NCBI GenBank assembly: GCA_000091205.1
Contig: AP006497.2
Direction: 5' to 3' (one strand)
DNA: 64,000 nucleotides
Source: Cyanidioschyzon merolae
Lineage: Eukaryota
The notes beneath the pieces were generated by a model. That model ran no database searches. It was given only the letters and a program-made list of their open reading frames with translations, and was not told where the DNA came from. This document shows positions 1-64,000 of the stretch, piece after piece (positions within the stretch are counted from its first letter, which is position 1; every line of letters starts with the position of its first letter). The position numbers were made by a program, and so were the translations under genes.

Positions 1-7
1 GGAAAGT

Positions 8-922
8 TTGGGAAATGTTGCTTCGCGTGAGCTGGCGCTCGAGTACCGCCTCGATGCGTTCAAGCGTGCGTGCCTGTCGCTACCGGACTCGGTGCTGGCG
101 CACTGGGCTGCAGCCTCGCTGCCGGATGCGAATTCGCTTTTCATGGTGCGTAAGCGATTTGCGCTGAGTCTGGGAACCTCGTCGTTGCTCCTGTATCTCT
201 TGGGGGTGGGTTCACGGACACCAATGCATATTGGGATTCATGGAAGCACTGGTGATGTGGTGCATCTGGAGACGCACCCCATTGTGGTGAGTCGCGGTCA
301 GCAGGTTTACATTGGATTTGATGAAGCGGTTCCGTTCCGATTGACGAGGAATATTCGGAGTCTCATTCGCCTGACGGGAGTTGAGGGCCCCTTTGCTGGC
401 TCGATTGCGGCGACGTTGAATGTTGTGTATCGTAACTGGGCGCTTCTGCGGGACCTCATGGGCATCGTTTACACAATGGAGCTCTTTGAGAGAACCAGTC
501 GAGAGACGCTCCGTGTTGAGGATCTGGCGCAGGCGGTGGAAGAGAGCCTTGTGCGGAGCTGGGCCCGAGTCGAGCCGCTGCCGTTCTCGGCAGCACCGCT
601 GGTTCAGTCACCAACAGCACCAGCGTACGCTGCGGCAACGGCAACGGCAACGGCAAACGGGAAACGCGTACCACACCCAGAGTCCAGCCACGGTGGTGAT
701 CATGATCATGATCATGATCATGATCACGAGGTGACGCAGACCCTACCACCGCCTGTGAATACAAAAGCGAATGGCCTCGAATTCGCGGAGCGTTGCGGGC
801 CGGCGACCTCGGTTCGCGACGAGCCCGAGGGTGTCGCTCGCCGCGTCGCTGAACTCATTGCGAACGCTGGTGACCCTGCGCACTTGTCGCAGATGGAGCC
901 GCTGTGGTATCCATGGTTCTAA
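8..922 (+). CDS. C-terminal part of a PIKK-family (TRRAP/Tra1-like pseudokinase) protein: degenerate PI3K-like catalytic region plus FATC-like tail; the gene starts upstream of the window
   Basis: ORF is open from the window edge. LLGVGSRTPMHIGIHGSTGDVVHLE resembles the PIKK catalytic-loop region with the catalytic Asp/His replaced. The C-terminus ...MEPLWYPWF matches the aromatic FATC ending. An internal His-Asp repeat is present. Confidence 0.45.
   Translation: MGNVASRELALEYRLDAFKRACLSLPDSVLAHWAAASLPDANSLFMVRKRFALSLGTSSLLLYLLGVGSRTPMHIGIHGSTGDVVHLETHPIVVSRGQQVYIGFDEAVPFRLTRNIRSLIRLTGVEGPFAGSIAATLNVVYRNWALLRDLMGIVYTMELFERTSRETLRVEDLAQAVEESLVRSWARVEPLPFSAAPLVQSPTAPAYAAATATATANGKRVPHPESSHGGDHDHDHDHDHEVTQTLPPPVNTKANGLEFAERCGPATSVRDEPEGVARRVAELIANAGDPAHLSQMEPLWYPWF
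698..727. repeat. (GATCAT)n microsatellite, in frame, encoding an (HD)6 tract
   Basis: gatcat repeated about 5 times, giving HDHDHDHDHDHE in ORF 8..922. Confidence 0.9.
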
Positions 923-1587
923 CGCATCGACAGCTGCAGTGGGGATGCAGGATACGCGCGACGGCGAGCTAGTTCGTTCACGAACGTTTCGTGATCGGAG
1001 CACGAGTAGCGCGCTCGCTGGAAACAAGGTTGAAGAGCGCACGAGTTGTTTCGGGGGATACACGAACAAGCGTTCCCGAGTCGATTCTGGATCGAGGCAC
1101 AGCTGCTTCGGGAAAGCAACGGATCAGTGAGCGCGATGTCAATGTCAATGACGACAACAAGAACAACAACGACGAGGTCCGGGCGTCTTGTTGTTCATAT
1201 GCGGCTGCAGGGTATCTTTAGTCGTATTGAATCATAGAACAGTATGATCGTGTATCCGTGTTCGGGGTAAATCTTACGCTGTGAATATAAACGGCGCGAA
1301 AGTGTTACTGGATCGTTGAACGACACTCTACAGGTGCGTTGCTCTAGGCGAGCCTCCGATGTCCTTTGCTGCTGACCACGAAGTTTTTTCCCATCGCACG
1401 TCATCAGCGTTCCAATACAATACCCACACACACACACAGACAGAGAACTCAATGGAACCTCGAAAGTTCGCTCAGTACAAGGCCGCTAGACGCTGCAGAA
1501 GCACGAGACATCTCCGGATGTTGATCGAGGCGTTCAACTGTGTGTCTACAGAGAAGGAAACGTCAGCGCATGTGGTTGTTCGCGGGA

Positions 1588-1636
1588 ACACACACACACA
1601 CACACACACACAGACAGACACAGACAGACACACACG
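1588..1636. repeat. (CA)n/(GACA)n compound microsatellite; a shorter (CA)n lies at about 1426-1441
   Basis: acacacacacacacacacacagacagacacagacagacacacac seen directly. Confidence 0.9.
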
Positions 1637-4600
1637 CCACTGCAAACCTGTCAGGTTCGATTGCCTCGTCATCTGTGGTCCGGTCTGCCTAAAGTACACC
1701 ATTTCGTGGATCGCTCTCCGTTTTATGCTGTGCTTTTGTACCGGTTTCAGGGTGTAACCGGGCTTTTGATGCGTATCTTTCGTCGTGGACGCCTCCATGG
1801 GAATGGTACAGGGTGCGCTTCCTGCACTCGTTGGATGCTCTCGTCTGCGACACGCGATTACAGCCTTTGAGCGCTGCAGGATGCCCAGTGGTGCAGAATG
1901 GAACAAAACCACGCGACTCGATGGTCATTTGCTTTTCCAATTCATTGAAAAAGTTGGTGCATACATGCTCTCTGCCTCTGTACAACAGAGACCGTTCGCA
2001 ATTCTAGATCGATCCCGTGGAAACCGTCCAAGTATCGCCACATGCCCTTTATGGACGCGCGTATCCTCTCTAAACCGTAAAATTTCCTATACCAGTCAGT
2101 AGGTTTTTTCTGGAAGAGTGAAGTGAACGTACAATGCGAACAGAAGAGGGCGTACATCGTGACGCGCTCGAGAGTGCTCCGCATAGGGTTCGCATTTCAA
2201 GGTTGGTTTTGAGTTTTTTTGGTACCGCAGCTGGCGATATTCCAGGTGTCGACTCGATGCGGCGACCTGTAAAGTTAAGTTGGGAATCAAGTGTTCCATT
2301 CCCTGGACTTTTGCTCAGGTCGCACGGCGCATCCTGCCCCGCGCGCCAGCTGGGTTGTCGTGCGTAGCTTTCATCGACAAGTTCTGGATGAATGTGGATT
2401 GTTGGTTGTCCTGCGTCCGGACTCCTACGTACCGTTGCTTATCGACGTGCATCGAGAGAGTAGAGGCGACCGCTACTCGAATAAGAAGCCATACAATTGC
2501 TAATGGAGTACGGTCTTTCACTTTTCAGAGGAATCTCCCCGGTAATCGGTTATAGGAAGGAGGGGTTTAGAAGGGTTTCCGGCTGATCTTTCCACCCTGG
2601 CACTCTTCTCATTACTGTTCTTGCTTGTACTCTGTTCGGAAGGATGCTTCTCTTCATTGTCGGGCGGTTTGCGCGTTATATCCTTGGCTCGTCGGGGCGT
2701 CATCCATGAGGTCGCTGTACCCTGTATGCATTTTTCCACGCGATTCACATGTGTGGAGTTATCTGTCGGCCAGAGGCTGGTCTCGTCCATCCATGAATCT
2801 ACGAATCCTCGAGTACCTTTTCGTAGTTTTCTCTGTCGAAAGCACGCTCCAGGACCGGAGCGCATATATGCGCTCCGTGCTGCACTCAAACTGAAGAGCG
2901 ATAGTGCAGAACGGGGGCTCGTGAAGGTAGAGACCGACTTGTCGGAGAACAGAGCCACGGATGCGAACGCCGCATCGAGTGATTGAAGGTCGTATAAAAG
3001 GTGTTTGAGAAGAGATAGTTCGCCTTCGACTTAGTGAAACAGGGACAGAAAGCGGGTACGAAGTGCAGCTCAACGCTAGTCGCAGGCGCGTACTCCCTGA
3101 CCGCTGTTGCGTAATGTAAATCGACGTTGTCAAGAATCGTTACGAAAGATTTCCGGAAGCACAAGTCAGAGGGTGTTTCGGCGAAGGATTCGTTACTGAA
3201 CGCTCCTGAAGGTTAGGCGATTTGTAGTGTTCAAAGAACTAGATCGCTGCTGGGGCTCACGTTGTCGTCAAGCCAGGTTGTCTCGTCTTGATGGGCAGCA
3301 GTCCAGCGCTTCTTGAGTGCGCTTACACAAGTCGACTAATACTGCCGAGTAAATTCTGCTCGAATGAGACGGATACTTTTGACCCTTGTACGAAGAGCTC
3401 GAATTTCTCCTTGAAATTGATAGAATCTTGATCAGCGTGCGACGTTGTACCACGGAAACATGCGTGTTTCTTAGTCCTTCCGATTGTCTTCCTTGCGTAT
3501 GGAATCTCAAGTACGGAAACGTCGTATCTCGTGGCAGCTGCGGTAGTATTTTTCCGAACACGTATGGATTGGAACGGGTTCCCCGGGAGATGATTGTATA
3601 GATGAATTCTTGAAAGTTCTGAGTTCGGTGCATGATTCACAGAATCGGGACTGGATCAAGTGTGCTTCACACGCCTGCAGACAGCAGACGCCTGGTTTGC
3701 TCGTATTTTTGCGACCACGCGCTAGTTCACAAGAGTCTCATCTTCGCTTGACTGCGTGTGAGAAAACGGATAAAAACAGAAAACGCGTGCCGATGACCAT
3801 ATTCTAGAATTCAATGCGCTGCGAATGACCTGGGCATGTCGTGTGCAAGTCAGCCGATAGCGTTCTAAGTGCAGCATCGGCTGAGTGGACCGTATCACTT
3901 GGGTCAGCACAGAATGGGACACCGAACTGCTCGCGCTGTGTGTGCCTTGCGATTTTCGTCGCAACTTGGGCTTAGATATCTAGCTTCGACGTTCGGCATT
4001 GTAGCGGTATGAGGTTACGGGTTGATGGGAAGTTTCATCGCGCTCAGCAGTTCTTCAGGGGTGAATTTTCCGACTGTTCGACGCCTCTAGATCTTGTATA
4101 CAAGCCTCGACTCTGCTGTTTTCCTTAAGCGTACCATGTTCAAATCACGCATTCCTCAAGTTTTCGATCGTTCTGTTCCAAGGGAACTCGTGGGTGCAGC
4201 TGCTCGTGCGGCTGGACTCGCGAAGAGAGAAACTCGATGCTGCACCTAGGAAACTCCTTCAGATGTTCATGCCAAACGCCCAGTAATTGCCCTAAAAATG
4301 ATCGGTACCGTTCGAAAGACAAACCCACCACGCTTTACGTTCATCGACGAAAGAGCGTTCCATAGATGCGTGACATATGTAATGGGATATGCCTCCAGAG
4401 ACTCTATTTTCATCTGTTTATATGTCGTATTGTCTTGGACTCGAAGCTCGGTCACCGCGACATCGCGTGCAATGGAGCATCCGTTACCTCTTTGCACCAG
4501 GAGATCGAAGGTTATAGTCGGATGAAAAGTTTTCTCGACATCATCTCCTGCCTGAATGATCTCGTCGATACTTGCTTCATCATGGATCACATCGCATTCC

Positions 4601-5286
4601 ACAATTCTTCTTCTGATTGAGACAGCGTGCACTTGCGTGTTCAACGGATAAAGTACTCGCCGAGTGCATTCCCCGCAAAAGCCCCTGACCGTTGGGCACG
4701 ACATCGGTTTCGAACGCGGGAGCGGGCATCCAGCCCAGCCCTCTGTACACGTCAAGGGCTTCTACCGAGCGATGATGAAAGTCTCCACGCGCTACAGGTC
4801 AGCTCTTGGAGGAAAACGTGCGGTGGACATCTGGGAACACCTGATCGCAGCCAAGCTTCAATTTTACGAATGGCGAACCAGCGCTGTATGCAGAGAAGAA
4901 GAGCTTGGCAATCGACACGTAGATTCAACCGCGTAGCTGTACATGACATAAAAAAGCAGAATAGCCAGAGGTCGCGAAATGAAAAGGCGAGCGCTGCCGT
5001 CAACATCCTCTGACTGTTGACAAAGGAGCCAGAGATGCAAGAGAGATCGGCGTATTGAAAGACGACGATAACAAGAGAAAAGGAAGCAATCGCAGAAGAA
5101 GCCCACAAAAATTAGAATTCACGATCGTTGAAAGATATGCAAGCTTGATCGTATGCTTTCGAGTTTGCGCACTGCACGCACTCCATTTCATGCTCGTACG
5201 AGTCTAGCGCACGGGGTTGCGATGGATCCATCGAGACCCTGCAGCGCGCATCTTTCTCCAATGTCAAATTAATTCCAATAAATACA

Positions 5287-5919
5287 TTGAAATACAGTGT
5301 TGTATCGAAATGTGCTGGACATCATGGAGACGCGGCATGCGCGCAGTCGTCAGCATTCCAGCGAGCGTCTTGCAGGGCATCCAGCATACATAACTGCTTC
5401 GAAACGCGGTTGCGGTCCGTTCGACCGGCACCATCGCGTGCGCTCGTGTGTGCAGCGGTGGTGCTGGCCCTGCAGCAAGTGAGCTGGCGCTTGATGCATA
5501 CCTTGCACCTCGCAACGAAACAGCCGTTCGGCGTGCACTGTGTTGCAGTGTCGCCTAGGGGGCGCCGACGGCAGCAGCAGCAGCAGCAGCAGCAATATCC
5601 CCAAAAACGCACTGCAGGCGTGCCTCTCGCGTTTGGCGGCGGCTGGGAAGTCACCCTGGGATCGTTGCTTTCTACACTACTCGCCCTGGGGCTGGTGCTC
5701 TGGGCAGAACGAAGATCTTGCTCGGCTTGTCAGGGCACAGGCATGGCCCCGTGTCCATCCTGCAGGGGAACGGGCTGGGCGCCCGGCGCTCGTGCACAAG
5801 TCTGCGGACGTTGCGACGGCGTCGCACGCGTGCCTTGTCCGCGGTGTGCCGGGCGCCGGCCTCGTCAGCGGCAATCAAGCCGGCGATCGACAACATTCAC
5901 AACTCGAGGCGACAAGTGA
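5287..5919 (+). CDS. Possible DnaJ-type cysteine-rich zinc-finger (CxxCxGxG) membrane protein, BSD2/LQY1-like; start codon uncertain
   Basis: polyQ, then a hydrophobic segment LGSLLSTLLALGLVLWA, then CSACQGTGMAPCPSCRGTGW...CGRCDGVARVPCPRC (CxxCxGxG repeats typical of DnaJ CR-type zinc fingers). Confidence 0.35.
   Translation: MKYSVVSKCAGHHGDAACAQSSAFQRASCRASSIHNCFETRLRSVRPAPSRALVCAAVVLALQQVSWRLMHTLHLATKQPFGVHCVAVSPRGRRRQQQQQQQQYPQKRTAGVPLAFGGGWEVTLGSLLSTLLALGLVLWAERRSCSACQGTGMAPCPSCRGTGWAPGARAQVCGRCDGVARVPCPRCAGRRPRQRQSSRRSTTFTTRGDK
5566..5592. repeat. (CAG)9 microsatellite (polyQ in ORF 5287..5919)
   Basis: cagcagcagcagcagcagcagcagcaa. Confidence 0.9.
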
Positions 5920-6237
5920 AGAGGCACGGGAAATCGTCAACCGCTGTCGCAGAAAACGCCTTGGGGTCTGCGTAGATCGTAGTCATGGCGTTACAGAGCG
6001 CGGACGCTTCACCAGCACCGGGAATAGAAACCGCACTCGAGGGAGGCATGACGCCAGCGCCGCGAGCGCGTTACTCCTTCACGCGTCTCGGTAGCAACGA
6101 TGCTGCTAGTGATCCTGGTAGTCATGGTTTACGGACTGCGCTCGGTCCGATGCGCTAGCGTACTTATGACGACAGTGCCTGCTTATCATGGATTTCAGGA
6201 ATTGGGCTGAAGTACGGTGGGAGTCTCTCGAGACCGC

Positions 6238-9042
6238 TCAGTGCACTGACCACAGATCAGACGCTCGTGCGGCGCACTTGCGCAGTGCTGGAGCCAGCTC
6301 CACTCGCCCGCGGTGCTTCAGCATCAATGAGGCAGCGGCACGGGCATCCAAAATCTCGCTGAGTGCATCGTACGCAACCTTCGCAACGGACGAGATGCCT
6401 AAACCGGGTCGTTTGAAGATTGCAGGCAGACTCTCCAGGGCTTGGGTGAGGAAGGGTTCGTCTGCCAGGGCCGACACCGTCGCAAACGCGAGGACGCACT
6501 CGCGGCGAACATCCAGCAATGTGCTGTTCAGGGCCGCCTCCCATAGGCCGCGCAGCAACTTGCTCATTGAAACGGAGAAGAGACGTCTCTGGTCCTGGTC
6601 GTCAGGTCGATCTCGAGCGGCAATGAACAGCAACTCGACACCAAAGCGGCGACTGAAGGCCGCCGCAGCCAGCGCCAACCACGCCTCGGGGCTGCGCAGA
6701 CACCGCAGCAGCGAAGCGTGGACATCGCGTGCTGCTGACGGGGTCTCCATGCACAGAAGCCAACCGTTTCGTAACCAGCTTACAATCAGGGGACTGGATG
6801 CATATTTGGAAGCGAGTTGCTCACAAAATTGGATATGCAAACGGGCCAGCTGCGGTGAAGTTTTTGCATAGCCAAACGCGCCCTCGCGGAGAAAGAAGAT
6901 GGCATCACGAGGCGCACACGATAACAGAAACGGCTGCAGGTGCTCCGCCAGTTCGGAATACCGGTACGGCCTCTCTTCCAACTGGCTCAACTGGCCAGTA
7001 TCTTCGATATGAAACATGTAAATAAACGCAATTGCAGCAGCAACGCGTACAGCTGCTGAACGATCGCCATTCATAGCGATTACGATGCGTTCTCGCAGCG
7101 CTCCGTACACGGGTCGTTCGCGAATCCATTCCATGGCTGCTGGGGTTGCGTTCGCCACCGAGCGGAGAACTTGGAGCCACAGCGTGAGCGCTGCGAGTCG
7201 TCGAACAGATTCAGCGCTCGCCAGAGCGTAGAGCGCCCGTCGCATGGCCGTGTCTGCGAGCGGGCGTCGAGCCTTGTGCGCATTGTCGCCGTTGGGCTGT
7301 GACCTGCGCTGCAGCTGCGCAGAGCCGCTGTCAGAGGGTGCTTCGGTTGTGTGTTCGGCATCCGAGCGCTCGTCCTGTCCGCCCGAGAGAAGATCGTCCA
7401 GCTCGAGTAGGACGTTCGATGATGCTGTATCGCGCGTAGGATCGGCGGAAGCCGCCTCGTCTACTTGGCGTTGCGTAGACAGTAGTGCTGCCTCGTTGGT
7501 AAACGGCCAAGAGGGATCGTTAGCCTCCAGGAACATCCATTTCTCCCAGGGTAACGATCGGGAAAGCATGGCGAGCATTTCCAAAATGCTACGATTACCG
7601 GTGGAGTAGTCACAGAGCTCCTGAACATACGTGAGAATCTCCTTGTCACTGAATTCTTCCGACTCGATATGATCGCCTGTATCGACACTCAGTGACTTGT
7701 TTCGTGCCATTTCAGCTTTGACTCGCGCTGCCAGGAGACGGCGATTCGTCATGGCCATTCGCTCTGACGACAGTTCCTGGGCGGTAGACAGCATGCTGAG
7801 GCGCATTTGCGCCAGCGAGATGTACTGTGCCCCCGAACGCTTCACGTCTGTCGTATTCAACTGATGAATATGAACCAAGCATTGTAGAATCTTCACTAAG
7901 TAGACCTGGGTGGCCGGATCCGCAGCCAGCCTCGCCAGCAACACTCGATTACAGAATGCTCGACGGATCAGACCGCGCATTCGAGTTGGCAGGTTGAACT
8001 CCCCGCTGGTCCGCCGACAAAGCTGGGTATATTGCAACACCAGAGCCACACCATGACGACGCACTGCCGCTGAGCGCGCATTCCAGGCTAGTTCAATAAA
8101 ATGTACGGGAATGGGGTAGGGTTTCTGGGCTAGTTTTTCCAGTCTAAGTGCCTGGAGCTCGCGCCAGCCTAGCAGCAGCGCTTCCAGGAACGCGTCGCTT
8201 TCCCGCGGCGACGAATGCAACTTCAGCGGTCCAGCGGTGGCGGCAGCATCGTCAGTTGCGGTACCACTGGTGTACAGCGCATTCGAGCGTGGACGGAAAT
8301 CAGCTGTCCAACCGCTGTCTGCGAGGGAGCAACGACCCAGTTGGACCTCTTCATCTGTTTCCCAGACGTTCACCAATGCGCTGCATGATGCTATATCCAA
8401 GTCAAGTGTGACAGAGGCTTGCTCAAGTTCTGAGTAGGGAGCCCCGACTACGCTACATGAACCGCGTAGCAAAAGAGTCGCCAGCTGATCAACGATACCC
8501 GATGAAGGCAACGCCACCGCCAGCGCAACGGCAGTCTGCAGTGCACCAACCTCTCTTGCGTGGTGCCGTTTCTCGAACTGCAGAGACCACTTGCGAAAAG
8601 CTTCGGCGATCTCAGAGGTGTGCTGAGAGAGCTGCGTGGCGAGTTCGTTCTCATCGTTGCTTCCAGTGGTCACGACGGCCACAGCTCGAGCGCAACGGCG
8701 TATAAGCAGACGCGCCGCCCCGGCGACCCGCGAGCCATAACCTCCAAAAGTGAGTTGGAGTAGCTGTGGGAAAAGATCGAGGGGTGACTCATCAGTTACA
8801 AGAAGTAAGCGTAGTGCTGCCAGGAGCCGACTTTCGCTGCGAAGCGCCTTGTCGTTCTGCAGCTCCTCTTGGAGGGCGATTCGGCCGATTGTTCGGTACG
8901 AGTCCTCCGAGCGTTTAACACTCTCAGAAACTGCTGTGGTTACCCTTGACTCGCAAACCCTACCGACTCCGTATTTTTCTATACACTGAACGAGGTACTG
9001 TCCTGGGAAAAACCACATGAAACTACACGTGTGCGAAGCCAC
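6238..9042 (-). CDS. Large (about 930 aa) predominantly alpha-helical protein of unknown function; single exon
   Basis: 2.8-kb uninterrupted ORF in a GC-rich context with Leu/Ala-rich amphipathic repeats; no family motif recognised by eye. Confidence 0.5.
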   Translation of the reverse strand: MASHTCSFMWFFPGQYLVQCIEKYGVGRVCESRVTTAVSESVKRSEDSYRTIGRIALQEELQNDKALRSESRLLAALRLLLVTDESPLDLFPQLLQLTFGGYGSRVAGAARLLIRRCARAVAVVTTGSNDENELATQLSQHTSEIAEAFRKWSLQFEKRHHAREVGALQTAVALAVALPSSGIVDQLATLLLRGSCSVVGAPYSELEQASVTLDLDIASCSALVNVWETDEEVQLGRCSLADSGWTADFRPRSNALYTSGTATDDAAATAGPLKLHSSPRESDAFLEALLLGWRELQALRLEKLAQKPYPIPVHFIELAWNARSAAVRRHGVALVLQYTQLCRRTSGEFNLPTRMRGLIRRAFCNRVLLARLAADPATQVYLVKILQCLVHIHQLNTTDVKRSGAQYISLAQMRLSMLSTAQELSSERMAMTNRRLLAARVKAEMARNKSLSVDTGDHIESEEFSDKEILTYVQELCDYSTGNRSILEMLAMLSRSLPWEKWMFLEANDPSWPFTNEAALLSTQRQVDEAASADPTRDTASSNVLLELDDLLSGGQDERSDAEHTTEAPSDSGSAQLQRRSQPNGDNAHKARRPLADTAMRRALYALASAESVRRLAALTLWLQVLRSVANATPAAMEWIRERPVYGALRERIVIAMNGDRSAAVRVAAAIAFIYMFHIEDTGQLSQLEERPYRYSELAEHLQPFLLSCAPRDAIFFLREGAFGYAKTSPQLARLHIQFCEQLASKYASSPLIVSWLRNGWLLCMETPSAARDVHASLLRCLRSPEAWLALAAAAFSRRFGVELLFIAARDRPDDQDQRRLFSVSMSKLLRGLWEAALNSTLLDVRRECVLAFATVSALADEPFLTQALESLPAIFKRPGLGISSVAKVAYDALSEILDARAAASLMLKHRGRVELAPALRKCAARASDLWSVH

Positions 9043-10989
9043 TCGGATGACGAGAAACGAAGCGCATTCGTTGAGTGAGTCAGTGCGGCCTGTCTGGACA
9101 GGTTATACCACGAGTCCAGAAATGGGAGGATTCGGACTACCACATAGGCACAACTTCATAACGTCGGATTCGCTTTCAACTCGGGGGTGACATTCTCCGC
9201 AGCAACGAAAAGGTCTTTTGAATCTTCGAGTTTATCTACCAGATTAGCTGTGGGAGGTGTGTTTTATCGGACTGAGAAAAAAATTGACTCTGGTGGGATC
9301 AGTTTAACATAACCTCTGGCGTGCTGGACCAGTGTGCTGCGGGACGCTTGCGGGGAGAGAAAGGACGACGAGCAGACACAAGTGACCGCAGGCAACGTTG
9401 GCTTTGTCAAGATGAGGCTGAACGCTCTTCTCCAAGAAAGCTGCCGCGAACGGATATAGTCCTCGGTCCCAATTATTAAGCCAGCCGTGGCAACTGGTTC
9501 GAAGGGGAAGCATATGCCCTCGAGAACTTACACATTCTGACGATTTTCTCCAGCGACACCTGACCCAGCTCAACATATTGCTCATTTCGCTTCTTACAGA
9601 TAACGAACAGATATAGGTGCAAGATGGTCAAAAAATGGACGGGCGGAGAGGCCACAAACGCGCTCCCGCTCCTCGATGGGAACTTTTTCGCTCTTGCATG
9701 ATTGCTTGTATCGAGAGAAGCATGTACAACTTCGAGAGAACCATCGGCTCGAGTGTCACTTCGATCGTCTCTGACCCAGACGCACGGGAGGACAACCCGA
9801 AAGGGAAGAACAGTGAGCGTGCGCGACAGTGGATTTCCTCGGAATGACTCAAACGCTTGCGGAGCTTAGCCATCAAGGTGGCGACAACAGAAACGAATCA
9901 CATGCAGATGAACGTCGAGTCAAACGTCGCCCATTACTGAAAGCCCAAGCACGGAAACAAAATCAAGGAAGACGCTAGAAAGAGAGGGAGGGAAACATTG
10001 TCTGTGTTGTCACCATTCGATCGTTCGTATGCCTCGACGCGTCACCCGCCTCCCGAATGATCGAGAAATGAAAACGAACGTGACACTGGCGGCTGCGATC
10101 ACGGAAGACGTGATGAGATGCATTCGCGAAGGCTTGTTTGTGAAGCACTCGTTCATGATGCGAGGGGTCCTTTTATCTGGCCAGCAAATAGTTGAAAGAG
10201 TGTGTGAACGTTTCGAATACCTGACGGGAGTAGGACGCAGCACGCAGAACAAGTGAACGTCACCCAAAGACGTTCGCTCTCCTGTCTACGGAGCGTGGCT
10301 TCACTATAGGTTACGTTGCTTTCAGTTACTTGAACATCGTGGGCGTGCTGCGATGTCGTGGCATCGAGAAAATGAGAGGAAACGAAAGGAAATCCTGTGA
10401 GGAAATAAAGAGGACGGTTTACCAGGAAAACCTCAATATCAAGAGTGCCGAAACGAAAAACAGTCCATTCGATTTCCGGATACTCGGACATGGGCACGGT
10501 GTCAGCCATGCACTGATAGCATCGCCGAATATTTCGGGGCGAAGGGGAAACGATGGAAGCCTGCCGCCTCAGCATGATAATCAGAGCCTCGTGGGCATCG
10601 ATCCGGGTTTTCCAGACCTGGTTTTTTGTGCACCCGAGTCCAGGGTCAGAATAGCGTCATTATAGCAACAGAACAAACGCCCACGAGGCGAGGTTCGTCT
10701 ACAGCGCAACCAAGAGACAAAAAATACAACTTACAGCCGGAGGGTGTGACTGCTCGTCTCATCTTTTGCGGAACGATGCATTCTACTGACAATACTTATC
10801 TGCGTAGGTAACTGAGCGTTCTCCTTGAATGACTGGAAAACAGAGCTGGTTCTCGATACCAGCGCTAGCGGTTCCTCCGTCACGTGTTTGAACACTAAAC
10901 AGTCCAGGGGATCTGCGACCCGCCTCTGGTGCGGTGTGGCAAAGAGGCAATCCTCGTGTTCCGGAACTGGGATGCCGAGGTCAAGCATC

Positions 10990-11160
10990 CGATCTCCCGT
11001 CGGGCGTGCGGCGCATTCGAAGCGACCAAACAGAAGTTTCGGGAAATACCGGATTTTTTTCATTGACAAAACGTTTACTTGGGCCAGCGTACTCCGATTA
11101 TGCGCTTTTTTCTTTTCTTTCTTTTTTTGTGCTTTTTTTTTTCTGTGCGCGTTGAGGGAA
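10990..11160 (+). repeat. Partial copy (T-rich core) of dispersed repeat D (see 43575-44200 and 53590-54340)
   Basis: about 85% identity over roughly 130 nt to 53915-54025 (ccgattcttttcatggacaaaacgtttccatcggccagcgttctccgattacgcgcatttttcttttctt...). Confidence 0.7.
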
Positions 11161-13384
11161 ATGCCGGATGTGCGCATGGTGGACATCGATGAATGCCGGA
11201 CGTCGATTAAGTATTCTTGTCACGCAAGTCGCCTCACGAATTTGAAAGGGATGATGACGAGAGCTATCAAAAACAAAGAAACGAAATCAAAAGAAAGGAG
11301 GTCGTATATTTCTCGGATCCGCAAAGTGCTGCCCTGCAAGCGTGTACGAGGCAGGGGCGAGAGGTAATTCTCCCAGCCGAGGCACCACATGGAACCGTGA
11401 CGACAACGGATGCCACAGCATTCCGCAGCTGCTACAGATCAGAGTGAGTAGCGTTTAACAACCTGCACCGTTGCAGCGCTCGACAGAAAATGAAAATCAT
11501 AGCCCAGAGGCCAAAAAGACTTGGCAATCTTACAGACCAAATGTCTCGAGGCGAGAGAAAGGTTACGGTACCCCGAGTCTCGTATGTGACGAGCATTTTA
11601 CACTGATACAGGCATGCAGGAGAGCGTGCGATGCAAAGACTGTCCTACAATGTTGGAGCATGCTCGTACACTATCATAGAAGCAAGCAAGCAAGAACGCG
11701 CGCGCACACGCACACCTTCGTATTCATACATGAATGTGCGCAAGCACTTGTATAGAGGCAAGTATTTTTTCATGGCTTCATATCGATGGATCTGTGTAGA
11801 TTCCGCTGGGTACTCGCCGAGTGCCGGTCATCAAACAAGAGACTGACGGGACCGTAGCGACCGCACGCAAGAATCCGAAGGGCAATGCAGTGAACATCCC
11901 CAGTTCAAGGCACCGAGTCCACATGGCGGCATCGATCCGGGGATACGCACCAGGTTGCGACTCGTCTCCAAATCGTTGATCTGGTCGGTTATTCGAGATC
12001 TCGGGTGCGCTTGTAATGCATTTTCGATATGGGCAAATGACCGACGCAGAGCTTTTCTGGTCGTCCAAGTCGAACGACAGCGAACATGTTATAGCCGGGC
12101 GTCCATGGAACGAGAAGGCGCCTACGACATCCGCATCCTATCGCGTTCGTTCAACCGAGTTTATGGTACGCAGGAGAAGACCGCCGCAGCAACGTACAAT
12201 GCGCTGTCGTTGGTTCTCAGTTTCAGTGCGCGCTTCACGGGTATTTGCAGGCGTTGTCGTGTCCGGCGCGTTGACCAGAACCTGCCTCTCTTCCAAAACT
12301 TGGACCTGTGGACTTGGTTACCTCCGGAGACACCGAACCTGCCAAGTTTTCCGGATTACCGTTGATCCGTCTGGAAAGCGCTCATTCGCTGAAAGCTGCT
12401 TGTGCCGAGAAAGCAGCACGCATCGCCAGCAGGTTCACGGACTAGCACTAGAACACGCGAGTGCAAGGCCTCATCTCCGGAGCAGTTCTATGTATCATGT
12501 TCGTACTCGATCTCCTTTCCTGATACATTGTAAACGAGCTGCTAAGAGCGCTCTTCAGAACTGCTCGGGTTCGCAGGCGCTGACCAGAAGTCGCATTCGA
12601 TAGAGGCATCTTCCAAGCCGTCGACATTCCAGGAGCCGCCATGTGGTCCATAGCGTAAACGCGTGGGATTCGGCAGACTCGATGGCCACAGGTATTCGCC
12701 CGAGTCGAGTCCAATGCATGCCAAGCTGGATTCAGAGCAGTTGGGACTTTGATATCTCGCCTAGTTGCTAGTCGTATATTGGCTCAAGAATGTTTTCCAG
12801 GAACTGATGGGCGTCTGCACACGTTGCCAAACTCATGATCTGAACGCCGTTATTGCTCAAGCCTGACGCACATTGCCGCGTCGAGCCCATTTCGCCGGAA
12901 TCTTCATATCCAGATGCTCTACGAGCCCGTGCCCGCACATGTTCTTGGGGCGCACAAGCCATGTCGGCATAGTGCACTCCCGTTTGCCCTGGGTTCAATA
13001 AAAATCCCACAACGCCAGCATGCAGCACTGAGCTTACCGAAATCACCCGCAGTAGCTGACTCGTACAAAGAAGACTGCTGGTCGGCCCCGTTGCCGAAGC
13101 GAATACGTGGTTCAAAGCTGCTTGCAGAGTCGGCACTGTCGAGGATGGCTCCGTCAGGGCTTCAAGTACCAAAGCATCCTTGCAGACATAAATCCGCTGG
13201 GCAAACACGACTTCGAATAAGGTTCATACAAACCCCGCCCGCTACGTCCACGCACAATCGTTCTCGAGAGATAACGCTCGATGCGAACGCACCCTTCTTC
13301 GTCAAGATCATGGAAATCACCTCGTGTGCAGTGTGTTGTTACACTTGCTCGCTGAGCCTCTTCCCATGTACTTGCTATCCAGTT

Positions 13385-14434
13385 TTACATGTGATGTCGC
13401 TCTTCAACTGGTGGCCGCGACCCTCCATGCGGAAAGCGGACCCCATGCAACTGCCGCCGATGATGACCATTGGGGTCAACTAGGTCAGCACAGAGTCGCT
13501 CGAGTAGCTGAGCGATCCCCGCCATGCTCGGTCGTGCGTCCGGCTGTTCTCGCCAGCACAGATGCATCAGTCGAGGGATACGCAGGTCCACGAAGCGGTG
13601 CGGTATCTGCGGACGCGCCCTCTGCAACGAAACCTTGAGCTGGATCTGTAGAGGGGTACACCCCGGGTACGGTTCGATCTGATGTGTCATCAATTGCCAC
13701 AGTACGATGCCGAAACCGTAAACATCGGCCTTTTCGCTGTAGGCCTCACATCGAATAACCTCAGGTGCACTGTACGCAATCGTTCCACATGGCGTCATCT
13801 TCTCACCGAGCGACGCCATCACCCGGCTGAGACCGAAATCAGAGAGCTTTAATACAAGACCATTATCCCGGTCGGCGAGAAGGAAATTGTCACTCTTCAC
13901 ATCGCGGTGGATGATTGGTGGTTTCTGGGCGTGTAGAAATGCAAGAGCACGTGCAGCGTCTCTCGCAAACGCCAGGTCTTGCTGCAGGTGCGGTTCCGCC
14001 TTCCGAATCCAGTTTGTGAGCGTTCCTCGGTTCAAGTACTCGCAGATGAAATATGGTGGAAGAACGGATACGTCAGAAACGCCCAGAAAACGGACAATAT
14101 TTGGATGGTGCAACGTCGAGAGCAGTCGCACTTCCTTCTGAAACTGCTTTAGCAGGTGCTCGCGTTCAGCCTTCGATTTACCAGAAACGTGGAGTACCTT
14201 AACCGCAACGATATGAACGTCTTGCCAGCGAGCTTTAAAGACCTCACCAAAGCTCCCCTTCCCGATCCTCGCCAAAACCTTGAGCTCGGCTGGCTTCACG
14301 ACGATGAGCGGAGGCGGGTGCCCAGCTGCGGGTTCAGTCGCAGTTTCCCGCCCTGTCTTCCAAAAGAACATATAATGGTGCGACAAAAACCAGAGACTAT
14401 CTGCAGTGTTTGCTAGGAAACAAAAAACAAGCAA
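13385..14434 (-). CDS. Ser/Thr protein kinase, TKL (Raf/MLK-like) family
   Basis: IGKGSFGEVF (Gly loop), VAVK, HRDVKSDNFLL, LSDFGLSR, TIAYSAPE, DVYGFGIVLWQL: full set of kinase subdomains. Confidence 0.85.
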   Translation of the reverse strand: MLVFCFLANTADSLWFLSHHYMFFWKTGRETATEPAAGHPPPLIVVKPAELKVLARIGKGSFGEVFKARWQDVHIVAVKVLHVSGKSKAEREHLLKQFQKEVRLLSTLHHPNIVRFLGVSDVSVLPPYFICEYLNRGTLTNWIRKAEPHLQQDLAFARDAARALAFLHAQKPPIIHRDVKSDNFLLADRDNGLVLKLSDFGLSRVMASLGEKMTPCGTIAYSAPEVIRCEAYSEKADVYGFGIVLWQLMTHQIEPYPGCTPLQIQLKVSLQRARPQIPHRFVDLRIPRLMHLCWREQPDARPSMAGIAQLLERLCADLVDPNGHHRRQLHGVRFPHGGSRPPVEERHHM

Positions 14435-15208
14435 AGAAGCACAGAGCCGAACCAGAGCCCAAAAAGTCCAGCGCGAAAACGCGTTTTCCCTTGTATTCGT
14501 ACTGGATGCAGTGCGACTGTGGCATCGGCGCGTGGGCGTTTGAAAGCGCTCCGCTGGCGGCTTTGACTAGGGGCGCTCATGCTGCTCTGGCGTTGCCGTT
14601 TCGCCTACGGATATCTGAGGGTGTCATCGATGCCTCGATATACAGAGGCTCTCGCGGGCACCAACGCTGGTGCTGTCCGGAGCAGCCCGAGGTCTAGAAC
14701 AAGCGTTCCCCGTACCTATTCGTTCCGCAGCATTGTTTCGTTGTAGCGTATAGGTGCCGGTAAGCGGCACCTTGGGATTTTGTATGCGCGTTTTTATAAC
14801 GTAGGATCGATGAATCAAACGTACGTTCCACAGAAGAGCAAGCTGTCTACTCATTTCCATGGAAGAGGCACCATCTCATCTACGAAAGCTTGTGTACTAA
14901 ACCAGCTTCTGCAAAAAGAAAGTCCCGTCGGCACTTGCGATTTTATAGAGAGAGCGTGTAGACGTAGTGTCCAAAGCAGGGACTCTATATACAAGTGGAC
15001 GGCGTTTTGGACGCCTTCAACGATGCCGACATCCCTATGCCATAGAGCACACACACTTTTCAGAATGATGCATCGATCTCGCACGTTCACGGCGTATCGT
15101 CTCGGGTGACGGCAGTAAACACCGGTTCGTGTCCAGGTCGAATCGATCGCAGCTGCAATCAACGCAAGCGCAAGACTGTCTGTGAACGGCGCTTTGCCAG
15201 AATAGCGA

Positions 15209-15718
15209 GTGTTCAGGCCTATAACGAATACGAGTTATGAACGAATGGCAGCAAAACAGCCACCAGACGGTAATGGGCAGCGACCATCAACGTCCTCCGG
15301 CCGTGTCTGTTATCGCTGGAGTATAGTCTCGAGACCCGCAGAGAGTCAACTGGCCAAGCACGACCTGTGGTCGTCGCGAACACCAGAGGTGAGCTTCATG
15401 CCCGACGTGCCCGGTGAGTACGTTTTGTGCTTTAAACAGTTTTATCAGGGCAAAGTCTTTACGGATCAAGTGCGCATCTGGGTAGAGAAATCGAATCGAG
15501 TGGATCAAAAGCAGAAAGCGTCTGCGGCTGACGCAAACAGCTCGCCCAGAGAGACAACGGCCGTCGGATCAGGGACTCCAGAGGCAGCGAATCCGGCCTC
15601 TGCTGGAACCGACGACACTGGCGCTCTGATATCAGAGGGGCAGCAACAGCAGCACCAGCTCCCTCGTCCACCGGTCGACGCGGAGCTCTGTGTTCACATC
15701 AAACTCCCAAGTTCGTAG
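15209..15718 (+). CDS. Hypothetical protein; possible Ig-like/PKD-like beta-sandwich segment followed by a Gln-rich tail
   Basis: 169-aa ORF; VCYRWSIVSRP...DVPGEYVLCF pattern; weak evidence. Confidence 0.25.
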   Translation: MFRPITNTSYERMAAKQPPDGNGQRPSTSSGRVCYRWSIVSRPAESQLAKHDLWSSRTPEVSFMPDVPGEYVLCFKQFYQGKVFTDQVRIWVEKSNRVDQKQKASAADANSSPRETTAVGSGTPEAANPASAGTDDTGALISEGQQQQHQLPRPPVDAELCVHIKLPSS

Positions 15719-16447
15719 AGGCGCCGGACACTGAGGTCTATGCTGGATACTCGTTACCGGTTGCGAGCAAGGAAAAACAAATCGACCTGCACGCCCCGGA
15801 AGACGCAGGCGAAGCAACAACGGTTGTTGGCATCGCCTTTCAGAAGCACTTTAAAGGCGACTGGGAAGCATGTCGCATACGCTGGCGGTCACGATTATCC
15901 ATGGGATAGGAAACAGCGCCCGGGGTTCGGTTGCGGACGGTGCCCATTAGGGCTCCGAGGGATCACGGAGCGGTTCGGGCTTCATATTCAGCGCAAATAC
16001 AACAAGCACATCGCTAACGATGAACCAGAAGCATACGCGATGCCTTGCCATCGCCACCCATTGATCCGAACGACGATGCGGTGCTGGAGGGGTCGGCTCG
16101 TCCGCTAGAGCGACGACTTTGCCGTCGTTCCCGATCATGCTACCGCATGCGTACTAGATGCATGGGTATATCAAGTCGGTTGCCAACCCGCGTCCTTTAC
16201 GATGAAAGAGGCGTCTGCTTGCGTTTCCACATGCACCCACGCACACCTTCCGGGACGTTCAAGCAGCGTACAGGTGCCACAGGATACTTGTCATGATCTG
16301 TGTGCACCCGGCGATCGGTGCAGGTGCCGGCTTTTCGCTCCCAGCAAGCTCGATGTGATTCCGAAACGATTCCCCTGTATCAGTCGCTTTCCTGGACGGC
16401 GATCAGATGTGTTCAAGATGATTGGCGCTCGCCTTCCGGGAACATGC

Positions 16448-19400
16448 TCAGTCGGCAGCAAGGATTTGGGTGCCACTGCCTGAACGCCTCCGTCGTTCGG
16501 TTTCGCGAGAGCGACTCTTACTTGAGGTCACTGTTAAGCCGACAATCTCGCGGAGGACATGTCTGGCGTGTCCAATGTCGGGTAGGAAGAACTCGGCGCT
16601 GGTGGGCGCGGAGCTCCCCGCAGTCACCACCCCGGATCCGACGCTACACGTCCACGCGATACGATCGCCAGTGTCGCGTCGATAACCGCGAAGCAGCGTG
16701 TACACTTCGTTATCATCCCGTGTATCAGCGGCCAAGCAGAAAACGAGATGCCACGAGGATCCGAGATCCTGCAGAACTCGGGCTACGGCAGCAGCCCGGC
16801 TACCGCCGCTGGCTCGAAAGTCAATGCGCTTGGCGCTGCCACCCTGGTGAATGACCTCCATCGGCATGGTGGTACAGTAGTCCACGAGATGGGCTTGCAA
16901 TTCACGGGCCTGCCAGACTCCGTAATCGGGATCAGCATCGCGATAGTGCCAGGATATAGAGCGCTCTTTGATCTCGAGAAAGCTTCCCGGTGTTCGTTCG
17001 GTGTAATAGTTCAAAATAGGCAAGATTTCGTGTTTCCATTTGAGCTCGGTCTCGCTCGCATTTGCTTCGGTTGCACTCGTGGTGACTTTCCATTCAGTTA
17101 GCCGCCCAGGGTGTCGATAAAACTGTCCATCCTCTGCGATCAGGCCCATGGATAGGAGCGTGGCGTTCGCAGAGCGCTCTCCACCGGCCCGGACTTCCTC
17201 AAACCAGCTCATGAGATGGCTGCGATCCCTAGAGCTCATCAAATAGACTCGATTATTTCCGTCCGAACAGAGACGCATCAGCAAGCGCCAGAGCATTTGC
17301 GATGGCGCCGCCAGCTCAGGGACACTTTGTTGTTCTTGGATGCTTCCCTCGTAACCGAGAATGAACAAGCGATGCTGAGCACGAGCCACTTGTTGCATGA
17401 ACTCCGGAACAGTCAGCAGCTGCTGGCTATCTGGCTGCTGTTGTTGCTGCTGCGTGCTGCGCAGCTGCTGCAACTCGGAGACAAACGACTGCGCCCAGTA
17501 CGACGCTGTGTGCGTGGTAACATACCGATAGAGCTTCCAGTGCTTCATTTCACGCTCGCGATCACTCATGGTGAGTGCCTCATGCATCGCGGCTGCAAGC
17601 TCCTCGATATTCCATGGATTCACCCGAATCGCACCGGAAAGCGACTGTGCCGAGCCGGCAAACTCGCTCAGAATCAGAACACCACATTTCTCTCTCTGGC
17701 ACATAACATACTCATAGGAAACTAAGTTCATGCCGTCGCGAATCGACGTGATAACGGCAACATCAGCGACGTGATACAGGGCGCACAGCTCCTCAAAAGG
17801 AATGCTCTGATTGATAAACATGATGGGTGCATACTCCACGGAGCCGAACCTGCCGTTAATCCGTCCCACAAGCTCGTTCGTGTACGCGATCAGCTTGCGG
17901 TACTCTTCGACCTCAATTCGAGACGGGACAGCGATCTGGGCCAGTACCACTTTCTCGTGCCATTCGGGGTACTTTTTGAGCAGGGTTTCAAAAGCGAGCA
18001 GCTTGTGCGGTACCCCCTTAATGTAGTCCAAGCGATCAACCCCGATGAGAATTTTTTGCCCTCGAAATCGATTGCGCAGTTCCTCGATCCGGGCTTTGAC
18101 CAGCGCCAGCTCCATCGTTCGCAAAAACAGGTTCGGATCAATGCCGATGGGGAAAATGCCGACCCGCGCAAAATGACCGTGGAAGGCGACGCCCTTGTGT
18201 GACGACTCCAGTCCGAGGATCCTCGTACATACTGAGAGGAAATGGCGCGCATAGTCGAAGGTGTGAAAGCCAATGAGATCCGCCGCAAGGACGCCCTCGA
18301 GAATCTCCCGCCGGACAGGTAGAATCCGGTAGACCTCGCTCGAGGGAAACGGCGTGTGCAAAAAGAAACCAATTCGAGTTGAGTGACGCAGTTTTCGTCG
18401 GAGCAGTGCTGGGAGCAGCATCAAGTGATAGTCCTGAACCCAGACTGAGTCGCCCCGTCGATACACCGACATGATTGCTTCGGCAAAGCGCTGGTTGGCT
18501 GTCGTGTACGCGGCCCAATACTTGTAATCGAACTTGCGCTCTCCGTCCTGGGAAACAACCTGCAATGGAACGTAGTGGAATAGAGGCCACAGCACATCGT
18601 TGCAGAATCCATTATAGTACAGTTCGTGAAGCTCTGCGCTCAAAAATACAGGCACCAGACCGTACCTATGAAGCAGCTCCGTGGATACCTGCGTCTCGTC
18701 TGCGGGATCGACTTCGCCTCCGGGCCAACCAACCCAAATGAATGGGAGCTCACGCGGGTCCAGCGCACCCTCCAGTGCCGATACGAGGCCCCCAGAGCTC
18801 ATGGTATAGTCGTACTGCCCATCATTGCGACGCTTCATCGTAATCGGTAAGCGATTCGACACGATGATCAACTTCGGCTTACTCTCATCCTCTGATTGCA
18901 TTTCAGAGTGCATATCGGTGCGTGTGTTTCGCGGTAACGAAGCCGCACGTCGACTAACGCGCCAGGAACCAGTGTGCTCCGTGGAGGCGCGAGCCTGGGT
19001 GCCGGCTGCGTCCAGTGCCGCTGCCGTGCCGTCGCTTCCTCCAAACGCCTGGATAGCACTCGATTCGGTATCTGCTGGACTACCAGAGGCTTGCGAAAAC
19101 TGACTGGGGCCCTCAGCGATCGTTTCCCTGACGGTCTGTGTTGCTGCCGATGCGGGAAGCGATATCGTTCTGCTCAACGCAGCGGAGGCGGCGTCATCGG
19201 AACCGGTGACACCAGTCTGTTGCAGCTCACCAGCGACGGGTGTACTCTCCGCTGGTGTCCCCAAATTCAGCGGCGTTCGGTTTGTGCCACTCGGTGGATT
19301 CCCCGACTCCCGAAGGTCCATGAGCTGGAACTGGAGCTCCTGAATGCGCGACAGAAGCTCATCTTCGGTTACATGATTCGGGGATACTGACGCTCCAGCT

Positions 19401-19906
19401 AAAGGCGAGCTCTGTTCAACAGCATGCGATCGTGCATGCGATCTTCTGTACGCAGCGCCAGTCGATCGGTAGGGGTTTTCACCCCCGATCTGCCGGCCGT
19501 ACAGCGCGGCCGTGACGTCTGTGTAACTGCCCGCTCCCGACTGACCTGCACTAGAGTCTTCAAGTTCAAAGTCTGTCGAAGAGAAATCAACCACTTCTTC
19601 AACATCTTCAACGGAATCGGAACTTTGATTGTTGGCATTCATCGGCCCAGGAAAGGTCACGAGGAAAAACTCCAACGAAATCCTCTGCACTTGTTCCGCA
19701 GAAGCGAAACTGCTGCAATTTGAACGAGAAGACGCCCCGTCACGCAGTCTGATTTTCGTACAGAAGCTCCAGTTTAGCACTTGAACCGCCAATACTATAC
19801 AGAGCTGGTAGAGAGCCCGCGCTTTTTTAACAGTACGCGCGCTCCAGGTTGCAACGACCAGGGCAAGCACCAATAGCCTCACGAGTACGAAGCGATACAA
19901 TCGCAT
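16448..19906 (-). CDS. Trehalose-6-phosphate synthase/phosphatase (GT20 synthase domain + HAD-type TPP domain) with a roughly 400-aa low-complexity N-terminal extension
   Basis: LIIVSNRLPITMKR...SGGLVSAL...FIWVGWPG...GFCNDVLWPLFHY...VWVQDYHLMLLP...DGMNLVSYEY (GT20 signature blocks). Downstream LFILGYEGSI...LMSSRDRSHL matches the TPP/HAD domain. Confidence 0.9.
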   Translation of the reverse strand: MRLYRFVLVRLLVLALVVATWSARTVKKARALYQLCIVLAVQVLNWSFCTKIRLRDGASSRSNCSSFASAEQVQRISLEFFLVTFPGPMNANNQSSDSVEDVEEVVDFSSTDFELEDSSAGQSGAGSYTDVTAALYGRQIGGENPYRSTGAAYRRSHARSHAVEQSSPLAGASVSPNHVTEDELLSRIQELQFQLMDLRESGNPPSGTNRTPLNLGTPAESTPVAGELQQTGVTGSDDAASAALSRTISLPASAATQTVRETIAEGPSQFSQASGSPADTESSAIQAFGGSDGTAAALDAAGTQARASTEHTGSWRVSRRAASLPRNTRTDMHSEMQSEDESKPKLIIVSNRLPITMKRRNDGQYDYTMSSGGLVSALEGALDPRELPFIWVGWPGGEVDPADETQVSTELLHRYGLVPVFLSAELHELYYNGFCNDVLWPLFHYVPLQVVSQDGERKFDYKYWAAYTTANQRFAEAIMSVYRRGDSVWVQDYHLMLLPALLRRKLRHSTRIGFFLHTPFPSSEVYRILPVRREILEGVLAADLIGFHTFDYARHFLSVCTRILGLESSHKGVAFHGHFARVGIFPIGIDPNLFLRTMELALVKARIEELRNRFRGQKILIGVDRLDYIKGVPHKLLAFETLLKKYPEWHEKVVLAQIAVPSRIEVEEYRKLIAYTNELVGRINGRFGSVEYAPIMFINQSIPFEELCALYHVADVAVITSIRDGMNLVSYEYVMCQREKCGVLILSEFAGSAQSLSGAIRVNPWNIEELAAAMHEALTMSDREREMKHWKLYRYVTTHTASYWAQSFVSELQQLRSTQQQQQQPDSQQLLTVPEFMQQVARAQHRLFILGYEGSIQEQQSVPELAAPSQMLWRLLMRLCSDGNNRVYLMSSRDRSHLMSWFEEVRAGGERSANATLLSMGLIAEDGQFYRHPGRLTEWKVTTSATEANASETELKWKHEILPILNYYTERTPGSFLEIKERSISWHYRDADPDYGVWQARELQAHLVDYCTTMPMEVIHQGGSAKRIDFRASGGSRAAAVARVLQDLGSSWHLVFCLAADTRDDNEVYTLLRGYRRDTGDRIAWTCSVGSGVVTAGSSAPTSAEFFLPDIGHARHVLREIVGLTVTSSKSRSRETERRRRSGSGTQILAAD

Positions 19907-21674
19907 CGATACGGTTCTGGGCGCGTAGGCTCAGCGCCGATCGTCTTCTCGCACCCGTACGTTGATTGTCGCCCTGTGTGTGTGTGTGTGTAGGATCGGC
20001 ATGCGAACATCGAAACGCTTTGATCTTTTACGGTTTCATCGTAGGTCGGTTTGTTCGGATACAATATTCGGATTATGAATGCTGTATTCAAGCAGAGGAC
20101 AAGACGAAGAAGGAGCCGGTGTTTAGGAGCAAGGATGAAGTACTCGAGCAACGTCGCGAGATGCGTTGCCGCAGCTCTATCAAGGTGTCTCGTACGCTGC
20201 AAGGAAATGGAAATCAATGCACAACGACGATGGAGACAGGCGGAATCCCATTTTGCATGCAATTTGCGAAACCGTTGCTTGATCCAGCCAACGAGGCTCA
20301 GGTTCGGCAGTTCAAGGTAGACGAAGAGAAAGATCTGGTGATGAGCGTGCATCTAGGATTGAAGAATATCGTGTTTGGTGGCTCAAAACCAAACCAAGAG
20401 GCCAGCGCCAAAGAGCGGAACGGAAAACGGATTAGGCTGGTTAAATTTTCCAGGGCGCGCTCGTCAACGAGAAACGCGCGCTATAAACGCCACGAGATAC
20501 ACCGACAAATGGAGTGGCAGCCTCAGTGCTCATCCAGACGCTCTGAGCACTCTTTCGAGCAGAGAACGATGCTTCACACACTTCATGACGTGGTTGTATA
20601 AGCGTTACAATGGCTCTCGAAGAGGATTTTTTCACTCGAGTACATGAGACCGTGCTGGGGCCGCAAACGCGGCTGCGGTTGTACCAAGACGGATCGGGCA
20701 CGTTACCCAATTTGTTCAATGCGATGGAAGAGGAATTGGAAATAAACGTCGTGTCGTTTGGTGGTCGCCTAAGCTGCTGAACGCGCTGTAGCGCACAAAG
20801 GGTACCATTCTGCTCCTTCGACGAGAGCGTACAGCTTGTGCAGGAATTGATTTATCCACATTCCCATCGATGAGTACAGAGTGACATGAACAGATGACGA
20901 GCACGGTTTTACGCTGTCACAAATAGAGAAGAAATGCGAAAAACAGACCCGAATCAACGAAATGGTGTACGGTACGCTGAACAGCCGTTCAAGATCTAGA
21001 CAATCGACGTTGAGACGCGTGCGATAATGTGATTCCACACGAGCAGCCAGGTGCGCAAACCCTTTCTGCACCCAGACTACAGCGCCTCGATTAACTTCAG
21101 GAGATCTTTGGTACCCTCGGAGCATCCGGATGATTTGTCTAGAGCATATATTCGAGACAATCGTTTGGTACTCAGGGTGGGTATTGTGATGGAAAAAAAG
21201 TCGTTGATCAGCAGAAAGAGAGAGCGTGTGTGCACTCTGTATTCCTGCCCGATCGCGAGCCCATGGTATGGTACGGTTCAGCGGAATCCAGGTACATCGG
21301 AGCGCCATATACGTACATATACCGAGAATAAATTTTCTGGGCAATTCTTCAACGATAACTGTTGTGCATGATACGATATTTCTGCGTATTCGTTATCCAG
21401 AGGCGGCGTACGGGAACTCCTAGGAAACGTGGAAATACATGGACAAACCTGTCTAAACTACAGCCGAAGCCGCATTCGTCACTCCAGATGGTGGACACGC
21501 GCGCTTCCCTTCCTTCCCTGACGTCGTTTCTTTTTCTGTGCTGCCGCCTGACGCAGACTACACAGATTGCGCACTGGAGGCTAGCTTTCTGAATAGTGTA
21601 CTAGGCTCTTCGCTAATGATCATACATACCTGAGGAGCAAGTCACTTTGAGCGTTTGCGGTCCGAATCTCACAC

Positions 21675-22649
21675 ATGAAGGCGGCAGCACAAAACTTCAC
21701 GCCGAACGGTGCGAACGGGGGCCGCACCTCGCTCTTCCGCGCTGTCCTTGCAATGGCCTACTACATCACAGCAGCTTCGGGCTTGACAATATTGAACAAA
21801 AGTATTTTTTCCAGTTTTGGCTTCCGGTACCCGCTGGTGCTTGTTGAAGCACAACTCTTGTGTACACTCGGGCTCTTCGAGTTGTTGACGCGGTGTCATG
21901 CGCTCCAGCGGCCGACCTGGAGCTTCGCCAGCGCATCGAAAATGCTGCCCCTTGTTGGCTCTTACCTCGTCATGCTATTGAGCGGCATGTTTGGACTCCA
22001 GAACACGACGCTGGTCATCTATAATACGTTACGGCGTACCACTGTGGCTTTTGTTCTCGTCCTCGAGTACTTTATTTTGAACGTGTTCCCGACCCTGCCA
22101 ACGCTCTGCTGCGTCCTCGCTATGACGTTAGGTGCCACGTGGGCTGGTCTCGTGGACAGCACCTTCGATCTATACGGATACGTGATGATTTTCGTTGCGA
22201 ATGTCTCTTCAGCGTTATATGTTGTGTATGCGCGACAAGTCAAACAAACATCAGCATGGAGCAACACCGACATCCTGTACTTGAATAGCTTATTCTCCGC
22301 ACCGCTGGTGTTAGGGTTTGTGCTCTGGCGTGGTGAGTTGACACAACTCTATCGTATGGGAATCGGAGCATATCCATGGAGTTTTTATTTGATTTTTGCA
22401 TTGGCCTGTTTGATGGGCTTTATTATCAACCATTCAATCTTCTACAACACGAACACAAATTCGCCACTGACGCAGACCATCTCTGCGCAGGTCAAAGATG
22501 TGATTTTGCTCGTTGCAAGTGCACCGTTCGATGGAACCAAGGCCATCAGCGAGAATTTGGTAGGTATCTTGATCAGCCTGCTTGGCAGTGTAGCGTACTC
22601 GATCATCAAATACAGGGAGCACAGGGCGCTAACAGAGGAGCGTCACTAG
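21675..22649 (+). CDS. Triose-phosphate/nucleotide-sugar transporter family (DMT superfamily) membrane protein
   Basis: about 10 hydrophobic helices; LTILNKSIFSS...YNTLRRTTVAFVLVLEY...VKDVILLV motifs typical of TPT/NST transporters. Confidence 0.65.
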   Translation: MKAAAQNFTPNGANGGRTSLFRAVLAMAYYITAASGLTILNKSIFSSFGFRYPLVLVEAQLLCTLGLFELLTRCHALQRPTWSFASASKMLPLVGSYLVMLLSGMFGLQNTTLVIYNTLRRTTVAFVLVLEYFILNVFPTLPTLCCVLAMTLGATWAGLVDSTFDLYGYVMIFVANVSSALYVVYARQVKQTSAWSNTDILYLNSLFSAPLVLGFVLWRGELTQLYRMGIGAYPWSFYLIFALACLMGFIINHSIFYNTNTNSPLTQTISAQVKDVILLVASAPFDGTKAISENLVGILISLLGSVAYSIIKYREHRALTEERH

Positions 22650-23427
22650 CGCTCCCACGTTCCATGCACCTCATTGAAGTAGCCTGCGGAGATGATTTTC
22701 CTCGAAGAACGTCTCCAACGAGAGCCATTGGCTACGCGCGAGAAACCGGATGCGCTTCCAGACGCCAGTGTCGCTGCCAGGCAACCTCGCTTTGTTTTGC
22801 TGATCGCGAATGGCTACTCCGTCTACGCTGTGGACCGCTGAGATACATGTTGTGGTATTCTCAGGGGGGCGTGTCGCGTGGAAGCGGACGCAAGTTTAGA
22901 CGAGTACGTAGAGGCATGGCAGTCGTGACTGATAAGAGACGCTGACGTCCCAGCTGCGTACCGGCAATATCGACAGGCCATGAACGCCAACTGCACGGAT
23001 GCAACAAAGCGAGTCGGCTTTCCGGTGCACGCGTTTATAGCTGCCGACGGATGATGGACACTGCTGTTGTATCGCTCCTGGAGCAGAGCGCCCGCTTCTT
23101 GCGACAGTCTCCAAAATGCTGGGGATCCGCGTGGTTGCATGCCCACAAGCTCGACTGATGGGCGTGCGTTGCTCCGACGTTTGCACGCTTGCCACGTGCA
23201 TGAAACTGGTGGAACCTGAAGCGCGCTGGTCCGTTCACCATCGAACTCGAAGCAGTGCAGCGTGTCGAGTCGAGTGCATTTCAGAGCGTGTATCAAGGCG
23301 CGTCGCATGAGGCATCTGTCACGTAATTTGGCAAGAGAACCGGGGTATTCACGATGAGCGCTGTCTCGCTTCATGGAAACCGATGTTCATCGATCATTCC
23401 GCGTACGAGCTAGGATTTCGCGGCCCA

Positions 23428-26106
23428 TCAGCTGAACAGGACCCCAAACGCCCAGGTGGCAGTCTCTCGAGTCGACTTTCGACGGCCACTGATACATAGT
23501 TTTTCTACAATGGGGCGCAGCCAACCGAGCTCACGGAGTGCGGACACCGCGGCCGGGCCAAAGGTCTGTCCGATATCACCCATGACACCCACAACTGCGC
23601 GCAGCATATCCTCATCGTCCACAACCTCTTGGCTGACCTGCTCGCAGAACCGGATGACCCACTCAACTTGCTGGCGATCGATAAGAAGCCCGGCTTTCTG
23701 AGCAGCATTCAATCCGTTGATAATCCCCGTGTAAGCGTCCAGAATACACTGCCGCATTTCCAGGATCCAATCATTGGTCTCATCGTCAAGCACGGGTGTT
23801 TGCAACGTCGACCAGGCTGCGTGTTGCAAAGCGGCAATGCAGGGGTCCAGGTAAGGCTCGAAAGCTCCCTCCAGGGCCAGCGCAATATCCCCAATACAAC
23901 AGAGGATTGGAGGCTTCACTGTCCGGTTCAGGAGAGTGTTCTCGAGCGCCGCAAGCAGCACTTGGACGGTTTCAGCTGCGAAGGGCTCGAAGCGCTTCTC
24001 CAGCGCCCTACAGATATCGCTTATTGTGCCAATTGCAACCGCGCAAACATGGTAGGCCTCCCAATTGCGCACACTTGCGAGGACAAATGGCATAGCGCGA
24101 GCTGCATACGACGCAAATGCGTGTTCCACTGCGGAGGCAATCGAACCAAGGGCCATCAAGGCATCCTCGTGCACTGCAACGGAACGATTTCGATTGAGCA
24201 CTTGCAGAATCATCTCCACTAGGCGAGAGGTAGTACCCTCCAGTAGCGGTGGATCAAGATGCTGGACGAATACCTGAATGAGTCCGCATAAGAGGCCTTG
24301 AATTTCTATCTGGAACGCTGGCTGATTTGCAGACGCTGCAAGCATCGCATCAGATTCCTGTAACGCCCTTTCCAGGCTGTGCATGGTGAGCGGTAAATAC
24401 TCTCGGGCTAGTGACCTGGCATTTTCAGGTGAGCTCTGCTGCACCAAAGCAATCAGCGTTTCGTACGACGATGCCAACAAGTTCCATTCATCCGCATCAT
24501 CGCGTTGCGCCGTCTGCCACAAGGCGTTCGCCAGCGTCAACGTAGCCGCCGAAATACTTGCCAGCGCTTCCGCCGACTCGTGTTGTGTTTCTATCAAGGA
24601 GGTGAGGGCGTAACAGGCACTTCGTGCAACCCGAGGAGTATCCGCAAGCGCTCTCATCAGTGCGGTCAGTGCCGCTTCTATGACATTCGCATTGAGGTGC
24701 GTTACCAGATGGGCAATCAAGCGACCGAGGCTCCATGCTGCTGTATCGCGGACTGCCTCGTTCTGCGCGGTTTCCAGCATCCGCAGGGGAAGCGCGAAAA
24801 CTTCCAGTGTGGTCTGCTCGTCGTTGGCGCTCGTAAACGTCACTGCGATGGAGCCGACAGCGACCAGTGCCGCCTCGTGGGATCGCCAATCCCGTTGAAC
24901 ATCCAGATGCTCTCGAATAAATGGCACAGCAGCCTCCAGTGTTGCTTTCGGAGCGACCTGCGCAAACAGAGAAACGCATGCACTTGCAGCTAGGACTCGA
25001 TTCCAGTTCTCGCCTTCGACGTCCTCGTCCTCGTCGCGCCGGATCAGACACTGAGTGAGGAGCGGAATTAGCGCTGGCGCTGCCTGCTCCACGATCCCCA
25101 AGTACGCTGTCTCTAGCGTGCCATTCTGTAAGAGTTGATGCTCTTCCAGACGCTTGATCTCGACATCGGCCACGGATGACCAGAACTCTATCGCTTGCAC
25201 CGCAACATCCTCCTGATCGTACTGAATCGCATGACATGTGAGCTGAAAAGCCATCTCGATAAAAGTGAGTGGTGGATTAGAGGGGCTCGGACAGGCAAGT
25301 TTCTCATAATACTGGCTCGCTATACCAACCAGGCACTCGTAGGCGCTGCGTCGGAGCTCGGCATCGGCAGGCTCAGCCGCCGCCATCATCACGGTGCGCA
25401 TGATCATATCGCGCTCGACTTCGTTCTCCATATTCTGTGCGACGAAAGCCAAGGCGTTGAAGAGCGCAGTCGTTGCAGCCCGTCGAACGAGCGTATTCTC
25501 CTTCGGAACGGGCGGCTCGGTGGGCGTGGTCTCATGATCGCCGCGCATGCCTTGAACCAGCGCCGTTAGGATCAGGTTCGACTGGTGGGCGATAACCCCC
25601 GCGACGGACGGTTCCTCGCAAATGTAGCCCAGTGCCTCGACACAGCCGTGTTTCAGAGCATCGCTAGAACCAGCCTGGGTCAGCGGTTGGACCAGCTGCT
25701 CGATCAGTTGGGGCCACTGGCCGTGCGGAAGCTCCACCACCGCAACCTGAGCGAGCGCTTGCGCAGCCTGTCGTCGGACTGAGGCTCCCCCCTGTACAGT
25801 ACCCAGCGCCTGAATAAGCACACAGTGTACTTGCTTTCGCTCTGCAGCACCAATCTGAGCAAGCCAGCGCTCTGTAGCGCCCTCTTTTGCGGAGCCAAAA
25901 CGCCCACTGAGCGAGTTTTTGAGCAGGATACCCGCCAACTGTCGCGCTTGAATCGGCGCCGTCCCATCGGCCAACAGCCCAACTAGATCAAGCACGAATC
26001 GTACGTATTCATCGTTTTCCAGACGAAATAACTCTGCTTCGGCGGCCTCTCGAGCTTGATGATCTGGTGATTGCGCCTGTAACAGCAGAGGCGCGAGCTG
26101 ACTCAT
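23428..26106 (-). CDS. Importin subunit beta-1 (karyopherin beta)
   Basis: The ORF has an importin-N start (MSQLAPLLLQAQSPDHQAREAAEAEL). Blocks collinear with KPNB1 HEAT repeats run through the ORF: GQWPQLIEQLV, LKHGCVEALGYICEE, VRRAATTALFNAL, AVQAIEFWSSV, FIREHLDVQRDWRSHEAALVAVGSI, VRDTAAWSLGRL, HVCAVAIGTISDICRAL, ILCCIGDIALAL, ILDAYTGIINGL, ATWAFGVL. Confidence 0.9.
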   Translation of the reverse strand: MSQLAPLLLQAQSPDHQAREAAEAELFRLENDEYVRFVLDLVGLLADGTAPIQARQLAGILLKNSLSGRFGSAKEGATERWLAQIGAAERKQVHCVLIQALGTVQGGASVRRQAAQALAQVAVVELPHGQWPQLIEQLVQPLTQAGSSDALKHGCVEALGYICEEPSVAGVIAHQSNLILTALVQGMRGDHETTPTEPPVPKENTLVRRAATTALFNALAFVAQNMENEVERDMIMRTVMMAAAEPADAELRRSAYECLVGIASQYYEKLACPSPSNPPLTFIEMAFQLTCHAIQYDQEDVAVQAIEFWSSVADVEIKRLEEHQLLQNGTLETAYLGIVEQAAPALIPLLTQCLIRRDEDEDVEGENWNRVLAASACVSLFAQVAPKATLEAAVPFIREHLDVQRDWRSHEAALVAVGSIAVTFTSANDEQTTLEVFALPLRMLETAQNEAVRDTAAWSLGRLIAHLVTHLNANVIEAALTALMRALADTPRVARSACYALTSLIETQHESAEALASISAATLTLANALWQTAQRDDADEWNLLASSYETLIALVQQSSPENARSLAREYLPLTMHSLERALQESDAMLAASANQPAFQIEIQGLLCGLIQVFVQHLDPPLLEGTTSRLVEMILQVLNRNRSVAVHEDALMALGSIASAVEHAFASYAARAMPFVLASVRNWEAYHVCAVAIGTISDICRALEKRFEPFAAETVQVLLAALENTLLNRTVKPPILCCIGDIALALEGAFEPYLDPCIAALQHAAWSTLQTPVLDDETNDWILEMRQCILDAYTGIINGLNAAQKAGLLIDRQQVEWVIRFCEQVSQEVVDDEDMLRAVVGVMGDIGQTFGPAAVSALRELGWLRPIVEKLCISGRRKSTRETATWAFGVLFS

Positions 26107-26504
26107 GAAAACGGCGCGTTACCTGGCGTTCGGGCTAAGAGGTTCACGCGATCTGTCCACGGATGAATCAGGTTCAGAGCCTCAGCTTTGCTACACCGCT
26201 GAGAACCTGCCAATGGATCTCACCCTTTCTGCAAGAAAGCGCCTCGCAGAGCGGCGTCTAACCTCTTCCAAACAACACCCCGGGCTAACTGCGACGCTGC
26301 CCAGAGCACGAGTGCACAGCAGCGCGGCTTCGACGTCTGCGTTGTGCCGCTGCCGCCGAACTGGCAGCCGCGCCGACGTCCATCCACAGGCGCGATCGCG
26401 TAGGCGGACACGAGCGCCGTGCAGCATGCGTCTATCGGCTGTCAACTCAAGTGTGTTTCATCCGCGGGTGCGTTGCAACGAATGCTTTTTCGCAGGGTAT
26501 AACA

Positions 26505-27893
26505 GGGGATGGAATTCACGATACAATGTACCGTATCGATCGTAGATCAGTTGGATGTCGGATATGGATTCTTTACTGAACAGGGCAAAGAGGACTGCAT
26601 TCCGCCTTCGGGTCTCTCATAGGGTCGTACTCAAATGGCTGAGGAATATTGAAAGAAACGTGCAGATGTACTCCGTACCAAAAACTGGTATTCTCTAATA
26701 CTGCTTGCGGTCTATGGTAGAAAACGACCAGTTGATCGCCTTTTGCGGAAGGTAAAAGCGATAATAATAGACACCAGCGGCGTCTCTGTTTCTCAACAGG
26801 TGGTTCATGTGGACGTGAAATCTCTGGGATCCAATCGCAGAAAAAGTACGAGTTCACGCACAGCCATCTTCCACGGAAATCGCAACTACGGAATTCCTGG
26901 AACGTCAAGATCGGTATGAAGTAGACGAACGTCAATTTGTTTCTGCAGAAGATGTGAGTTCCTTCTGAGGAAACGATCGGAACGTCTATCGGTACGCGCG
27001 GAGCAGGGCACCAGTTTTGTGTACGATTGAATTCGAAGAGAACGGCGACATCATCTGCTCTAGGCGCAGTGGATTCATTTGGCAGCCTCAGCGTCGCTCC
27101 TCGAGAAGGCGCTTACCAAAGCACCCACTTGGTTGAACCATTGAAGATCTTCCCGAATGTCTGGCGAAGGCCTTCCATTGGACAACATACCCTTTCACCA
27201 TTCCACATGCGTTCGAGCTTTTCTTCGATTCTATCGGGGCAGAGCTGCTTTTCATTCCTCCATACCCTCAGAGATTCATCCCCATGAAACAAGTGTTTGC
27301 CATCGTGAAGCGTAATGATCCCTCCACTGCACGAATCCATGAATCGTTCTGCTCACGGTGACTCACAGGGACATATTTCGCCGTCCTTCCGCAAATCTAT
27401 CTCGCTCCTGCAAGGTCCTCAGCTAGGGACATAAAGAAGTGCTTTCATTTTGAAGAAAAAATGTTCAAGGCATGAGCTGAGTTGTAACCTTCAGCAGGTC
27501 GAGCTCGAAACAAGGCAGCCGAGCGCTTCTGCGATAGAAAAGTACGGAAAGCTGATAGACCACCAAATGGTAATGAGGGCACGGCCTCGAGGACTCCTTG
27601 CGCTGGTAAGTTCCACTAGCGGTAGAGCATGCAAGGAGGTCGCGAACCGAGACTGCAACGTCGCCACCAAGATCAGATGATATGCGGTGCCAAAGACGAG
27701 ACTCCCGGAGCTGACGCGATCCAACTTTCTGGGGCAGCCTCTCAGGCTCGAAGGGTGTTCGGATAAAAAATGAAACCTTTAGCAGGAAGCCGGTCAAAAA
27801 ATGCTGAAAGGCCTCTGCCGATGGATATCCATTTCCCCTACAGGGCCGTCGGACATTTTGTTTCACTGACGACGTTTGTATACGCGCAGGTTT
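26505..27893 (+). mobile_element. Non-autonomous (internally deleted) derivative of the Fanzor/TnpB-family element: roughly 0.85-kb left-end region joined to a degenerate C-terminal/RE segment; no intact ORF
   Basis: 26505-27390 aligns (same orientation) with 47352-48240 of the full copy. 27450-27680 translates to RARPRGLLALVSSTSGRACKEVANRDCNVATKIR, a decayed version of KVRGLLAFVSTTNDGKKRMEFVNRDFNAAINIRR. The 3' 200 nt align with the right end of copies at 50400-50613, ending ...gtttgtatacgcgcaggtt. Confidence 0.75.
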
Positions 27894-29176
27894 TCAGACA
27901 TTCGAGGTATACTTGTTTGTGTACGTGTTCATGTATGTGTTTGGTTGTACGCGTGCTTATGTGCAGCGCATCCGAGACCTCCAGAAGAAACGTGATGATC
28001 TGGATGCGAATACTAGGGACGCGTGACGGCGTTGTCTGTAACGTGCTCCAGTTGTCCGGAAAGCAGTAGAGTGTTCGGGGCAGTAGTTTTCCAGTGCTCG
28101 AGTTAGTATTCGTGTCTGGTTGGCGACATCGCAATCTGGTTGTATCCATGATGGCAGCGCCGCTTCGAACTGGCACGGCCTGCAGCTACCCGAGCGTACG
28201 TGCATATCTCATGGTGCTGGTAATTTTGATTTCGCAGAAGTTTTCGGCGACAAGCGTATAAATGCGTGTAATCTACACGGAGACGTCAGACGTTCGCGGC
28301 TGGTGCGGCGAATGATGGCGCTAGTGTGCGACGCTGCTTTCAAACGATGCCCAGTAACGTTGGATGCACCCGTCTGTAAACATGACCAGGGAATCGATCG
28401 TGTCTTGCAATCGAGACACTACACAGTGCGGAAGGTCGACGGCGCCGCAGAGCGCACCTCACGTGTACGCCTCCAAGCGAGACTGCACTGGATGTATTGA
28501 TGAACGGAACAGGGGTGCGATTCCCTGGTCTAGTGCCCAGCACCGTTCCCTATGACCGCAATCTGCACATGTTCAGATTGGTGATACGGAAGAGTTGCTG
28601 CGCACGCTGCGGAAAAAGGAGACCGTTGCGGTATTGCAGCATATCAGCGACGGACATAGTGCAGCACGCGTTTTTCTCGCTGTACAGCTGGTGCCAGGCA
28701 CGCGCTTTGGTAGCAGAGATGCATATGCTTGGCTTCGTGTCTGGACCGTATTCGGCAAATACTGAATGATGATGTAGAATGGCAGATTGTGATCTTGCGC
28801 CCTTCAGAGGAAACGAGCCGCAAACTCGAGTTTTTTTCCAGCAGCGAAGTTTATAGTGCTGGCTCGTTGAATGCAAGTCCACGTGCACTCGTGTCACGCT
28901 CGCTCCAGCGCATGGCTTCATGGCGGAAATCACATGACGTCTCACAGATATGCAGCGTACGATACGTTTCGATGAGCGCTCGGATGCGCTGCAGCGACGA
29001 ATGGCGTCGAGTCTCTGCTCTAGTAGAGCTGTCGCTCAGGGCGTTCAGCACACGCAACCTAGAACAGAGGCGGCTACTTGGTCTGGAGCGGTGCCTTTGA
29101 GCTGCCCAAGAGTGGCTCACACGAAGCCGCGGGCGGCATTTCATTCGACTGCAACGCCGCTAATGGTGCATAGTGC

Positions 29177-31126
29177 GTGGCGTCGGGCGCCCAGCATAGA
29201 GGTGGAACGCAGCGGCACCAGTTGTCGACGAAAGCGGCACCTGCCGAGCTCACCCTGCCGCTGCCGCACGCAGGTTGGTGTCTGCAGAACCTCCGGGTAA
29301 AAAACTCGAGCTCGACACCCATGTCGATGCAGGCGGATTCTACTTCAGAACGTTTTGCGCGACAGTTGCCCATCTGGGGCGACTACGCCCAGCGCCTGCT
29401 ACAGCGAGCGCGTGTTGTTGTCATCGGTGGAACAAGCTCCGCAGCGGAGGCGATCAAGTGCTTGGTACTAGGCGGGGTCGGCTCGATTCTTCTGGCAGAT
29501 AGTGCTCGGATCACGCCCGCAGACACGGAGGGCAACTTTTTCTTACCACCTTGGACGGTGGGCGAGTGGCGTGCGACTGCTCTGTTGCGATCTTTGGTGA
29601 AGCTGAGCCCGACGACGCGGTTCACGGCACGACTGGGCACTGCTCAAACTCTAGTGAACGAGTGGACGACACTCCAGCCTCTTTCCATGGTTATTCTGAC
29701 GGAGGGTACCACCGCAGAGAAGCAACAGCTTGCAAAATTTTGTTGGTATTCAGCGATACCTCTATTCATTGTCAGCGTTCACGGTTTCGGTGGCTCCTTG
29801 ATACCCCAGTTCCCAGAGCGTGTCTTTTTCCGGTCGACAGGATTGCGCCCGGCGGTGCACACAATAGAATATTTGCAAGCCATTCGTGTGATGAATCCTT
29901 TCAATGCCCTAGCGGAGTGGTGTACGAAACGTTTCTGGCCTCTGCAGCAATGGAGTCCATCGCAGCTCGCAGCTATCCCCTGGCCGGTGCTCGTGGTTTT
30001 AGCGCTGCAACAGGCCAATCGTAGTATGCGGCCGGAAAACCGCGATCCCAGGCAATCCACAAACACCGACCGTGCAACTACAAGTGATGGATGTCGGTGC
30101 ACGGAAGCAGAGGAGCGCGAACACCGTCACGAGCCGACCGAAGCCGGTGGGGCGCTAACCCAGGCCGCACTGCCGCGTGAACGTCAGAGTCGGGGCGCGG
30201 GCGCGCTCCTGGTACCCGGCTGTTTTTCCGCAGTATCTGGAGGTTCCGCGTCCGAAGCCGTATCTAGTCGAATCGAACGGGCATTGATATTGCTGCGAAA
30301 ATGGGAACCAAGCGAGCTGACGTCAGCGAACTGGAATATGGCGGTCGCGGCTCTGCAGAAATTGCGTACTGCGAGCACAGATCCGGATCCGAGGATCATT
30401 CGAGAATCCTGCTCCTTGCGTAATCGTCAGCTTACGCGAATACTGGAGGCGACCAGAGCCTTTGCCACCCAGCACGGTTGGCCGGTATTTAGCGATCTTG
30501 GCGAACTCCACGGCGATCCAGAGAGCGTCCACGAATTACGACGCCTCTATTGGGAGCAGGCGGAACACGACATCGAGACTATCTGGCGGCTCGTGCGGGC
30601 AGACCCGATGGAGGCCGAAGCGCCGGACTCTATTTCGAAGGAGCTTGTTCGAGAGGTTTGCTCGAACTTGTTTTTCATGAAGACATGGCGCACGCAACCG
30701 TTTTACTGCCTATATGAAGACGCGGCGGTGGAGAAACCGCAGCTGGCTCCACCAACGACAGCAGCACAACGCAGAGCAGCATCGTTGTTTCTCGCCCTGA
30801 TTGCTCATGAGTGCTGCCAAGAGCTGGACCGGACCCAGCAGCTTGTGCGACGTCACGGTGCGGATGCTGTGCTGCTCGAGGAAGCCCAGCGAATTGCCAG
30901 GCTCTGGAGCTGGCCGCCCGACCTGATTGATTCCGTGCGTCTGCGTCATCTCGCGGAGCTGTTTGCCGAGGAGGAGCATCCCTCCGTGCCCATAATGCTC
31001 GGCTCATTTGCGGCACAGGAGGCCATCAAACTCGTCATTCAATTATTCGAACCCTTGACGACGATACTGGTGTATGACGGTCTCGCCGACAAAGCCGATC
31101 TCCTGCACCCCGCGGTTGCATCATAG
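29177..31126 (+). CDS. ThiF/E1-fold protein, NEDD8-activating enzyme E1 regulatory subunit (ULA1/APP-BP1)-like; N-terminal start codon uncertain
   Basis: RARVVVIGGTSSAAEAIKCLVLGGVGSILLADSARITPADTEGNFFL (E1 nucleotide-binding fold without a catalytic Cys module); C-terminal FAAQEAIKLVIQLFEPLTTILVYDG resembles the ULA1 tail. Confidence 0.55.
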   Translation: MASGAQHRGGTQRHQLSTKAAPAELTLPLPHAGWCLQNLRVKNSSSTPMSMQADSTSERFARQLPIWGDYAQRLLQRARVVVIGGTSSAAEAIKCLVLGGVGSILLADSARITPADTEGNFFLPPWTVGEWRATALLRSLVKLSPTTRFTARLGTAQTLVNEWTTLQPLSMVILTEGTTAEKQQLAKFCWYSAIPLFIVSVHGFGGSLIPQFPERVFFRSTGLRPAVHTIEYLQAIRVMNPFNALAEWCTKRFWPLQQWSPSQLAAIPWPVLVVLALQQANRSMRPENRDPRQSTNTDRATTSDGCRCTEAEEREHRHEPTEAGGALTQAALPRERQSRGAGALLVPGCFSAVSGGSASEAVSSRIERALILLRKWEPSELTSANWNMAVAALQKLRTASTDPDPRIIRESCSLRNRQLTRILEATRAFATQHGWPVFSDLGELHGDPESVHELRRLYWEQAEHDIETIWRLVRADPMEAEAPDSISKELVREVCSNLFFMKTWRTQPFYCLYEDAAVEKPQLAPPTTAAQRRAASLFLALIAHECCQELDRTQQLVRRHGADAVLLEEAQRIARLWSWPPDLIDSVRLRHLAELFAEEEHPSVPIMLGSFAAQEAIKLVIQLFEPLTTILVYDGLADKADLLHPAVAS

Positions 31127-31879
31127 CGCTAACAGGGAATTTTTGTTTCCTGGTGTCACATCGATGCTGCGAACCAGTACCCTGCCAGGTGGACGACTGC
31201 GGCCGACAAAACGGGAAAACGACCAACAGCGCACTCGCTCGTGTGACATCATCGCTGCACCGTCCTCGAGCGGACGCCCTTCGACACGCCACCGTACCGT
31301 CCTGTCCCTGCAAAGCGACCGCAGCAGCGCATCTCGCGTCACAGCAGGCACGCACGCGACGCCCTACCCAGCACGCAACAATCGTCGGATTCCTGTAACC
31401 AAAGGATCTCACCAGGTCTGACCTCGCGTCGGTTCAACCTAGCGACATGTTTGTGGGGTTGTAAAAGTGACCACACGTCTGTTGGTGGCAGCTGCTCTGC
31501 TTGTTGCCATCCATCAAAACACATCTGGCGGAGGATCCCAATGCGATGCACGCATCGATCCCAGGCGAAATTGCCGCTGCGCACGCACGCACGCACGCAC
31601 GCAGCAGCTCCTGACGTGTCCCGCGATGCGGTGCCTTGCTGGCCGGCCGCCAGCATCGATCACGAACGGCACACAGGTGCGCGCCTGCCTACCGCTCGGC
31701 GATCGCTACGCCACGAGAGAGCGTCCGGGTGCATGCACTGACCGCCTGCATGGATGGTGTCGCTTGACGCACGCTGTCCAAAACGCATAGGCTTAACGCT
31801 TGACGTATTCTGGCCCAAGCATCCCAAAGCATGCGTTCTCAAGACGCAGTGTAGGCAGATTCGAACATCCTGGGTGTTG

Positions 31880-33646
31880 TCATCGGTATTGGGCATGGTT
31901 CTGTTCGCGTATATGGCGGAAGAGCGCGTTCCTCGAAGTGAATAACTCGCTGCACGTCTGGCACTTGTACGCGGCAGGAGCACCAGCGGCAGCAGCGCCT
32001 GCATTTTGCGCTGCCGTTGCTGCTGCGAGATGACGACGACGACGACGATCCTTCGCTGTTTCCGCACGTCGACGGTGTGGTCGGCTGCGCTCGCGATCTC
32101 CCAGGGCCCGCAGCTCGTCCGTATGGGCTGCAGCGTGCGTGCCTGCTTCGATATCTCGGCCCGCGTTCGTTGATTTGCCGTTCATGTGGGCGTCTTGCAT
32201 GGAGCGAGTGCGTTCAGCCTCTTTAGTGGCGCTCTTGGGATCACTTTCAGAATGTGCATTCCTGGTGCCGACTGGAACGGCGAGGTCGTCTTCGATCTCA
32301 TCATCATCATCATCATCGGCATGGTGGCGCCTAGAAACGCTCTGTTCCGATTCAGAAGAAGCCTCGACGGAGCTTGCAGGACGCACACCGGCTTGTTCGT
32401 CTTCTGAACATTGACCCTCGCAGAGCGAGCCGTCCCCGTCAGGCAGCTTTTTTTGTCTCTCGCTGGATGCACGTTGTCGCATCGTCTCGTTGGGGTGCGC
32501 GTCTCCATTCACCACGTCGTAGACGTGATCCTCGTCTCCTGTTGCTTCCACCTGACCCATAATCCGGAATACCTGCACTTCTTCGCCTTTGGCAAGACAA
32601 AGATCCTTGCGAAAGCGTCGTACGCAATCCCGATGCTTCTTGCTATGCTCATGATTTTCCCACTGGGCAAACGTTTTGAAATACTTCTTACACGCAAGGC
32701 ATTGAACACCTTCGATCGTTGGTTGAACCGCATCACTTGCTCCGTGAGGCTGGTTCACATCAGGTGCCTCCTCGCTGATGCCAGCGTACTCCAAATGCTC
32801 CAGTAGCTCCTCAAGATTCGGTATATCCTCTTCAAGCTGCGCAGCAAGCCTCGCCGCATGCAGAGACCGAAGGCGTTCCCACTGTTCTCTTTCCTGGACT
32901 TGTCGTTCTAGCTTCTCAGCTTCTTTTCGTGCTTCTTCTTCCTTGTGTTTCAATACTCGACGATCCCGCTTTTTCACAAAGGCAACGAGCTCTCGCACGA
33001 GCGCTTGGAACTCTCTGCGAGCACGCTCCCGCTCGCGGCGGTTGTCGCGTTCTATGGCCCGTCGAATCTCCCGGTTCGGCGCCTCGCTCGGGTTCCAGGA
33101 GTCCGCAAACGCGAACGTCTTCGCTGATACAAAGTTCTCCCAGAAGTTATAGAAGCGACGTACACTGGGCCAGTCCGCTGTGGCACTGCCGAACGGGGGC
33201 GGCTGTGCGCCTCCGGCTGCCACCTCTTCTCTCGCAAGCTGCTCGAACGCTGCTCCGTATACGTGATAGAAACCTCGTTCTCCGTCTTCGTAGCCATTAT
33301 AAGCAGAAGATCGGAAATATTCATATATATTGAGTTCTGTCGCCCGGTTCACCGTACGCTCTGTACGAGAAGCGGCACCGGTGTCCGTCCCAGGCGCTTG
33401 AGTCGCCTCCAGCGGATCCCGGCCGCGCAGGATATCCTCTCGGTGGTCATCATACCATTTTCGTTCATGTGGGTCTGAAAGCACTTCGTAGGCTCTCCGA
33501 AGCTCCTTGAAAGCCTCCGCTGCCTCTTCTGGTCGGTCGGGATTCTTGTCAGGGTGCAGGCGAAGCGCTGCTCTGCGAAACGCTCGCGTGATCTCCTCCG
33601 CGGTGGCGTCCCGTGGAACACCAAGAACTTCGTAGTGACAGCGCAT
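31880..33646 (-). CDS. J-domain protein with two C2H2 zinc fingers (DNAJC21/Jjj1-like ribosome-biogenesis co-chaperone)
   Basis: MRCHYEVLGVPRDATAEEITRAFRRAALRLHPDKNP...AFKELRRAYEVLSDPHERKWYD (J domain with HPD), CLACKKYFKTFAQWENHEHSKKH and CQTCSELFTSRNALFRHIREQNH (C2H2). The ORF-track extension to 33853 is read-through of the adjacent transposon end, not part of the gene. Confidence 0.85.
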   Translation of the reverse strand: MRCHYEVLGVPRDATAEEITRAFRRAALRLHPDKNPDRPEEAAEAFKELRRAYEVLSDPHERKWYDDHREDILRGRDPLEATQAPGTDTGAASRTERTVNRATELNIYEYFRSSAYNGYEDGERGFYHVYGAAFEQLAREEVAAGGAQPPPFGSATADWPSVRRFYNFWENFVSAKTFAFADSWNPSEAPNREIRRAIERDNRRERERARREFQALVRELVAFVKKRDRRVLKHKEEEARKEAEKLERQVQEREQWERLRSLHAARLAAQLEEDIPNLEELLEHLEYAGISEEAPDVNQPHGASDAVQPTIEGVQCLACKKYFKTFAQWENHEHSKKHRDCVRRFRKDLCLAKGEEVQVFRIMGQVEATGDEDHVYDVVNGDAHPNETMRQRASSERQKKLPDGDGSLCEGQCSEDEQAGVRPASSVEASSESEQSVSRRHHADDDDDDEIEDDLAVPVGTRNAHSESDPKSATKEAERTRSMQDAHMNGKSTNAGRDIEAGTHAAAHTDELRALGDRERSRPHRRRAETAKDRRRRRHLAAATAAQNAGAAAAGAPAAYKCQTCSELFTSRNALFRHIREQNHAQYR

Positions 33647-33686
33647 GACAAATGTTTGTGCCGCTTTTGGGGTCTGCCCCTGATCG

Positions 33687-34480
33687 TTATTAGAACCCCA
33701 CCAGAAGAAACGCATTTTCCCACGGAAGCGGCAGCGAACGCCGTTCAACAGTCGAAAGTCGCCAGCAGTGTACAGTAGTTGCGAATGACCTGCCCTAGAC
33801 GAGACACGTCCGAATGACGTGCAGACGCCTCCCAGTATTTTTGGACCGGCCACCGACTACTGGTTCCATTTTTTTCTCATATAATCTAACCTTGAGATGT
33901 TGCCCTGCAAAAATTTCTCTTGTCATCTCTGGAGGCCTCTTGTCCATCACCGCACGTCTCCTGATATTGATAGTGGCATTAAAGTCTCGATTCACAAACT
34001 CCATGCGTTTCCTGCCATTGGTAGTTGTATTCATTAGTGCGAGTAGTCCGCGAATTTTCGCCTTAGTTTCCATTTGCACTTCCGCCAGCGCTTTGTACTT
34101 TTTTACACCCTCAAGGCTCGGCTGACACTGCTCCATCTTGACCTTCTGGAGCGTACACCACAGCTCGTGGCGTATGTTGGATGTTCGGAACTCATATATC
34201 GGTATTGTGACGAAACATCGTGCGCATTCCTTGTACGCTCATTGCGAGTTGCTGTAAACCGGAAACGAAATTCTCCTCGACAAGCCATAAAAGTGGTGTT
34301 GTGGCTTTCCGCCAGACACGGTGGCTGTTTTTGCCGTGTCCATGGTCCCGCAGGCGTGTCCCGGAGTGCGCTGACTCCATAAAAGCCGCGAGTTCGCGCT
34401 GCTGCCCTGGCATCGGGGTGCTGGCGGCTCCACAGCACAGATACCTCATGATGTGCGGGCGAAGCATGCTGCTTCAGCAC
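33687..34480 (-). mobile_element. 5'-truncated copy of the Fanzor/TnpB-family element (RuvC-II, Zn-finger region, RuvC-III and right end retained)
   Basis: Minus-strand translation IYEFRTSNIRHELWCTLQKV...KIRGLLALMNTTTNGRKRMEFVNRDFNATINIRRRAVMDKRPPEMTRE...YEKKMEPVVGGRSKNTGRRLHV; right end aligns with other copies and stops at about 33687, 40 nt upstream of the DnaJ ATG (33646). Confidence 0.8.
33795..34480 (-). pseudogene. C-terminal fragment of the TnpB/Fanzor-like nuclease gene (broken frames upstream of RuvC-II)
   Basis: ORFs 33795..34136 and 34192..34467 are in different frames but collinear with the C-terminal third of copies at 40.5-42.9 kb and 48.3-50.5 kb. Confidence 0.75.
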
Positions 34481-34779
34481 CGTAAGAACGATGCGCTCTC
34501 ATGCGCGTTCCCCTATGATCCGAGATGTAATCCACAGAGTGATGCTGGCGGCTATGACCGAGCGTCTTGCATATAGAATGCAAATCTGGGAACTGCGGCC
34601 TAAGGCTCGGAGTTCCAAGTCACGAATGGTCCATATGCTCACGATCGGTACTCGAAGCGAGCGCGCTGGACATTATACACTGCTTTGCTGCACGAGAACA
34701 GTGCTATGCTCGGGGCCGGCTAGAGTACCTTACGAAAAGTCAGCAGGAACGTCGCTTTCAGGTACGGTGCGTGACACGG

Positions 34780-35672
34780 GCTAGGCGAGAGCGATCCGTT
34801 TGCGAATCATTTCGGAATGCGAATTCGATGTTCATGAGTGTCTTCCCGTAGTAATGCCTCTTTACTTCAGGTTCGAGGCGCGCCTGTTCGAGTTGGTTTA
34901 GCGCTTGCGTTCGAGCTTTTTGTCGATTCCATCGGGAAGCAGACCTGCTTTTTATTCTTCCTTGCACTCCGTGATTCAAGCCCATCACAGACGTGTTTTC
35001 TATCGTGAAACGTAATGATCGCTGCACTGGGCGAATCGCTGAAGCGTTCTGCACAATCACGTCGGAGCATATATCGTCGTTTTTCAGCAAGTCTTTCTCC
35101 CTCCGGGCAGGTCGTCGACTACGGGCATTCAGAAGTACGTGCATTTGTCGAAATAGAAAATCCATGCGAAAAGTATGGACATGAAAGTTAGGGATCCCGG
35201 AGGGTCGTCATTGCCAGGCGCCGGAAAAATGGATATATTGCTCTCCTCGTCGACCAGTGAGCGAAGAAGAGCAAGCGAAGATGATGACGAAGAAGAAGAG
35301 AATAGATAGGCGAGAAAAGATGGATGCCCGACGAGACGCTGGCGATTCTTTATTAGCACTGACGGCGCGAGTTCTAGCAATCCTGGCAATCGTGCGTTCA
35401 ACCGTCGACGATGCTCGCATGTAGCTCGTGAACCGAGACTTCACTGTCACCATCAATATCAGACGATGCGCGGTGCAGGAAACGATACCCGAGGAGCTAT
35501 GACGATCCAACTTCGTAGGGCATGCGCTCAGGCTCGACGCGTGCCTGGATACACTGAAGCTGCCAGCAGGTGGCTGGTCAGAAAAAATGGGAGGCTTCTG
35601 CACGCGGGCACCAGTTTAACCTCCATGGGCGCGAAATGCCTATCGTTTTACTGACTACAGACGTTCATTCTC
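34780..35672 (+). mobile_element. 5'-truncated non-autonomous derivative of the same family (3' part of left-end region + degenerate RuvC-III/RE segment), head-to-head with the fragment at 33687-34480
   Basis: 34860-35400 aligns with 48040-48520 (gcgttcgagctttttgtcgattccatcggg..., gtgttttctatcgtgaaacgtaatgatcgc..., gacgagacgctggcga). 35420-35500 translates to LVNRDFTVTINIRRCAVQETIPEEL; right end aligns with other copies to about 35672. Confidence 0.7.
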
Positions 35673-36541
35673 GAGCTCGCTCGTACGGCCACCAGCAACT
35701 AGTATACTGTGTTAAGAAGCATGCACAGTGAAATTCCGCAAAAGCTGAGCAGTCACCTGCATGCTGTTCTGATCTGGTAGGCTCGTACGCCATTTGGAAC
35801 GTTGGAGTCGTTTGCTTGTGCCTCCTTCGCGAACGAGCGATGCGGCGTCCGGAACCTTGGCCAAAACGCGTTCCAATACATTATTTCGAAAAGCTGGGCG
35901 TGAGACGCGAGTCAGGACGAAACGGCAATGCGCGCTCAAAGTATGGAAGACTCGATAGAGTCGACCTATCGAAAACAGCTGAGAACCCGAGGATACCAGT
36001 CGAACTTCAACGGTCTTGGACGAAGTTCACAGCCTCAGCACTTGAAATGCCATCCAAATCGCATCAAAACTTGAATATTGTTATTCGGGAGCAAATCGCG
36101 TCTCCGCGCTGGCCTGCCAGGGTTACGCCTCCGATGCCGTTCAGGTAGCCTTCATTGGAACTGGTTGTCTCCCAATGAGCCGTCTCGCTCGGCGGACCGC
36201 TCCCGCAGGCAATGTGCGTTTCCATTCAAAGTCAATCACATGCATCAAGCGTTCCAGGCGCTGCTCATTCGCCTGCACGGGACACTCGCAGGGCAACACG
36301 CTCTGCAGGCACAAGACACTAGTACGATATGCGCGTCCTTCGCAGATCAGCTCCATAGATTGTGGAACCCAAACGACGCTCCACATTCACCCAAGGACGA
36401 GAGAGCGCCCGCCCCGCAGAGCGATGGGATCCGCACGCGGCTCCGGTGCGCAGCCGCTGCCACGCGTCGTTATCGGGAGGCCTCTTCCGACTGACGGCAT
36501 CAGGTCATCACACGCTCATACAATGCTCAATCTCCAACCGG

Positions 36542-38224
36542 CTACGGGGAAAAGCTCTGGAAGAAGGAAATCGAAAAACCCTCGTCAAACCGGTCGCCAT
36601 CGCCACGTCGCAGAATACGTGCCCAGTTGACTTCAAACCGACCGAGGCTCGTACAGCAGGCGAGTCCAAGACCCGCTGACATGCGCCAACTCTGGCGCCA
36701 CGCGACAGCGTCCGACCATTCCCGACAGTCACCTATTGCACAGAACGTGTGGAACTGTAAGCCGAGGGAGCGTGCCACTGCACTGGTAACGATCGGGACG
36801 CCTAGATGTAAACCTAGTTTGTAGTAGACATCTCCACCGATGCTGTCTCCATCGGCGCTGGGCCCTAGGCCCCGATTCCGGAAGCCTCGGAATGCATTCG
36901 CACTGCCGCCGACGAAAAATCGATCGCAGATCCTCGTCTGACGCAACGCATGCCGGGGGCCGGCACGGTGCTCGCTTTTCCGGTCTTTCATCGCAGCGAG
37001 CGCTTGGTGGAAGGGAATGATCATTCCCCCCTGGAAGCCAACTGAGAACACGATAGGAGGCATCAGACGCTCGGGTGGTGACGGGGCAGCGTCACCAGCT
37101 GCAAGTGAATCGTCCACATTGCGCACGAGTTCGCTGCCGTCGGCTCCCGTCAGTGGCACATTCCACTGCCACGAGAGCTCGCTTCGAATAAATCTCGTTG
37201 CGGGATCGCCACCGAGTCCCGCTAGTTCACAGTTCCACTGAGCATTCGTACCCTGACGAGGCGCCAGCGGATCGTCGCGACCATCCCGGGTCCAGGTGTA
37301 TTTGAATGAGCTCTTCACTGAGTGCCCAGCTTGTTCACGAACCCTGATGCTTGCGTGCGGTGCGACTTGCCCCAGCTCGCGCCAGCTGCACTCATAAGCG
37401 AAACGTCCGAACCGCGTCTGGAGGCCGGCTTCAAAGCTGCGCTGAAACTCACTATACGAACTTGTGTCCATGCGATTCAGCAGGGCGCTCTCGGCACTTG
37501 CCGTCGCCAATGCGTCCAGTAACCCCCAGGGATGTGGTTTTCGCCAACCGCAAACAAGATGATTCGTGGCTGTTTGTTTTGCAAATAGGTAGCGGTTCGG
37601 GTGCACCAGTGCAGCGAGGCTACTCAAACTCGAGAGCGCGAATCCGGACCCGCCGACGCCCGCACCAAGTTGGCAATGCAAAGCATCTCCCGTCCCAGTA
37701 AAGTTTATGAAGCCTCCATCAAGCTCGAGAGCGGTCTCGCCGGTGCGCGTATCGGTAGAGGTCCCAATACGGAGTGAAAAAGGTGGCGCCTCACGCACAG
37801 TAACGAGTGCATCGCAGGGCACAGACTCTGCAGTTGGCTCACCGTTCGCAGGGACCGCCGATTCATCGATGAGAATGTCCACTGCACGGAAACACTCGGT
37901 CAGACGGAGTCGCTCGGTTGCGAGTGACGCTCGTTCGAGGAGCTCCTCGAGTGTCAACGAGCGGCGGCTAGACTCAGGAGGCAACGAGTCTCGGTTCTGC
38001 TCCTCCGACAAAGATGCATCTAGGAGGCTCTGGACAAAGTCGATGCGAGTTCGTTCGACGCCGCGAATAATGACCCGCCGCAGACGAACTGTTTCACGCA
38101 AGATGTCGCGAACTGGTGCTTCAAGATTTTGCGCTGAGGCAGTAGCTTGCTCAGATCCGGAAACCATCCGCGGGTGCGTACCAGTGCAGCGCTCCTTGAA
38201 GAAAGCTGCCGATTTCTCCACCAC
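36542..38224 (-). CDS. Sam50/Omp85-family outer-membrane beta-barrel assembly protein (mitochondrial SAM50-like)
   Basis: ASIRVREQAGHSVKSSFKYTW...QWNCELAGLGGDPATRFIRSEL and DRFFVGGSANAFRGFRNRGLGP...GGDVYYKLGLHLGVPI are collinear with SAM50 (ASFAVRKESGHSLKSS..., DRFYLGGPTSIRGF...GGEAYWAGGLHL); N-terminal POTRA-like segment. Confidence 0.85.
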   Translation of the reverse strand: MVEKSAAFFKERCTGTHPRMVSGSEQATASAQNLEAPVRDILRETVRLRRVIIRGVERTRIDFVQSLLDASLSEEQNRDSLPPESSRRSLTLEELLERASLATERLRLTECFRAVDILIDESAVPANGEPTAESVPCDALVTVREAPPFSLRIGTSTDTRTGETALELDGGFINFTGTGDALHCQLGAGVGGSGFALSSLSSLAALVHPNRYLFAKQTATNHLVCGWRKPHPWGLLDALATASAESALLNRMDTSSYSEFQRSFEAGLQTRFGRFAYECSWRELGQVAPHASIRVREQAGHSVKSSFKYTWTRDGRDDPLAPRQGTNAQWNCELAGLGGDPATRFIRSELSWQWNVPLTGADGSELVRNVDDSLAAGDAAPSPPERLMPPIVFSVGFQGGMIIPFHQALAAMKDRKSEHRAGPRHALRQTRICDRFFVGGSANAFRGFRNRGLGPSADGDSIGGDVYYKLGLHLGVPIVTSAVARSLGLQFHTFCAIGDCREWSDAVAWRQSWRMSAGLGLACCTSLGRFEVNWARILRRGDGDRFDEGFSISFFQSFSP

Positions 38225-38439
38225 ACACTGGAGACGTAGACCTCAGACAGTCGAGGTCGATCGCAGCTGCCGAGCCTTTGCAAAACCTGTCCACGGTGTA
38301 AGCAGACACGTCGTCCCCAAAAGTCTGCACCAGCGCAACGCCACATTGGTTCGGGCGAGCGCTTCCGCTGCCGAGGGCGATCCTGCGGGCCTGCCTGCAC
38401 AGCCGCTCGATGAGTGCATTGTCGCCCGTTCGGCGTTCT

Positions 38440-38620
38440 GGATCGACTGCGTTGAATGGGACTGCATCTGGCAGTGACGTCGGAGGTGTTATGGTGTCAT
38501 CTGGGTGTGCAACGATGCTCAAATGCGTTGCATGGGACTGCATCTGGCAATAACGATCGACCGCGTTGACAGGGACTGCATTTCGCACTAAAGTCGGAGG
38601 TGTCATCGTATCATCTGGGC
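38440..38620. repeat. Minisatellite: about 57-bp unit x about 3 (core gggactgcatctggca)
   Basis: gcgttgaatgggactgcatctggcagtgacgtcggaggtgttatggtgtcatctggg recurs with substitutions three times; 200-400 bp upstream of the Sam50 start. Confidence 0.8.
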
Positions 38621-38918
38621 CTCAAGTCGTTCGTGCAGTGTTGATGCCGGGTCGAAGAAAGGGACCGATTGCCCGTGCGCTTTTGTCCATGCGCACAGTC
38701 CCTGGAAGGCGGAGTGCGTTGATGATGGAGGTCCTTTTTGGATGCGTCCCCCAGATATCCCGCTGTTCAGACTCAAAAGGGTGACAGTCCTATTGAAAAG
38801 GTTCTCGTGCATCATGCCGCTCGCTAGTTTCGTCCCGGACAGCAAGGATAACCCCTAAAAGAGCTACAGACCACGGCGACGAGCTCGATGAACAAGAGTC
38901 TGCTCGTTCGGCGGCTGA

Positions 38919-38919
<1 letters not shown>

Positions 38920-38957
<38 letters not shown>
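38920..38957. repeat. (GCA)13 microsatellite
   Basis: agcagcagcagcagcagcagcagcagcagcagcagcac. Confidence 0.9.
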
Positions 38958-39554
38958 CGTTGCGCTGTCACGATCGAATTCGTGACATCACCGCCGCGCT
39001 TCACGGACGGCACACATCGCGCACCATCTACGAGCACATCTGTTTTCGCGCTGTACGCTCTTGAAGAGCAAAAACCAGGTGGCATATGAGGGCCAAGTGG
39101 AAGAAGAAGCGTATGCGCCGCTTAAAGCGAAAGCGACGAAGGATGAGACAACGTAGTAAGTAAGGCTGCTCTTTTCGTCTCCATAAATGTTGGCAGCTTG
39201 GCTCGCAACGTGCACGACAGGCACTCGGGGCGCCAGTTCATGAACGAGCTCGCGGCTGTGTTGCCGGTTTACGTGTTGGGGCGACTCTTTTTAGCTGAGA
39301 GTCGTCGTTGTCGTTGTCATAAATTGCGACACAAAGTATTTGCCGCCTCTTCTTCTCTAGACGGGTGAGTTGAAGCTACGAACTCGGAGGGCACAACTTT
39401 GACCTCGGAAACGAACCAGTTGGAACGGTAACCACTTTTAGCGGTATTATAAACAGGACGGACAGCCTTTTCCCCCGATCACTTGCAAGATGAGACTCTC
39501 CAGAAAACGAGGCGTTCGCCGGTCTCTACGAACACTGGCCGCGTGCCCGCTGCG

Positions 39555-40546
39555 TTAGTGCGTTTGCTGGATCTCCCGTTGAATCTCAGCAAGCGCCAGG
39601 CGCACGTCCCGCTCTGTTACCACCCTGTTTTCTCGTGCACACTCTTGGAAGAGGCTGTACAACCGCCTTTTGGCGGCGCCCCAGGCATATGCGTACTCCA
39701 GCTCCAGCACCCGCTTGCCCTGAATCGAAGGCGGAAACGGAGACATTTCCACGTCGACGGCACCATCCGCAGCCTGTTCCTCATCAAAAAGCCATTCCAG
39801 ATGCGCAGCGTTTCGTTGTGAGCTGCAGGCGTCACATGGACAGACTACCGCCTCCAGTTCCTCCACAGTCACAAATATCGGAGCCATTTGCTCCGACTGC
39901 GTCGACGTGTCGCTGTCAAGTACCGCTTGCGCAATGCAAAGCGGTTTCGACACGCTGCCCGCTGCCTTGGCAGCGGGCACCCATAGCGCCAAGGGGCTGC
40001 AGCTCCGCCGGCACGCAGTGCACACAAGCAGCCCGTCCGTGGAGCCCGTCGTCGCGTCCAGGCCACCGAGGCACTTGACGTGGAACCAGTCCTCACAACC
40101 AATACACTGGTGCATGGTGTCGTCTTTCTCGCCTTGATACTCGGCGTCACATACACAGAACCTGTTTCGAGCGTTGTGATGCTCTCGCAGCCACCACACC
40201 TGAGAGGTCGGCAACGGCGCAGCGGCAACGTCGCTTAGCGCACAGTGCGGAGGCGCACACTGGCATACGAGTCCGTGCTTGTTTCCCAGCGCAAACGTGT
40301 CGTGGTCTGCGTGGCAGGCATCCGCACACGCCTGGCATACGATGGACGGTAAACTGGGGCCCTCGGGCAGCGCTGCCCGCGTCGTGCACGTCCGACAGAC
40401 ACACACTGCTATTGCACGTTCTGCTTGAGAGCGCTCGCGAGCACACTGCCAGTTGTGCTCTGGACACGCAGCACTGACTAGGTCCTCCAAGGTCACCACA
40501 TCCTCTGAGTCTTCGACTGAACCGAGAGCGTGCTCACTAGACCCCA
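39555..40546 (-). CDS. UBR7-like zinc-finger protein (N-terminal Cys/His-rich zf-UBR-like cluster + PHD finger)
   Basis: CVCDAEYQGEKDDTMHQCIGCEDWFHVKCLG...CTAC (C4HC3 PHD); upstream cluster CVCRTCT...CQACADACHADH...CQC; first ATG at about 40546 (the ORF-track start at 40574 is a TTG). Confidence 0.5.
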
Positions 40547-40574
40547 TGCTTCGGGCGCCGTGGCAAAAGTGCAA

Positions 40575-43090
40575 ACCCCTGGAAACAAACGTCTTTCAAA
40601 AGAAAAACGATGCAGCCTGCGGTATACAGAAATGGCGCGCAGCGCGCCCGAGTCAGAACGTCTCCAGCTGACGTGCAGTCGCCTCCCCGTCTTTTTGGAC
40701 CGGCAACCTACTACTGATTCCAACTTTTTTTCATATAATTCCACTTTGGGAGGTTTTCCAACAACGTTCTCTCTTGTCAACTCTGGAGGTCTTTTCTCGA
40801 GCACCGCACATCTCCTTATATTGATGGCGGCGTTAAAGTCTCGGTTCGCAAACTCCATACGTTTCTTGCCATCATTGGTTGTACTTACTGATGCAAGCAA
40901 TCCTCGAACTTTCGCTCTCCTTTCCATTTGCTCTTCCGTCAGCGCTCCGTACTTTTTCGTATCCTCAGGGCTCCGCTAGCACTTTTCCATCTCCACCCTC
41001 TGAAGTGTACACCCCAGTTCATGGTGTGTATACGATGTTCGAAACTCATCCATTGGTATCGTAACGAAACGCCTCGCGCACTCCTTGTACGTTCTTGTCG
41101 TTGGAGCTGGAGTAGTCCCTTTTTGGGTCTTCCAGCGCCCTGCTCCGTACCCTGCTACGAGCCTCTGACTTTTATCCTCCTTCAGGGCACTCAACTGATT
41201 GAAAAAACTCTCGAACGCACGCTGCTTACCACACTATAGATTCATTCGCAAACGAGCCCACCGGGGCTTGGTATACTCCTCCCACAATGCATTCCAATGA
41301 GCAACGCGAACTTCCATGAATTTCCGAAAAGCTTTAAAGTCCGCTCCTCGGCTCGTCACCTCGCTCACAGCTTCCAGGTGCTCGTTCATTCCTGCATTCC
41401 ATTTCTCGATTTTCTTCCTCGTATTCATGATTCCCGATTCTCGATGGTATCTCGCTCTCGAGAACCTCAAAAGACGCATATCTTTCTGATGCAAGGTACC
41501 GTCAGTACCATCTTCCCCACGCTTCGGTGCTGCGATGGTTATGATACTTGTGTTTCCAGCGTCCGCGCCAACGACAAAGTCGTTCTCGTGCATCTTCTGT
41601 GTCGCAGGACCCGCCTTCTTCTCATCTTCATGGTTCTCCGAGGGCGGAACGGGCCGATCCACACTCAACCGCCGATAGTGTATGCACCTGGCTACTCCAT
41701 CGGTTTCGATCATCCCAGTGAATACCTTTTGTCTGCTTACTTTCAGACGTTTGAAATCGAAGATACTCTTCCGGGGCATCTCCCGGTTTTCGTCGGTGAA
41801 CTCCTCCCTGCGAACATCGAACTCCGGACAGATCTCCTTCAAGATGCCATGAAGGATTCTCGAGTCCATAGTCACAAAATGTGACTTGATATTGCAAATT
41901 GGAACCATGTTGAAGCGCTTCCCCATTAGGGCCGACTTCCGCCTCTCCCACTCTTTATTTGTCTCCTCACTCAGCTTCCTCTCTGCCTGGCGTTCGAGTT
42001 CTCGGTCCAGAACCACAGAATAGCGCAGGACGAGGCGATAGTATCTTTCCTTAACTTTTTTTCAACTCTGATATCTTTTCTGTTGGATTCGCCAGCTCCA
42101 AGACTGCACGGTGCTCTTGTATTACGGCACGGATGACGGAGTCCTCATTCATGCTCTGGTTTGACGCCTTCTTGTCGACGAATTCGATCTCATCTTCATG
42201 CTTACGATCGTTCGTGGTGCCATTGAGGTCCGCCTATACTCCATTGCGAGAGATGCGCGGGTAGCGTGCAAACACGGCACGTATCATGAAACGTTCGAGG
42301 TTCATTGTCAAATGGTTCTTCAGATTCGTGAGGTATTTCATGGCCCCATAGTCCTAAATATCCCGGTCACCCCTATACCGAGTACCCTCGAAGCGGAATT
42401 CCGGGAAGGTTTCGTGGAGGACATGCACTGCTCATTTTCCCTCCGCGCTTTCGCTGTACCAAGCATCAGGTGACGAATAAACGTCGTGTCGAAGAATTCT
42501 TCCGGAATCTCGACTGTTTCCATGTGCGTCACGTCGCGATACATCTCCTTCACCAAATGCATCAGTCCTATAGAGTCCATACGAACCCTCGTGAAGTACG
42601 AATCAACATAATTTCTGATGGCCTCTCGCAGATTTTGCTTGTGCGGATCCTGAATATGGCCTAGATGGCATGATTTCTTTACAATCTTGAAGTAGGGTCG
42701 TCTTTCGAGTTGCATTTGGCGCCGGGCCCCCCCTTGTTTTGCGTCATCGTCGTGTCTTGTTTCTCTTCGGTCGGTATTCTTTTTCGCTTTTTCCGCTAGC
42801 CGGCGACGCTGCCCCTCCAGGATCCTCCACTTCCTTTTCCATAACTTTCCTCTTTTATTTTTTTGTAACGCACTTTGAACGCTTCTGCTATAAACCGCGA
42901 AAAAAACACGAGAATACACTTGTTTGAGGTTTGAGACACAAATGAACGGAAAAACTGTACTTTGCTACAACTTTAACGCAAGTACAACTTTTATATTAGA
43001 GCAGCACGCTATTGATCAGGATCGCGTTTCCCTTCAGCTGCGGGATGCGCGTCGTGACTCGAAAACTAACAGATCTCCCTGGTGCGCAAA
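40575..43090 (-). mobile_element. Near full-length copy of the Fanzor/TnpB-family element (copy D), with a truncated left end
   Basis: Collinear on the minus strand with copy 47352-50613 from the N-terminal basic region (42919) to the right end (acccctggaaac at 40575-40586); about 75-80% nucleotide identity. Confidence 0.85.
40660..42919 (-). pseudogene. TnpB/Fanzor-like RuvC nuclease gene, inactivated (at least 3 frameshifts, 2 in-frame TAG stops)
   Basis: ORFs 42338..42919, 41234..42016, 40976..41194 and 40493..40927 form one collinear protein: N-terminal KRKWRILEGQRRRLAEKAKKN (basic), [17 protein letters not shown] (RuvC-I), IPMDEFRTSYTHHELGC (RuvC-II), NRDFNAAINIRRC (RuvC-III). TAG replaces Tyr at 41234-36 and Gln at 40976-78 relative to the other copy. 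Confidence 0.85.
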
Positions 43091-43574
43091 TCGATAGCGC
43101 TATGTAGAACAAAGAACAGAGACTCACGACTAGCGAGCAACGATACAGCAATTTCTCTCCCGTTCTACGATAAACGTTGAAAACGGGGAAAAGGTTCCCA
43201 TATTCTGAAGAGTCCTCCCTCTAGGCGAAAAGTCCCGCGAGCCGGACGAGTCTCCCGGACTCGTGCTTCGTGCTCCACCCAGTAGCGGGCGCTGTGGCGA
43301 GACCTGAGCAGTTCGTCCGCAACGCGGTTCATTCTGGGACTAGATGCGGGATGCTGTGTTTGGTCGTCGCCCTGATCGCAGTAGACTCCTAATATATCGG
43401 TTCGCGCTTTCGCAGGCAGTAGTTCTGTCTGTTTAGCCTACAGGCTCCCAGAATTATTCTGGACTCCAACGCTGTATCAGGTAAAGCGTTCCTCAATCCG
43501 TCGCCCTCAGTGGTATGGCAACGCTGTTCTATCTCCATGATGCATCCGTCCCAGTGGTATAGGCGCTAAGGCGG

Positions 43575-44200
43575 GTGCCCAAAGCAGGCACTCGGTCGCA
43601 CTACAGAACGCACAAAACGATCTGTACATCCGAAAGGAAGTATAAGGAACGGAGCATGGAGGTAGAGTGCATCATGATGGACACTTTTTCGATCAGCTAT
43701 ACCCATCCATCTCGCTATCTGGAATCCAAGTACAATGTAAACGTTTTGTCATTGGAGAGAAATCAGCGGCAACAGCAAATGCAGCGGATTTTGTTCCATG
43801 TGAAAACTTCTCACACAGGCGAGCGTGCCGCGACTCTGTGTGCTTGCTACCTGCGCGCGGTGAAACTTTCGTCGTTCCACGCTTTACGTCCGAGTTTCAT
43901 AACCCATACTTCTTCTCGGATGTACTGGCGTTTCAGACGTACTATCGGGCGCCGAGTGCCTGCCCGTGAACATCCGCCTCAATAGCGCTTGTAGCGCCGG
44001 TGCTGTCGTAGCACAGAAACAGAACGGCGTTGCCGTACCGCAGACGGCGTCTGCTCGAGGCATGCTTCACCTGACGTAGAACTGGGTCTCGTTGTCAGGT
44101 TGTGCTCGGACAGCCTGCGGATGCAAAACTTGCTTTCGCTGCACAACACATTGGAGAAACTTGGCTGTTACGATGAATCCTGGGAGCCGCCTCTCTCCTG
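43575..44200 (+). repeat. Dispersed repeat D (about 0.6 kb) lying 0.5 kb upstream of petC
   Basis: 43860-44200 aligns at roughly 80% with 54000-54340 (for example aatagcgcttgtagcgccggtgctgtcgtagcacag...gagaaacttggctgttacgatgaatcctggga); weaker similarity extends to 43660 / 53690. Confidence 0.75.
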
Positions 44201-44701
44201 CGTGATCGTACATGGAAAGCGTCGCCCTCGGTTGGCGACTCGGGTCTGTGCTTGGCACCCACCAGTGAGTAGGTACGCGTAACACTGGTCCCGTGTGCGC
44301 ATCTGGTTTGCTGGACCTTCCACCTAGAAGGTAGAGTATGAGTTCGCTGACCACTGGTGAGTGCTGGAGCTCAGTTACGGGACCATCAGTTGCTAGCACT
44401 ACACTCAAAGTAAGTGGCTGGCCTTCATTTACCACAGTGATTCCCAGATGTTAATGTCTCTCAAAGAGATAGCTGCGTTCTTTTTTTCCAGCACAGGCAC
44501 AGAAAGCTTAAGTGTGCTGGCGTCTCTGGCATCCCGATTCCGCTGCACCGAACGCCGCGATCCTTCGAAGCCCTGCATCGCGAGCACGCTGCCGCCCATC
44601 GTCGATGATCACGAAACGATTTTTCCGTTCGTGTTGCATGAACGTTTGCGTTCTTACTTGATTGCAACTCGCAGTTTCATTGTTGTGTATAACGCTGGAT
44701 A

Positions 44702-45424
44702 ATGTTCGTGCTTACAACAAATAGCCTTACGTTTAGAACGGTGCCTCGGTGTTATCCTGGTACGGTCGAACGTCAGCATACAACGCTGGGCAGGAAGCGT
44801 GTGGCACTGCGCATGACGTATGCGCTGCCGAGTACAGTTGATAACGCGCGTGGAGGGAGCGGAAGCGGTGGCGACGGTGGCGGCTCCTCGGGCTCCGATG
44901 ACGACTACATACCAGATATGGGGAAGCGCACGCTGCTGAGCCTCATTCTCTTGGGTTCAGTTGGACTCCCAGCAAGCATCATGCTGAGCACATACGCAAG
45001 CTACTTCATGCCGCCGTCGAAGAACAAGAGTTCAGGCGGCGTGATTGCCAAGGACGCCCTCGGGACGCCTATCAAGAAGGAGGAGTATCTGAAGACGCAT
45101 CCCCCCGGCTCTCGTGATCTTGTGCAAGGCCTGAACGGGGAGCCCACGTATCTTGTTGTGAACGACGCCGGCGAGCTCGAAACCTACGCACTGAATGCTG
45201 TTTGCACGCACCTCGGCTGCGTGGTGCCTTGGTACGCAGCACAGAACAAGTTCATTTGCCCTTGCCATGGCTCGCAGTACGATCGTACAGGGAAGGTGGT
45301 GCGCGGTCCAGCTCCGCTTCCGCTCGCTCTGGCACATACCAAAGTGGATGATGACGGGTTCGTACAGATCAAACCCTGGAAGGAGACCGACTTTCGAACT
45401 GGTGAGAAGCCCTGGTGGAAGTGA
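44702..45424 (+). CDS. petC: Cytochrome b6-f complex Rieske iron-sulfur subunit, plastid-targeted precursor
   Basis: [10 protein letters not shown] and CPCHGSQYD Rieske [2Fe-2S] boxes; [18 protein letters not shown] membrane anchor; GEKPWW C-terminus; Ser/Thr/Arg-rich roughly 55-aa presequence followed by a Gly/Ser linker. Confidence 0.9.
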
Positions 45425-46410
45425 TGTTCTGTAAAATACCTAGTGTGTTGGAGGGCGCGGTCGAACAGACCTCGAGTGGTAAACGACATGCTTTTAGCTT
45501 GACTTGGTCGTAGTGCAATGCGCGATCATACGGCCTGTGGGCCAGCGGAGACGGCCTCGTAACGAGACGTTTTCGGGGTTCCCGTTTCTGCTGCGCACGT
45601 TCGACGTGTCTGTTCATGACCAGACTGTGATGGATGGACCCGAGGAGCAGCGCTAAAGACGCGCCCTTTCCGAATACATGTTGAAACGCGGTGCGAAACA
45701 GTCTCACGAAGGGCACGCACGAAGCGGAAACCCGGCAGTGTCTCCAGGTCACGCTCCACTGCATTGAACGTAGCGCCTTGGATGCACCGGTGGATATCGG
45801 ATTCGAGTACTACACGAGACGCAAAACGACGGAATGGAGAGGCGTCCTTGTTCCCACGACCAACTCTTGGCCAGGTACACCTACATGGCGCGCTTCCATA
45901 AACAGACAGCCCCACGACAGGTTCATCTCAATCACTGCCTGGAGAATATCATCAGACCAGTTGCTGGCCTGATGCAGACGAAGCGTGAACGGACGCATAT
46001 CGGTATCATGCACTGAATGCACAGAGACAAGTCCGTTGTCGACGGCAGCGCTGCAGGCATATTTGCACATGTGCACTTTATCGGGGGCGCGTCTTTGCTA
46101 GCTTGCTTGCTTGCTACTGGATGCTCGTTACCGCTTGTGGCGCCTTGCGCTCCAAAAGAGGTCTTGGAATAACAAAGTTCCGGATACCGCAGAACGCGCT
46201 GTTTGTAGCGAACGCAGCACGTCGCCTGCACCAGGCTGCCCCAGACTCGAGTGCCGACCAGCGAGCAGGCGGCCGCGGGTAACCTCGACGACAACAGCTC
46301 TGATTTGCGAAGACTCCCCAAAAAGCCAACAAAGTCCAAAGGTGCTTTCAACGTGGAAATCATCCCAGTCGGCCGCACAGGTTGCGGACGATTACCACCC
46401 AGAGCGAGGT

Positions 46411-46668
46411 TTAGCTGGTGTCCGGCGTTTGGCCCGTCACCGCCGGGTTCGGAAGTCGCTCTTCACGTCGTGCCTGGCGTATTTCGGCCAGCCAAAGGTC
46501 ACGACAGCGTCGATAGCACTCTTTCTTTTCGCGGCAGGTATCGTGTGCCCCAGGCTGGCGCTTGGCTTCCCCGACGCAGCGTAGCGCCTCCTCCCTGAGC
46601 CTAGCACAGGGGTCCGCCGGCGCTGCCGGACTCACCACGCTCGTCGAAGACGATCGCGCAGCGCTCAT
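46411..46668 (-). CDS. Small twin-Cx9C (CHCH-domain) protein, probably mitochondrial intermembrane space
   Basis: CARLREEALRC ... CREKKECYRRC = two Cx9C motifs; about 85 aa from the Met MSAARSSS. Confidence 0.4.
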   Translation of the reverse strand: MSAARSSSTSVVSPAAPADPCARLREEALRCVGEAKRQPGAHDTCREKKECYRRCRDLWLAEIRQARREERLPNPAVTGQTPDTS

Positions 46669-47351
46669 GGCAAAAACGCAACTCGTGAACGTCCCCCGGC
46701 TGCTGGGTTTTCCTCTCGCAACAAGCTCGACTCGAAAGGCAGCGAGATGTCTACCGAAACATTCCAAGCGTTTTACGGATCAGTGCGCCCTCAGCAGCGC
46801 CGTGCGGAAAAGCGCTCTGAACGATTGGATGGGATCCAGATGCCTATGCTGCAGGGTATTTCCTGTGAATGCAGAGCACTCGTTTCCGGTTTCTATGTTG
46901 CCGTCGCATGCACAGGTGTAAGCGGACAGTGAATTGACCTCTTGCGCTGCACTCGTGAAATGTCGAGCACGAATTCATCCATGTCAAACTGAAATGGTAT
47001 TTGCCGCAAGCTTCCCATGAAGAGGCATTTGCTGGTCGCATTTGGACTTTGGAAGCGATGCTGAAGACAAGTTCATCGCCGCGAACTCGCGTTGGAGCGG
47101 GATGCTTTGGCATTTCGCGACTGCAAAGCAACGTTCAGTGAGTGCTGGTGAGTGCCAGCACGCACATGCCAGCACCATGCCCTGAACAGACCCAGAAAAC
47201 GAATCGACGCGAATGTTTAGCTGCTTTTTCACCAGATGTGTCATATTGGCATCTATCGGATGCGTGAACGCTACCATCAAAGAGGCCCGAGGTTTCCGTT
47301 CTTGTAGTCTTTGTACTAAATTCTGTTTCACTTCCGCTGCGATGTCTAGAA

Positions 47352-50300
47352 GGAGATCGAAATCACAATGCAATGCATAGTGTAGATCGTAGATGATTTG
47401 CATGTAGCATATACATTCATTTCTGAACAGTGCAAGGAAGACTGTATTCCTCGTTTAGGACAGTCATACCACCGTACTCAGATGGTTGGCAAACACTGTA
47501 AGAAAAATGTAGATGCACTCCGTGCCAGAGATCGATATTCATTGAGGTCGCTTGCAGTCGATCTTAGAAAACGATCCGTTGATCACCATTTTCGGAAAGC
47601 AACAGCGACGATAATAGCCGCCACAGGCGTCACCGTTTCTCAACAGCTTATTCTTATGATCCCGAAAACATTGGGATACAATCTCAAAAAAAGTCATCGT
47701 TCAAGCAAAGGCATCTTCCATCCAAATCGCAACGACAGAGTCCCTGGAACGTCACGATCGATAGGAACCACTGGATCGTCAGTTTGTTTGTTCAGTTGAT
47801 GAAAATTGCTTCAGAAGGCACGCTCGGAGCGTCAATGGGTATTCGAGGTGAAGGGCGCCCGTTGTACGTTCGATCGAGCTCGAAGAGAACGACGAAATCA
47901 TCATCTATTATAGCTTTAGAAGATTTATTTGGCGGCCTCAGTTTCACTTGTAGAAAAGACACATGCAACAGCACCAACCAATTTGTCCAAGCATTGAAGA
48001 CTTTTACCCGACGTCTGGCGACGTCCTTCTATTGGGCAACGTGGCATATCACCATATCGCTTGCGTTCGAGCTTTTTGCCGATTCTATCGGGGTAGGGGT
48101 GATTTTTGTTCGTCTGTGCGCTCCGTGGTTCAAGCGCATTGTAGGAGTGTTTTCTATCGTGAAACGTGATGATCGCTCCCCCGGGCGAAACGCTGAGCGT
48201 TCATCACTCGGTAACACATCGGGGTACATGCCATTTATCTTGCGAAAGCCACGCTCCCTCCGAGAAAGCCCTCATCTAAGGGCAAAAAACGTGCGGTCGT
48301 TTTGACGAAATAAAACTCCAAAACAAAGCTATGCACGTGCAAGTCGGGGATCCTGAAGGGCCCTTGCCGCCGGCTGGCAGAAAAAAACGAAAAATTCTGC
48401 CAATGGAATAGGAACAAAACAGAACGAAGAAGCAAAAGGGCGAGGCCCGACGTCAAAAGCTGCGCGAAAGACGACTATGCGACGAGACGCTGGCGAAAGC
48501 CTGTCTTGGTAACCATATCAAGGATTCGGACAAGCAAACATGCAACAAGTCATCCGAGACCGTGTCGAGTCGCACTCCATGAGTATTGTAAAGGATTCTT
48601 CAGGACTAATGCCTTTGACGAAGGAGATGAATCGCGGCGTGACGGGCATCAAAACAGTCGAGGTTCCGGGAGAATTTTTCAACACCATCGTTATGCATCA
48701 CCTGATGCTTGGCACAGGGGAAACGTCGAGGAGAAAGGAGCGAATGCATGCCCTCCACAAAATTACCCCGAATACCCTTTTCATCGGTAATCGATACCGG
48801 CGTGACTCGGATATTTACACGTACGGGGCGAAAAAGTACCTCACGAACCTAAAGAACCATATGAACATGAACCTCACACGTTTCATGATACGTTCCGTCT
48901 TCGCGCTGGACCCGTGCCTCTTTCGCAAAGCGATAGACGGGTTACCATCAATGGCATCTCGAACGATAGTAAGAACGAACAGGAGATCGAACTCGTCGAC
49001 AAGAAGACCTCGCACAGGAGCATGAATGAGGCTTCTGTCATCCGCGCGGCTATTCAAGAGCACCGTGCACTCTTGGGGCTCGTTGACCCAGCAGAACAGG
49101 TATCAGAGATGAAAAAGATGGAAAAAGAAAGATGTTACCCACACTTCCTGCGCTATTTCGTGTATTTGGACCAAGAACTCGAACGCAAGGCTGGGATGGA
49201 GCAGGGTGTGCGGAAAAATGCAGAGTCGGTAGAACGGAAGGCTGCGCTTGCGGGTACGCGCTTCGAAGTCGTTCGGTTATGCGAGATCAAGTCGCACTTT
49301 GTGACAATCGACTCCAGAGTCCTTTACGGAATACTGAAGGAGATAAGTTCGGGGCTCGATGTACGCAACAAGGAGTTCACCGGTGAAAATCGGGACACGT
49401 ACTGGACGCATGTCTTCGACGTCAAGCGTCTCAATACGAGCCAGAAAAGGTATTCAGAGGTGTCATCGAAACTAAATGAGTAGCCATGTGTGCACACGAT
49501 CGGCGCTTGAAGGCAGATCGTCATATCGTGCCTTCGGCTTCGCCCGTGACGAAGCATGAAGATGTGAAGCAGGCGGATCCCGCGACGCAGGAGGTTCAGG
49601 ATACTGGCTTTGGCGGCGGCGCGGACCCTGGGATGACGAATATCATAACGATCGCAGCACCGAAGCGTGCGGGAGATGGTGCTGATGGTAACCTGCGTCA
49701 GATAGAAATGCGTCTCTTGAGGTTCTCGAGACCGAGATACTACCGAGAATCCGGTTCAATGAATGCGAGGAAGAAAATCGAGACATGGAATGCAGGAGTC
49801 AAGGATCAGCTGGAAGCTATGAGCGAGGTGACGATCCGACATGCGGACTTTCAAGATCTGCCAGAGTTCATGGACACTCAAGCTGCTCATGTCGAGGAGC
49901 TGCGGAAAGAGTATCGAAAACAAAGGTGCGCTCGTCAGCGTTTGAATCTGTACAGAGAGAACCAGCGTGCATACGCCAACGATTTCAATCCGTTGAGCGC
50001 CTTGAAGGAGGACGAGAGTCAGAGGCTGGTAGAAGCGTATGGGGCAGCGCGCTAGCTGGCCCGAAAAGGGACTACGCCAGCTCCAACGACAAGAACACTC
50101 AAAGAGCGTACACGGCGTTTTGTTACGATACCAATAGGTGAGTTCCGAACATCGTATACACACCATGAAGTGAGGTGCGTACTTCAGAGGGTCGAGATGG
50201 AAACGTGCCAGCGGAGCCAAGAGGATATAAAAAAGTACAGACCGCTGACGGAGGAGCAAATGGGAAGGAGGGCAAAAGTTCGCGGACTCCTTGCATTCGT

Positions 50301-50613
50301 GAGTACAACCAATGATGGCAAGAAACGCATGGAGTTTGTGAACCGAGACTTTAACGCCGCAATCAACATCAGAAGATGTGCGCAGCTGGAGAAAAGACCT
50401 CCAGAGTTGACACGAGAGAGAATTTTGTCAGACGACCTCTCAAGGTCGAAGTATACGAGAAAAAGTTGAAACCAGTAGCAGGTGGCCGGTCGAGAAAGTC
50501 GGGAAGGCGTCTGTACGTCGGCGTATAGGCATCCGATCTGCGGCGCGCCGCTCGCCACTCCTGTACCCCTAGCGACAGCGTTTTTCTTGTGAAAGGCGTT
50601 TGTTTCCAGGGGT
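47352..50613 (+). mobile_element. Full-length copy of the Fanzor/TnpB-family element (copy E): roughly 1-kb non-coding left-end region, nuclease gene, roughly 90-nt right end
   Basis: Left-end region shared with 26505-27390 and 34860-35400; ORF segments 48331-50525; right end gtttttcttgtgaaaggcgtttgtttccaggggt conserved in all five copies, ending at about 50613. Confidence 0.85.
48331..50525 (+). pseudogene. TnpB/Fanzor-like RuvC nuclease gene, inactivated (at least 3 frameshifts, 1 in-frame TAG)
   Basis: ORFs 48540..49025, 48914..49483, 49486..50055 and 50170..50469 lie in frames 0/2/1/1. Motifs: PAGRKKRKI (NLS-like), GGGADPGMTNIITIAAP (RuvC-I), IPIGEFRTSYTHHEVRC (RuvC-II), NRDFNAAINIRRC (RuvC-III). 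TAG at 50053-55 where copy D has Trp. Confidence 0.85.
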
Positions 50614-50652
50614 GCCCAGGGGGTCGCTTTAGCCTAGCTTTTGGTCTCGAAA

Positions 50653-52743
50653 ATGCCTCAATGGGACAAGCGCGCCAGACAGCGAAGAAGCAACCAGTCT
50701 CGTTGGCGTCGGGAACCATGGGAGACGCAGGAAGTCGCTTCACCGTTAAGTTGGCTCTGCTTGCCTGCGCGTGTGCTAGCGTGCTTTGGCTCACCTCCGA
50801 GCGAAGAGCTCGCTGAGTCGGCGCAGCCGCCCGACGACATTGTGCCTTGGGAGGACTCCGAAACCGCCGACTCGTCTTCTCAAAGCAGTTTTGGTGGCTC
50901 TGATGAAGGTGCGCGCCAAGAGCTTGCGTGCCGTACGCGAGCGGAGAAAGTGGACGGCAACGGCGCTGGCACCGAGAACGACCAGGATGAGCAACTATCC
51001 GTCGAGCTGGACGCGCTTCGTCGACGTCGCTCCTTCTCGGCCACGAGCTTCCACTTGCCAGCTGTATCCCGTCCAACAGCGGCAGGTAGCATTGTCGACA
51101 TACCGTCAGAGCGTCCACAGACCGCGCAACGCAGAGAACGTCAACGTATCGTGGGCAAGTTGGCGCTCGTTGGGCTCGGTACTCAGCTTCTGCTGCTCAG
51201 CTTGAAGTTGTACAGATTTGAATCGCTCTCACCAGCGTATCTCGTTTTTTCCGTCGCGTTTTTCGTGTTCAGCGGAGGACTTGCTTTCCTGAGTCTCCAC
51301 TACTTTAAAATGGGGCGCCTGCCACCTTTTCTGGATGTGGCTGCAAAACGGCGAGAAGCGTCGCACAACCGTTCGTGTGGGACAAGCCCGGCCCGCTCCA
51401 ACACCGACTCGACGATGCGTACGCTGAGCGGAGCGGGTTCGGCGTTCAGTACTCCAACGGCGGACAGATCGCCATGCACGCCCAAGTCTCGAATTGCCTC
51501 GCGCTCTCGAGAGTACGCTCAAAGCTTCCAAGAAAAAGGCGATGCGCAGGTCGTCAGAACGTCATTTGACTCGCGATCAAACCGACGAATCTTCTCAGTG
51601 CTGGGTGTCGAGAGCTCGCAGTCATTTTGCGAGCAACAGGGGTGCAGTACAAGAATGCCGAGCAAGAGTCGACCGGCAGCGATACGAATCGACGTTACCA
51701 GCGAGCGTACCGCGGCAACATCAGCGAGCGATGACGCAGTTAGTGCGGACAACATCGCCGTGTCCGTCAGAGAGCCGTCCACGCTCTCTGATGCCGATGC
51801 TGATCATACAGAGCATGGTATCGAGAAGCGTCGCGGCACCTTCCGCGAAAAGCCCGGCCAGCGAGGCACGCCCGGTGTTCGCGCTGCTGTTGCCGAAACC
51901 CAGCGACGACATGTGCAGCGGGCGACAGAAACTCGTAGCGCCGGCGCACCGGCCTTGCCGGTACCAGACGCTTCGGACCAGATGAGAGCTGGCGCATCCT
52001 TAGAGCAACGGCGTCGATCCCGCGAGGCATCCTCTCTGTCAGACGACGGAACGCCTCCCGAAGTGCAAATTGAGTCACTGCGTATTGTAGAGAGTTGGGA
52101 GAAGATGCGTATAACAGCAAAGAAGGAAATCTTAGCGGAAGATTTTTGCGAGGGAATGCTCAGTCTATTGAGCGTCATCGATGCATTGGGTCCCGCTTTT
52201 CGAATCATCAAAATCGACATTCGAAATCATGTGAATGGGATCCACCGCAGCTGCACGAAACACAACTGCCGCACCCTGCAGCGCCTCATTGATGCAGAGT
52301 CGAATCGGGTATCACGCTGGTTGAATCCATCGGGCATTGGCGATGGTACGGAACATGTGCTCTGGATGAAACGGGCCATGCAGTTTGTGTACATGCTGTT
52401 GTACATGTTTTTGGATGGCATCGATTTAGACCGGTGTGTATACCATGCATATCGCATGACGCTGCGAGCCTGTCACCCGTACATTGTCCGGAAAGTAGCG
52501 GAGAACCTGCACCGCTTCGTCCCTACCAGAGCTGGCTTTTTGCGCAGAATCCACGCAGATGAGGACTTTGTTTTAACGCAAATGCGGCGATTCTTGAAGG
52601 CAATCGAACCGCGTCTTGATATTATCGTTGAGGTATTCAACGCAAACCAGCTGGAACCGCACTGTCGATTCTCATGCGCAGAATTGCGCCGGCTGGCACA
52701 GCACTGTGCAAAATATGATATCGACGAGGATATGACGCAGTGA
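50653..52743 (+). CDS. Membrane-anchored protein with a C-terminal glycolipid-transfer-protein (GLTP) domain
   Basis: C-terminal 200 aa: LSVIDALGPAFRIIKIDIRNHV...HVLWMKRAMQFVYMLL...AYRMTLRACHPYIVRKV parallels the GLTP fold (LWLKRGLKF...AYxxTLxxxHxWxVR). A transmembrane stretch LALVGLGTQLLLLSL...FFVFSGGLAFLSLHYF precedes it. The ORF-track start 50641 is TTG; first ATG is at about 50653. Confidence 0.55.
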   Translation: MPQWDKRARQRRSNQSRWRREPWETQEVASPLSWLCLPARVLACFGSPPSEELAESAQPPDDIVPWEDSETADSSSQSSFGGSDEGARQELACRTRAEKVDGNGAGTENDQDEQLSVELDALRRRRSFSATSFHLPAVSRPTAAGSIVDIPSERPQTAQRRERQRIVGKLALVGLGTQLLLLSLKLYRFESLSPAYLVFSVAFFVFSGGLAFLSLHYFKMGRLPPFLDVAAKRREASHNRSCGTSPARSNTDSTMRTLSGAGSAFSTPTADRSPCTPKSRIASRSREYAQSFQEKGDAQVVRTSFDSRSNRRIFSVLGVESSQSFCEQQGCSTRMPSKSRPAAIRIDVTSERTAATSASDDAVSADNIAVSVREPSTLSDADADHTEHGIEKRRGTFREKPGQRGTPGVRAAVAETQRRHVQRATETRSAGAPALPVPDASDQMRAGASLEQRRRSREASSLSDDGTPPEVQIESLRIVESWEKMRITAKKEILAEDFCEGMLSLLSVIDALGPAFRIIKIDIRNHVNGIHRSCTKHNCRTLQRLIDAESNRVSRWLNPSGIGDGTEHVLWMKRAMQFVYMLLYMFLDGIDLDRCVYHAYRMTLRACHPYIVRKVAENLHRFVPTRAGFLRRIHADEDFVLTQMRRFLKAIEPRLDIIVEVFNANQLEPHCRFSCAELRRLAQHCAKYDIDEDMTQ

Positions 52744-53173
52744 ATGTAGATTTCAGTTGAGTCCAGCGAAACTCCTGTTTTGATCGGCGGTTTCCGCACG
52801 CGTCGCGTTCGCTGGCCTTTAGGTGCTCGCGGCATGACGAATGCGGATAAACGATCTCGTATCTTCAGAAAGCTCCTGAGCCATGGATGGATCGCGACCT
52901 ACCCTGGTTCGTCATGCGACCTTGTCCTGCGGTTGCGCGCACTCATTCATCGATATCGCCACAAAAATGCCGGTATCGGACACGGGGTGGTGTGTTCGCG
53001 AGGGTGATAGGGGGTTTTCTGTAATCATGCTGCTTGCATATCACGTAAGTGACATGCCGTAGAGTCGTGGTCAATCCAGGCTCTCGAAAAGCAACCTTCG
53101 TGGACTCGTTTCATAAACCCATCATAAGCTTCGTTTGGATGCTGTCGCGTGCAGACTGCCGCGTTTCTCCGAG

Positions 53174-53575
53174 TCAGCTTTGTTCATGGTCCTTGACCCA
53201 TTTCAAAAAGAGGATGCTAGCGTCCAGTGGGTCCACTTTTGGCGAAAAGCCCCAGTAGTAGACCGAGGCAGCGTGACCGCCCATCAGTGCTGCCGCTGCA
53301 AAGCCTGCAGTTGCAGCGAGTGTTGCCCCGAGCCCCGAGCGCCCATACTTGTACGCAAACGCACCCGACCCAACCGCACCAGCAAGTCCAGTGGCGATTG
53401 CGAAGTTACCTGCCCTTCGACTCTGCCTGAGACAGTTTGCCTCCGCGGGGTGCTCCCTGGCAAACTCGCGAAAAGCTCCGCGCTTCCAGGACTTTACCTC
53501 ACCAACAGCGGCATACTCTTTCAGTTGTCGAAACGTTCGGAACTGATCCCAAAAGGAATCTCCCTCTCTTGACAT
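53174..53575 (-). CDS. Small glycine-zipper membrane protein (Tim17/FUN14-like fold?), function unknown
   Basis: GNFAIATGLAGAVGSGAFAYKYGRSGLGATLAATAGFAAAALMGG (GxxxG/AxxxA zipper); about 130 aa. Confidence 0.35.
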   Translation of the reverse strand: MSREGDSFWDQFRTFRQLKEYAAVGEVKSWKRGAFREFAREHPAEANCLRQSRRAGNFAIATGLAGAVGSGAFAYKYGRSGLGATLAATAGFAAAALMGGHAASVYYWGFSPKVDPLDASILFLKWVKDHEQS

Positions 53576-53589
53576 AGAGTCTCGGTAGC

Positions 53590-54340
53590 CTAAACTGTGA
53601 AAGCGACAGCAAATGCGCCCACGCAGAGCCAGGTGTCGATCATCGGAGAATGTCCGAGCGACTGCGAGCGTGCCTGTTTGCATCGCTGCGCGCCTCCGCG
53701 CGTAACCGCTATGTTTTTCGTGGAATACGACGTCTGCGATGAACCTGAATATCTCGAGTACGTGATTGTTGTCGGCAACGAGAAAACAGGCGACAATTCC
53801 TTTTCAGATGGTTTGATGCTTCACGCCTGCCAGCACAGTCTCTCGATTCGAACATAGGATTCGACTCAACGACTTTTGGGCTACAGTGCTCACTCGACGG
53901 TAAGCTCGCCACGACATCCGATTCTTTTCATGGACAAAACGTTTCCATCGGCCAGCGTTCTCCGATTACGCGCATTTTTCTTTTCTTACTTTTTTTGTGT
54001 TTTTTTTTCAGTGCGCGGTGAGGTATCCACCAAATCCCCTACTTCCATGTTACATTACCTGCACTTCGTCTCGGATATTCTGGTCGTTTCATACGTCCTA
54101 TCGTGTGTGCCTAGTACCTGCCGAAAGCGACAGCAATAGCGCCTACAGCGCCAGTGCGGTCGCTGCACGGAGACAGAGCGGCGTTGCCGTAACACAAAGG
54201 GCGGCGGCTCGAGGCGTGGCTCACCCGACGTAGAATCGGGTCTCGTCGTCAGTTTGTGCTCGGAGAGTCTGCGGATGCAGGCTTGTCTTCGCAGCACGAC
54301 ACGCTGGAGAAACTTGGCTGTTAGGATATATCCTGGGAAC
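53590..54340 (+). repeat. Dispersed repeat D, second copy, about 0.4 kb upstream of the kinesin gene
   Basis: Aligns with 43575-44200 and (T-rich core) with 10990-11160. Confidence 0.75.
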
Positions 54341-54723
54341 ACGACATCCGATGCACCGCCGCAGTCGCTATACGCGCGCTCCGAGCGGCGTCGACATACC
54401 AAAGCAGGCGTCGGATCGACATAAAGATACAGGGGGCGACACCTAAATTTCCGGTGTAGTGGGATCGATGCATCCAACCAGAATCCCGGTAAGCACGAAT
54501 TGGAGCAGCAATTAGGGAAGCATTCCACGCTTCTCTCCGAAAACTACGCAACACTGGCATCCACAGAGGCCCTTCTGCACGAAGAGCAGATGCAACCTCA
54601 GGCATTTTCGATCCGGCACTGCAGCAGCAGCAGCAGCAGCCGATCGGCGGCAGCAGCGGCCGATCGCAGAATTTGAAATTGCCGTGCTTTTCCGGCTCGC
54701 TTGCCCCTTCACGGCTTGCCGCC

Positions 54724-57700
54724 ATGGCGGATGACAAGGAGAATCAACCGCGCCGGACACTTTATCCGAACGAGAGCACAAAGCTGTTCGGAGAGGGTCA
54801 TGATGTGAGAGAATGTCAATCCAACGGAGACGCCTCGTCAGAAACTTGGGTAGACGGCTGCAGTGACGCTATTCGGGTCGTGCTGCGTGTGCGCCCGCTG
54901 ACGCCGGCGGAGCATGAGCGCTCCCAGAGAACCTGCCTCGAACTGGACTCGGCAACAAACTCAGTTTTAATAGGAACGAATAACGACCTACGTCGATTCA
55001 CCTATGATCATGTGGCGTCGCCCGAAGTTGACCAGGCACAGATGTTCTATCTTGTCGGTCGGCCGATCGCCGACAGCGCTCTTGACGGCTATAACGGTAC
55101 AGTTTTCGCTTATGGTCAGACAGGGAGCGGCAAAACGTATACAATGCAAGGAGATGTCTACACGAACAAGGAATCCGAAGAAAAGGACAACCGGGGGCTC
55201 ATGCCACGGCTGTTCGAATACATTTTTGCGCAGATCGCCCGCCGGGAACGAGAGCACTCTGCAACGCGGTACCTCGTCAGGTGCTCCTACCTCGAAGTAT
55301 ATAACGAGGTTGTCACAGACTTGCTGGATCCTCTGTCTACAAATCTGGCCATTAGGGAGGACTTTCGCAACGGCGTCTCTGTGGAAGGCCTCTCCGAGGA
55401 ACTCGTGTCCAACGCGGACGACTGCTTGCACGTTCTCGAGCGAGGTCTCTCCAACCGCCATATTGGAAGCACGTCGATGAATAGGGAGTCCTCACGCTCG
55501 CATTCGGTGTTCATCATGGTTATCGAGAGCGAGACGACGAATGAAACACGTGTAACGACTCGGCGCCGATCCCGTCTGAATCTTGTTGACCTTGCAGGCA
55601 GTGAGCGTCAAAAGCTTGCCAGAACCTCTGGACAAACGCTCCGGGAAGCCGGCAATATCAACAAGTCTCTCTCTGCGCTGGGAAACGTTATTAATGCACT
55701 CGTCGATATCGCGAACGGCAAGGAGCGCCACATTCATTATCGCGACTCGAAGCTTACGTTTCTGCTCAAAGATTCTCTGGGCGGCAACACGAAAACGACC
55801 ATGATCGCAACGGTCTCTCCTAGTGAGCAGAATTTCGCGGAAACACTGAGCACGCTCAAGTTCGCGCAGCGCGCGAAATACATCAAGAACAAAGTTGTGG
55901 TGAATGAGCACCTCTCCAGCAACAACATTGCTGCCCTGCAGGCAGAGATCACTCGACTTCGGCAACTAGTTACTTCCGCTGGCATTCCAGTAGACGCAGA
56001 CGTCTCCAAAGTTGGCTGGATTGTTGCACGGCAAAGCGTGCCAGGCATAGACTGTGAGAAAATGCACCTACAGAGAATCGGCGATCTCGAGCGTCTCCTC
56101 CTTGAGGCCCTCGATCGTGCTCGCTATCACCAGGAGCAATACCAGGCACTAGAGCGACAGAACGAAGCTCTCAACACAGCGTGCCGCAAGCGAGACAAAG
56201 TTTTGCAGCAAAACAAGATGATCCTTCGATTGCGAGATGCCGCACTGGAACGTGTACGCAGTAGCGGCGAGGTCTATCCAACGTCAGAGGAGCTCCTGAA
56301 AGAAATTGAGATTCTCCGCGAACAGATTGAGCACCACCCTCAAGTAACGAGCTATGCTGTGGAAAATATGCGTCTGCAGGAGCGAATTCGCGTGCTAGAG
56401 AGCCTGGTGCCCGCAGATCAAGATCAAAGTGCTTTCGTCAAGCTGGAGCGCTTCGTGGAGCAGCTACGAATAGCATATCAGGCGTGCTGCGAAGAAAAGA
56501 ATTCACTGCACAAGAAATTGCACGAGCTCGTGTACGCTGAACTGGAGCCTCTTGATCAAGCGGAGAAAACACACAATCGCTTTATCGCCTTGGAACTGTA
56601 CAAATGGCGGGAGAAGGAACGTTTCGAACAGCAAGTCGAGGAAGCTCGTTCGGAATGCCGTCAGGCGATGCTCAAGTACGAGCACGCACAACGTGAGTTG
56701 GAGACGCTTCGAACGAAATTCAAACAGGTAGAACAAGCATACGAGGAGAAGAGAGCAGCATGCGTGGAGATGGAAACGGCGCTCTCCACGCTCCGTCTTC
56801 AACACGACAAACAAACGGACATCGAGCAGAAAATACTCATTTTAAGTGATGAGTTGCGGGAATCCCGTGAGCGGTGCCAGAGTCTAGAGACGGATGCCGC
56901 GGCGCTCGAGCAAGAGTGCGATCGCCTGCGTGCAGTGTTGAATGACACCAAGGACCGTCTGCAGCACACTGAGACGGAGAAAGAAGCTCTGGAGCAGCAG
57001 CGAAATCAGCTCGAGAAGCGCCTTGAGCAACTTGAAAAAGATGGCCAGCACATGCGTCAGGAAGCTGCGGAACGCGCGCAAGCCATGGAGGCTGCACATA
57101 ACGCCGCGCTCACCGATCTGGAGAGCCGTCTCGCGAACGTCCAGATGGAGCTCGAGTCGCAACTGGAACGGAACTGTGCGCTCCAAGATCAAATCGACCA
57201 ACTGCAGTCCGAGACAGATTATCACCGAGGTCGATATCAGGAAGCCCAGCGAGAGCTCGCCAACGCGCAAGAACAAGTCAAGGGTCTGGAGAGCAAATTG
57301 GCTCAAAGCAACGCCACCGTTGAGGAGTTGCGCGCCTCCCAATGCCAACAGGCGGCGAGCCACGACGAGCAATTGCGGAGCGCTTTGCGTCAACAGAGGA
57401 GTGCTGAAACCGCGCTGCAGCAAGAGCGCGAAACGCTTCACCGATTACAGAGCGATCATGAACAACTCCTTGCGCGACACGAAACCATTCAACAGGAACT
57501 TCGTGAGAGTAGAGACATGATCCAGCGACTGCGCGTGGGCATGCAAGCTGCACAGCACGAGGCGCACGCTCAGCAGGAAGCGCGGCTCGCACTCGAACGT
57601 CGCGTGACAGACTTGGAGCAGGAGCGAGCCCAGGGCTGCGAGCGCGTGGCGACGCTCGAGCAGGACCTCACCAGTGTGCGTCAACGTGCTGATGAAGCTT

Positions 57701-58596
57701 CCACAGAGGCTGCGGCTCGCATCAGCGAGCTCATTCAGGAACTCGAGCGCAAGCACTCGGCGCTGACCCGCGCCCAGCTCGCTCTAGCAGAAACCGTCGC
57801 CAAAGCCGACCTCGAGCGCAAGCAGCTAGCTGACGAGCATGCGGAACGCCTCAGGGCTCGCGATCGACTGCTAGCCCAGTCTGAGGTAGAGACTGCAAAG
57901 TTGCGCCAGGGAATTGAGAACTTACAGGCTTCTGTTGCCGAATATCGCAACGAACAACGTGAACTGCATCGCCTTGCAGCCCAGGAGCGGCAGCAGCGCA
58001 AAATGCTCGAAGATGACTGGGAGAAACAACGGCGTCAGTACGCGAGAGATATGGATGCACTCCGGAAGCGCCTCGAGGCGGCCGAAAGCGAAACGCGAAT
58101 GCGCTGCGATGCCCAAGCTGACGCTCAGCGAGAGATCGCTTGCATTCGTCAACAAGCGGAAGCCTACCAACAGAAATTGGCGCATGCCGAAAAGCATCGC
58201 GCTCAACTCGAAAATCGACTCGTCATGCTCGAGCGAGATAAGCAGCGACTTGTCGCCGAGAACCGCCACGCCAATGAGGCTTTGATTCGCGCACAAGCCC
58301 AGTTCGAAGCACTCGAGCGCGAGCACAGGCAGACCAGTGAAGCGCTCGAAAAGGAACGAGTAGCGCTCGCGAGCCTTCAGACCGAATTCGAACAGCTCCA
58401 GATCATGTGCGAACGCCTGGAGGAGGAGAATACCAAGCTTGGTGGACACCACAATTTGCGTCAGCGCATTCATCATCATATTCGAGTCAAGGAGGAGAAC
58501 GCGGTGCTTCGCAAAGAGCGCGACCGCATCGCTGCTGAGCTCGATGCCTGCAGAGCTCGTCTTGCCGAACTAGAGAACGCACCCGGCACCAGCTAG
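54724..58596 (+). CDS. Kinesin: N-terminal motor domain followed by a roughly 900-aa coiled-coil stalk
   Basis: GQTGSGKTYTM (P-loop), SSRSHSVF (switch I), LVDLAGSER (switch II), HIHYRDSKLTFLLKDSLGGN; remainder is heptad-rich (LE/QE/RL repeats). First ATG is at 54724 (the ORF-track start 54673 is TTG). Confidence 0.9.
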   Translation: MADDKENQPRRTLYPNESTKLFGEGHDVRECQSNGDASSETWVDGCSDAIRVVLRVRPLTPAEHERSQRTCLELDSATNSVLIGTNNDLRRFTYDHVASPEVDQAQMFYLVGRPIADSALDGYNGTVFAYGQTGSGKTYTMQGDVYTNKESEEKDNRGLMPRLFEYIFAQIARREREHSATRYLVRCSYLEVYNEVVTDLLDPLSTNLAIREDFRNGVSVEGLSEELVSNADDCLHVLERGLSNRHIGSTSMNRESSRSHSVFIMVIESETTNETRVTTRRRSRLNLVDLAGSERQKLARTSGQTLREAGNINKSLSALGNVINALVDIANGKERHIHYRDSKLTFLLKDSLGGNTKTTMIATVSPSEQNFAETLSTLKFAQRAKYIKNKVVVNEHLSSNNIAALQAEITRLRQLVTSAGIPVDADVSKVGWIVARQSVPGIDCEKMHLQRIGDLERLLLEALDRARYHQEQYQALERQNEALNTACRKRDKVLQQNKMILRLRDAALERVRSSGEVYPTSEELLKEIEILREQIEHHPQVTSYAVENMRLQERIRVLESLVPADQDQSAFVKLERFVEQLRIAYQACCEEKNSLHKKLHELVYAELEPLDQAEKTHNRFIALELYKWREKERFEQQVEEARSECRQAMLKYEHAQRELETLRTKFKQVEQAYEEKRAACVEMETALSTLRLQHDKQTDIEQKILILSDELRESRERCQSLETDAAALEQECDRLRAVLNDTKDRLQHTETEKEALEQQRNQLEKRLEQLEKDGQHMRQEAAERAQAMEAAHNAALTDLESRLANVQMELESQLERNCALQDQIDQLQSETDYHRGRYQEAQRELANAQEQVKGLESKLAQSNATVEELRASQCQQAASHDEQLRSALRQQRSAETALQQERETLHRLQSDHEQLLARHETIQQELRESRDMIQRLRVGMQAAQHEAHAQQEARLALERRVTDLEQERAQGCERVATLEQDLTSVRQRADEASTEAAARISELIQELERKHSALTRAQLALAETVAKADLERKQLADEHAERLRARDRLLAQSEVETAKLRQGIENLQASVAEYRNEQRELHRLAAQERQQRKMLEDDWEKQRRQYARDMDALRKRLEAAESETRMRCDAQADAQREIACIRQQAEAYQQKLAHAEKHRAQLENRLVMLERDKQRLVAENRHANEALIRAQAQFEALEREHRQTSEALEKERVALASLQTEFEQLQIMCERLEEENTKLGGHHNLRQRIHHHIRVKEENAVLRKERDRIAAELDACRARLAELENAPGTS

Positions 58597-58689
58597 CACC
58601 CCGTCACATCCGCACACTGTCGTCGACCGCCGACCGCGCCTAGAGCCGTCCTCCGAATGACGCGGGAGTTGCGACTCGGACACCACGTG

Positions 58690-59469
58690 CTACGTCGTTG
58701 GTGCGCTCGACGCTGCACCCGACACCGCTCCCGTGAGCTGGTCCTCTATCGCTCGAACGATGGTGTCGACGCTGGCCATTGCCCCCACTCCGGTGTCACC
58801 ACAGGCAAGCATTTTCACCGTCGGCTCAATGATGTGCGTCCCTCGCTTGACCAGTAATTGTAAATGTTCCGTTGTTACCGGATGATGCCACATGGCCGTG
58901 TTCATTGCGGGCGCAACCAGAACGGGTTTGGAGCCAAGTTCCCACGCTCGCGCAACGCACAACAGCAAGTTGTCACAGATGCCGTACGCCAGTTTCGCAA
59001 GCGCGTTTGCGGATGCTGGCGCAACAACCAAGATATCCGCCTGACGTCGAATCTCAATATGAAGCACGGGGTCCCCGATTTTCGCCCAGCTGCGCCACTC
59101 GTCCTCGTCCGTGAAAAGCGAAACGCCTCGCTCGCGAAAGAACGCTACTAGATCAGCAGGTGCTAGCGCTGACGCAGCACCAGAATACTCGGCTGCCGCC
59201 TGGCCGAGAAAGCGCAGTCCGTTGGCGGTTGCGACAACCAGCGCGTTTGCCCTGCGAGCCCGCAACGCTTCCACAAGCTCCAAAGAGCGTAGCGCGGCAA
59301 CGGAACCGGTTACGCCCACGACGACACAGCGTCCTTGCAGGGTGGTTGCAACCGCTGAACGTGGTGCACTCGGAGTGCTGTCACTGTTCTGGTTGGCTTC
59401 ACGAGCCTGTGCACGCATGAGGCCAGTCTTGTGTACGGTGCGCCGCGCTGTGCTCCGCGTGAGCTGCAC
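58690..59469 (-). CDS. Phosphopantothenoylcysteine decarboxylase / HAL3-like flavoprotein
   Basis: VVVGVTGSVAALRSLELVEAL...ADILVVAPASANALAKLAYGICDNLLLCVARAW...PVLVAPAMNTAMWHHPVT (flavoprotein fold with the PASANT-like motif). Confidence 0.85.
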   Translation of the reverse strand: MQLTRSTARRTVHKTGLMRAQAREANQNSDSTPSAPRSAVATTLQGRCVVVGVTGSVAALRSLELVEALRARRANALVVATANGLRFLGQAAAEYSGAASALAPADLVAFFRERGVSLFTDEDEWRSWAKIGDPVLHIEIRRQADILVVAPASANALAKLAYGICDNLLLCVARAWELGSKPVLVAPAMNTAMWHHPVTTEHLQLLVKRGTHIIEPTVKMLACGDTGVGAMASVDTIVRAIEDQLTGAVSGAASSAPTT

Positions 59470-61225
59470 CGTGCGCGCACTGCCGAGAAACAGCGGTGTT
59501 CGGGTTCTGGAGCTTCCGACGCTCTCGGGATCTTTTCAAGTTAATGTTTTAAGTGCGTAGCATGACGACCCTCGGAACGCGTCTCCCTGTAGCGAGGTAC
59601 GGACGGTTGCAGGCAGCTGTGCGCTCAGCTGACAACTGGCGTGCCTAAAGGCATATTTGACGCAAAAGTATCAATCCTGAGATACGTTCTCCATGATTCG
59701 CGTATGGACGTATCGAATTCATCTCTTATGAGTCATATTTATATTTATCTGGAAGAGTTGCACTTCGCAACGGGCAGTTTGCGGCGGCGTTGCGTTGCTG
59801 GTGGATGGGCGCTCGTCCAGGTGAGGGCTTGCCTGTTCATTCGTGCGCAACTTCGAGCCTGCGATATCGCTTGGCTCCAGATTCCGTACCAGAGATGGTA
59901 TGCGCTTCCAGGCGCATCGACATACAAAACAGATGCCCGATCTCCTGGTTATTCTCGACGAGGCGTTCGTACTGGATATGTGGATCGGAACGGGCCCTGC
60001 TTACCGCAGTCTGCGACTGTGCAGTGCAGAGGCACGACCGTGCATCGCTTGTCGTCTTTTCCAAACAAGGTTCGTCTCTGCGTATCGTGGTTATTGAGCG
60101 TCACATCGCCGTATGCTCATTCAGAAACATAACGTCCCAAAATGTTCAGGTTCCACGCATCGCCACATGTGCTTCCGCATTGCAGTCCAGGGAATCCGAG
60201 CCGAGTGCCCGGAGAGATTCCCATCACGACGTTTTCCTTCGTGCTGAATAATAGCTGGCGTTGCCGCAGCCATCAGCGTCATTGACGCGTCCGCCGGAAA
60301 GCCGAACTCCCGATTCGAAGCCCGCCTCCCCGGCCGCTTCCACAAGTATCATCATCCGGTCTGCTACGAGAGCCGAGATACCAGCATCAAGGGCGAGCTA
60401 CGCGTCGGGTGCCACCAAACGTACATATGCGGGCCAGGTTTTCATCCAGAATGACATTTCAGGGCGCTTGCCCGAGCTTTCTTACTGCCGCATCCAGGAG
60501 CGTCCGAGGAACAGTCGCACCGTTCACGCGTTCAAGGTTTGCATGGCATCACATCAGTGTATCTGACAGGTTTCCGCGAAGAGGTACGTGCTGCCGGAGG
60601 CAACGCAGCGGCCTTACCAGACGCTTCAACGTGTCCGACGCTGGAGCGCGCTCCCCGGGCCAAGTAACGCACCCACATCCAGTGCGTGACACGCCCGGCG
60701 GGTGCTGCGAGCCCGCCACCACCATCGAGCAATATCGCGCCGCCACGTGTCGGCACCAGATGCGACACCGGCGAGGCACCCCGGGATACGCTGCTGCACG
60801 CAGCACGCGGGAACGCCTCCGGGGTGACCCCGCGCGCTGCCTACAGAGCGGCGCCTGTTCCGTAGGCGCGCATCTGGATACGGAGCATCCGACGGCGCGG
60901 TTGGAGTCTCGGCGTCAAGCGTGGCACCAGAGCTCGCGAAAGCCGCTGGCGAGCTTGCGCCCGTCGATTGCGGTCCAATGAGGCATGCGGGCGCACGCTT
61001 TGGATTGCTGCCCGCGCCCGGCCGCACACGGCAGCGATCGACGGGCGCTAGCACCGAATTCGAATGCGCGCAGCAGTGCCGCGCTGTGGTGTCTGCTGGT
61101 GTTGGTGGTACCGGGTGTGCCTCGGATCGCGGCAGCCGATCAGGGCCGTGCGCGGCGGCTGGGCGTTTATTTCCTATCCCGTAAGTGTTCTGACGTTTTT
61201 GTTTTGCGCGCAGCCTTGACTTTCC

Positions 61226-62413
61226 TTGCTAACAAGACCTTCAGGTATGAGCGAAGCAGCAATCCTCGCGGAGGCGATTGAGAAGGGCTCGACCTTCGAT
61301 GAAAAGCTTGTCACACAGCACGCGAATTGGGTCCAGAGCATGTCGTTCTCGCCCACAGCGCGGTCGCTGCTCACAGGCTCGAACGACGGCTCCGTTCGAG
61401 TGAGTGACCCTCGAACGGGTGAGAATCGGCTTGAGCTTCGGGGCGACTTTGGTGGTCAGGTGTACGCGTCGCTCGTAACGCCGACTTCAGACGCAGTGGT
61501 CGTGGCCTGTGGTGACGGCAAGATTTACGTCTACGACACCGAGACGGTCAAGGGCCCCCAGAAAGAGGTGCGTCTGGCGGCGCGCCTGCGTCGGACGATG
61601 GAGGCGCACGGATCGAATGCGGTGCTCTCGCTGGCGATAACGAAAGACGGAAGCACCCTCGTATCGGGGTCGGTCGGTCGCGATATCGTGAAACATGACA
61701 TGAAGAGCGGCGAGGAGCTCGGACGGTTTGTAGGACACGAGGGCTACGTGTATTCTCTCGCGATTTCAAGGGATAATACGCTGCTTGCTTCTGGATCTGG
61801 TGATGAAACCGTGCGGGTATGGAATATGAAGGAATGCACCTGTATCCACACGCTTACGGAGCATATTGGTTGGGTATGGGGCGTTGATTTCCACCCCAAG
61901 CGAGATATTTTGGCCTCTGGTTCGAATGACCGGACGATTTGTCTGTGGAATCCTCAGACTGGAGAGCTGCTCCAAAAGATCGAAACGTTCGAACACGTTT
62001 ACTGCTTGCAGTTCGCACCAATCACGGGCCGGTTTCTGCTCTGCGGAACCAGCGGAGAGAAACCACTACGTATTTATGATATGGAGAAAAACTATGCCGA
62101 GTATTTGATCAACAACACGAAGCAAGGGGGTCGAGTGTTCGCTGTCGCATTCGCCGCCTCTGAATCTGCATTCGCAGCCGGCTCCGAGGACGGCAACGTC
62201 GTGCTCTACCAACCCAAAATGCCGAGCGACAGCGCCAGTACGACGCGTCGCAGCGCGGCCGCTGCACGCCCGGCGGCCGAGCCCAGCCCAGTGGAAGATG
62301 CCGGTGCTGCTCGTGCGCCAAGCACGAAACGCACTGGCGGACGTCGCTCAAACTTTTGTAGCTGTTTTGGTGGTGGTGGTGGTGGTGGTGATGGTGGTTC
62401 CAGCCGCCGCTAA
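61226..62413 (+). CDS. WD40-repeat protein with a Gly/Cys-rich C-terminal tail
   Basis: Repeated GS.DG.V.VWD-type blades (LLTGSNDGSVRVSD, LVSGSVGRDIVKHD, LASGSGDETVRVWN, LASGSNDRTICLWN, FAAGSEDGNVVLY); tail CSCFGGGGGGGDGGSSRR. Confidence 0.8.
   Translation: MLTRPSGMSEAAILAEAIEKGSTFDEKLVTQHANWVQSMSFSPTARSLLTGSNDGSVRVSDPRTGENRLELRGDFGGQVYASLVTPTSDAVVVACGDGKIYVYDTETVKGPQKEVRLAARLRRTMEAHGSNAVLSLAITKDGSTLVSGSVGRDIVKHDMKSGEELGRFVGHEGYVYSLAISRDNTLLASGSGDETVRVWNMKECTCIHTLTEHIGWVWGVDFHPKRDILASGSNDRTICLWNPQTGELLQKIETFEHVYCLQFAPITGRFLLCGTSGEKPLRIYDMEKNYAEYLINNTKQGGRVFAVAFAASESAFAAGSEDGNVVLYQPKMPSDSASTTRRSAAAARPAAEPSPVEDAGAARAPSTKRTGGRRSNFCSCFGGGGGGGDGGSSRR
62374..62398. repeat. (GGT)n microsatellite
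   Basis: ggtggtggtggtggtggtgatggtgg. Confidence 0.85.
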
Positions 62414-64000
62414 GGCGAGCGCGCTACCGAGCAGGCCGCAGCACGCAGTACTTTTCGGTGGCAGCGAGCGCACACGCTATACTGCAATTTGGCGGCTAGA
62501 GAAGCGCCCCCGTAACCCATTGATATGCTCGCTTTGAGAGAGCCCGTCGTATCGAGGGCGGCTGTGGGTCGTTGTCGGTAGAGTATTAAGCAATAAAAGA
62601 TCTTGGTCGATATCGTGAACGTGTATCGGATTGATCCTCAGTCATCGTCGAGTTTGGTGTCGTTGCGGCAGTGCGAGTCTTCATCGAACGGCACCGTCTA
62701 TGCTGCCGACACGCGAGAATACCCGTCGAGCACACTCCTGATCCCGGGCTTGGTGCCGGCACCAAACCCGTATGCCAGACATCCAATGAGCATCCTAGCT
62801 GGAAACGGGATGCTGCCAGGGACCCGCTCAGGGCCATGCGGCAGCGACACTCCTAGATGTCATGGTGGCGGTACCCGCTGGGCTACGTGACTCGCCCGGC
62901 TACACGACAGATCCGCGCCATCGCGGTGGCATCGATAACGACTGTTTGTTCACATATTATGCATATAATTTCATATTTTTCTATTTCTGGACAATGTGCG
63001 CGGTGAGACACGCAGGACACCGCTCGTGTCACACGGACCGAAGGTCACGTTCCCAGCGACTGGCGTGCGCGCCGCGGAGCGAGACGCATTTGAATGCCCG
63101 TACGCGCTCGGTGCTGTTCTGCGAGAACTACCAGGCTTGGTATGACAGGAGCAACCTGGAACCAGGGCCCGTATGCAACAAGATACACACCAAGGACTAG
63201 AGATAGGCTCTCAGCACTCGGTCGCCAGCTTTTGGATGCCAGATATGGCCGCTCACGAGAGTCACACGCCACAGTTCCGACAGCTTCATCTGTAGCCGGT
63301 GGTAACTTTGAGCACAGCGCGGCGTATACTGGGCGCTTTTATGACAGAACCGGAGTGGCTGTAGAGGGTAGCGTATTGAAATCCTCAACGACGGCGAATG
63401 ACCTGGATGCGGAAGGCTTCTTGCGAGCGCACACTTCTCGAATGTCGCTCTGTAACGATGGTGCGCAGCGCTCGCTTCTCGCTGACCAGAGCTCGATGGA
63501 CACGAGCTCCCCGGTGTACCATGGTATAGCGGCCGCCAACGTAGGTGAACGAGACACAGAGCCGTTTATAAAAGAGCCGAATTTCTGGATCACAACCGGC
63601 TCCAAGCCAGCGGTCACGCGGGCGGGGCGCGGCTCCCGAGCCGCTTTGGAGCCGAGGCCGCAGCCAGTGCTGCATCGACTGCACACCACGGATAGGGTCC
63701 TGGACAGTGCTACGATCACATCGCCAGCAACCGGTAGTGACCTGTCTCCACAACGCTTCCAGAGTTCGCTCCAAGCCTGTGTTGCAGGCAGCGCACCTGC
63801 AGATACGTCGCCTCGTGCATCCGCCACGATGCCGCAGGCGATCGATGCGAACCGTCGGATGCTCTACGCAAACGCTTCCCCCGCATGGAATCGTGCGGTA
63901 CCCGAAGATAACAGCGAGAACAACGACCTCGATTCCATAGACGCAGCATCCAGTTTGGATCCTGCTTCAGAGCGAGATTTCTATGACGAGATTGCGACGG

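Follow-up and report, generated by a model that had tools for sequence, protein, structure and literature searches.

The spacer between the divergently transcribed importin-beta gene and a ThiF-family E1-like gene of Cyanidioschyzon merolae contains a segment that looks like a mobile element reduced to its two ends, which raises the question of whether such a copy was mobilised in trans, as the original prediction held, or is the decayed remainder of a single insertion. We favour the second answer: this segment, hereafter copy C, is probably an inert relic that arose by neutral decay of one old CMe-1 insertion with a 1.83-kb internal deletion, and we infer that it does nothing today. The window referred to below is the whole 64-kb stretch of DNA that was analysed.

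Family membership and anatomy of copy C

One Fanzor1 family, CMe-1A, has been described in C. merolae, with a consensus of 3169 bp that encodes a 734-aa Fanzor1 protein (Bao & Jurka 2013, Mobile DNA 4:12, PMC3627910). It comprises ~150 old copies, each ~80% identical to the consensus, has neither inverted repeats nor determinable target duplications, contains no recognised transposase, and was labelled 'non-autonomous' and left unclassified; a separate short element of ~635 bp, TE-N2_CMe, corresponds to the 5' end of CMe-1A and is present in ~70 copies (Bao & Jurka 2013, PMC3627910). The window was mapped against the CMe-1A consensus, which was taken from the supplement of that paper (Bao & Jurka 2013). 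As judged from its sequence, copy C is a member of this already published CMe-1 Fanzor1 element family, within which its 5' module (referred to as L) places it in a minor subfamily.

With the stitched translation of copy B, the canonical copy of the window, as query, 38 close homologues were found, among them P0001, an intact protein of 752 aa, and a profile search over 1.84 billion representatives returned 2795 relatives. When a profile built from 104 relatives was compared with the PDB, the matches were Fanzor1 structures only (9cf0, PpFz1, 1.4e-23; 8gkh, SpuFz1, 2.7e-18; 9cer, GtFz1, 5.7e-12). This deep profile alone worked, the PDB searches with the single sequence and with a shallow profile giving no match. 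Pfam returned no match for the fragments of the window copies, a weak precomputed DUF8286 being the sole domain in any copy, and the AlphaFold model of P0001 was unusable (mean pLDDT 40). The consensus and its relatives carry the motifs GADPG, DEFRTS and NRDFNAAINIRR, and the RuvC triad is present (D in GADPG, E in DEFRTS and D in NRD). We also observed within the Fanzor1 ORF a 75-nt tandem repeat (...ATQEVQDND...), the copy number of which varies (L004 7223-7377; L035 2548-2702; P0001 residues ~390-470).

In a self-BLASTN of the window, copy C matches copy A in two blocks: a left block (26504-27461 versus 47351-48313, 70.6% over 968 nt, E 1e-124) and a right block (27471-27817 versus 50164-50513, 67.6% over 352 nt, E 4e-24). 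The right block was also recovered against the CMe-1A consensus by BLASTN (27471-27818 versus 2736-3084, 69.9%, E 3e-36) and, over the same 27471-27818, by nhmmer (E 1.5e-43). The interval absent from copy C is 48323-50160 of copy A, which equals consensus 903-2735 (~1.84 kb) and corresponds to Fanzor1 codons 1 to ~610, RuvC-I and RuvC-II included. The left boundary is fuzzy (~26470-26504) and coincides with that of copy A (47351), while the right end falls at 27879-27893 depending on the alignment used, so that the right part reaches within ~15-25 nt of the family end. Outside both ends, the comparison of copies A, C and D revealed no similarity above that of shuffled sequence. Given the block matches to copy A, the spelling of the ORF and flanks that align no better than shuffles, the anatomy of copy C is real and far beyond chance. 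Overall, its identity to the consensus is 66-70%, compared with 81-90% for the other copies.

These alignments, and an ORF that ends as quoted, confirm the original prediction of a left end fused to a degenerate stub with a decayed RuvC-III region. They also bear out the view that this is an internal-deletion copy of a Fanzor-bearing element retaining both termini, as the left boundary is that of copy A and the right end is reached. The predicted sizes need correction: the left part measures 0.965 kb and not 0.85 kb, and the right part ~0.41-0.42 kb and not ~230 nt; 231 nt is the length of the ORF only, not of the whole right part.

The order across the junction of copy C is module L, then 35 nt equal to consensus 868-902, then consensus 2736. 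The left breakpoint lies 3-4 nt 5' of the Fanzor ATG (consensus 906), and, with copies C, A, D, B and E aligned next to one another, a microhomology of 2-4 nt at most is possible. The Fanzor1 remnant begins ~8 codons past the RuvC-II motif DEFRTS, and copy C therefore retains only a damaged RuvC-III: of the RuvC triad it keeps NRD alone, followed 3' by a broken NAAxNI motif and then the stop. The ORF at 27450-27680 has a C-terminus that reads ...RPRGLLALVSSTSGRACKEVANRDCNVATKIR before the stop, where the aligned consensus has ...RAKVRGLLALVSTTSDGKKRMEFVNRDFNAAINIRR. As its RuvC-III motif is broken and its frame holds a stop codon, copy C cannot make the nuclease.

Table 1. Features of copy C and other CMe-1 and TE-N2-like pieces in the 64-kb window.
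Feature	Position	Strand	Description
Copy C (relic)	26504 to ~27890		5' module and 3' remnant of a Fanzor1 element
5' module L of copy C	26504-27468	+	Non-coding, subfamily-specific; 70.6% identity to 47351-48322
Deletion junction	27465-27472	+	...TTCAAGG joined to CATGAGCTG...; consensus ~902 joined to ~2736
Fanzor1 ORF remnant, codons ~611-727	27469-27820	+	In frame, 1 stop codon; BLASTN, nhmmer and translation
Decayed RuvC-III motif ANRDCNVATKIR, then stop	27642-27680	+	Consensus reads VNRDFNAAINIRR
3' terminal region and right end	27821-27893	+	~25 nt shorter than in other copies; alignments
Copy A	47351-50600	+	Sole long L-type copy found; L at 47351-48287, then frameshifted Fanzor1 gene
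Copy B	40588-43762	-	Full-length canonical CMe-1A; consensus 3-3169, 85%; published 5' region, without L
Copy D, sister relic	34899-35610	+	L positions 706-965, consensus 862-1071, consensus 2840-3087
Copy E	33737-34255	-	Solo 3' end; consensus ~2650-3169, 81%
Further family fragment	20704-20930		
Short family piece	11050-11157		
Solo TE-N2-like piece	43866-44339		
Solo TE-N2-like piece	53931-54256		

The 5' module and the 3' end of the family

No published description of an L-type subfamily was found, and module L is the only detail of this analysis that may be new. Its final ~35 nt (~27434-27468) is the stretch equal to consensus 868-902, directly 5' of the Fanzor1 ATG. An nhmmer profile of L matches three places only (26504-27468, 47351-48321 and 34900-35157), and neither BLASTN nor nhmmer profiles detected similarity between L and consensus 1-867. 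The profile of the canonical 5' region, for its part, matches copy B, several other loci and solo copies, and never L. The full canonical 5' region is present in copy B and at the loci L013 and L015a, and its last ~250 nt only in L004 (which holds the intact relative P0001), L015b and L017. Since these other copies bear the canonical 5' region, whole or in part, L is a subfamily-specific replacement and not a family-wide terminus. Taken with the relationship of TE-N2_CMe to the family, module L shows the 5' modules in front of the Fanzor1 gene to be interchangeable.

The coding capacity of L was also examined. A decayed IS607-type serine recombinase, for which HTH-like and 'VSVSQQ' strings had made L a candidate, was rejected, as the stitched translations of copies A and C gave no Pfam match at E 10. 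The minus-strand frame of L in copy C has 1 stop in 256-259 codons (P ~0.004 versus Markov shuffles), and L of copy A has a 240-codon open frame on the plus strand, which is the strand opposite to that of the long frame in copy C. A minus-strand protein was likewise rejected, with 0 homologues among 5.8 billion proteins and frames that are unconserved in the orthologue. Over L, 13 sites distinguish copy A from its orthologue L007 (8/4/1 by codon position), in which a new stop is also found; in this comparison of orthologous sequences, L shows no coding constraint. The differences between A and C in L (99/83/95 by codon position) are uninformative as to codon periodicity, because both copies decayed neutrally after insertion.

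The 3' end of the consensus folds into a subterminal and a terminal hairpin, which were compared at 50505-50600, 40590-40685 and 27795-27893 of the window and at 11340-11432 of L015. The subterminal hairpin reads GCCGCCA...TGGCGGC, with one compensatory pair in L015b (GTCGCCA...TGGCGAC), and the terminal hairpin occurs in two variants with a different pairing register, CGTTTTTC-TTTT-GAAAGGCG and CGTTCGA-CTT-TCGAACG. In copy C, 27868-27890 is still able to fold as a hairpin (z-score -2.25), the z-scores of the 3' hairpin folds being overall only -0.5 to -2.3. The RNAalifold consensus of ten copies is weak (-13.4 kcal/mol, with one compensatory pair), and an Rfam search for an omega RNA in the family 3' end gave no match.

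As for the flanks, the 5' side is T/C-rich in 4/4 canonical copies (tttctctcca, ctccgctctc, ttcgttttc and tttttttt; sites at window 43752-43790, L013 ~8300, L015 ~8930 and L017 ~14213). The 3' flanks start with G(A/G)TG(G/A)(T/C)G in 6/11 copies, which may reflect a target preference or a few extra element bases. In copy C itself, no terminal inverted repeats were found and no target-site duplication was seen at its ends, the boundaries of which are uncertain by 5-30 nt. We also considered L035 and L038 as a young transposed pair, given that they carry an identical 449-aa Fanzor fragment (P0016), upstream of IF-2 in one case and of a DAO-family oxidase gene in the other. The two elements are strongly divergent over their final 90 nt, and they are probably a chimeric metagenome contig or a product of gene conversion, not a fresh transposition. 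Because of these strongly diverging 3' ends and their likely origin, the two were left out of the definition of the element end.

A sister relic, neighbouring copies and the history of the locus

Copies C and D are sister relics with different internal deletions, a detail that, like the existence of a subfamily with a wholly different 5' module, is perhaps of use to specialists. In copy D, 35125-35345 equals consensus 862-1071 and 35361-35604 equals consensus 2840-3087, which leaves a deletion of consensus 1072-2839 with breakpoints that differ from those of copy C. The two deletions overlap by 1.66 kb: D holds 170 nt of 5' coding region missing in C, and C holds ~100 nt missing in D. Moreover, D is devoid of the first 705 nt of L, i.e., of the left terminus. 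Common to the two copies are 29 derived substitutions (7/8/12 by codon position) as well as a 3-nt deletion; both are ~25 nt shorter near the right end than other copies, and each is 61-66% identical to the consensus over the 3' region, where the other copies are 81-90% identical. Since the shared substitutions show no clear excess at third codon positions, the common ancestor of C and D may already have been dead when copied. Among the 38 close protein homologues, no relative of the C/D stubs exceeds ~50%, and an intact parent of this lineage was therefore not found.

The homology between C and D halts at the family right end, short of the flanks, a pattern that, on present alignments, fits element-bounded copying better than arbitrary segmental duplication. 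Their sisterhood and overlapping deletions could mean that copying took place at least once after the element had been gutted. In the 3'-retaining relics E, C and D, the inner breakpoints lie at consensus ~2650, 2736 and 2840, within 190 nt of a 3.2-kb element; this clustering, in a small sample, hints at a preferential retention of the last 0.35-0.5 kb.

The window, above all between 20704 and 54338, is crowded with CMe-1/TE-N2 relics, with 9 pieces in 64 kb versus a genome average of roughly 1 per 75 kb. The three L-bearing copies (A, C and D) all lie inside 21 kb, and copy A matches consensus 868-3169 at 82% over 48288-50598. The corresponding consensus matches of copies B and E, both on the minus strand, span 43752-40590 and 34240-33737. 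Another repeat adjoins TE-N2-like pieces (L004 4391-5599; window 43866-44500; L017 814-2710). Its ORF in L004, of 255 aa (4832-5599), has a zinc-finger-like CPCY...CPRW motif, read by eye only, and neighbouring ORFs in L017 have a reverse-transcriptase domain (RVT_1); together these ORFs suggest that a non-LTR retroelement lies in a cluster with the Fanzor copies.

Regarding the locus itself, the ORF at 23428-26106 encodes an importin-beta that matches BAM81441.1 of C. merolae 10D exactly. In sister species, the importin of which is 70-73% identical, the syntenic spacer measures 1.1-1.9 kb and has no homology to the family, whereas the C. merolae spacer of 3.07 kb equals ~1.67 kb plus the relic. 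This comparison fits an insertion of copy C within the C. merolae lineage. The sister-species spacers do not align well enough for an empty site, and with it the exact insertion point or a target duplication, to be read from them. Metagenome contigs of related strains (L001 and L023) are 99.5% identical across the locus and contain the relic, which is thus fixed in close strains. Many metagenome contigs (L024-L031, orthologues of ~26340) stop just short of the relic, 200-250 nt upstream of the start of the importin, as is common for assemblies at repeats.

No second copy with the junction of copy C was found in the window, at 12 other family loci of related strains or in one low-sensitivity metagenome scan, and we have no evidence from these sources for an amplification of the deleted form. 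The scan used an exact 25-base pattern from L, which is insensitive to copies ~80% identical to the consensus; it returned orthologues of A and D only and missed the known orthologue of C.

Origin of the relic and comparison with known systems

Under the reading that we consider probable, an L-type CMe-1 copy would have entered the importin-beta/ThiF spacer as a discrete unit, as indicated by its sharp ends and unrelated flanks. A single deletion of ~1.83 kb, from near the Fanzor ATG to codon ~610, would have removed RuvC-I and RuvC-II, presumably either at this site or already in the ancestor shared by C and D, and the remainder would have decayed to ~70% identity. That the CMe-1 family was once active is clear, and the original prediction is supported on this point.

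The same prediction went further, to a non-autonomous derivative mobilised in trans that would mark the parts required in cis; in this view the copy would be a Ds-like deletion derivative, made in transposition or gap repair and moved by the machinery of other copies. We regard this as unlikely, even if several observations agree with it: both family boundaries are retained between unrelated flanks, sister relic D has an overlapping yet different deletion, the 7/8/12 distribution allows an ancestor that was already dead when copied, E, C and D have inner breakpoints close to one another, and the Fanzor1 carriers of Chlamydomonas have internal deletions together with intact 3' ends (Bao & Jurka 2013, PMC3627910). 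However, the searches described above found no sibling with the same junction, D differs in its breakpoints and has no left terminus, and neither inverted repeats nor target duplications were found. Module L is absent from all other family copies examined (B, L013, L015a, L004, L015b and L017), and given that most copies are without it, L is not a generally required end. Moreover, the 5'-only piece TE-N2_CMe has reached ~70 copies without a right end, which argues that both ends are not needed. Fanzor acts as an RNA-guided nuclease and is not known to be the enzyme by which such elements move. As the family encodes no known transposase, full-length copies are equally reliant on outside machinery, and the loss of Fanzor neither defines non-autonomy nor adds dependence. 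Mobilisation in trans and a cis requirement for both ends are thus not supported. The observation named in advance as refuting the idea, that short copies share one breakpoint and the same flanks, was not made; the idea is weakened, not refuted.

The sisterhood of C and D admits two further accounts. It is quite unlikely, in our estimate, that both go back to the copying of an element already without its nuclease, with L and the last ~0.4 kb, including the two 3' hairpins, being enough for mobility; if so, a rolling-circle mechanism resembling that of Helitron2 would be indicated for CMe-1 by the T-rich 5' flanks, the 3' hairpins and the partial copies biased to the 3' end. We give still less credence to a local duplication, in place of transposition, of one decaying copy within a repeat-rich 10-kb neighbourhood, an account that is compatible with copy C being a relic. 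The two sisters are indeed 8.4 kb apart in the same orientation, with three L copies within 21 kb, but they share no flank, their common segment stops at the family right end, and each keeps sequence missing from the other. Finally, there may have been no deletion at all, if an independent L happened to adjoin a separate 5'-truncated 3' fragment like copy E. L bears no relation to the canonical 5' region, a solo 3' end does exist in copy E, and just 35 nt separate the junction of copy C from the point where L gives way to canonical sequence (consensus 868). Such a chance adjacency is nevertheless hardly credible, as copy C keeps consensus 868-902 linking L to the Fanzor gene in the same order as in A and D; this 35-nt linker, common to the three copies, indicates that the link between L and the gene predates copy C.

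Read as a decayed single insertion, copy C is an ordinary decay product, one more of the ~150 copies of a published family, and matters little as it stands. If gutted copies proved to be amplified, the limits of the cis-acting parts of this unclassified eukaryotic element would become apparent from them, which could help to settle how Fanzor1 carriers move in C. merolae.

The closest known system is CMe-1A (Bao & Jurka 2013, PMC3627910), which comes from the same genome, consists likewise of old copies without inverted repeats or target duplications, and aligns with the 3' 0.35 kb of the relic. The relic differs from it by the loss of consensus 903-2735 and by its 5' 0.93 kb (L), which replaces consensus 1-867. 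TE-N2_CMe is, like the relic, a short geneless derivative or partner of the CMe-1 family, but it consists of the 5' part alone, whereas the relic has a different 5' module and the 3' end. IS607-type elements have a tnpA serine recombinase in addition to tnpB, and a serine recombinase gene was not found in L (Pfam, E 10). The deletion derivatives of Ac/Ds and P elements resemble the relic in having an internal deletion with both ends kept, but they belong to families with a known transposase, inverted repeats, target duplications and large numbers of amplified deletion copies, none of which is shown for the relic. Another likeness is to CRe-1/2/3, the Fanzor1-carrying non-autonomous Helitron2 elements of Chlamydomonas, the copies of which are frequently 5'-truncated and often internally deleted too, almost all of them retaining the 3' end (Bao & Jurka 2013, PMC3627910). 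Copies E, C and D similarly keep the 3' end, and CMe-1 has 3' hairpins and T/C-rich 5' flanks. Unlike CRe-1/2/3, CMe-1A was left unclassified (Bao & Jurka 2013, PMC3627910), and a Helitron2-type affiliation of CMe-1 is a candidate reading.

Follow-up and report, generated by a model that had tools for sequence, protein, structure and literature searches.

A head-to-head pair of probable Fanzor1-family relics between the Sam50 and DNAJC21-like genes of Cyanidioschyzon merolae

Positions 33724–35665 of the 64 000-nt stretch of Cyanidioschyzon merolae DNA analyzed here (the window) very probably comprise two dead relics of the Fanzor1 family CMe-1A and its non-autonomous derivatives, placed in inverted orientation 5′ to 5′ within the spacer between the Sam50 and DnaJ genes. 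The fragments, which we term D (minus strand) and E (plus strand), come from one repeat family and lie head to head, with their 5′ ends facing, between the Sam50 and DNAJC21-like genes. A preliminary description of the locus had already recognized two adjoining family fragments on opposite strands, and had assigned them to a TnpB/Fanzor-type transposon family; the blastn matches of D and E bear out the arrangement, and the assignment is also supported. Neither fragment retains the capacity to encode a nuclease. The host is C. merolae 10D, to whose RefSeq proteins the DnaJ, MLO2-like and GLTP-like proteins are identical. A trypanosomatid host, which the long ORFs free of introns might suggest, is rejected on these exact matches and on the Cyanidiales relatives that the DnaJ search returned. 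The components of the locus are as follows.

31880–33715, minus strand: gene for the DNAJC21-like J-protein, 611 aa, XP_005537479.1/BAM81443.1 (100% identity over 611 aa).
33716–33723, minus strand: 8 nt of host sequence (21 nt when measured from the hairpin) separating the end of D from the DnaJ start codon; homology to orthologues (loci L002 and L003) resumes at 33718.
33716–33853, minus strand: artefactual N-terminal extension of 46 codons belonging to a 657-aa open reading frame (ORF), with a GTG start and no in-frame ATG.
33724–33794, minus strand: right end and 3′ untranslated part of D (alignment of 45 right ends, motif scan, nhmmer right-end profile).
33795–34240, minus strand: Fanzor1 coding remnant of D, approximately residues 605–750, in one open frame (tblastn, blastn, ORF 33795–34136).
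34241–34324, minus strand: non-Fanzor 5′ segment of the D-type unit, at least 84 nt, subfamily specific (match of locus L082 across the junction).
34325–34898, no strand assigned: spacer of 574 nt between the fragments (homology searches negative).
34899–35204, plus strand: left part of E, homologous to the non-coding DNA at the 5′ side of B-type elements and of the short non-autonomous ones (48055–48360 of copy B; blastn).
35205–35369, plus strand: internal segment of E, specific to short non-autonomous derivatives (contiguous matches to loci L059, L054, L032, L061 and L036).
35370–35665, plus strand: right part of E, with a RuvC-III remnant and a degenerate right end (alignments, nhmmer).
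36542–38224, minus strand: Sam50 gene, on the far side of the D–E spacer region from DnaJ.

The same family is represented elsewhere in the window by three further copies.

26504–27880, plus strand: copy C, a non-autonomous derivative with an internal deletion (similarity, nhmmer).
40575–43108, minus strand: copy A, containing frameshifts and stops, its right-end hairpin ending at 40588 (similarity and motif scan).
47355–50613, plus strand: copy B, decayed, with a 5′ region typical of short non-autonomous derivatives and a hairpin ending at 50600 (similarity and motif scan).

A neighbouring repeat (43477–44500 of the window; 4832–5599 of locus L001) was considered as the terminal part of a reverse transcriptase of LINE type, for which there is no Pfam support.

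The family is recognizable as Fanzor1 from its motifs and its predicted fold. The signature D ... [TS][TS] ... RD of Bao and Jurka is present in copy A and in the reconstructed composite protein as GADAGNT, DEFRTS and NRDFNAAINI, with no variation at the corresponding columns of the alignment of relatives. Conservation within this clade does not extend to the C4 zinc finger that follows TS. A profile constructed from 15 relatives finds PpFz (9cf0, E-value 5.6e-16) and SpuFz (8gkh, E-value 1.9e-10) in the PDB. A single-sequence phmmer search of the PDB with the composite gave nothing useful, Pfam returned no match either to the separate fragment ORFs or to the 751-aa composite, and the only precomputed domain label, a weak one, is DUF8286. 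The AlphaFold2 model of a relative (P0034) that is 41% identical to the window composite has a pLDDT of 81.8, and in Foldseek its closest matches are SpuFz, GtFz and PpFz (E-values 2e-16 to 2e-15, TM 0.55–0.71), with Cas12f next. The predicted fold is bilobed and TnpB/Cas12-like, with a RuvC domain. These features identify the product of the family as a TnpB/Fanzor1 RuvC nuclease, with RNA-guided DNA cleavage as its putative activity. The name ‘ribosomal protein L35AE’ given by JGI to another relative, P0036, lacks Pfam support.

The published element that this family fits is CMe-1A (Bao and Jurka 2013, Mob DNA 4:12; PMC3627910), which is ~3 kb in length, has ~150 copies that are ~80% identical to the consensus, possesses no terminal inverted repeats, and has its 5′ 635 bp in common with TE-N2_CMe. 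Our family is found in the same genome, carries a TnpB-like Fanzor1 ORF, is again ~3 kb long with copies that are ~75–80% alike, lacks terminal inverted repeats, shares its 5′ part with a short non-autonomous element and, like CMe-1A, has no defined target duplication. The assignment is by description, from genome, protein type, length, divergence and absence of inverted repeats. The D–E relics are ordinary in this respect, members of a family catalogued in the C. merolae genome in 2013. The published account includes neither gene placement, nor a terminal hairpin, nor 5′-truncated or internally deleted copies.

Fragment D is 75–78% identical to copies A, B and L001 (blastn E-values 5e-95, 1e-83 and 1e-92, respectively). 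At the protein level 34235–33816 corresponds to residues 609–748 of the reconstructed protein in a single frame (69% identity, tblastn E-value 8e-53), and there is a stop codon at 33795–33797. DNA and protein similarity to the full copies, collinear up to the right end, place D within the family. It carries the motifs YEFRTS (DEFRTS in the family, and termed RuvC-II in the preliminary description) and NRDFNATINI (RuvC-III). RuvC-I is absent; D does not have the three RuvC motifs of a nuclease, and only the last ~146 codons and the 3′ end are left. Homology to the family stops at 34240 against three independent references (A, B and L001). This junction is common to a paralogous copy elsewhere, L082, of which nucleotides 1–150 are ~97% identical to window 34324–34175 across position 34240; the remainder of L082 is ~78% identical. 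D had been placed at 33687–34480. Its content, the DEFRTS motif through the right end, is as was described, but both limits are altered, to 33724–34240 together with the 5′ segment.

What remains of the right end of D can be judged against the rest of the family. Alignment of 45 right ends reveals a conserved 3′ region of ~130 nt with a terminal hairpin of 10–12 bp, which occurs as two compensatory sequence variants (GTTCGACTTTCGAACGGCGTT and GTTTTTCTTTTGAAAGGCGTT). RNAalifold applied to the same 45 sequences finds just four pairs, one of them covarying CG/GC (18:17); the MAFFT alignment puts the two hairpin variants out of register, which leaves hardly any consensus, and the hairpins were therefore assessed by per-sequence folding. 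By this means the terminal hairpin of D, which ends at 33737 (…TTTCGACTGTTGAACGGCGTT), is seen to be decayed and to have lost the canonical folding. A 13-nt tail, deduced from tandem junctions of the family, would bring the end of the element to ~33724. The right-end profile matches D in nhmmer with an E-value of 1.9e-44, D itself being included in the profile. An Rfam scan of 33000–36600 gave no match.

Fragment E is, by its alignments, a 5′-truncated copy of a short non-autonomous derivative. That it is a truncated derivative retaining end sequences only had been proposed, and its matches to the short non-autonomous copies agree with this. It matches copy B in two places, 48055–48360 (E-value 6e-37) and 50277–50390 (E-value 4e-8), and the short copies L059, L054, L032, L061 and L036 contiguously, with 68–71% identity. 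Alignments of 34941–35574 with L059 (E-value 1e-59) and of 34902–35403 with L054 (E-value 6e-56) span the deletion junction, and place E among these derivatives. Relative to full short non-autonomous copies it lacks ~700 nt at the 5′ side. It begins abruptly at 34899–34906 against five references, with alignment scores further to the left no different from those of shuffled controls; the start had been put at 34780. The RuvC-III remnant, VNRDFTVTINIRR, is interrupted by stops. At its right end, which faces the 3′ end of Sam50 at a distance of 876 nt, E finishes GACGTT at 35665, in keeping with the 35672 given previously. The right-end profile detects only 35565–35604 in nhmmer (E-value 2e-4), and no hairpin folds at this end in per-sequence folding.

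Alignment of the junction region with other copies, which had been suggested as a means of defining the breakpoints, does so, but breaks D at 34240 and E at 34899–34906 rather than at 34480 and 34780. Hence the gap between the fragments (34240–34899) is 658 nt, and not the ~300 bp estimated previously. No part of 34325–34898 is covered by a blastn match in any of 86 loci, tblastx finds nothing, and local alignment scores equal those of shuffles; ORFs within this segment have no Pfam match.

Could D and E be the two arms of a single foldback-like composite, with inverted right ends at 33724 and 35665, whose 1.9 kb originated or transposed together? The outer ends are indeed inverted repeats of one another, pairing 33948–34007 with 35475–35416 (80%) and 33818–33854 with 35604–35569 (84%), and inverted right ends are also found in L059, 15 nt apart, but there they are tail to tail. 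Yet each arm is closer to its own subfamily than to the other arm, D to the autonomous copies and E to the short non-autonomous ones, with the identities given above. Moreover, the 5′ junction of D recurs in L082 without E, the central 574 nt is unique, and no flanking duplication is seen by eye. An origin as one unit is accordingly exceedingly improbable, and we treat D and E as two relics.

The D–E arrangement is fixed in environmental strains, where it has 99.4–99.5% identity and the same haplotype (L087–L094 and L095–L100). An unoccupied allele was sought in these strains, and the elements are present in all of them, so that no target site or target duplication can be defined. The orthologous spacers of related species, of 396 or 1170 nt, are without the element.

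The position of D with respect to the DnaJ gene depends upon where that gene begins. The protein, which contains the Pfam domains DnaJ, ZUO1-like_ZHD and zf-C2H2_jaz, starts in RefSeq as MRFFWW at 33715, which is 69 nt upstream of the ATG taken as the start in the preliminary description (33646, MRCHYEV). Two orthologous loci conserve the MRFFWW start both in protein and in DNA, with the DNA motif ATGCGYTTYTT; it is present in RefSeq and is found in two of four close orthologues; the database models P0050 and P0051 start at MRCHY/MKC. The end of D is located 8–21 nt before the RefSeq start, and not 40 nt before the ATG as had been stated.

It had also been claimed that an ORF caller fuses 69 codons of transposon onto the J-protein. 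The ORF 31880–33853 does exist, with 657 aa, a GTG start, and M47 as its first in-frame ATG. The 69 ‘fused’ codons can be divided into 23 that are genuinely coding, 3–7 of host spacer and 39–43 derived from the element; the transposon contribution is reduced because the DnaJ start lies so close to the right end of D. The 657-aa fusion is artefactual, a product of the bacterial rules that admit GTG/TTG as starts. Both RefSeq and almost all the JGI gene calls give 610 or 611 aa, the exception being P0048, of 630 aa, which begins with V and reaches into D. The trap for annotation is therefore real but minor, since it requires bacterial starts, the RefSeq call and nearly all those of JGI are right, and P0048 alone is extended.

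These results bear on the explanation offered previously, that independent or nested insertions arrived by local reinsertion or at a hotspot, ending 40 nt before the DnaJ ATG and fusing 69 codons to the gene. It is consistent with the adjoining fragments, with the 657-aa ORF and the extension of P0048 into D, and with the starts of P0050 and P0051. It conflicts with the conserved MRFFWW start, and with the end of family homology at 33737/33724 and the return of host homology at 33718. Furthermore, the subfamily of D is not that of E, and their combination occurs in no other locus among the 86; local reinsertion is for these reasons unsupported. We regard this explanation as quite unlikely, and retain that of two relics with the limits given here.

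The probable consequence of the insertions for DnaJ is that 1.9 kb of transposon DNA lies between its ATG and the ancestral upstream DNA. With that DNA cut off by the insert, transcription of DnaJ would start inside the right end of D or read through it, and the right end would in turn serve as the effective 5′ flank or promoter of the gene.

How common is such proximity to a gene start? Three right ends in the window still carry the hairpin motif (D, A and B), and each of them lies 21–52 nt upstream of a co-oriented RefSeq start; for copy A the hairpin ends 40 nt ahead of the XP_005537482.1 start codon, and for copy B 52 nt ahead of that of XP_005537484.1. In 80 loci, which represent several related metagenomic lineages rather than a single finished genome, a co-oriented start is found within 60 nt of the right end at 11 of 43 independent sites (26%), compared with 3.8% of random non-ORF positions (P = 4e-7), and within 200 nt at 22 of the 43, compared with 10.8% (P = 5e-11); these control positions still contain transposon DNA, and with TE-free spacers of ~400–900 nt the null could be ~6% (60 nt) and ~20% (200 nt), in which case the excess would be smaller, yet remain. 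Against the non-ORF control the excess within 60 nt is ~6-fold, and the distances cluster at 1–120 nt. Pfam domains are present in 17 of 20 downstream ORFs, including those of MCM5, FtsZ, ATP synthase beta and PGM. Flanks next to genes share no homology with one another; the only flanks to do so are four that abut other repeats.

The proximity of D to DnaJ might simply be a by-product of a compact genome, in which insertions survive only in short spacers and hence lie near genes by chance. The orthologous spacers are indeed short, and for roughly half of the 43 sites there is no co-oriented gene alongside. Such a by-product is at odds with the ~6-fold excess and the clustering, and with the co-orientation of all three hairpin-keeping right ends of the window at 21–52 nt from RefSeq starts, and we consider it unlikely. 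We put forward, as a tentative proposal that is a real possibility if short of a probability, that Fanzor1 right ends are placed non-randomly ~10–120 nt upstream of co-oriented starts, including those of essential genes (MCM5, FtsZ, ATP synthase beta and DnaJ), either by strand-specific integration or by acting as a portable promoter. The preferred landing zone suggested in the preliminary description survives in this family-wide form, and not as local reinsertion or a hotspot.

On the first of these mechanisms, integration near transcription starts would be strand specific, for example by a single-strand, HUH-like use of the non-template strand of open promoters. On the second, a right end with outward read-through of the omega-RNA type would provide a portable promoter or 5′ leader, and only such insertions would survive. 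The family has a number of features in common with IS200/IS605 elements and Helitrons: the absence of terminal inverted repeats and of an obvious target duplication, a subterminal hairpin that lies a few to ~13 nt inside the 3′ end, 5′ ends that vary where the 3′ end is conserved, and copies arrayed in tandem. In contrast to those elements, no HUH transposase was found in the C. merolae units, the tandem unit of ~3.2 kb holding the Fanzor ORF only with no room for one, and neither a CTRR end nor a defined target motif was seen. The resemblance to HUH transposons lies in a possible mode of working rather than in established membership. A further comparison is with the Spu-1 Fanzor loci of Spizellomyces punctatus and their ‘ghost’ loci (Saito et al. 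2023; PMC10432273), where the protein matches the C. merolae family in fold (TM 0.62–0.71), but Spu-1 is bounded by 30-nt inverted repeats and carries a CA motif on the left. The C. merolae family lacks inverted repeats, and differs in its staggered 5′ ends and right-end hairpin; its omega RNA is putative.

The D–E fragments are themselves routine, and the DnaJ gene model is already correct in RefSeq; it is the placement rule that is of potential interest. The literature searched contained nothing relevant on such a rule or on transcription start data for C. merolae. The family-wide placement, absent from that literature, deserves a genome-wide test. If true, it would link a transposon that carries Fanzor to the starts of host genes in a way not described before, and would offer a handle on the movement of unclassified elements that lack inverted repeats. 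C. merolae, with a genome that is 16.5 Mb, nearly intron-free and genetically tractable, would then be a convenient organism in which to study the movement of a transposase-less Fanzor1, and would be well suited to asking if the omega-RNA region drives host genes.

The repeat family of the window is very probably Fanzor1 CMe-1A, and the kind of element is already known in C. merolae because Bao and Jurka (2013, PMC3627910) described CMe-1A there. They reported ~150 copies, each ~80% identical to the consensus, of an element of ~3 kb without terminal inverted repeats and with target duplications undetermined, of which the 5′ 635 bp is a second element, TE-N2_CMe. Seven family copies or relics are found in the window by self-comparison. 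Besides the fragments D (minus strand) and E (plus strand), which lie head to head between the Sam50 gene and the gene for a DNAJC21-like protein (the DnaJ gene), these are:

40575–43108, minus strand, copy A (self-comparison)
47355–50613, plus strand, copy B (self-comparison)
26504–27880, plus strand, copy C, with an internal deletion (self-comparison)
1490–1976, minus strand, old Fanzor-like relic (tblastn against the reconstructed protein, E 1e-6)
20131–21152, plus strand, old Fanzor-like relic (tblastn against the reconstructed protein, E 1.5e-14)

The last two are far more diverged, with 25–30% protein identity to the reconstructed protein. This protein of 751–754 aa can be reconstructed from both A and B, which carry frameshifts and stops, and has the motifs GADAGNT, DEFRTS and NRDFNAAINI. 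Single-sequence searches of Pfam and PDB with the family proteins gave no useful match. A profile of 15 metagenome relatives matches the solved Fanzor1 proteins of Parasitella (E 5.6e-16) and Spizellomyces (E 1.9e-10), and an AlphaFold model of one relative (pLDDT 82) matches SpuFz, GtFz and PpFz (E ~1e-16, TM 0.55–0.71). An intact family member is present in a hot-spring metagenome (locus L001, 6001–8259; P0001, 752 aa); directly before RuvC-I it has an internal expansion of ~4 tandem repeats of ~27 aa (…KHEE.K.A.PATQ.V.DND..VD…). A second repeat family, unrelated to Fanzor, occurs in the window (43477–44500, 53922–54338 and 11050–11124) and in L001 (4397–5129) with 70–93% identity, and adjoins Fanzor copies in both; its 255-aa ORF in L001 has no Pfam match.

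Where does the DnaJ gene begin? The window has ~55% G+C and long ORFs without introns, which at first pointed to a kinetoplastid; the DnaJ ORF, searched as protein, instead has relatives in the Cyanidiales. The N-termini of the orthologues P0049 and P0052 (50–58% identical) read MRFF[WR]W, ~17 variable residues and VMRCHYEVLGV. This division into a conserved N-terminus and unconserved residues before the J domain is seen across species (window 33647–33715; L002 and L005). The DNA sequence ATGCGYTTYTT is conserved in the orthologous loci, where similarity to the window begins at 33718, and the RefSeq start is the ATG at 33715; the J-protein from that position is identical to XP_005537479.1 of C. 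merolae 10D at 611/611 residues. The conserved start and the RefSeq ATG together place the right end of D, i.e. the 3′ terminus of the element, probably 8 nt ahead of the true start, or 21 nt if measured from the hairpin, instead of the 40 nt before an ATG at 33646 given in the preliminary description. The 69 transposon codons said to be fused to the J-protein are likewise too many: the 657-aa ORF has 39–43 element codons and 3–7 from host spacer, and then 23 that are genuinely coding. There is no ATG within its N-terminal extension, so the extension appears only when the ORF lister accepts GTG as a start, as in bacteria. The warning of an annotation trap applies to one gene call, P0048 (630 aa, beginning with V), which extends into D, but the trap is minor, nearly all calls in the 90% cluster of the protein being 610/611 aa. 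In the P0049 and P0052 loci the gene order Sam50-DnaJ-ThiF is kept, with Sam50-DnaJ spacers of 1170 and 396 nt compared with 2826 nt in the window, and neither of these spacers contains Fanzor sequence.

The earlier assignment of D as RuvC-II through the right end is right in substance. The D protein is a single unbroken frame covering residues 609–748 with 69% identity, and homology to A, B and the intact L001 copy starts at 34240 and extends to the right end; the segment 34241–34480, formerly included in D, is without family homology. D reads KECARCFVTIPIYEFRTS ... NRDFNATINIRR and is 75–78% identical to other copies. A paralogous copy (L082:1–150) is ~97% identical to window 34324–34175, spanning the 34240 junction, and ~78% identical beyond; the unit of D extends at least 84 nt leftward of 34240. 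The high identity across 34240 argues that the apparent truncation characterizes a small subfamily, or a gene-conversion tract, and is not a local accident. The mosaic identity of D and L082 points to ectopic gene conversion, or else to a young subfamily whose 3′ part was converted. The D hairpin, the stem of which is destroyed by four substitutions, ends at 33737, so that the element ends at ~33724.

E matches B at 48055–48360 and 50277–50390. It is matched contiguously over its whole length in five loci (L059, L054, L032, L061 and L036; 68–71%), which rules out a private deletion. The short copies in these loci have ~700 nt more on their left, corresponding to B 47355–48055, and they point to E as a 5′-truncated member of a short non-autonomous derivative, of which C is another member. 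Comparable loci in Spizellomyces are its ‘ghost’ loci (PMC10432273). The left limit of E is sharp, scores beyond it being those of shuffles, and its right end finishes at 35665; its RuvC-III remnant contains stop codons, and no terminal hairpin is found on folding. Comparison with other copies puts the breakpoints, earlier placed at 34480 and 34780, at 34240 (D) and 34899–34906 (E). Neither the rest of the window nor any of 86 loci resembles 34325–34898 in DNA or protein sequence, its ORFs have no Pfam match, and an Rfam scan of 33000–36600 returned nothing. The Sam50-E-D-DnaJ arrangement is present in environmental strains with 99.4% identity, and is thus fixed and old.

The right end of the family was defined from 80 metagenomic loci. 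All copies share a terminal hairpin there; in the last 34 nt of an alignment of 45 right ends it takes two sequence forms, CGTCGTTCGA-CTT-TCGAACGGCG and ACGTTTTTC-TTTT-GAAAGGCGT. Both have stems of 10–12 bp, with compensatory changes (UCGA/UCGA, UUUC/GAAA, UCUA/UAGA) that include changes inside a variant, such as UCUA/UAGA, and the mean folding energy is −10.7 compared with −6.2 kcal/mol for shuffles. The hairpin may represent the final stem of the omega RNA, or it may form in DNA and serve in transposition. Conservation ends at GGCGTT, and at tandem-array junctions a variable 13-nt tail follows and then the next unit; in L010, L012 and L045 the tail leads directly into the 5′ region of that unit, and in L082 genes and elements alternate. 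Co-oriented copies recur every 3.1–3.9 kb in L010 (right ends at 1287, 4530 and 8391), L045 (904 and 4529), L082 (591 and 4528) and L059 (1340 and 4480). At ~4480–4500 of L059 a Fanzor right end lies tail to tail with an inverted short non-autonomous right end, 15 nt apart. The 5′ ends of copies are scattered across ~760 nt, with at least three different 5′ regions (L010 1309–2072 compared with ~30 loci); ‘fuzzy’ 5′ ends were likewise noted for Mucor MCi-2 by Bao and Jurka (PMC3627910). The family is like the HUH-type single-strand transposons (IS200/IS605, Helitrons) in lacking inverted repeats, in its subterminal 3′ hairpin and short tail, and in its staggered 5′ ends and tandem arrays. The resemblance would be one of mode and not of membership, because no transposase was found within the family units.

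A recognizable right-end hairpin is found in the window only in A (40588), B (50600) and D (33737), and all three right ends lie 21–52 nt upstream of the RefSeq start codon of a same-strand gene. The products of 40547..39555 and 50653..52743 match XP_005537482.1 and XP_005537484.1 of C. merolae 10D exactly. Among the metagenomic loci (L007–L086) we analyzed 43 distinct right-end flanks, the loci being drawn from several related lineages, the target being a co-oriented first-ATG ORF of at least 150 aa.

Distance from right end to start codon. P values are against random non-ORF positions, a control that retains transposon DNA.
Within 60 nt: observed 11/43 (26%); random 2.1%; random non-ORF 3.8% (true null maybe up to ~6%); P 4e-7
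Within 100 nt: observed 15/43; random 3.7%; random non-ORF 6.3%; P 3e-8
Within 200 nt: observed 22/43; random 6.7%; random non-ORF 10.8% (true null maybe up to ~20%); P 5e-11

About half of the 43 sites have no adjacent gene. Clear Pfam domains are present in 17 of the 20 nearest downstream ORFs, and the downstream domains include MCM5, FtsZ, ATP synthase beta, phosphoglucomutase, kinesin, plastid sigma factor, PTH2 and Macro; the gene-adjacent flanks have no mutual homology. The idea of a preferred landing zone therefore survives in another sense: right ends cluster just upstream of co-oriented starts, but E is an exception. Insertions may be targeted, for instance to single-stranded DNA at open promoters; alternatively, the bias may arise because insertions that leave the gene expressed are selectively retained.

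D and E are inert relics. Their 1.9 kb of transposon DNA would leave the DnaJ ATG only 8–21 nt of its ancestral upstream sequence, so that DnaJ transcription would have to start in, or traverse, the right end of D. In Fanzor/TnpB elements the omega RNA is transcribed outward from the right-end region into the flank (PMC10432273), and by analogy this would naturally supply read-out transcription. The pair first described is thus real, with its coordinates and the account of the DnaJ start corrected, and consists of ordinary relics of a family known in C. merolae. No mention of the placement rule was found in Bao and Jurka 2013, Saito 2023, Yoon 2023 or the C. merolae repeat survey; of everything described here, only the tendency of right ends to lie beside gene starts might be new.

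Follow-up and report, generated by a model that had tools for sequence, protein, structure and literature searches.

Fanzor1 proteins are eukaryotic homologues of TnpB. They are RuvC-type endonucleases whose catalytic triad is rearranged and which bear a nuclear localisation signal at the N-terminus. Characterised Fanzor1 relatives are directed to the DNA they cut by a guide RNA (fRNA) encoded at the element's 3' end. In Fanzors, an inert residue occupies the place of the canonical RuvC-II glutamate, and the proteins have an alternative glutamate (Jiang et al. 2023, PMC10530073). The CMe-1A family of Cyanidioschyzon merolae was described by Bao & Jurka 2013 (Mobile DNA 4:12, PMC3627910; Repbase) and comprises about 150 copies with about 80% identity to a consensus of 3,169 bp. 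The CMe-1 protein consists of 734 amino acids and is encoded by one exon (PMC3627910, Additional file 1), and the first 635 bp of the consensus are common to the non-autonomous element TE-N2_CMe (PMC3627910). The same study described Mariner/Tc1 elements with a Fanzor1 gene, for example PUl-1 and PUl-2 of Pythium ultimum.

The window, i.e. the whole stretch of 64,000 nucleotides of C. merolae DNA analysed here, contains two ORFs that are identical to the C. merolae 10D proteins BAM81441.1 and BAM81439.1. It also contains an element, copy D, which is almost certainly a complete, non-functional copy of CMe-1A, a DNA transposon family of about 3.2 kb with a single-exon, 734-aa Fanzor1 gene. In blastn, positions 3-3169 of the published consensus (PMC3627910, Additional file 2) correspond to window positions 43752-40590 with 84.9% identity and 36 gap positions, and copy D is therefore full length (Table 1). 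It is found in the same genome as the published family, is collinear with it over the full length, including the ORF, and shows a typical divergence of about 80-85% identity to the consensus; it differs in being a dead copy. As the family is named and published, it is already known, and copy D is a real but ordinary member that adds one more annotated copy.

Beyond the ends of the published consensus, conservation among copies runs on for about 12 nt at the 5' side and 15 nt at the 3' side. The published consensus is thus missing about 12 nt at its 5' end (T-rich, TGATTTTTTTC) and about 15 nt at its 3' end, where a subfamily-specific tail follows. The 5' end of copy D is located at about 43754-43766; position 43090, given as its 5' limit in an earlier note on this DNA, is no boundary, and the collinearity with the second copy, E, ends at 42860. 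Copy D can be aligned through consensus positions 3-905, and related 5' fragments are present at 43885-44075 and 54038-54240.

Table 1. Coordinates of copies D and E, their lesions and the host gene next to copy D (window positions).
Feature	Position	Strand	Description or basis
Copy D	40575..43766	-	Full-length decayed CMe-1A (Fanzor1 transposon); blastn to consensus and conservation among copies
5' non-coding part of D	42843..43766	-	Corresponds to consensus 1-905
Fanzor1 (CMe-1) pseudogene of D	40649..42842	-	ATG 42842-42840 to ancestral stop site 40651-40649 (now TCG); codon projection
Span of the four frameshifts of D	42056..42793	-	-1 near 42793, +2 near 42737, -1 near 42430, +1 near 42056
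Premature TAG in D	42354..42356	-	Consensus and E Tyr; codon projection
Premature TAG in D	42234..42236	-	Consensus Trp, E Arg; codon projection
In-frame 12-nt deletion in D	41628..41652	-	Near 41640, relative to consensus and E
RuvC-I Asp codon (GADAG), D431	41561..41563	-	Intact in D; aligned to DPxxxD of SpuFz1/PpFz1
Premature TAG in D	41234..41236	-	Consensus and E Tyr; polymorphic, orthologue L048 TAC
Alternative RuvC Glu codon (MDEFRTS), E603	41045..41047	-	Intact in D; aligned to DEYKTS / DEFRTS of solved Fanzor1
Premature TAG in D	40976..40978	-	Consensus and E Gln; strain-specific, both orthologues CAG
RuvC-III Asp codon (NRDFNAAINI), D672	40838..40840	-	Intact in D; aligned to NRD of solved Fanzor1
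3'-terminal hairpin of D	40590..40609	-	CGTTTTTC TTTT GAAAGACG
15-nt 3' tail of D	40575..40589	-	TTTGTTTCCAGGGGT; past the published consensus end
Host PHD-finger ORF	39555..40547	-	Co-oriented with D; first ATG about 27 nt after the D 3' end
Copy E	47344..50613	+	Sister-subfamily element; DDE_3 transposase remnant and Fanzor1 pseudogene
Decayed Tc1/mariner-type (Pfam DDE_3) transposase gene of E	47344..48287	+	tblastn with L003 DDE_3 protein, E = 3e-7
Fanzor1 pseudogene of E	48331..50541	+	Codon projection
Frameshifts of E	near 48540, 48935, 49444, 50414, 50523	+	
Stops of E	48409-11, 49477-79, 50053-55	+	Lost stop codon 50539-41

Pfam scans of the ORF fragments of D and E, the composite protein, P0001 and the consensus returned no significant family, and the precomputed domain match is a weak one to DUF8286; the identification as Fanzor1 comes from the homologue search, the literature and a PDB profile search. 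A profile of ten family members matches nothing in the PDB but Fanzor1 structures, namely 9cf0 (Parasitella parasitica Fz1, PpFz1; E = 8.5e-13) and 8gkh (Spizellomyces punctatus, SpuFz1; E = 3.9e-9). The homology covers a REC-like region and the RuvC half, and the motifs TDGV, DPG, DEFRTS and NRD-NAA-N are shared. In the family alignment A1, D431, E603 and D672 are invariant; they align with motifs of SpuFz1 and PpFz1, and their codons are intact in both D and E. At the RuvC-II position, the sequence alignment places VVAYGAG of the family on VVMGDWS of SpuFz1, with no glutamate there. The family would resemble the two solved proteins in a putative replacement of the RuvC-II glutamate (AYGAG) combined with an alternative glutamate, and also in an N-terminal basic, NLS-like stretch; by inspection, such stretches are GKKRK and KKQKR in the consensus, KKRKR in D and GRKKRK in E.

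The C. merolae family is nevertheless a distant relative of these proteins, detected at the profile level only (E of 1e-9 to 1e-13), and its zinc-finger cysteines are degenerate. The C4 zinc finger ([TS][TS] to RD in the motif of Bao & Jurka 2013) is not recognisable in CMe-1 or D: the corresponding segment, TSYTHHELGCTLQRVEMEKC, contains two cysteines and two histidines without CxxC pairs, and alignment A1 has no invariant cysteine column. Pfam Cas12f1-like_TNB yields sub-threshold matches only, in distant relatives (E about 2e-3). CMe-1 was nevertheless classed as Fanzor1 by Bao & Jurka 2013 (PMC3627910). Judged by these likenesses, the intact element probably encoded a Fanzor1 protein, and RNA-guided cleavage is a predicted activity of the CMe-1 family.

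Copy D has its sense on the minus strand and copy E on the plus strand. Both are collinear from D 42860/E 48313 to D 40575/E 50613, over 2,280 aligned nucleotides with 75.5% identity and 11 short gaps, and the blastn match (1534 bits, E = 0) is far beyond chance. This corroborates the inverted repeat of about 2.4 kb at 75-80% identity described in the earlier note. D and E have 52 derived substitutions in common versus about 20-27 expected, and this excess fits inheritance within a subfamily. The proximity of the inverted copies, which lie only about 5.5 kb apart, and the presence of several related fragments in the window could point to a recent segmental duplication or an assembly artefact. 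Such an origin is, however, exceedingly improbable in view of 75.5% identity with 11 indels, of flanks that are unrelated past the element ends, of non-overlapping lesions in D and E, and of the D locus being found with the same flanks at 99% identity in independent metagenome assemblies. Both possibilities are already refuted, given how far the copies have diverged and that independent assemblies reproduce the locus; copies at 75.5% identity are not identical apart from sequencing-type errors. The proposal that D and E are old, vertically inherited insertions and no assembly duplicates is upheld by this divergence, by the different flanks and by the D orthologue in contigs L053 and L048.

Lesions were called by codon projection on the consensus ORF 906-3110, the published CMe-1 frame. 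Conceptually translated, copy D runs collinearly with CMe-1 as published, and each of the 734 codons finds its counterpart (dN = 0.105 to the consensus); the ORF is a pseudogene with four frameshifts and four TAG stops, accompanied by one in-frame 12-nt deletion and the loss of the ancestral stop codon. Copy E contains five frameshifts, three stops and one in-frame 3-nt insertion, and has likewise lost its ancestral stop codon. Copy D can no longer make a Fanzor1 protein. In the CMe-1 frame, D and E have no premature stop or indel in common, and the independent decay asserted earlier is thereby borne out.

The individual lesions listed in the earlier note were largely correct. The stops at 41234-36 and 40976-78 in D are present, where E reads TAC (Tyr) and CAG (Gln), as is the stop at 50053-55 in E, where D reads TGG (Trp). 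The list for D was incomplete, however, as the two TAGs nearer the 5' end and all four frameshifts were missing from it. For E, a 1-nt deletion exists at about 48535-48540, while the second indel lies at about 49444 and not at 49483, and a TGA stop is located at 49477-79. It had further been stated that every break in one copy is open in the other, which would allow an intact ancestral ORF to be reconstructed. A composite of D and E is indeed open across all 734 codons, but the ancestral stop codon was changed differently in the two copies (TCG at 40649-51 in D, TGC at 50539-41 in E), and the end of the ORF is therefore irrecoverable from D and E alone. The reconstructable ancestral ORF is already in print as the 734-aa CMe-1 consensus.

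A still working gene, in which the frameshifts represent introns or programmed frameshifts and the TAG codons are read through, would be in line with the three intact catalytic codons and with the fact that all four premature stops of D are TAG. This excess of TAG is not significant (P = 0.06), because TAG accounts for 50% of the single-substitution routes to a stop in the ORF, and it was rejected as a meaningful signal. The indels are differences of 1-2 nt from the consensus and E rather than introns, the family gene is single-exon (PMC3627910, Additional file 1), two of the TAGs differ from strain to strain in the manner of neutral changes, and most sister copies are broken at other places. 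A functional D gene is thus very unlikely, and D is best regarded as a pseudogene. Among 80 related loci, one ORF with the motifs of the RuvC half exceeds 600 aa (747 aa in contig L024, with an N-terminus that is apparently out of frame), and such a scarcity of long ORFs is in keeping with an old family whose roughly 150 copies are about 80% identical to the consensus (PMC3627910).

The dN/dS ratio between D and E is 0.48 (bootstrap 0.38-0.59), confirming the expectation of a value below 1; with a majority consensus, which is no true ancestor, as the reference, the ratios are 0.35 for D and 0.51 for E. All bootstrap intervals are below 1, and the nuclease half of D shows a ratio of 0.16. Values of 0.35-0.51 indicate that selection was acting during part of the divergence, prior to decay. 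The orthologues of D in another strain (contigs L053 and L048) have the same flanks and are 99.1-99.2% identical to D; they carry each of its four frameshifts and two of its four stops. The decay of D is therefore old, because its frameshifts are common to a 99%-identical strain, and it is still going on, because two TAGs are strain-specific or polymorphic. D and E both descend from active lineages of the CMe-1A family, which probably diverged partly under purifying selection, as the dN/dS values suggest, and each copy gained its own frameshifts and stops after insertion at a different locus. A phase of selection during the divergence of the family supports the old argument that Fanzor1 is functional for the element.

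The two copies differ in their 5' architecture, which was overlooked in the earlier note. In blastn, consensus 868-3169 corresponds to E 48288-50598 with 82.3% identity. Copy E is devoid of the CMe-1A 5' part and instead contains a decayed Tc1/mariner-type (DDE_3) transposase gene. The E ORF at 47784-48305 is 41% identical to an ORF in contig L074 (E = 2e-25), which in turn matches DDE_3 at 2.3e-5; the assignment of this pseudogene is made by transitive homology. The E-type 5' part is also joined to Fanzor1 at 26504-27817, at 34899-35204, in L068/L069 and in a second element in L074, and the junction occurs at at least five loci. For CMe-1A, the 2013 paper reported no transposase, whereas the E-type copies found here carry a DDE_3 remnant.

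This arrangement resembles the Mariner/Tc1 elements with Fanzor1 described by Bao & Jurka 2013, since E-type copies and the distant relatives L002-L005 have a DDE_3 gene immediately before Fanzor1, in the same orientation; the transposase and Fanzor1 genes of L002 and L003 are flanked together by a 30-nt imperfect inverted repeat. It differs in that the transposase of E is a pseudogene and that D is without any transposase part. No terminal inverted repeats or TA duplications were found at the boundaries of D, E, A, L068 and L074, and no target-site duplications in nine elements with both ends. A search of the window for an inverted copy of the 3' end at the 5' side returned only the 3' ends of D and E. 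No TnpA (Y1 or serine recombinase) of the kind that accompanies TnpB in IS200/IS605 or IS607-type elements was found either: the upstream ORF in E is of the DDE type, and the 5' 920 nt of D contain no ORF longer than 57 aa. Copy E belongs to a sister subfamily with a Tc1/mariner-type DDE transposase gene upstream of Fanzor1, and this transposase was likely the original means of mobility. These data suggest that the CMe-1 family may have begun as a Tc1/mariner-type (DDE_3) transposon with Fanzor1. The DDE_3 link, the corrected consensus ends and the phase of purifying selection constitute what is left to add to the published description of CMe-1A.

At the 3' end, a terminal hairpin is present in 24 of 24 non-redundant copies. 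Each copy has it in one of two registers, for which 82.8% and 71.9% of cells are paired, and some of the changes are compensatory. The last 60 or so non-coding nucleotides are conserved, and one of the hand-specified helices shows 91.7% of cells paired with one covarying pair. These helices lend modest support to a conserved RNA structure. Applied to the 3' ends of the 24 copies, RNAalifold yielded a consensus energy close to zero and no strong consensus, and Rfam returned no match at E <= 1 over 40000-51000. The 15-nt tail that follows the hairpin is identical in D, E and L017/L045 and carries one mismatch in L036/L049, while the flanks past the tail differ in every case. A flank-derived guide or target was considered for the tail and rejected as the simplest reading, since the tail occurs at element ends only and is common to independent insertions with different flanks, and since the excess of derived substitutions common to D and E fits inheritance within a subfamily; a single match with two mismatches away from element ends is at chance level. 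In comparison with the bacterial IS200/IS605 TnpB-omegaRNA systems, the family has a homologous RuvC nuclease and a conserved, putatively structured 3' region that extends to the right end. It differs in the missing TnpA, the eukaryotic host, the putative NLS of the protein and the short variable tail after the hairpin, which in C. merolae moves with the element and is not flank-derived.

A side observation, which has not been reported before, concerns the position of these elements relative to host genes. A long host ORF in the same orientation begins 1-115 nt after the 3' end of the element at 17 of the 27 independent loci, compared with 5.7% of background non-coding positions (P about 3e-15), with the ORF starts taken from the first ATG. 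The downstream genes at the 17 loci are all unrelated to one another, and on the 5' side the distances scatter widely (36-1500 nt). CMe-1-type elements may thus occupy a stereotyped position, in which the 3' end, where an outward-reading fRNA would be transcribed, is placed just before a host start codon. It is conceivable, though with the balance somewhat against it, that this reflects targeted integration into 5' UTRs or transcription start sites and/or transcription from the 3' end that drives host genes, with dead copies like D being kept as promoter or leader donors.

A related and slightly more tentative reading, compatible with D being a dead CMe-1A copy, is that D is kept or tolerated because its 3' end could now provide the PHD-finger gene that follows in the same orientation with a promoter or 5' UTR. 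It would agree with the same arrangement at E, 39 nt from a GLTP-domain gene (ATG 50653), and at fragment B, which ends at 33724, 8 nt from a zuotin-like gene (ATG 33715), with the enrichment before unrelated genes and the broad 5'-side distances, and with gaps of 1-8 nt, into which a 5' UTR of the host gene itself would not fit. The same pattern would, however, arise without exaptation if insertions favoured 5' UTRs and were then filtered by orientation, and the distances depend on starts inferred from the first ATG, not on annotation. If it holds throughout the genome, the pattern would be informative about site choice by transposons with a Fanzor gene, or about their survival at such sites, in a eukaryotic genome of great compactness. 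In the window, B, D and E are the copies with a locatable 3' terminus (hairpin and tail), and all three fit the pattern.

The inverted repeat is formed by copy D, a minus-strand Fanzor1 element at 40575-43766, and copy E, a plus-strand element at 47344-50613. A repeat search of the window joins 40575-42635 to 48536-50613 as an inverted-arm chain, blastn against the window aligns 48325-50613 with 42848-40575 (75.3% over 2,302 columns, E = 0), and in global alignment 1,722 of 2,280 aligned positions are identical (75.5%), with 11 short gaps. The repeat described in the earlier note is thus real, and its reading of D as a decayed paralog of E is supported; only the 5' boundary of D was misplaced, as 43090 ends neither the element nor the D/E homology, which extends to 42860 in D and 48313 in E. 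The common 3' end is sharp (40575 in D, 50613 in E).

CMe-1A was described in Cyanidioschyzon merolae as a family of about 150 copies, which match their 3,169-bp consensus at approximately 80% identity and whose one-exon gene encodes a 734-aa Fanzor1 protein. It has no TIRs, its TSDs were not determinable, its first 635 bp are shared with the non-autonomous TE-N2_CMe, and no transposase was listed (Bao & Jurka 2013, PMC3627910). Consensus positions 868-3169 correspond to 48288-50598 in E (82.3% identity). Because consensus positions 3-3169 align with 43752-40590 (84.9% identity), and the window derives from C. merolae 10D (exact matches of two window ORFs to the 10D proteins BAM81441.1 and BAM81439.1), D is a full-length copy of CMe-1A, located in the very genome from which this family was described. 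Its identity therefore holds nothing new, and only the proximity to host genes and the link to a DDE_3 transposase may be so.

The translation contains the TnpB/Fanzor-like motifs GADAGNT, DEFRTS and NRDFNAAINI; a Pfam scan of the translated D and E fragments matched no model. A homologue search with a composite D/E protein retrieved 61 relatives in public data, including full-length, uninterrupted proteins of 650-702 aa (e.g., P0042, P0044 and P0058). A profile of ten family members matched only two PDB entries, both Fanzor1, from Parasitella parasitica (9cf0, E 8.5e-13) and Spizellomyces punctatus (8gkh, E 3.9e-9), with which the motifs TDGV, DPG, DEFRTS and NRD align. D431, E603 and D672 are invariant across the family, and their codons are intact in both D and E. 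The segment aligned to the canonical RuvC-II position reads AYGAG and lacks a glutamate, as would be expected if the family had the rearranged catalytic site known from Fanzors (PMC10530073). A C4 zinc finger, part of the 2013 Fanzor motif, is not recognisable in the CMe-1 family.

Lesions were scored against the consensus ORF (positions 906-3110). D and E share no premature stop or indel, so their composite is open across all 734 codons, as the earlier note had anticipated. The three stops that it named have sense codons in the other copy (Table). Of the 1-nt indels it placed in E, the deletion at ~48535-48540 was recovered, while the second lies at ~49444 and not at 49483; a TGA stop occupies 49477-79. 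D has an orthologue, flanked by the same sequences, in the metagenome contigs L053 and L048 (99.1-99.2% identity), which carries all four frameshifts and two of the four stops of D; at 40976-78 both contigs read CAG, and at 41234-36 L048 reads TAC. The decay of D is old, because its frameshifts are shared between 99%-identical strains, and it has gone on since these strains diverged, because two of its four TAG stops differ between them. Among 80 related loci, only one has an ORF longer than 600 aa with the RuvC-half motifs.

The 752-aa relative P0001 (L001 6001-8259) contains an internal expansion of ~3 tandem repeats of ~25 aa (type KHEE.K.A.PATQEVQDNDF) that immediately precedes the RuvC-I motif; the 12-nt deletion in D falls in the matching region.

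Nei-Gojobori dN/dS values (bootstrap 95% intervals) are 0.35 (0.27-0.45) for consensus versus D, 0.51 (0.41-0.64) for consensus versus E and 0.48 (0.38-0.59) for D versus E, the last agreeing with the earlier expectation of a ratio below 1. Part of the divergence thus built up under purifying selection, which echoes the remark of Bao & Jurka on the long-lasting coding capacity of the family (PMC3627910). In the RuvC half (codons 421-734), consensus versus D gives 0.16, a value without bootstrap interval. D and E are probably members of one sublineage, because they share 52 derived substitutions (~20-27 expected by chance) and the same 15-nt tail.

Lesions of D and E and further family-related features
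Feature	Position	Strand	Remark
D frameshifts	-1 ~42793; +2 ~42737; -1 ~42430; +1 ~42056		vs consensus ORF
E frameshifts	-1 ~48540; +2 ~48935; -1 ~49444; +2 ~50414; +1 ~50523		vs consensus ORF
D in-frame indel	~41640		12-nt deletion vs consensus ORF
E in-frame indel	~49118		3-nt insertion vs consensus ORF
D premature stops	42354-56; 42234-36; 41234-36; 40976-78		all TAG; E has TAC (Tyr) at the third, CAG (Gln) at the fourth
E premature stops	48409-11; 49477-79; 50053-55		TAG; TGA; TAG (D has TGG, Trp, at the last)
Ancestral stop codon, D	40649-51		lost, TCG
Ancestral stop codon, E	50539-41		lost, TGC
DDE_3 transposase parts joined to Fanzor1	26497-27461; 34899-35204; L068 2023-3072; L074 7093-8107		
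Internal-deletion derivative	26497-27900	+	keeps DDE part and Fanzor 3' part
Internal-deletion derivative	34899-35489	+	keeps DDE part and Fanzor 3' part
Fragment B	33724-34240	-	3' fragment
TE-N2_CMe-like 5' fragments	43885-44185; 53920-54338; 11052-11149	+	consensus ~84-282 at 77-79%

Comparison of 24-27 non-redundant copies extends the conserved sequence beyond the published consensus by ~12 nt at the 5' end (TGATTTTTTTC) and by 15 nt at the 3' end (40575-40589 in D and 50599-50613 in E, TTTGTTTCCAGGGGT). These 15-nt tails differ between subfamilies yet are common to independent insertions (also in L017, L036 and L011). At the 3' terminus, a hairpin (CGTTTTTC-TTTT-GAAAGGCG, with TTCGA-type variants in some copies) precedes GTT and the subfamily-specific tail. 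The hairpin is held in one of two registers with some compensatory changes, and a second helix at this end has one GC/CG covarying pair. This terminus resembles the terminal part of a guide-RNA scaffold and may be one. Neither TIRs nor TSDs were detected at the examined boundaries of the C. merolae copies.

At 27 non-redundant loci with CMe-1-type elements (D, E and B of the window; loci L009-L088), 22 have a co-oriented ORF as the closest long ORF downstream, and in 17 a long host ORF in the same orientation begins (first ATG) 1-115 nt past the element 3' end, against 5.7% of background non-coding positions/orientations (binomial P ~3e-15). The insertions are independent, because the downstream proteins are all mutually unrelated. 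On the 5' side, distances scatter widely (36-1500 nt). This pattern, of which no earlier report was found in the searchable literature, may mean that insertion is directed to 5' UTRs, that transcription leaves the element at its 3' end and enters host genes, or both. In the window, the 3' end of D (40575) is followed after ~27 nt by the first ATG of a PHD-finger ORF in the same orientation, that of E (50613) after 39 nt by a GLTP-domain ORF and that of fragment B (33724) after 8 nt by a zuotin-like DnaJ ORF.

CMe-1A positions 1-867 are absent from E, which carries in place of this 5' part a decayed DDE_3 (Tc1/mariner-type) transposase (47344-48287). Further instances of this DDE-Fanzor junction occur at 26504-27817, at 34899-35204, in L068/L069 and in L074. 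E-type copies form a recurrent subfamily that combines a decayed DDE_3 transposase gene with an adjoining Fanzor1 gene. In distant relatives of the P0042 type, an intact DDE_3 gene lies upstream of Fanzor1, and a 30-nt imperfect inverted repeat brackets both. A further DDE_3-like remnant at 3036-3652 (minus strand; tblastn E ~4e-16 with an L003 DDE_3 protein) adjoins no Fanzor sequence.

Three shorter fragments (26497-27900, 33724-34240 and 34899-35489) sit between host genes and, within 25 kb, form with D and E a local cluster of five family copies. One TE-N2_CMe-like fragment stands head-to-head with D, ~120 nt from its 5' end, and another lies upstream of a co-oriented kinesin ORF (54673-58596).

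Follow-up and report, generated by a model that had tools for sequence, protein, structure and literature searches.

[quoted passage not shown]

A novel interspersed repetitive element of 3.2 kb, present in 253 copies, was described in the genome of C. merolae by Nozaki et al. (2007; PMC1955436), who found that its ORF had BLASTX similarity only to the wsv486 gene of WSSV and who reported that the repeats are transcribed and that their placement is random. Six years later, the Fanzor1 family CMe-1A was defined from the same species, with a consensus of 3,169 bp, a 734-aa protein (CMe-1) and about 150 copies of ~3 kb that lack terminal inverted repeats (TIRs) and are each ~80% identical to the consensus (Bao and Jurka, 2013, Mob DNA 4:12; PMC3627910). 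CMe-1A and the 253-copy repeat are one and the same element. Among Fanzor1 proteins of solved structure, SpuFz1 (PDB 8GKH, 9CEU-9CEZ; Saito et al., 2023; PMC10432273) has the catalytic residues D383/E541/D606 and, like CMe-1, is encoded by a multi-copy single-ORF element; however, that element is bounded by 30-nt TIRs and has a demonstrated 75-nt ωRNA scaffold, whereas CMe-1 elements have no TIRs and their RNA is predicted only. Fanzors share a “rearranged” RuvC-II, in which the canonical Glu is replaced by Gly or Pro and an alternative Glu lies in the motif DE[FY]xT[ST], and N-terminal nuclear localization signals (NLSs) have been reported for about 60% of them (PMC10530073).

The window analysed here is a stretch of 64,000 nucleotides from C. 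merolae contig AP006497.2 (assembly GCA_000091205.1). A first-pass annotation, made from the letters alone, had recognized in it a Fanzor-type element in a eukaryotic host and had left open whether the lineage was already catalogued; it is, as family CMe-1A with protein CMe-1 (Bao and Jurka, 2013). The best explanation of positions 47352-50614, to which we give a probability of roughly 0.93, is a dead copy of this known repeat, with a single Fanzor1 gene. The element is not new, since the same genome yielded both the repeat report of 2007 and the Fanzor1 classification of 2013. It serves mainly as a calibration point, in that a Fanzor1 was recognized from RuvC motifs in raw sequence and the call holds. 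What is added to the published description is a zinc-finger-less clade, consensus ends that appear ~15 nt short on both sides, a conserved RNA-like hairpin at the 3′ end, and insertions that cluster just upstream of genes and share their orientation, which may be of use in Fanzor biology and in the search for heat-tolerant editors.

The eukaryotic nature of the host is confirmed by a protein look-up, in which nine ORFs of the window were identical to annotated proteins of C. merolae 10D within BAM81439-BAM81452, including importin beta, Rub1/NEDD8 E1, an Omp85/Sam50-like protein and kinesin. These exact host genes, together with the Fanzor1-specific structural matches presented below, rule out both a chance resemblance of motifs and a bacterial origin of the sequence.

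The sequences of the CMe-1A consensus and of CMe-1 used here are those of PMC3627910 (Additional files 2 and 3). The window contains five related copies or fragments, spread over 26.5-50.6 kb, as the first-pass annotation had stated (“inside 24 kb”):

26504-27818, plus strand: copy A, an internally deleted derivative in which an E-type 5′ module is joined to consensus 2736-3084
about 33722-34240, minus strand: copy B, a fragment of the 3′ end that starts at consensus about 2665 and is 81% identical over 481 bp
34899-35489, plus strand: copy C, a short deletion derivative with a partial E-type 5′ module and consensus about 2840-2971
40574-43752, minus strand: copy D, a full-length CMe-1A pseudogene
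47352-50614, plus strand: copy E, the element under study
47352-48325, plus strand: alternative non-coding 5′ module of copy E, in place of CMe-1A consensus 1-867

The published consensus aligns to the region of copy E; by blastn against the window, it is covered from 868 to 3169 at 82.3% identity in copy E and from 3 to 3169 at 84.9% identity in copy D. Alignment to the consensus CDS reveals nine frameshifting indels and three in-frame stops in E, and four frameshifts and four in-frame stops in D; both copies are pseudogenes, and the ORF of E is broken as had been noted. With CMe-1A the locus shares the genome, the single ORF (no second ORF occurs in the 3.2-kb element), the lack of TIRs and the level of decay seen in both D and E. 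The element is thus present where it had been placed, but its first ~960 bp do not correspond to the 5′ region of CMe-1A as published: positions 47352-48325 gave no blastn match to consensus 1-867. E therefore falls into a subfamily distinguished by its 5′ module. Copies A and C carry it as well, the module of E being ~70% identical to 26504-27461 of copy A and matching part of copy C. It also occurs in three metagenome loci (L064, L065 and L050), and in L064 and L065 it lies directly upstream of a Fanzor ORF.

The motifs quoted in the first-pass annotation (GADPGMTNIIT, IPIGEFRTSY, NRDFNAAINIRR and PAGRKKRKI) were each located on the plus strand of copy E, where the coding region is 83.2% identical to the consensus CDS:

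48331-50540, plus strand: degenerate coding region for Fanzor1 (CMe-1), which opens with the start codon (MHVQVGDPEG) and reaches roughly to where the consensus has its stop
48370-48396, plus strand: Lys/Arg-rich, NLS-like N-terminal patch PAGRKKRKI (consensus AAGKKRKTV...KKQKREARRQRLQERR)
49453-49476, plus strand: FRGVIETK(*) segment just upstream of RuvC-I, with an in-frame stop in E (family motif FTG.IETDGV)
49618-49650, plus strand: RuvC-I motif GADPGMTNIIT with the catalytic Asp, aligned to SpuFz1 D383
50026-50052, plus strand: LVEAYGAAR, in which Gly holds the canonical RuvC-II position, aligned to VVMGD of SpuFz1 (“rearranged” active site)
50128-50157, plus strand: IPIGEFRTSY (consensus IPVDEFRTSY) with the alternative RuvC-II Glu, aligned to SpuFz1 E541
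50341-50376, plus strand: RuvC-III motif NRDFNAAINIRR, its Asp aligned to SpuFz1 D606

The family motif FTG.IETDGV aligns to F.G..ETDGV of PpFz1 and SpuFz1. The N-terminal patch PAGRKKRKI makes a putative NLS in copy E; the string offered as its counterpart in copy D (KRKWRILEGQ...) is partly out-of-frame and overlaps the true start MEKEVEDPGG, whose frame is a different one.

Assignment of the protein to Fanzor1 depends on a deep profile, since direct searches with individual sequences were negative: Pfam scans of the conceptual proteins of D and E and of close relatives gave no match at E < 0.2, and neither phmmer nor a shallow profile matched any PDB sequence for E, D or close relatives. 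A search for relatives gave 1,531 sequences at E ≤ 1e-3, and a profile built from 86 diverse ones matched PpFz1 (9cf0, E = 5e-21), SpuFz1 (8gkh, 1.7e-13) and GtFz1 (9cer, 6e-9). In the profile alignment, the D/E/D columns of the family fall on chain residues D777/E935/D1000, which correspond to D383/E541/D606 of SpuFz1, so that the residues picked out by eye do align to the RuvC motifs; in CMe-1 these are DPG, DEFRT and NRD, and in both proteins the canonical RuvC-II position is Gly. Among the 86 relatives, the RuvC-I Asp in G.DPG (GADPG in E, GADAG in D), the Gly at the canonical RuvC-II position (VVAYG, 86/86) and the alternative RuvC-II Glu (VDEFRT) are invariant, and the RuvC-III Asp is at least 90% conserved, with NRDFNAAINI present in E, D and the consensus.

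Structure prediction points in the same direction. From a shallow alignment of 25 sequences, AlphaFold gave an unusable model (pLDDT 31.7), and from the alignment of 86 distant relatives a model with pLDDT 82.4 and pTM 0.81. In a Foldseek search of the PDB, its seven top matches were all Fanzor1 chains (SpuFz, PpFz and GtFz; E 3e-16 to 2e-13), the best TM-score being 0.72, normalized to the target, and Cas12 chains followed only at E ≥ 0.04. SpuFz1 itself has the same predicted fold (E = 3e-16, TM 0.72, target-normalized), although its sequence identity to CMe-1 is ~14-15%. The model thus indicates that the CMe-1 family protein has the Fanzor1 fold, with WED, REC and RuvC domains; the profile and structure comparisons proposed at the outset both favor the original reading of a Fanzor1-type RuvC protein of the TnpB lineage in a multi-copy eukaryotic element.

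One part of that reading failed. A segment containing His and Cys had been taken to stand where TnpB has its zinc ribbon, but conservation is lacking at all four Cys positions of the Fanzor1 finger: the C4 zinc finger (OrfB_Zn_ribbon) between RuvC-II and RuvC-III is missing in CMe-1 and in the whole clade. The CxxC...CxxxxC cysteines of SpuFz1 (CPRC...CTNPNC) align to THHEL...LVSTTS in CMe-1, which has none of the four, and the segment has a median of one Cys across the 86 relatives. The C4 zinc finger formed part of the Fanzor/TnpB motif definition of 2013, and CMe-1 was nevertheless listed as Fanzor1 (PMC3627910). On the profile and predicted-fold evidence, CMe-1 may be filed as a zinc-finger-less Fanzor1 clade. 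The lack of the zinc finger makes the nuclease competence of intact members less certain, and cleavage by a native Chlamydomonas Fanzor1 was not detected by Jiang et al. (PMC10530073).

With bacterial TnpB (IS200/IS605, IS607), CMe-1 shares the split RuvC, the D...E...D order and the RD.NAA.NI signature, and its gene lies beside a transposon 3′ end that is predicted to form a structured RNA, as it does there. In addition, the Pfam family PF07282 (Cas12f1-like TNB) is matched by 6 of 36 distant clade relatives, with a best E of 2e-8. By contrast, the CMe-1 copies themselves have no significant direct match to OrfB_IS605 or PF07282, there is neither a TnpA partner nor a zinc ribbon, the N-terminal half of the protein is large and helical and its RuvC-II Glu is rearranged, and the element resides in a eukaryotic nuclear genome. 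Membership in bacterial TnpB/IS200-IS605 was rejected on the lack of any Pfam match at E < 0.2 and of a second ORF.

The 3′ end of the element yielded a further feature:

50564-50614, plus strand: 3′-terminal 23-bp hairpin of copy E, extending ~16 nt beyond the published consensus end (50598)

The copies share about 16-17 nt past the published 3′ end, which complete this hairpin, and probably about 15 nt more beyond the published 5′ end, so that the consensus appears to end about 15 nt short on both sides; they end in ...GGTG, and their 5′ side reads ...GATTTYTTTTC-CGATGAC. A model of the hairpin (R1) scored 65 bits on the sense strand of E (50559-50618) against 17.7 bits on the antisense strand, and 68.5 bits on the terminal hairpin of copy D (40570-40629). 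With a structure derived from one of the sequences compared, 86% of cells are paired across copies, as opposed to 38-63% in slid controls. Six pairs show compensatory changes and many are G.U, giving modest covariation support. RNAalifold predicted zero pairs on a plain MAFFT alignment of 36 3′ ends, which is likely due to subfamily indels of 3-6 nt that shift the register of the hairpin; the named structure was therefore tested on the long-type subset and on a model-based alignment. Exchange of the 3′ tails between copies changed the folding energy little (own, -20.9 kcal/mol; swapped, -19.4 kcal/mol), and this control is uninformative because the tails are homologous across copies. No Rfam family matches the region. 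A conserved sense-strand hairpin is thus present at the extreme 3′ end of the family, and it is a candidate stem of an ωRNA scaffold. By homology to SpuFz1, GtFz1 and PpFz1, intact members would bind an ωRNA encoded at the element's 3′ end, with the terminal hairpin in its scaffold and a guide read from flanking DNA, and would cut matching DNA beside a short adjacent motif, which may aid the persistence or spread of the element. The label “OMEGA system” given to the family is to be read as an inference from this analogy. The copies in the window are dead; copy E itself is incapable of any of this in cis, and at most its 3′ end may be transcribed.

The same 3′ end can be read in another way, in which the repeat is a non-autonomous Helitron-like (rolling-circle) or otherwise trans-mobilized transposon that carries Fanzor1 as a passenger, its hairpin serving the transposase as a signal in the DNA. 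The absence of TIRs and of a transposase gene within the element, the position of the hairpin at the 3′ terminus and the occurrence of Chlamydomonas Fanzor1 genes inside Helitrons (PMC3627910) would all suit such a transposon. However, the many G.U (G.T) pairs and the bias of the score toward the sense strand fit RNA better than DNA; the copies end in ...GGTG and not in CTRR, so that the 5′-TC and 3′-CTRR termini of Helitrons were not found; and on incidental inspection no RepHel gene was noticed in the window or at the examined loci. We consider this origin improbable, and it would in any case be compatible with the identification of copy E as a dead CMe-1A element. Far less probable still is that the repeat is no cellular transposon but was endogenized as a piece of a large DNA virus. 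The sole BLASTX similarity to WSSV wsv486 (Nozaki et al., 2007; PMC1955436) and the presence of Fanzor1 genes in large dsDNA viruses (PMC3627910, PMC10530073) point that way, but the copies are dispersed in their hundreds, have common ends and include deletion derivatives, no viral genes neighbor them, and the WSSV gene itself appears among the listed Fanzor1 elements (PMC3627910).

Apart from its identity as a CMe-1A copy, the position of E relative to a host gene deserves comment:

50653-52743, plus strand: BAM81448.1, a glycolipid-transfer-protein-like host gene (exact protein look-up) with its ATG 38 nt past the end of copy E

The ends of copies B, D and E are followed on the same strand, after ~6-23, 27 and 38 nt, by the annotated ATGs of BAM81443.1, BAM81446.1 and BAM81448.1, respectively. 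Of 27 independent insertion sites, for which the genes in metagenome flanks were called crudely from ORFs, 20 have their nearest downstream ORF on the strand of the element, three have it on the opposite strand and four have none; the first ATG is within 100 nt of the element in 12 of the 27. It is tempting to speculate, although we regard it as doubtful, that CMe-1 elements are placed non-randomly, being inserted or retained in the orientation of a host gene whose start codon follows the 3′ hairpin after a few to ~100 nt. If so, either the predicted guide would consist of host 5′-UTR sequence, or the gene would use the end of the element as its promoter or leader; taken with the missing zinc finger, this would suggest a Fanzor1 lineage of a thermoacidophilic alga with a distinct target logic or in part domesticated. 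A somewhat less likely proposal goes further and holds that the gene immediately downstream has taken over the 3′ end of the element as its promoter or 5′-UTR region, old, dead copies such as B, D and E being kept for regulation and not as junk. It draws on the same-strand ATGs a short distance beyond B, D and E, on the counts of 20/27 and 12/27, on the reported transcription of the repeats (Nozaki et al., 2007) and on related strains in metagenomes. Nevertheless, a preference for insertion into open promoter DNA, or selection against insertions elsewhere in a compact genome, could give the same pattern, and the gene calls in the metagenome flanks are crude. In these strains no empty site was readable from which the exact ends and any target-site duplication could be defined. 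All contigs with the gene that follows E break off 190-370 bp before it, which would be expected at a repeat; at the D locus, the metagenome contigs already carry the element, and the insertion is common to several strains.

Comparison of positions 47001-51000 with the whole window identified four stretches related to copy E besides copy E itself, in agreement with the multi-copy family proposed in the first-pass annotation:

Copy A: 26504-27817
Copy B: 33816-34222, minus strand
Copy C: 34899-35480
Copy D: 40575-42848, minus strand

The element is already known and has been named from the same genome. C. merolae contains one Fanzor1 family, CMe-1A, with a 3,169-bp consensus and approximately 150 copies that are each ~80% identical to it; CMe-1A has no TIRs and no assigned TSD, it encodes a 734-aa protein (CMe-1), and its 5′ 635 bp constitute a separate repeat, TE-N2_CMe (Bao and Jurka, 2013; PMC3627910). 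A 3.2-kb “novel interspersed repetitive element” of C. merolae with 253 copies, amounting to ~5% of the genome, was described as transcribed and as carrying a truncated ORF weakly similar to wsv486 of WSSV (Nozaki et al., 2007; PMC1955436), a virus that harbors one Fanzor1 element (Bao and Jurka, 2013; PMC3627910), and rhodophyta are among the taxa named in a census of 3,655 Fanzors (Jiang et al., 2023). The additions made here to this known element are minor, namely the zinc-finger loss, corrected termini with a hairpin, an alternative 5′ module, and gene-proximal placement. The published consensus (Additional file 2 of PMC3627910) was aligned to the window, in which copies A and C contain short 3′ pieces of it and the other matches are as follows:

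Copy D: 43752-40590, minus strand, consensus 3-3169, 84.9% identity
Copy E: 48288-50598, plus strand, consensus 868-3169, 82.3% identity
Copy B: consensus 2665-3145, 81% identity
TE-N2-like fragments: 43885-44075 and 54038-54240, plus strand, resembling consensus 84-282 (within the TE-N2_CMe part)

One TE-N2-like fragment is inverted relative to D and lies 130 bp from the D 5′ end; four loci (L040, L043, L044, and L047) show a comparable head-to-head layout. The host was correctly called eukaryotic: nine ORFs of the window, translated from the first ATG, exactly match annotated proteins of C. merolae strain 10D (BAM81439.1 to BAM81452.1, on a single 902,900-bp record), including importin beta, the Rub1/NEDD8 E1, an Omp85/Sam50-like protein, kinesin, trehalose-phosphate synthase, and DnaJ, MLO2-like, and GLTP-like proteins.

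All of the copy E peptides quoted in the first-pass annotation were found on the plus strand within the flagged interval:

PAGRKKRKI: 48370-48396, plus strand
GADPGMTNIIT: 49618-49650, plus strand
IPIGEFRTSY: 50128-50157, plus strand
NRDFNAAINIRR: 50341-50376, plus strand

The reading frame of copy E is interrupted, as had been claimed, and its translation must be pieced together across three frames; relative to the consensus CDS (83.2% identity) it contains nine frameshifting indels and three in-frame stops, and copy D (86.8% identity) contains four frameshifts and four stops. Both copies are pseudogenes, and E is dead, with no functional product; the residues of all three catalytic motifs are still present in both. 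The Lys/Arg-rich N-terminus, which had been likened to an NLS, stands in part: PAGRKKRKI is present in E, but the string cited for copy D, KRKWRILEGQRRR, is partly an out-of-frame reading, because the true start of D, MEKEVEDPGG, overlaps it in a different frame. The true basic patch is AAGKKRKTV...KKQKREARRQRLQERR of the consensus.

The observation is confirmed, and its interpretation as Fanzor1 is supported by deep-profile matches, catalytic columns, and predicted fold, all of which agree with the solved Fanzor1 structures. A Pfam scan of D, E, and close relatives matched nothing, nor did a PDB sequence search with a single sequence or shallow profile. The close relatives retrieved by a word-indexed protein search number only 41; all come from JGI hot-spring metagenomes and were previously annotated as Pfam DUF8286. 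Scanning 1.84 billion representatives in full with HMMER yielded 1,531 relatives, one of them from the green alga Tetrabaena socialis. When 86 full-length relatives (27-40% identity to the query) are aligned, the Asp of RuvC-I (G.DPG) and the Glu of RuvC-II (VDEFRT) are invariant and the Asp of RuvC-III (NRD.NAA.NI) is at least 90% conserved. The profile of these 86 relatives matches the solved Fanzor1 proteins of Parasitella (PpFz1, 9cf0; E = 5.2e-21), Spizellomyces (SpuFz1, 8gkh; E = 1.7e-13), and Guillardia (GtFz1, 9cer; E = 6e-9). Of 36 relatives, six match Pfam PF07282 (Cas12f1-like TNB; best E = 2e-8). The three catalytic residues (D/E/D) align with SpuFz1 chain positions D777, E935, and D1000, which, after subtraction of the MBP-tag offset of 394, are the D383, E541, and D606 that coordinate two Mg ions (Saito et al.; PMC10432273). 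The canonical RuvC-II position is occupied by an invariant Gly (VVAYG) across the family, in agreement with the “rearranged” Fanzor active site (Jiang et al.; PMC10530073). AlphaFold modeling with a shallow alignment was unusable (pLDDT 31.7); the 86-sequence alignment gave a pLDDT of 82.4 and a pTM of 0.81, with disorder confined to residues 389-469. The first seven PDB matches of this model in Foldseek are Fanzor1 chains (E 2.9e-16 to 2.3e-13, TM up to 0.72), followed by Cas12 chains with E values of at least 0.04.

Just ahead of RuvC-I lies a unit of 78 bp (26 aa, consensus 2117-2195, ...KHEEKKEADPATQEVQDNDLVV), which occurs as two to four tandem repeats in some metagenome copies (L001 11221-11374, L002 10540-10618, and the proteins P0001 and P0014); the repeat stretch, residues ~389-469 of P0001, is the sole low-confidence part of the model.

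The Fanzor/TnpB motif is described as D-x-[TS][TS]-xx-[C4 zinc finger]-x-RD (Bao and Jurka; PMC3627910), and the His/Cys-containing segment of copy E had been read as the counterpart of the Zn ribbon. This reading fails, since the four zinc-finger Cys of SpuFz1 are not matched in CMe-1: CPRC...CTNPNC of SpuFz1 aligns with THHEL...LVSTTS. The CxxC...CxxC finger is present in SpuFz1, PpFz1, and GtFz1 but absent from the CMe-1 clade of ~600-700-aa relatives, the T. socialis protein included. Because the Cys positions are not kept, and the RuvC-II to RuvC-III segment of the 86 relatives has a median of one Cys (that of GLLWC), the clade is judged to have lost the zinc finger.

An alignment of 54 3′ ends extends the similarity ~16-17 nt beyond the published end (...GAAAGGCG|TTTGTTGTTGGCGGTG or ...|TTTGTTTCCAGGGGTG); the extension is located at 50599-50614 in E and 40574-40589 in D, and is common to ~36 metagenome copies. 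It pairs with sequence ~40 nt upstream, as the 3′ arm of a terminal hairpin that is 23 bp long and contains many G·U pairs. Among 14 long-type copies, 86.5% of helix cells are paired vs. 40-58% with a slid partner, and compensatory changes occur in six helix pairs vs. one to three in slid controls, figures that are biased toward the hairpin because a single member supplied the structure; the observed values were reached by 4-13 of 500 shuffles, and 21 distinct matches drawn from all loci gave similar ones. A covariance model of the helix detected the ends of D and E, and scored only 17.7 bits on the antisense strand:

D terminal hairpin: 40570-40629, minus strand, 68.5 bits
E terminal hairpin (model match): 50559-50618, plus strand, 65 bits

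The abundance of G·U pairs and the difference in score between the strands suggest an RNA read from the sense strand. No Rfam family matches the region; the hairpin has the appearance expected of an omega-RNA scaffold at a Fanzor 3′ end and is a candidate for one.

The fold, catalytic residues, and conserved terminal hairpin were found in this analysis. By homology, an intact CMe-1 protein would bind omega RNA from the element 3′ end and then cut DNA complementary to a flank-derived guide via the D/E/D site; any role in element maintenance would likewise follow from homology. This predicted mechanism is made less certain by the missing zinc finger and also by the native Chlamydomonas Fanzor1, for which no in vitro activity was reported (Jiang et al., 2023; PMC10530073).

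No match to consensus 1-867 is seen in the first ~960 bp of E (47352-48325), which instead resemble copy A (26504-27461) and part of copy C (34899-35204); this non-coding module, which substitutes for consensus 1-867 in E, A, and C, recurs in three metagenome loci (L064 1417-2428, L065 27-435, and L050 2-808), immediately preceding a Fanzor ORF in L064 and L065. Many other copies retain only consensus ~660-905, just 5′ of the ATG; therefore, the 5′ region is modular, and E falls outside subfamily “A.” The 5′ flanks of different copies are alike (...GCYG.TGATTTYTTTTC, the last part being a T-rich run; D flank 43753-43770 and 12 metagenome copies), and either the consensus is ~15 nt short at its 5′ end or the run is a T-rich target motif.

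Three copies in the window end just upstream of host genes:

B 3′ end and flank: 33715-33740, minus strand, ~6-23 nt 5′ of the annotated ATG of BAM81443.1, same strand
D 3′ end and flank: 40547-40574, minus strand, ~27 nt 5′ of the annotated ATG of BAM81446.1, same strand
E 3′ end and flank: 50614-50653, plus strand, ~38 nt 5′ of the annotated ATG of BAM81448.1, same strand

The distribution of the element was termed random previously (Nozaki et al., 2007; PMC1955436). At 27 independent insertion sites in the window and metagenome loci (L003-L069), the closest ORF of 150 aa or more on the downstream side shares the strand of the element at 20 sites and lies on the other strand at three, with no such ORF at four; its first ATG is no more than 100 nt away at 12 sites, and the nearest gene on the 5′ side is mostly a divergent gene start. 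Possible causes of this pattern are insertion into open promoter DNA, preferential survival of such copies in a compact genome, and co-option. No empty site at the D or E locus was found among the metagenome contigs, of which those with the GLTP-like gene downstream of E (L070-L073) all start 190-370 bp upstream of the gene, as would be expected for a break at a repeat. At least the D insertion is old and shared; it is common to several hot-spring metagenome strains (L074-L077, upstream of the MLO2-like gene).

Follow-up and report, generated by a model that had tools for sequence, protein, structure and literature searches.

Transcription of Fanzor ωRNAs takes place at the right end, or 3′ end, of their elements, and the RNAs can overlap the nuclease open-reading frame (PMC10432273, PMC10530073). 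Those of the Fanzor1 (Fz1) group consist of a conserved 7-bp stem-loop (SL1) and a variable stem-loop (SL2) followed by the guide, with scaffolds of 75-90 nt in PpFz1 and SpuFz1 (PMC11423790), and the ωRNAs of the solved complexes measure 75 nt for PpFz1, 90 nt for SpuFz1 and 150 nt for GtFz1 (PMC11423790, PMC10432273). In the bacterial ISDra2/IS200-IS605 elements, which have no terminal inverted repeats (TIRs) and a structured right end, the TnpB RNA also comes from the right end, where it adjoins the nuclease gene at its 3′ end or overlaps it there, and takes its guide from the flank, while each end carries a hairpin that the Y1 TnpA transposase recognises. Eukaryotic Fanzor1 elements of the Mariner/Tc1 type, such as PUl-1 and PGv-1 (Bao & Jurka 2013), carry a DDE_3 transposase gene upstream of the Fanzor gene and in the same orientation. 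CMe-1A, described by the same authors (Bao & Jurka 2013, Mob DNA 4:12; PMC3627910) with a consensus of 3169 bp, shares its 5′ ~635 bp with TE-N2_CMe; that description predates ωRNA biology and reports no RNA or hairpin for the family.

The window analysed here is a stretch of 64,000 nt, and its repeat family is, by sequence identity, CMe-1A, the catalogued Fanzor1-carrying transposon of Cyanidioschyzon merolae. The host was identified from the PetC open-reading frame (44702-45424), whose sequence matches that of C. merolae 10D exactly. The earlier note had counted five family copies in the window, and the same five (A-E, Table 1) were recovered by blastn. Copies A to C agree with CMe-1A in host, in sequence (81-85% identity), in the 734-aa Fanzor1 ORF and in the lack of TIRs. 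Against the published consensus, copy A aligns over 48288-50598 with positions 868-3169 (82% identity), copy B over 43752-40590 with positions 3-3169 (85%), copy D with positions 2736-3084 (70%) and copy E over 35361-35489 with positions 2840-2971 (70.5%), and copy E matches copy D over 35417-35585. Copies A and B share 15 nt more past the consensus end, reaching 50613 and 40575, respectively. To the left the elements are longer than the earlier note assumed, with copy B extending to 43752 and copy A preceded by a decayed transposase remnant, and the truncated copy C, whose end had been put at 33687, ends near 33732 by the covariance model described below. The nuclease ORF is intact in none of the five, since A and B are interrupted and C, D and E are fragments, and the biology read from the window is that of decayed elements; intact relatives are found outside the window (PMC3627910; also among the relatives searched here). 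A phage collection gave no DNA similarity.

Table 1 Coordinates of CMe-1A copies and associated features in the window
Feature	Position	Strand	Remarks
Copy A, CMe-1A	48288-50613	+	Without 5′ TE-N2 module; Fanzor1 ORF broken by frameshifts and stops
Copy B, full-length CMe-1A	40575-43752	-	ORF broken by stops and frameshifts
Copy C, 5′-truncated CMe-1A	33732-34240	-	81% identity to consensus 2665-3145
Copy D, internally deleted derivative	27471-27818	+	Fanzor C-terminal coding fragment only; without tail module
Copy E, divergent derivative like D	35361-35585	+	Without tail module
Decayed DDE_3 (Tc1/mariner/IS630-type) transposase remnant	47351-48313	+	Directly upstream of copy A, same orientation
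RuvC-III motif NRDFNAAINIRR, copy A	50341-50376	+	From translation; columns invariant in five copies
Lowered synonymous diversity, copy A	50368-50437	+	Approximate coordinates, transferred from family alignment
Ancestral family stop TAG, copy A	50526-50528	+	Consensus ORF of 734 aa ends ...WRRFV*
Tail module, copy A	50539-50613	+	Covariance model 28.5 bits
Tail module, copy B, both hairpins	40575-40651	-	Model 30.4 bits, E 2e-5, over 40583-40651
Tail module, copy C	33732-33797	-	Covariance model 48.5 bits
Short hairpin GGCGCG-CCG-CUCGCC (SL1-like), copy A	50542-50556	+	Model alignment
Linker part ACUMCUGUA (consensus ACUACUGUA), copy A	50557-50562	+	Last bases enter terminal stem
Long terminal hairpin (SL2-like), copy A	50563-50615	+	3′ arm finishes at element boundary
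Putative guide-encoding flank of copy A, GCCCAGGGGGTCGCTTTAGC	50614-50633	+	Start uncertain by ≤~4 nt

The nuclease encoded by the family is assigned to Fanzor1 on its motifs and profile matches. The conceptual translations of copies A and B, like those of all relatives, contain RuvC-I, II and III motifs (VVGADxGNT, VDEFRTS and NRDFNAAINIRR), the split motifs (D ... E ... RD/NRD..NAA.NI) sit in the C-terminal half of the protein, and the RuvC-III motif, where the invariant columns of the five-copy alignment concentrate, aligns with the NRD..NI motif of the solved Fanzor1 chains. Single-sequence and shallow-profile searches of Pfam, NCBIfam and the PDB returned no match, and the Fanzor1 structures were reached only with a 50-sequence profile built from a representative search, which matched PpFz1 (9cf0, E 5e-21), SpuFz1 (8gkh, 5.5e-15) and GtFz1 (9cer, 2.3e-10). 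The TNB domain PF07282 (zinc ribbon), expected between RuvC-II and RuvC-III, was matched by 23 of the 50 diverse relatives (best E 2.1e-8), with P0110 and the C. merolae-type proteins falling below its threshold, and an AlphaFold2 model of P0110, built on an alignment of 25 sequences, reached a pLDDT of 42.6, too poor for a fold search.

The ORF of copy A stops at 50469, but this in-frame stop (50467-50469) is the product of a frameshift; because the family stop lies further downstream (Table 1), the non-coding tail of copy A is ~85 nt long. Upstream of it, over the ~70 nt preceding ...NFIG, third-position diversity falls to 0.16-0.17, compared with ~0.25 in the rest of the ORF, and codon periodicity is lost. 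This dip gives a weak hint that the stretch may be the 5′ part of an RNA. The last 36 codons also have weak codon periodicity, and some relatives that are otherwise intact lose them to a stop.

The right boundary is sharp. The terminus ...GGCGTTTGTTTCCAGGGG(T) is common to copies A and B (two matches in the window, with 0.03 expected), and their flanks differ immediately beyond it, as they do from 50614 onward among A, B and all relatives. Column identity across 73 related copies drops at this point from 0.75-0.95 to 0.3-0.4, and in 54 non-redundant metagenomic relatives similarity ends sharply at ...GGTG, so the common right terminus with divergent flanks that had been described for the window extends to the wider family. 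Pairing that continued past ...GGTG into the flank gave four extra pairs in 6 of 41 cases, with TG the commonest first dinucleotide; because this extension control is uninformative and the copies are related, the exact terminus is uncertain by up to ~4 nt. The published CMe-1A consensus stops at ...GAAAGGCG, within the 3′ arm of the terminal hairpin (PMC3627910), and the true right end is at least 15 nt beyond it. With the published end ~15 nt short, the terminal hairpin, and therefore the start of any guide, is invisible in the published consensus. By analogy with TnpB and Fanzor systems, the 50614-50633 flank would encode the guide of copy A.

Between stop and boundary lies a tail module of 68-75 nt in total, beginning ~16 nt past the end of the protein match and composed of a conserved 6-7 bp hairpin, a ACUACUGUA linker and, at the very end, a long hairpin. 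Little covariation is seen in the short hairpin, which is itself conserved: helix 1 is paired at 82% in 57 distinct copies and contains four invariant G-C pairs by RNAalifold (54 copies). The linker columns are almost invariant in the family alignment. In the L001-L006 family, at 44% identity, a GGGC...GCCC hairpin with a similar UUACUGUA behind it was seen by eye. Tail nucleotide diversity is 0.37-0.41, above that of ORF third codon positions (~0.25), and a tail that evolves faster than synonymous sites indicates that there is no constraint on primary sequence outside the short hairpin and linker. What is conserved in the tail is pairing and not sequence, and its earlier description as a conserved segment has to be revised to that extent.

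A covariance model of the tail matched only just 3′ of Fanzor ORFs and on the ORF strand. In the window it found copies A, B and C and left D and E unmatched at E ≤ 10 with filters off. The minimum free energy fold of 50500-50616 in copy A has a z-score of -2.84, with none of 200 shuffles equally stable, and the copy B tail folds at z -2.0; the copy C tail is decayed, with several stem pairs broken and a fold z of 0.1 against shuffles, and the 3′ regions of D (z -1.0) and E (z -0.2) fold no better than shuffles. Thus, of the 3′ end reported as shared by all five copies, the RuvC-III coding part is indeed common to them, while the tail is kept by A, B and C only; retention of a right-end module in the ORF-less derivatives D and E was not borne out, as both are alignable through the coding part only.

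Covariation could not be worked out from the five-copy alignment because three copies keep the tail and one of these is decayed. Compensatory change and conserved structure, as anticipated in the earlier note, are nevertheless present in the terminal hairpin of 54-76 relatives. The long hairpin occurs in nearly all 54 non-redundant copies despite differing arm sequences, and two of them, L056 and L010, have unrelated terminal sequences that form perfect hairpins. When arms were swapped between copies less than 60% similar, stability fell from -20.7 kcal/mol for cognate arms to -14 to -15 kcal/mol, where random flank windows gave -14.2. When 57 distinct copies were aligned with the model, pairing reached 82.9% of cells, compared with 79.2 ± 0.5% in shuffles and 34-54% in slid controls, and double changes were present in 20 of 25 pairs, compared with 9.9 ± 1.7 in shuffles (0 of 500 reached 20); the copies being related, these counts are not independent events. 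Sense-strand mismatches comprised 44 G·U and 11 A·C, an excess suggestive of an RNA read from the sense strand. With a plain MAFFT alignment as input, RNAalifold recovered only the four invariant pairs and missed the terminal hairpin, because two arm types fall out of register and stem length and apical sequence differ, and for this reason the covariation counts rest on the model-fitted alignment and the arm-swap test. A further hairpin spanning the stop codon, GGAGACG-UUU-CGUCU, was dropped since its variants pair in shifted registers only. Rfam 15 gave no match at gathering score and none below E 1 in 50250-50700, a collection that may hold no Fanzor ωRNA.

The match in two-stem-loop layout, together with the profile match to Fanzor1 structures, makes it plausible that the CMe-1A tail is a Fanzor ωRNA scaffold, and we place the probability of this reading at about 0.6. 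The position of the tail fits: it lies where the ORF ends, runs up to the right boundary and is on the sense strand. The last ~70-75 nt of CMe-1A, read on the strand of the nuclease gene, would encode a scaffold made up of a short conserved hairpin of 6-7 bp (GGGCGG-UUU-CUCGCC), the single-stranded linker, and a hairpin of 16-24 bp that varies by subfamily and whose 3′ arm would close at the boundary (...GGUG); the scaffold might also reach upstream into the final ~100-180 nt of the ORF. Read-through past the boundary would add ~15-20 nt of flank as the guide, a Fanzor1 protein from an intact genomic copy elsewhere would bind the scaffold, and the complex would cut DNA with a matching flank beside a TAM, that is, at an element-free insertion site. 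We infer from the known systems that such an RNA would be made, processed and bound by Fanzor with the flank serving as guide. Of the window copies, A and B alone could still act as a source of scaffold, and only in trans.

[quoted passage not shown] The comparison with known Fanzor scaffolds that the earlier note called for thus gives a match to the two-hairpin layout of Fz1 (PMC11423790), and this likeness is one of layout only, with no sequence similarity claimed. The SL2-like hairpin is far longer in CMe-1A, at 16-24 bp compared with the 4 bp resolved in PpFz1, and the elements of the solved Fz1 complexes have TIRs, whereas CMe-1A has none. The proposal that an ωRNA overlaps this region is strengthened in the Fanzor1 protein, the position, the layout and the covarying hairpin, and weakened in the loss of the module from D and E.

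To our knowledge, Fanzor ωRNAs have been mapped by experiment at only a handful of loci, none of them from red algae. The CMe-1A family was already known; what is new is the right-end hairpins as a candidate ωRNA scaffold and the terminus corrected by ~15 nt. Scaffold coordinates, structure and boundary are thereby predicted in concrete form for an old Fanzor1 family that is abundant (~150 genomic copies) in its host, a model alga amenable to genetics. A compact ~70 nt two-hairpin scaffold with a highly variable guide-adjacent stem helps to ask which parts of Fz1 ωRNAs are constrained, and a right end that terminates in a hairpin offers a clue to how a Fanzor element without TIRs moves.

The terminal hairpin could instead be a single-stranded, DNA-level cis signal for transposition that the transposase would recognise, as at IS200/IS605 or Helitron 3′ ends, a role that would be compatible with an ωRNA, as in IS200/IS605 itself. 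Given that CMe-1A has no TIRs (searched here; PMC3627910) and that the 3′ arm of the hairpin coincides with the element end, such a signal would be well placed, and the sequence ACGTTT was seen by eye at the left end, in the loop of the TE-N2 hairpin and in both arms of the right hairpin. The ORF-less TE-N2 module moreover retains a second covarying hairpin of its own, which indicates that a hairpin in CMe-1A can be independent of Fanzor and might have a part in transposition. We nonetheless regard a DNA signal as unlikely, since the 4:1 preference for G·U over A·C favours RNA, or one specific strand, over duplex DNA; no Y1/HUH or RepHel gene was found near any copy; the left end has no matching hairpin; and the sole transposase relic is of the DDE_3 type, which uses TIRs and not hairpins. 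Nor are the ends Helitron-like, and a Helitron reading was rejected: the left end, T-rich...CGATGAC, has no 5′-TC, the right end, ...GGTG, has no CTRR-3′, and the hairpin does not sit 10-12 nt before the 3′ end but closes the element with its 3′ arm.

Hairpin pairing can also persist without selection, through template-switch mutation. On this explanation the tail would have no function, its likeness among copies reflecting common descent in a recently amplified family and the hairpin being kept by template switching or fold-back repair. Tail diversity above that of synonymous sites, the modest excess of paired cells over shuffles (under four percentage points), the loss of structure in the decayed copies C, D and E, and block replacement in the apical stem (TTTC-TTTT-GAAA for CGA-CTT-TCG) would all be accommodated. 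We consider it quite improbable, however, because stability stays at about -21 kcal/mol where arms are less than 50-60% similar, when neutral decay would lead to the -14 of random DNA; because clean in-register double substitutions occur (e.g., CGA/TCG to CTA/TAG); because a strand-asymmetric tolerance of G·U is not expected from palindrome repair at the DNA level; and because conservation of the short hairpin and the linker reaches as far as the sister family of 44% identity. A location directly after the stop, on the sense strand and with an RNA-type G·U bias, would equally suit a 3′-UTR element of the Fanzor mRNA acting in 3′-end formation, stability or translation control, but the transposon boundary, rather than a poly(A)-type signal, marks where the structure finishes, the hairpin is not followed by a T-run or anything resembling a terminator, and the architecture matches that of Fz1 ωRNAs, which together leave very little room for this possibility.

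The ωRNA reading can be extended to the mobility of the element. The left and right ends of CMe-1A are unrelated, and the absence of TIRs follows from searches that found no inverted copy of the right terminus at ≤3 mismatches and no long inverted repeat across the element; a TIR search in the sister family L002 was also negative, and in L001-L004 the left boundary lies inside a truncated transposase gene, with no TIR. The left end of CMe-1A is apparently 7-8 nt earlier than published, and (N)GAT precedes this T-rich end in ~10 of 14 distinct copies, although the element itself may just as well begin with these bases. No empty insertion sites were found. The use of a right-end RNA abutting the nuclease gene with the flank as guide is proposed for CMe-1A as in ISDra2/IS200-IS605, and both are TIR-less with a structured right end; CMe-1A differs in having no Y1 TnpA gene and no matching left-end hairpin found, and its TAM is only a possible (N)GAT left of the element. 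A speculative combination, which we doubt as a whole, is that CMe-1A might be a eukaryotic element with IS200/IS605-like logic (no TIRs, a structured right end and insertion next to (N)GAT), that its terminal hairpin might be both mobilisation signal and guide-adjacent ωRNA stem, with the arms as a subfamily identity tag, and that ORF-less TE-N2_CMe elements might be mobilised or guided in trans.

The order of genes in Mariner/Tc1-type Fanzor1 elements is seen in decayed form beside copy A and undamaged in the related metagenomic loci L001-L004, but neither TIRs nor TA duplications were found for the C. merolae copies. Within the relic, the product of an ORF at 47784-48305 resembles the L002 transposase (31% identity over 110 aa, E 3e-12), and that transposase matches PF13358 at 1.3e-25. 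In most CMe-1A copies the non-coding TE-N2 module stands where a transposase would be, and the DDE_3 remnant segment recurs beside copies D and E, with a homologue at 26504-27461 preceding copy D.

Nucleotides 50330–50613 close a ~2.3-kb repeat (copy A) at its 3′ end, and the window also contains a second long copy on the opposite strand (B) and three fragments (C, D, and E). The host is confirmed by an ORF that is exactly the cytochrome b6/f Rieske protein of Cyanidioschyzon merolae 10D. A single Fanzor1 family, CMe-1A, has been described in C. merolae; its ~150 copies share about 80% identity with a consensus of 3169 bp that encodes a 734-aa Fanzor1, lacks TIRs, and begins with 635 bp equal to a separate repeat, TE-N2_CMe; in that 2013 description it was unclassified and its TSD unknown (Bao & Jurka 2013; PMC3627910). 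The consensus from Additional file 2 of that paper was aligned to the window and matched all five copies, so neither the family nor its nuclease is new. What is added here is detail on a system of known kind: a corrected right end, the terminal hairpin, and the predicted ωRNA.

Positions of the CMe-1A copies, their tails, and neighboring features (window coordinates unless a metagenomic locus, L, is named)
Feature	Position (strand)	Consensus	Identity	Tail-model match	Fold z-score
Copy A	48288–50598 (+)	868–3169	82%	50539–50612 (+), 28.5 bits	-2.8
Copy B	43752–40590 (-)	3–3169	85%	40651–40583 (-), 30.4 bits	-2.0
Copy C	34240–33760 (-)	2665–3145	81%	33797–33732 (-), 48.5 bits	0.1
Copy D	27471–27818 (+)	2736–3084	70%	none	-1.0
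Copy E	35361–35489 (+)	2840–2971	70.5%	none	-0.2
Weak tail-model match	36639–36678 (-)			15.8 bits, E 0.05
Alignable past consensus end, A; B	50598–50613; 40575–40590
Family stop, copy A	50526–50528
(N)GAT left flanks	43763–43768 (-); L021:3830–3842; L036:3240–3251
Stem-extending right flanks, e.g.	L029:1417–1420; L036:6996–6999; L050:991–994
TAA right after NFIG	L087:10229–10262
Pre-RuvC-I tandem repeat, A; B	~49540–49600; ~41600–41650
DDE_3 remnant	47351–48313 (+)
DDE_3 pieces before D; E	26504–27461; 34899–35204
Copy B 5′ module (TE-N2_CMe)	~43130–43752 (-)
TE-N2 hairpin (approximate)	~43165–43200	561–588
Extra TE-N2/left-end fragments	43885–44075; 54038–54240
Short repeat pair	11052–11157 = 53920–54023
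65-nt direct repeat pair	38441–38505; 38555–38619
Rieske ORF	44702–45424

The published consensus falls short on both sides. Its right end, ...GAAAGGCG, lies within the terminal hairpin's 3′ arm, and A and B remain alignable to ...TTTGTTTCCAGGGGT, at least 15 nt further on, at the terminus that they share; on the left, a conserved T/C-rich 7–8 nt precede its first base (CGATGAC...), placing that end near 43752–43762. A scan of metagenome contigs gave 273 relatives, from which 80 loci were retained, two of them (L007 and L008) 99% identical to copy B. Across 73 distinct 3′ ends, column identity is 0.85–0.95 in the ORF and 0.75–0.85 in the tail, the noncoding stretch from family stop to right terminus, and drops to 0.3–0.4 where A terminates. 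The ending ...TGTTTCCAGGGGT is shared by at least six independent insertions, which then run into unrelated flanks, and other subfamilies carry different 12–16-nt terminal strings, most closing with GGTG. The complete divergence of flanks past the terminus, as the earlier note had described it, is correct and extends across the family. TG is the commonest first flank dinucleotide (8/41), and some subfamilies whose flanks open with TGCG or TGTG would gain a longer terminal stem by pairing of these four bases with the conserved UGUA; in such lineages the true terminus may lie up to 4 nt further out. Directly before the T-rich left end, about 10 of 14 distinct copies have (N)GAT (e.g., CTGAT, TCGAT, GTGAT, TTGAT), a candidate target or TAM-like motif unless the element in fact begins with these bases.

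Every Fanzor ORF within the window is broken, those of A and B lying in pieces split over different frames, and the conceptually joined A/B protein contains VVGADxGNT, VDEFRTS, and NRDFNAAINIRR, the three RuvC motifs of TnpB-like nucleases. Neither single sequences nor a six-sequence profile matched anything in Pfam, NCBIfam, or PDB, and an AlphaFold2 model of the family protein was too low in quality for use. A 25-sequence profile found 2445 relatives among 1.8 billion cluster representatives, and a second profile, of 50 diverse full-length relatives, matched solved chains of Fanzor1 from Parasitella parasitica (E 5e-21), Spizellomyces punctatus (E 5.5e-15), and Guillardia theta (E 2.3e-10) with RuvC-II and RuvC-III aligned; a Cas12f-like TNB domain was matched in 23 of the 50. 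At the level of sequence profiles, these matches place the family in Fanzor1. Just before RuvC-I is a coding tandem repeat, also present in the related proteins P0001, P0003, and P0012, with units like VTKHEE(K)KEA..TQ(E/K)VQDND that differ in copy number among relatives and give a spike of multiple BLAST matches.

The family stop is a TAG, and the in-frame stop of copy A at 50469 follows a 2-nt insertion. From the family stop, the noncoding tail of A is ~85 nt rather than ~100–140 nt. Folded one by one, 54 non-redundant copies shared a layout of a short hairpin just 3′ of the stop (GGGCGG-UUU-CUCGCC), a nearly invariant linker ACUACUGUA, and a nearly perfect long hairpin of 16–24 bp, with a 5′ arm starting near (GUA)CACC and a 3′ arm that closes with ...GGUG at the element terminus. 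The arms vary by subfamily, AACGUUUUUC-UUUU-GAAAGACGUU as against GUCGUUCGA-CUU-UCGAACGGCG, the latter also with CUA/UAG variants, and two loci (L056 and L010) have unrelated arm sequences, yet perfect hairpins.

Run on plain MAFFT alignments, RNAalifold picked up no more than four pairs, the invariant G-C ones in the short hairpin; it misses the terminal hairpin because MAFFT sets the arm types out of register, and three other tests were therefore used. When fixed 30+30-nt halves of all 54 copies were swapped without selection, cognate hairpins averaged -20.7 kcal/mol, while chimeras with arms <60% similar dropped to -14.1 to -15.2, the level of random flank windows (-14.2). The two arms have diverged together. 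When each 5′ arm was compared with the reverse complement of its own 3′ arm, with all mismatches scored alike, transition mismatches on the sense strand came to 44 of G·U type and 11 of A·C type (binomial p 9e-6, from copies that are not independent). Such an excess is expected if the arms pair as RNA transcribed in the same direction as the ORF, but not if they act as duplex DNA. In a model-based alignment (76 hits, 57 distinct), 82.9% of cells were paired, against 79.2±0.5 in shuffles, and both sides had changed in 20 of 25 pairs, against 9.9±1.7, with 0/500 shuffles reaching 20; slid controls were 34–54% paired. Fitting the alignment to the model inflates pairing, and the double-change counts and slid controls are less affected.

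A covariance model built from nine clean tails (25 base pairs), with which the whole window was scanned with filters off, found the tails of A, B, and C and no other match below E 0.05. D and E gave no match and align with other copies through the coding part only; the noncoding module is therefore not retained in these ORF-less derivatives. Of the segment said to be kept by every member, it is the coding part that persists there. C, D, and E are relics. The weak match outside any recognised copy has the short hairpin and CUGUAC with a mere stub of the second stem, and could be chance or a very decayed relic.

Along the ORF, third codon positions are 2–2.8x more diverse than first and second positions (54 copies), which shows that selection on the protein acted as the family diversified. 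Over the ~70 nt leading up to the ...NFIG codons this periodicity vanishes and third-position diversity is 0.16–0.17 versus ~0.25, and the last 36 codons show weak periodicity (ratio 1.5). Some otherwise intact relatives (the P0003 cluster, P0002, and P0004) terminate 36 codons early, at ...NF(I/F)G, and the extension past NFIG seems dispensable for the protein. This hints that a functional RNA may begin inside the ORF, which would resemble GtFz1 and ISDra2 TnpB; if so, the 284-nt span first proposed is a reasonable outer limit. Tail diversity (0.37–0.41) exceeds that of synonymous sites, and the tail is not conserved in sequence beyond its pairing, short hairpin, and linker.

In Fanzor systems the ωRNA comes from transcription of the right end or 3′ inverted repeat and can extend over C-terminal codons (PMC10432273; PMC10530073). 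In solved Fz1 complexes, a conserved 7-bp first stem-loop is bound by the RuvC and TNB domains and followed by a variable region, which in SpuFz1 and PpFz1 (scaffolds of 90 and 75 nt) is one stem-loop directly before the guide (PMC11423790). In layout and size the CMe-1A tail agrees with these, having a conserved 6–7-bp hairpin, a linker, and a variable hairpin that by analogy would adjoin the guide, 68–75 nt in total. A sister family (L001–L006, 44% protein identity) has a 183-nt tail that, by eye, likewise starts with a GGGC...GCCC hairpin, then UUACUGUA; no Rfam family matched the tail. The observation in the earlier note holds in part, and its interpretation has partial support. We put the probability that the tail is an ωRNA scaffold at about 0.6: the protein family, the position and boundary of the module, and its conserved, co-varying structure on the sense strand favor this reading, and the lack of the module in ORF-less copies weakens it. 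In the most likely mechanism, read-through transcription of the right end would yield, on processing, the scaffold plus ~15–20 nt of flank as guide (for copy A, from about 50614, GCCCAGGGGGTCGCTTTAGC); Fanzor1 from an intact copy would bind the scaffold and target the element-free version of the insertion site. As all Fanzor ORFs of the window are broken, A and B could act only in trans.

The terminal hairpin may instead, or in addition, be a DNA-level transposition signal, as suggested by its terminal position in an element without TIRs and by the ORF-less TE-N2 module, whose own hairpin (CCCCU-UUUAACGUUUAUCGUAG-AGGGG) has clear compensatory variants (CCCACU/AGUGGG, CCCGUU/AACGGG, CCUCUU/AAGAGG). 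Three observations speak against a role in DNA alone: the G·U bias favors RNA, no Y1, HUH, or RepHel gene was seen, and the sole transposase relic is of DDE_3 type. Neutral persistence of a palindrome maintained by mutation is possible, but fits poorly with the strand bias and with stability retained across very diverged arms, while a 3′-UTR role is unlikely given that the structure coincides exactly with the transposon end and terminator-like features are absent.

The relic, a decayed DDE_3 (Tc1/mariner/IS630-type) transposase, adjoins copy A upstream in the same orientation, and D and E, each likewise preceded by homologous sequence, look derived from a transposase+Fanzor element by internal deletion; in the related metagenomic loci L001–L004 both genes are intact, with DDE_3 upstream and a 699-aa Fanzor downstream. 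Copy B has as its 5′ module the equivalent of TE-N2_CMe, which carries near its 3′ end the hairpin CCCCU...AACGUUUAUCG...AGGGG, whose stem has compensatory variants among 14 distinct copies despite the lack of an ORF; in some loci (L039, L065, L053, and L015) it has the opposite orientation to the Fanzor part. Two extra module fragments, one of them inverted and adjoining copy B, and a further short repeat pair suggest clustered or nested insertions. A 65-nt direct repeat pair, 83% identical, is unrelated to the Fanzor family.
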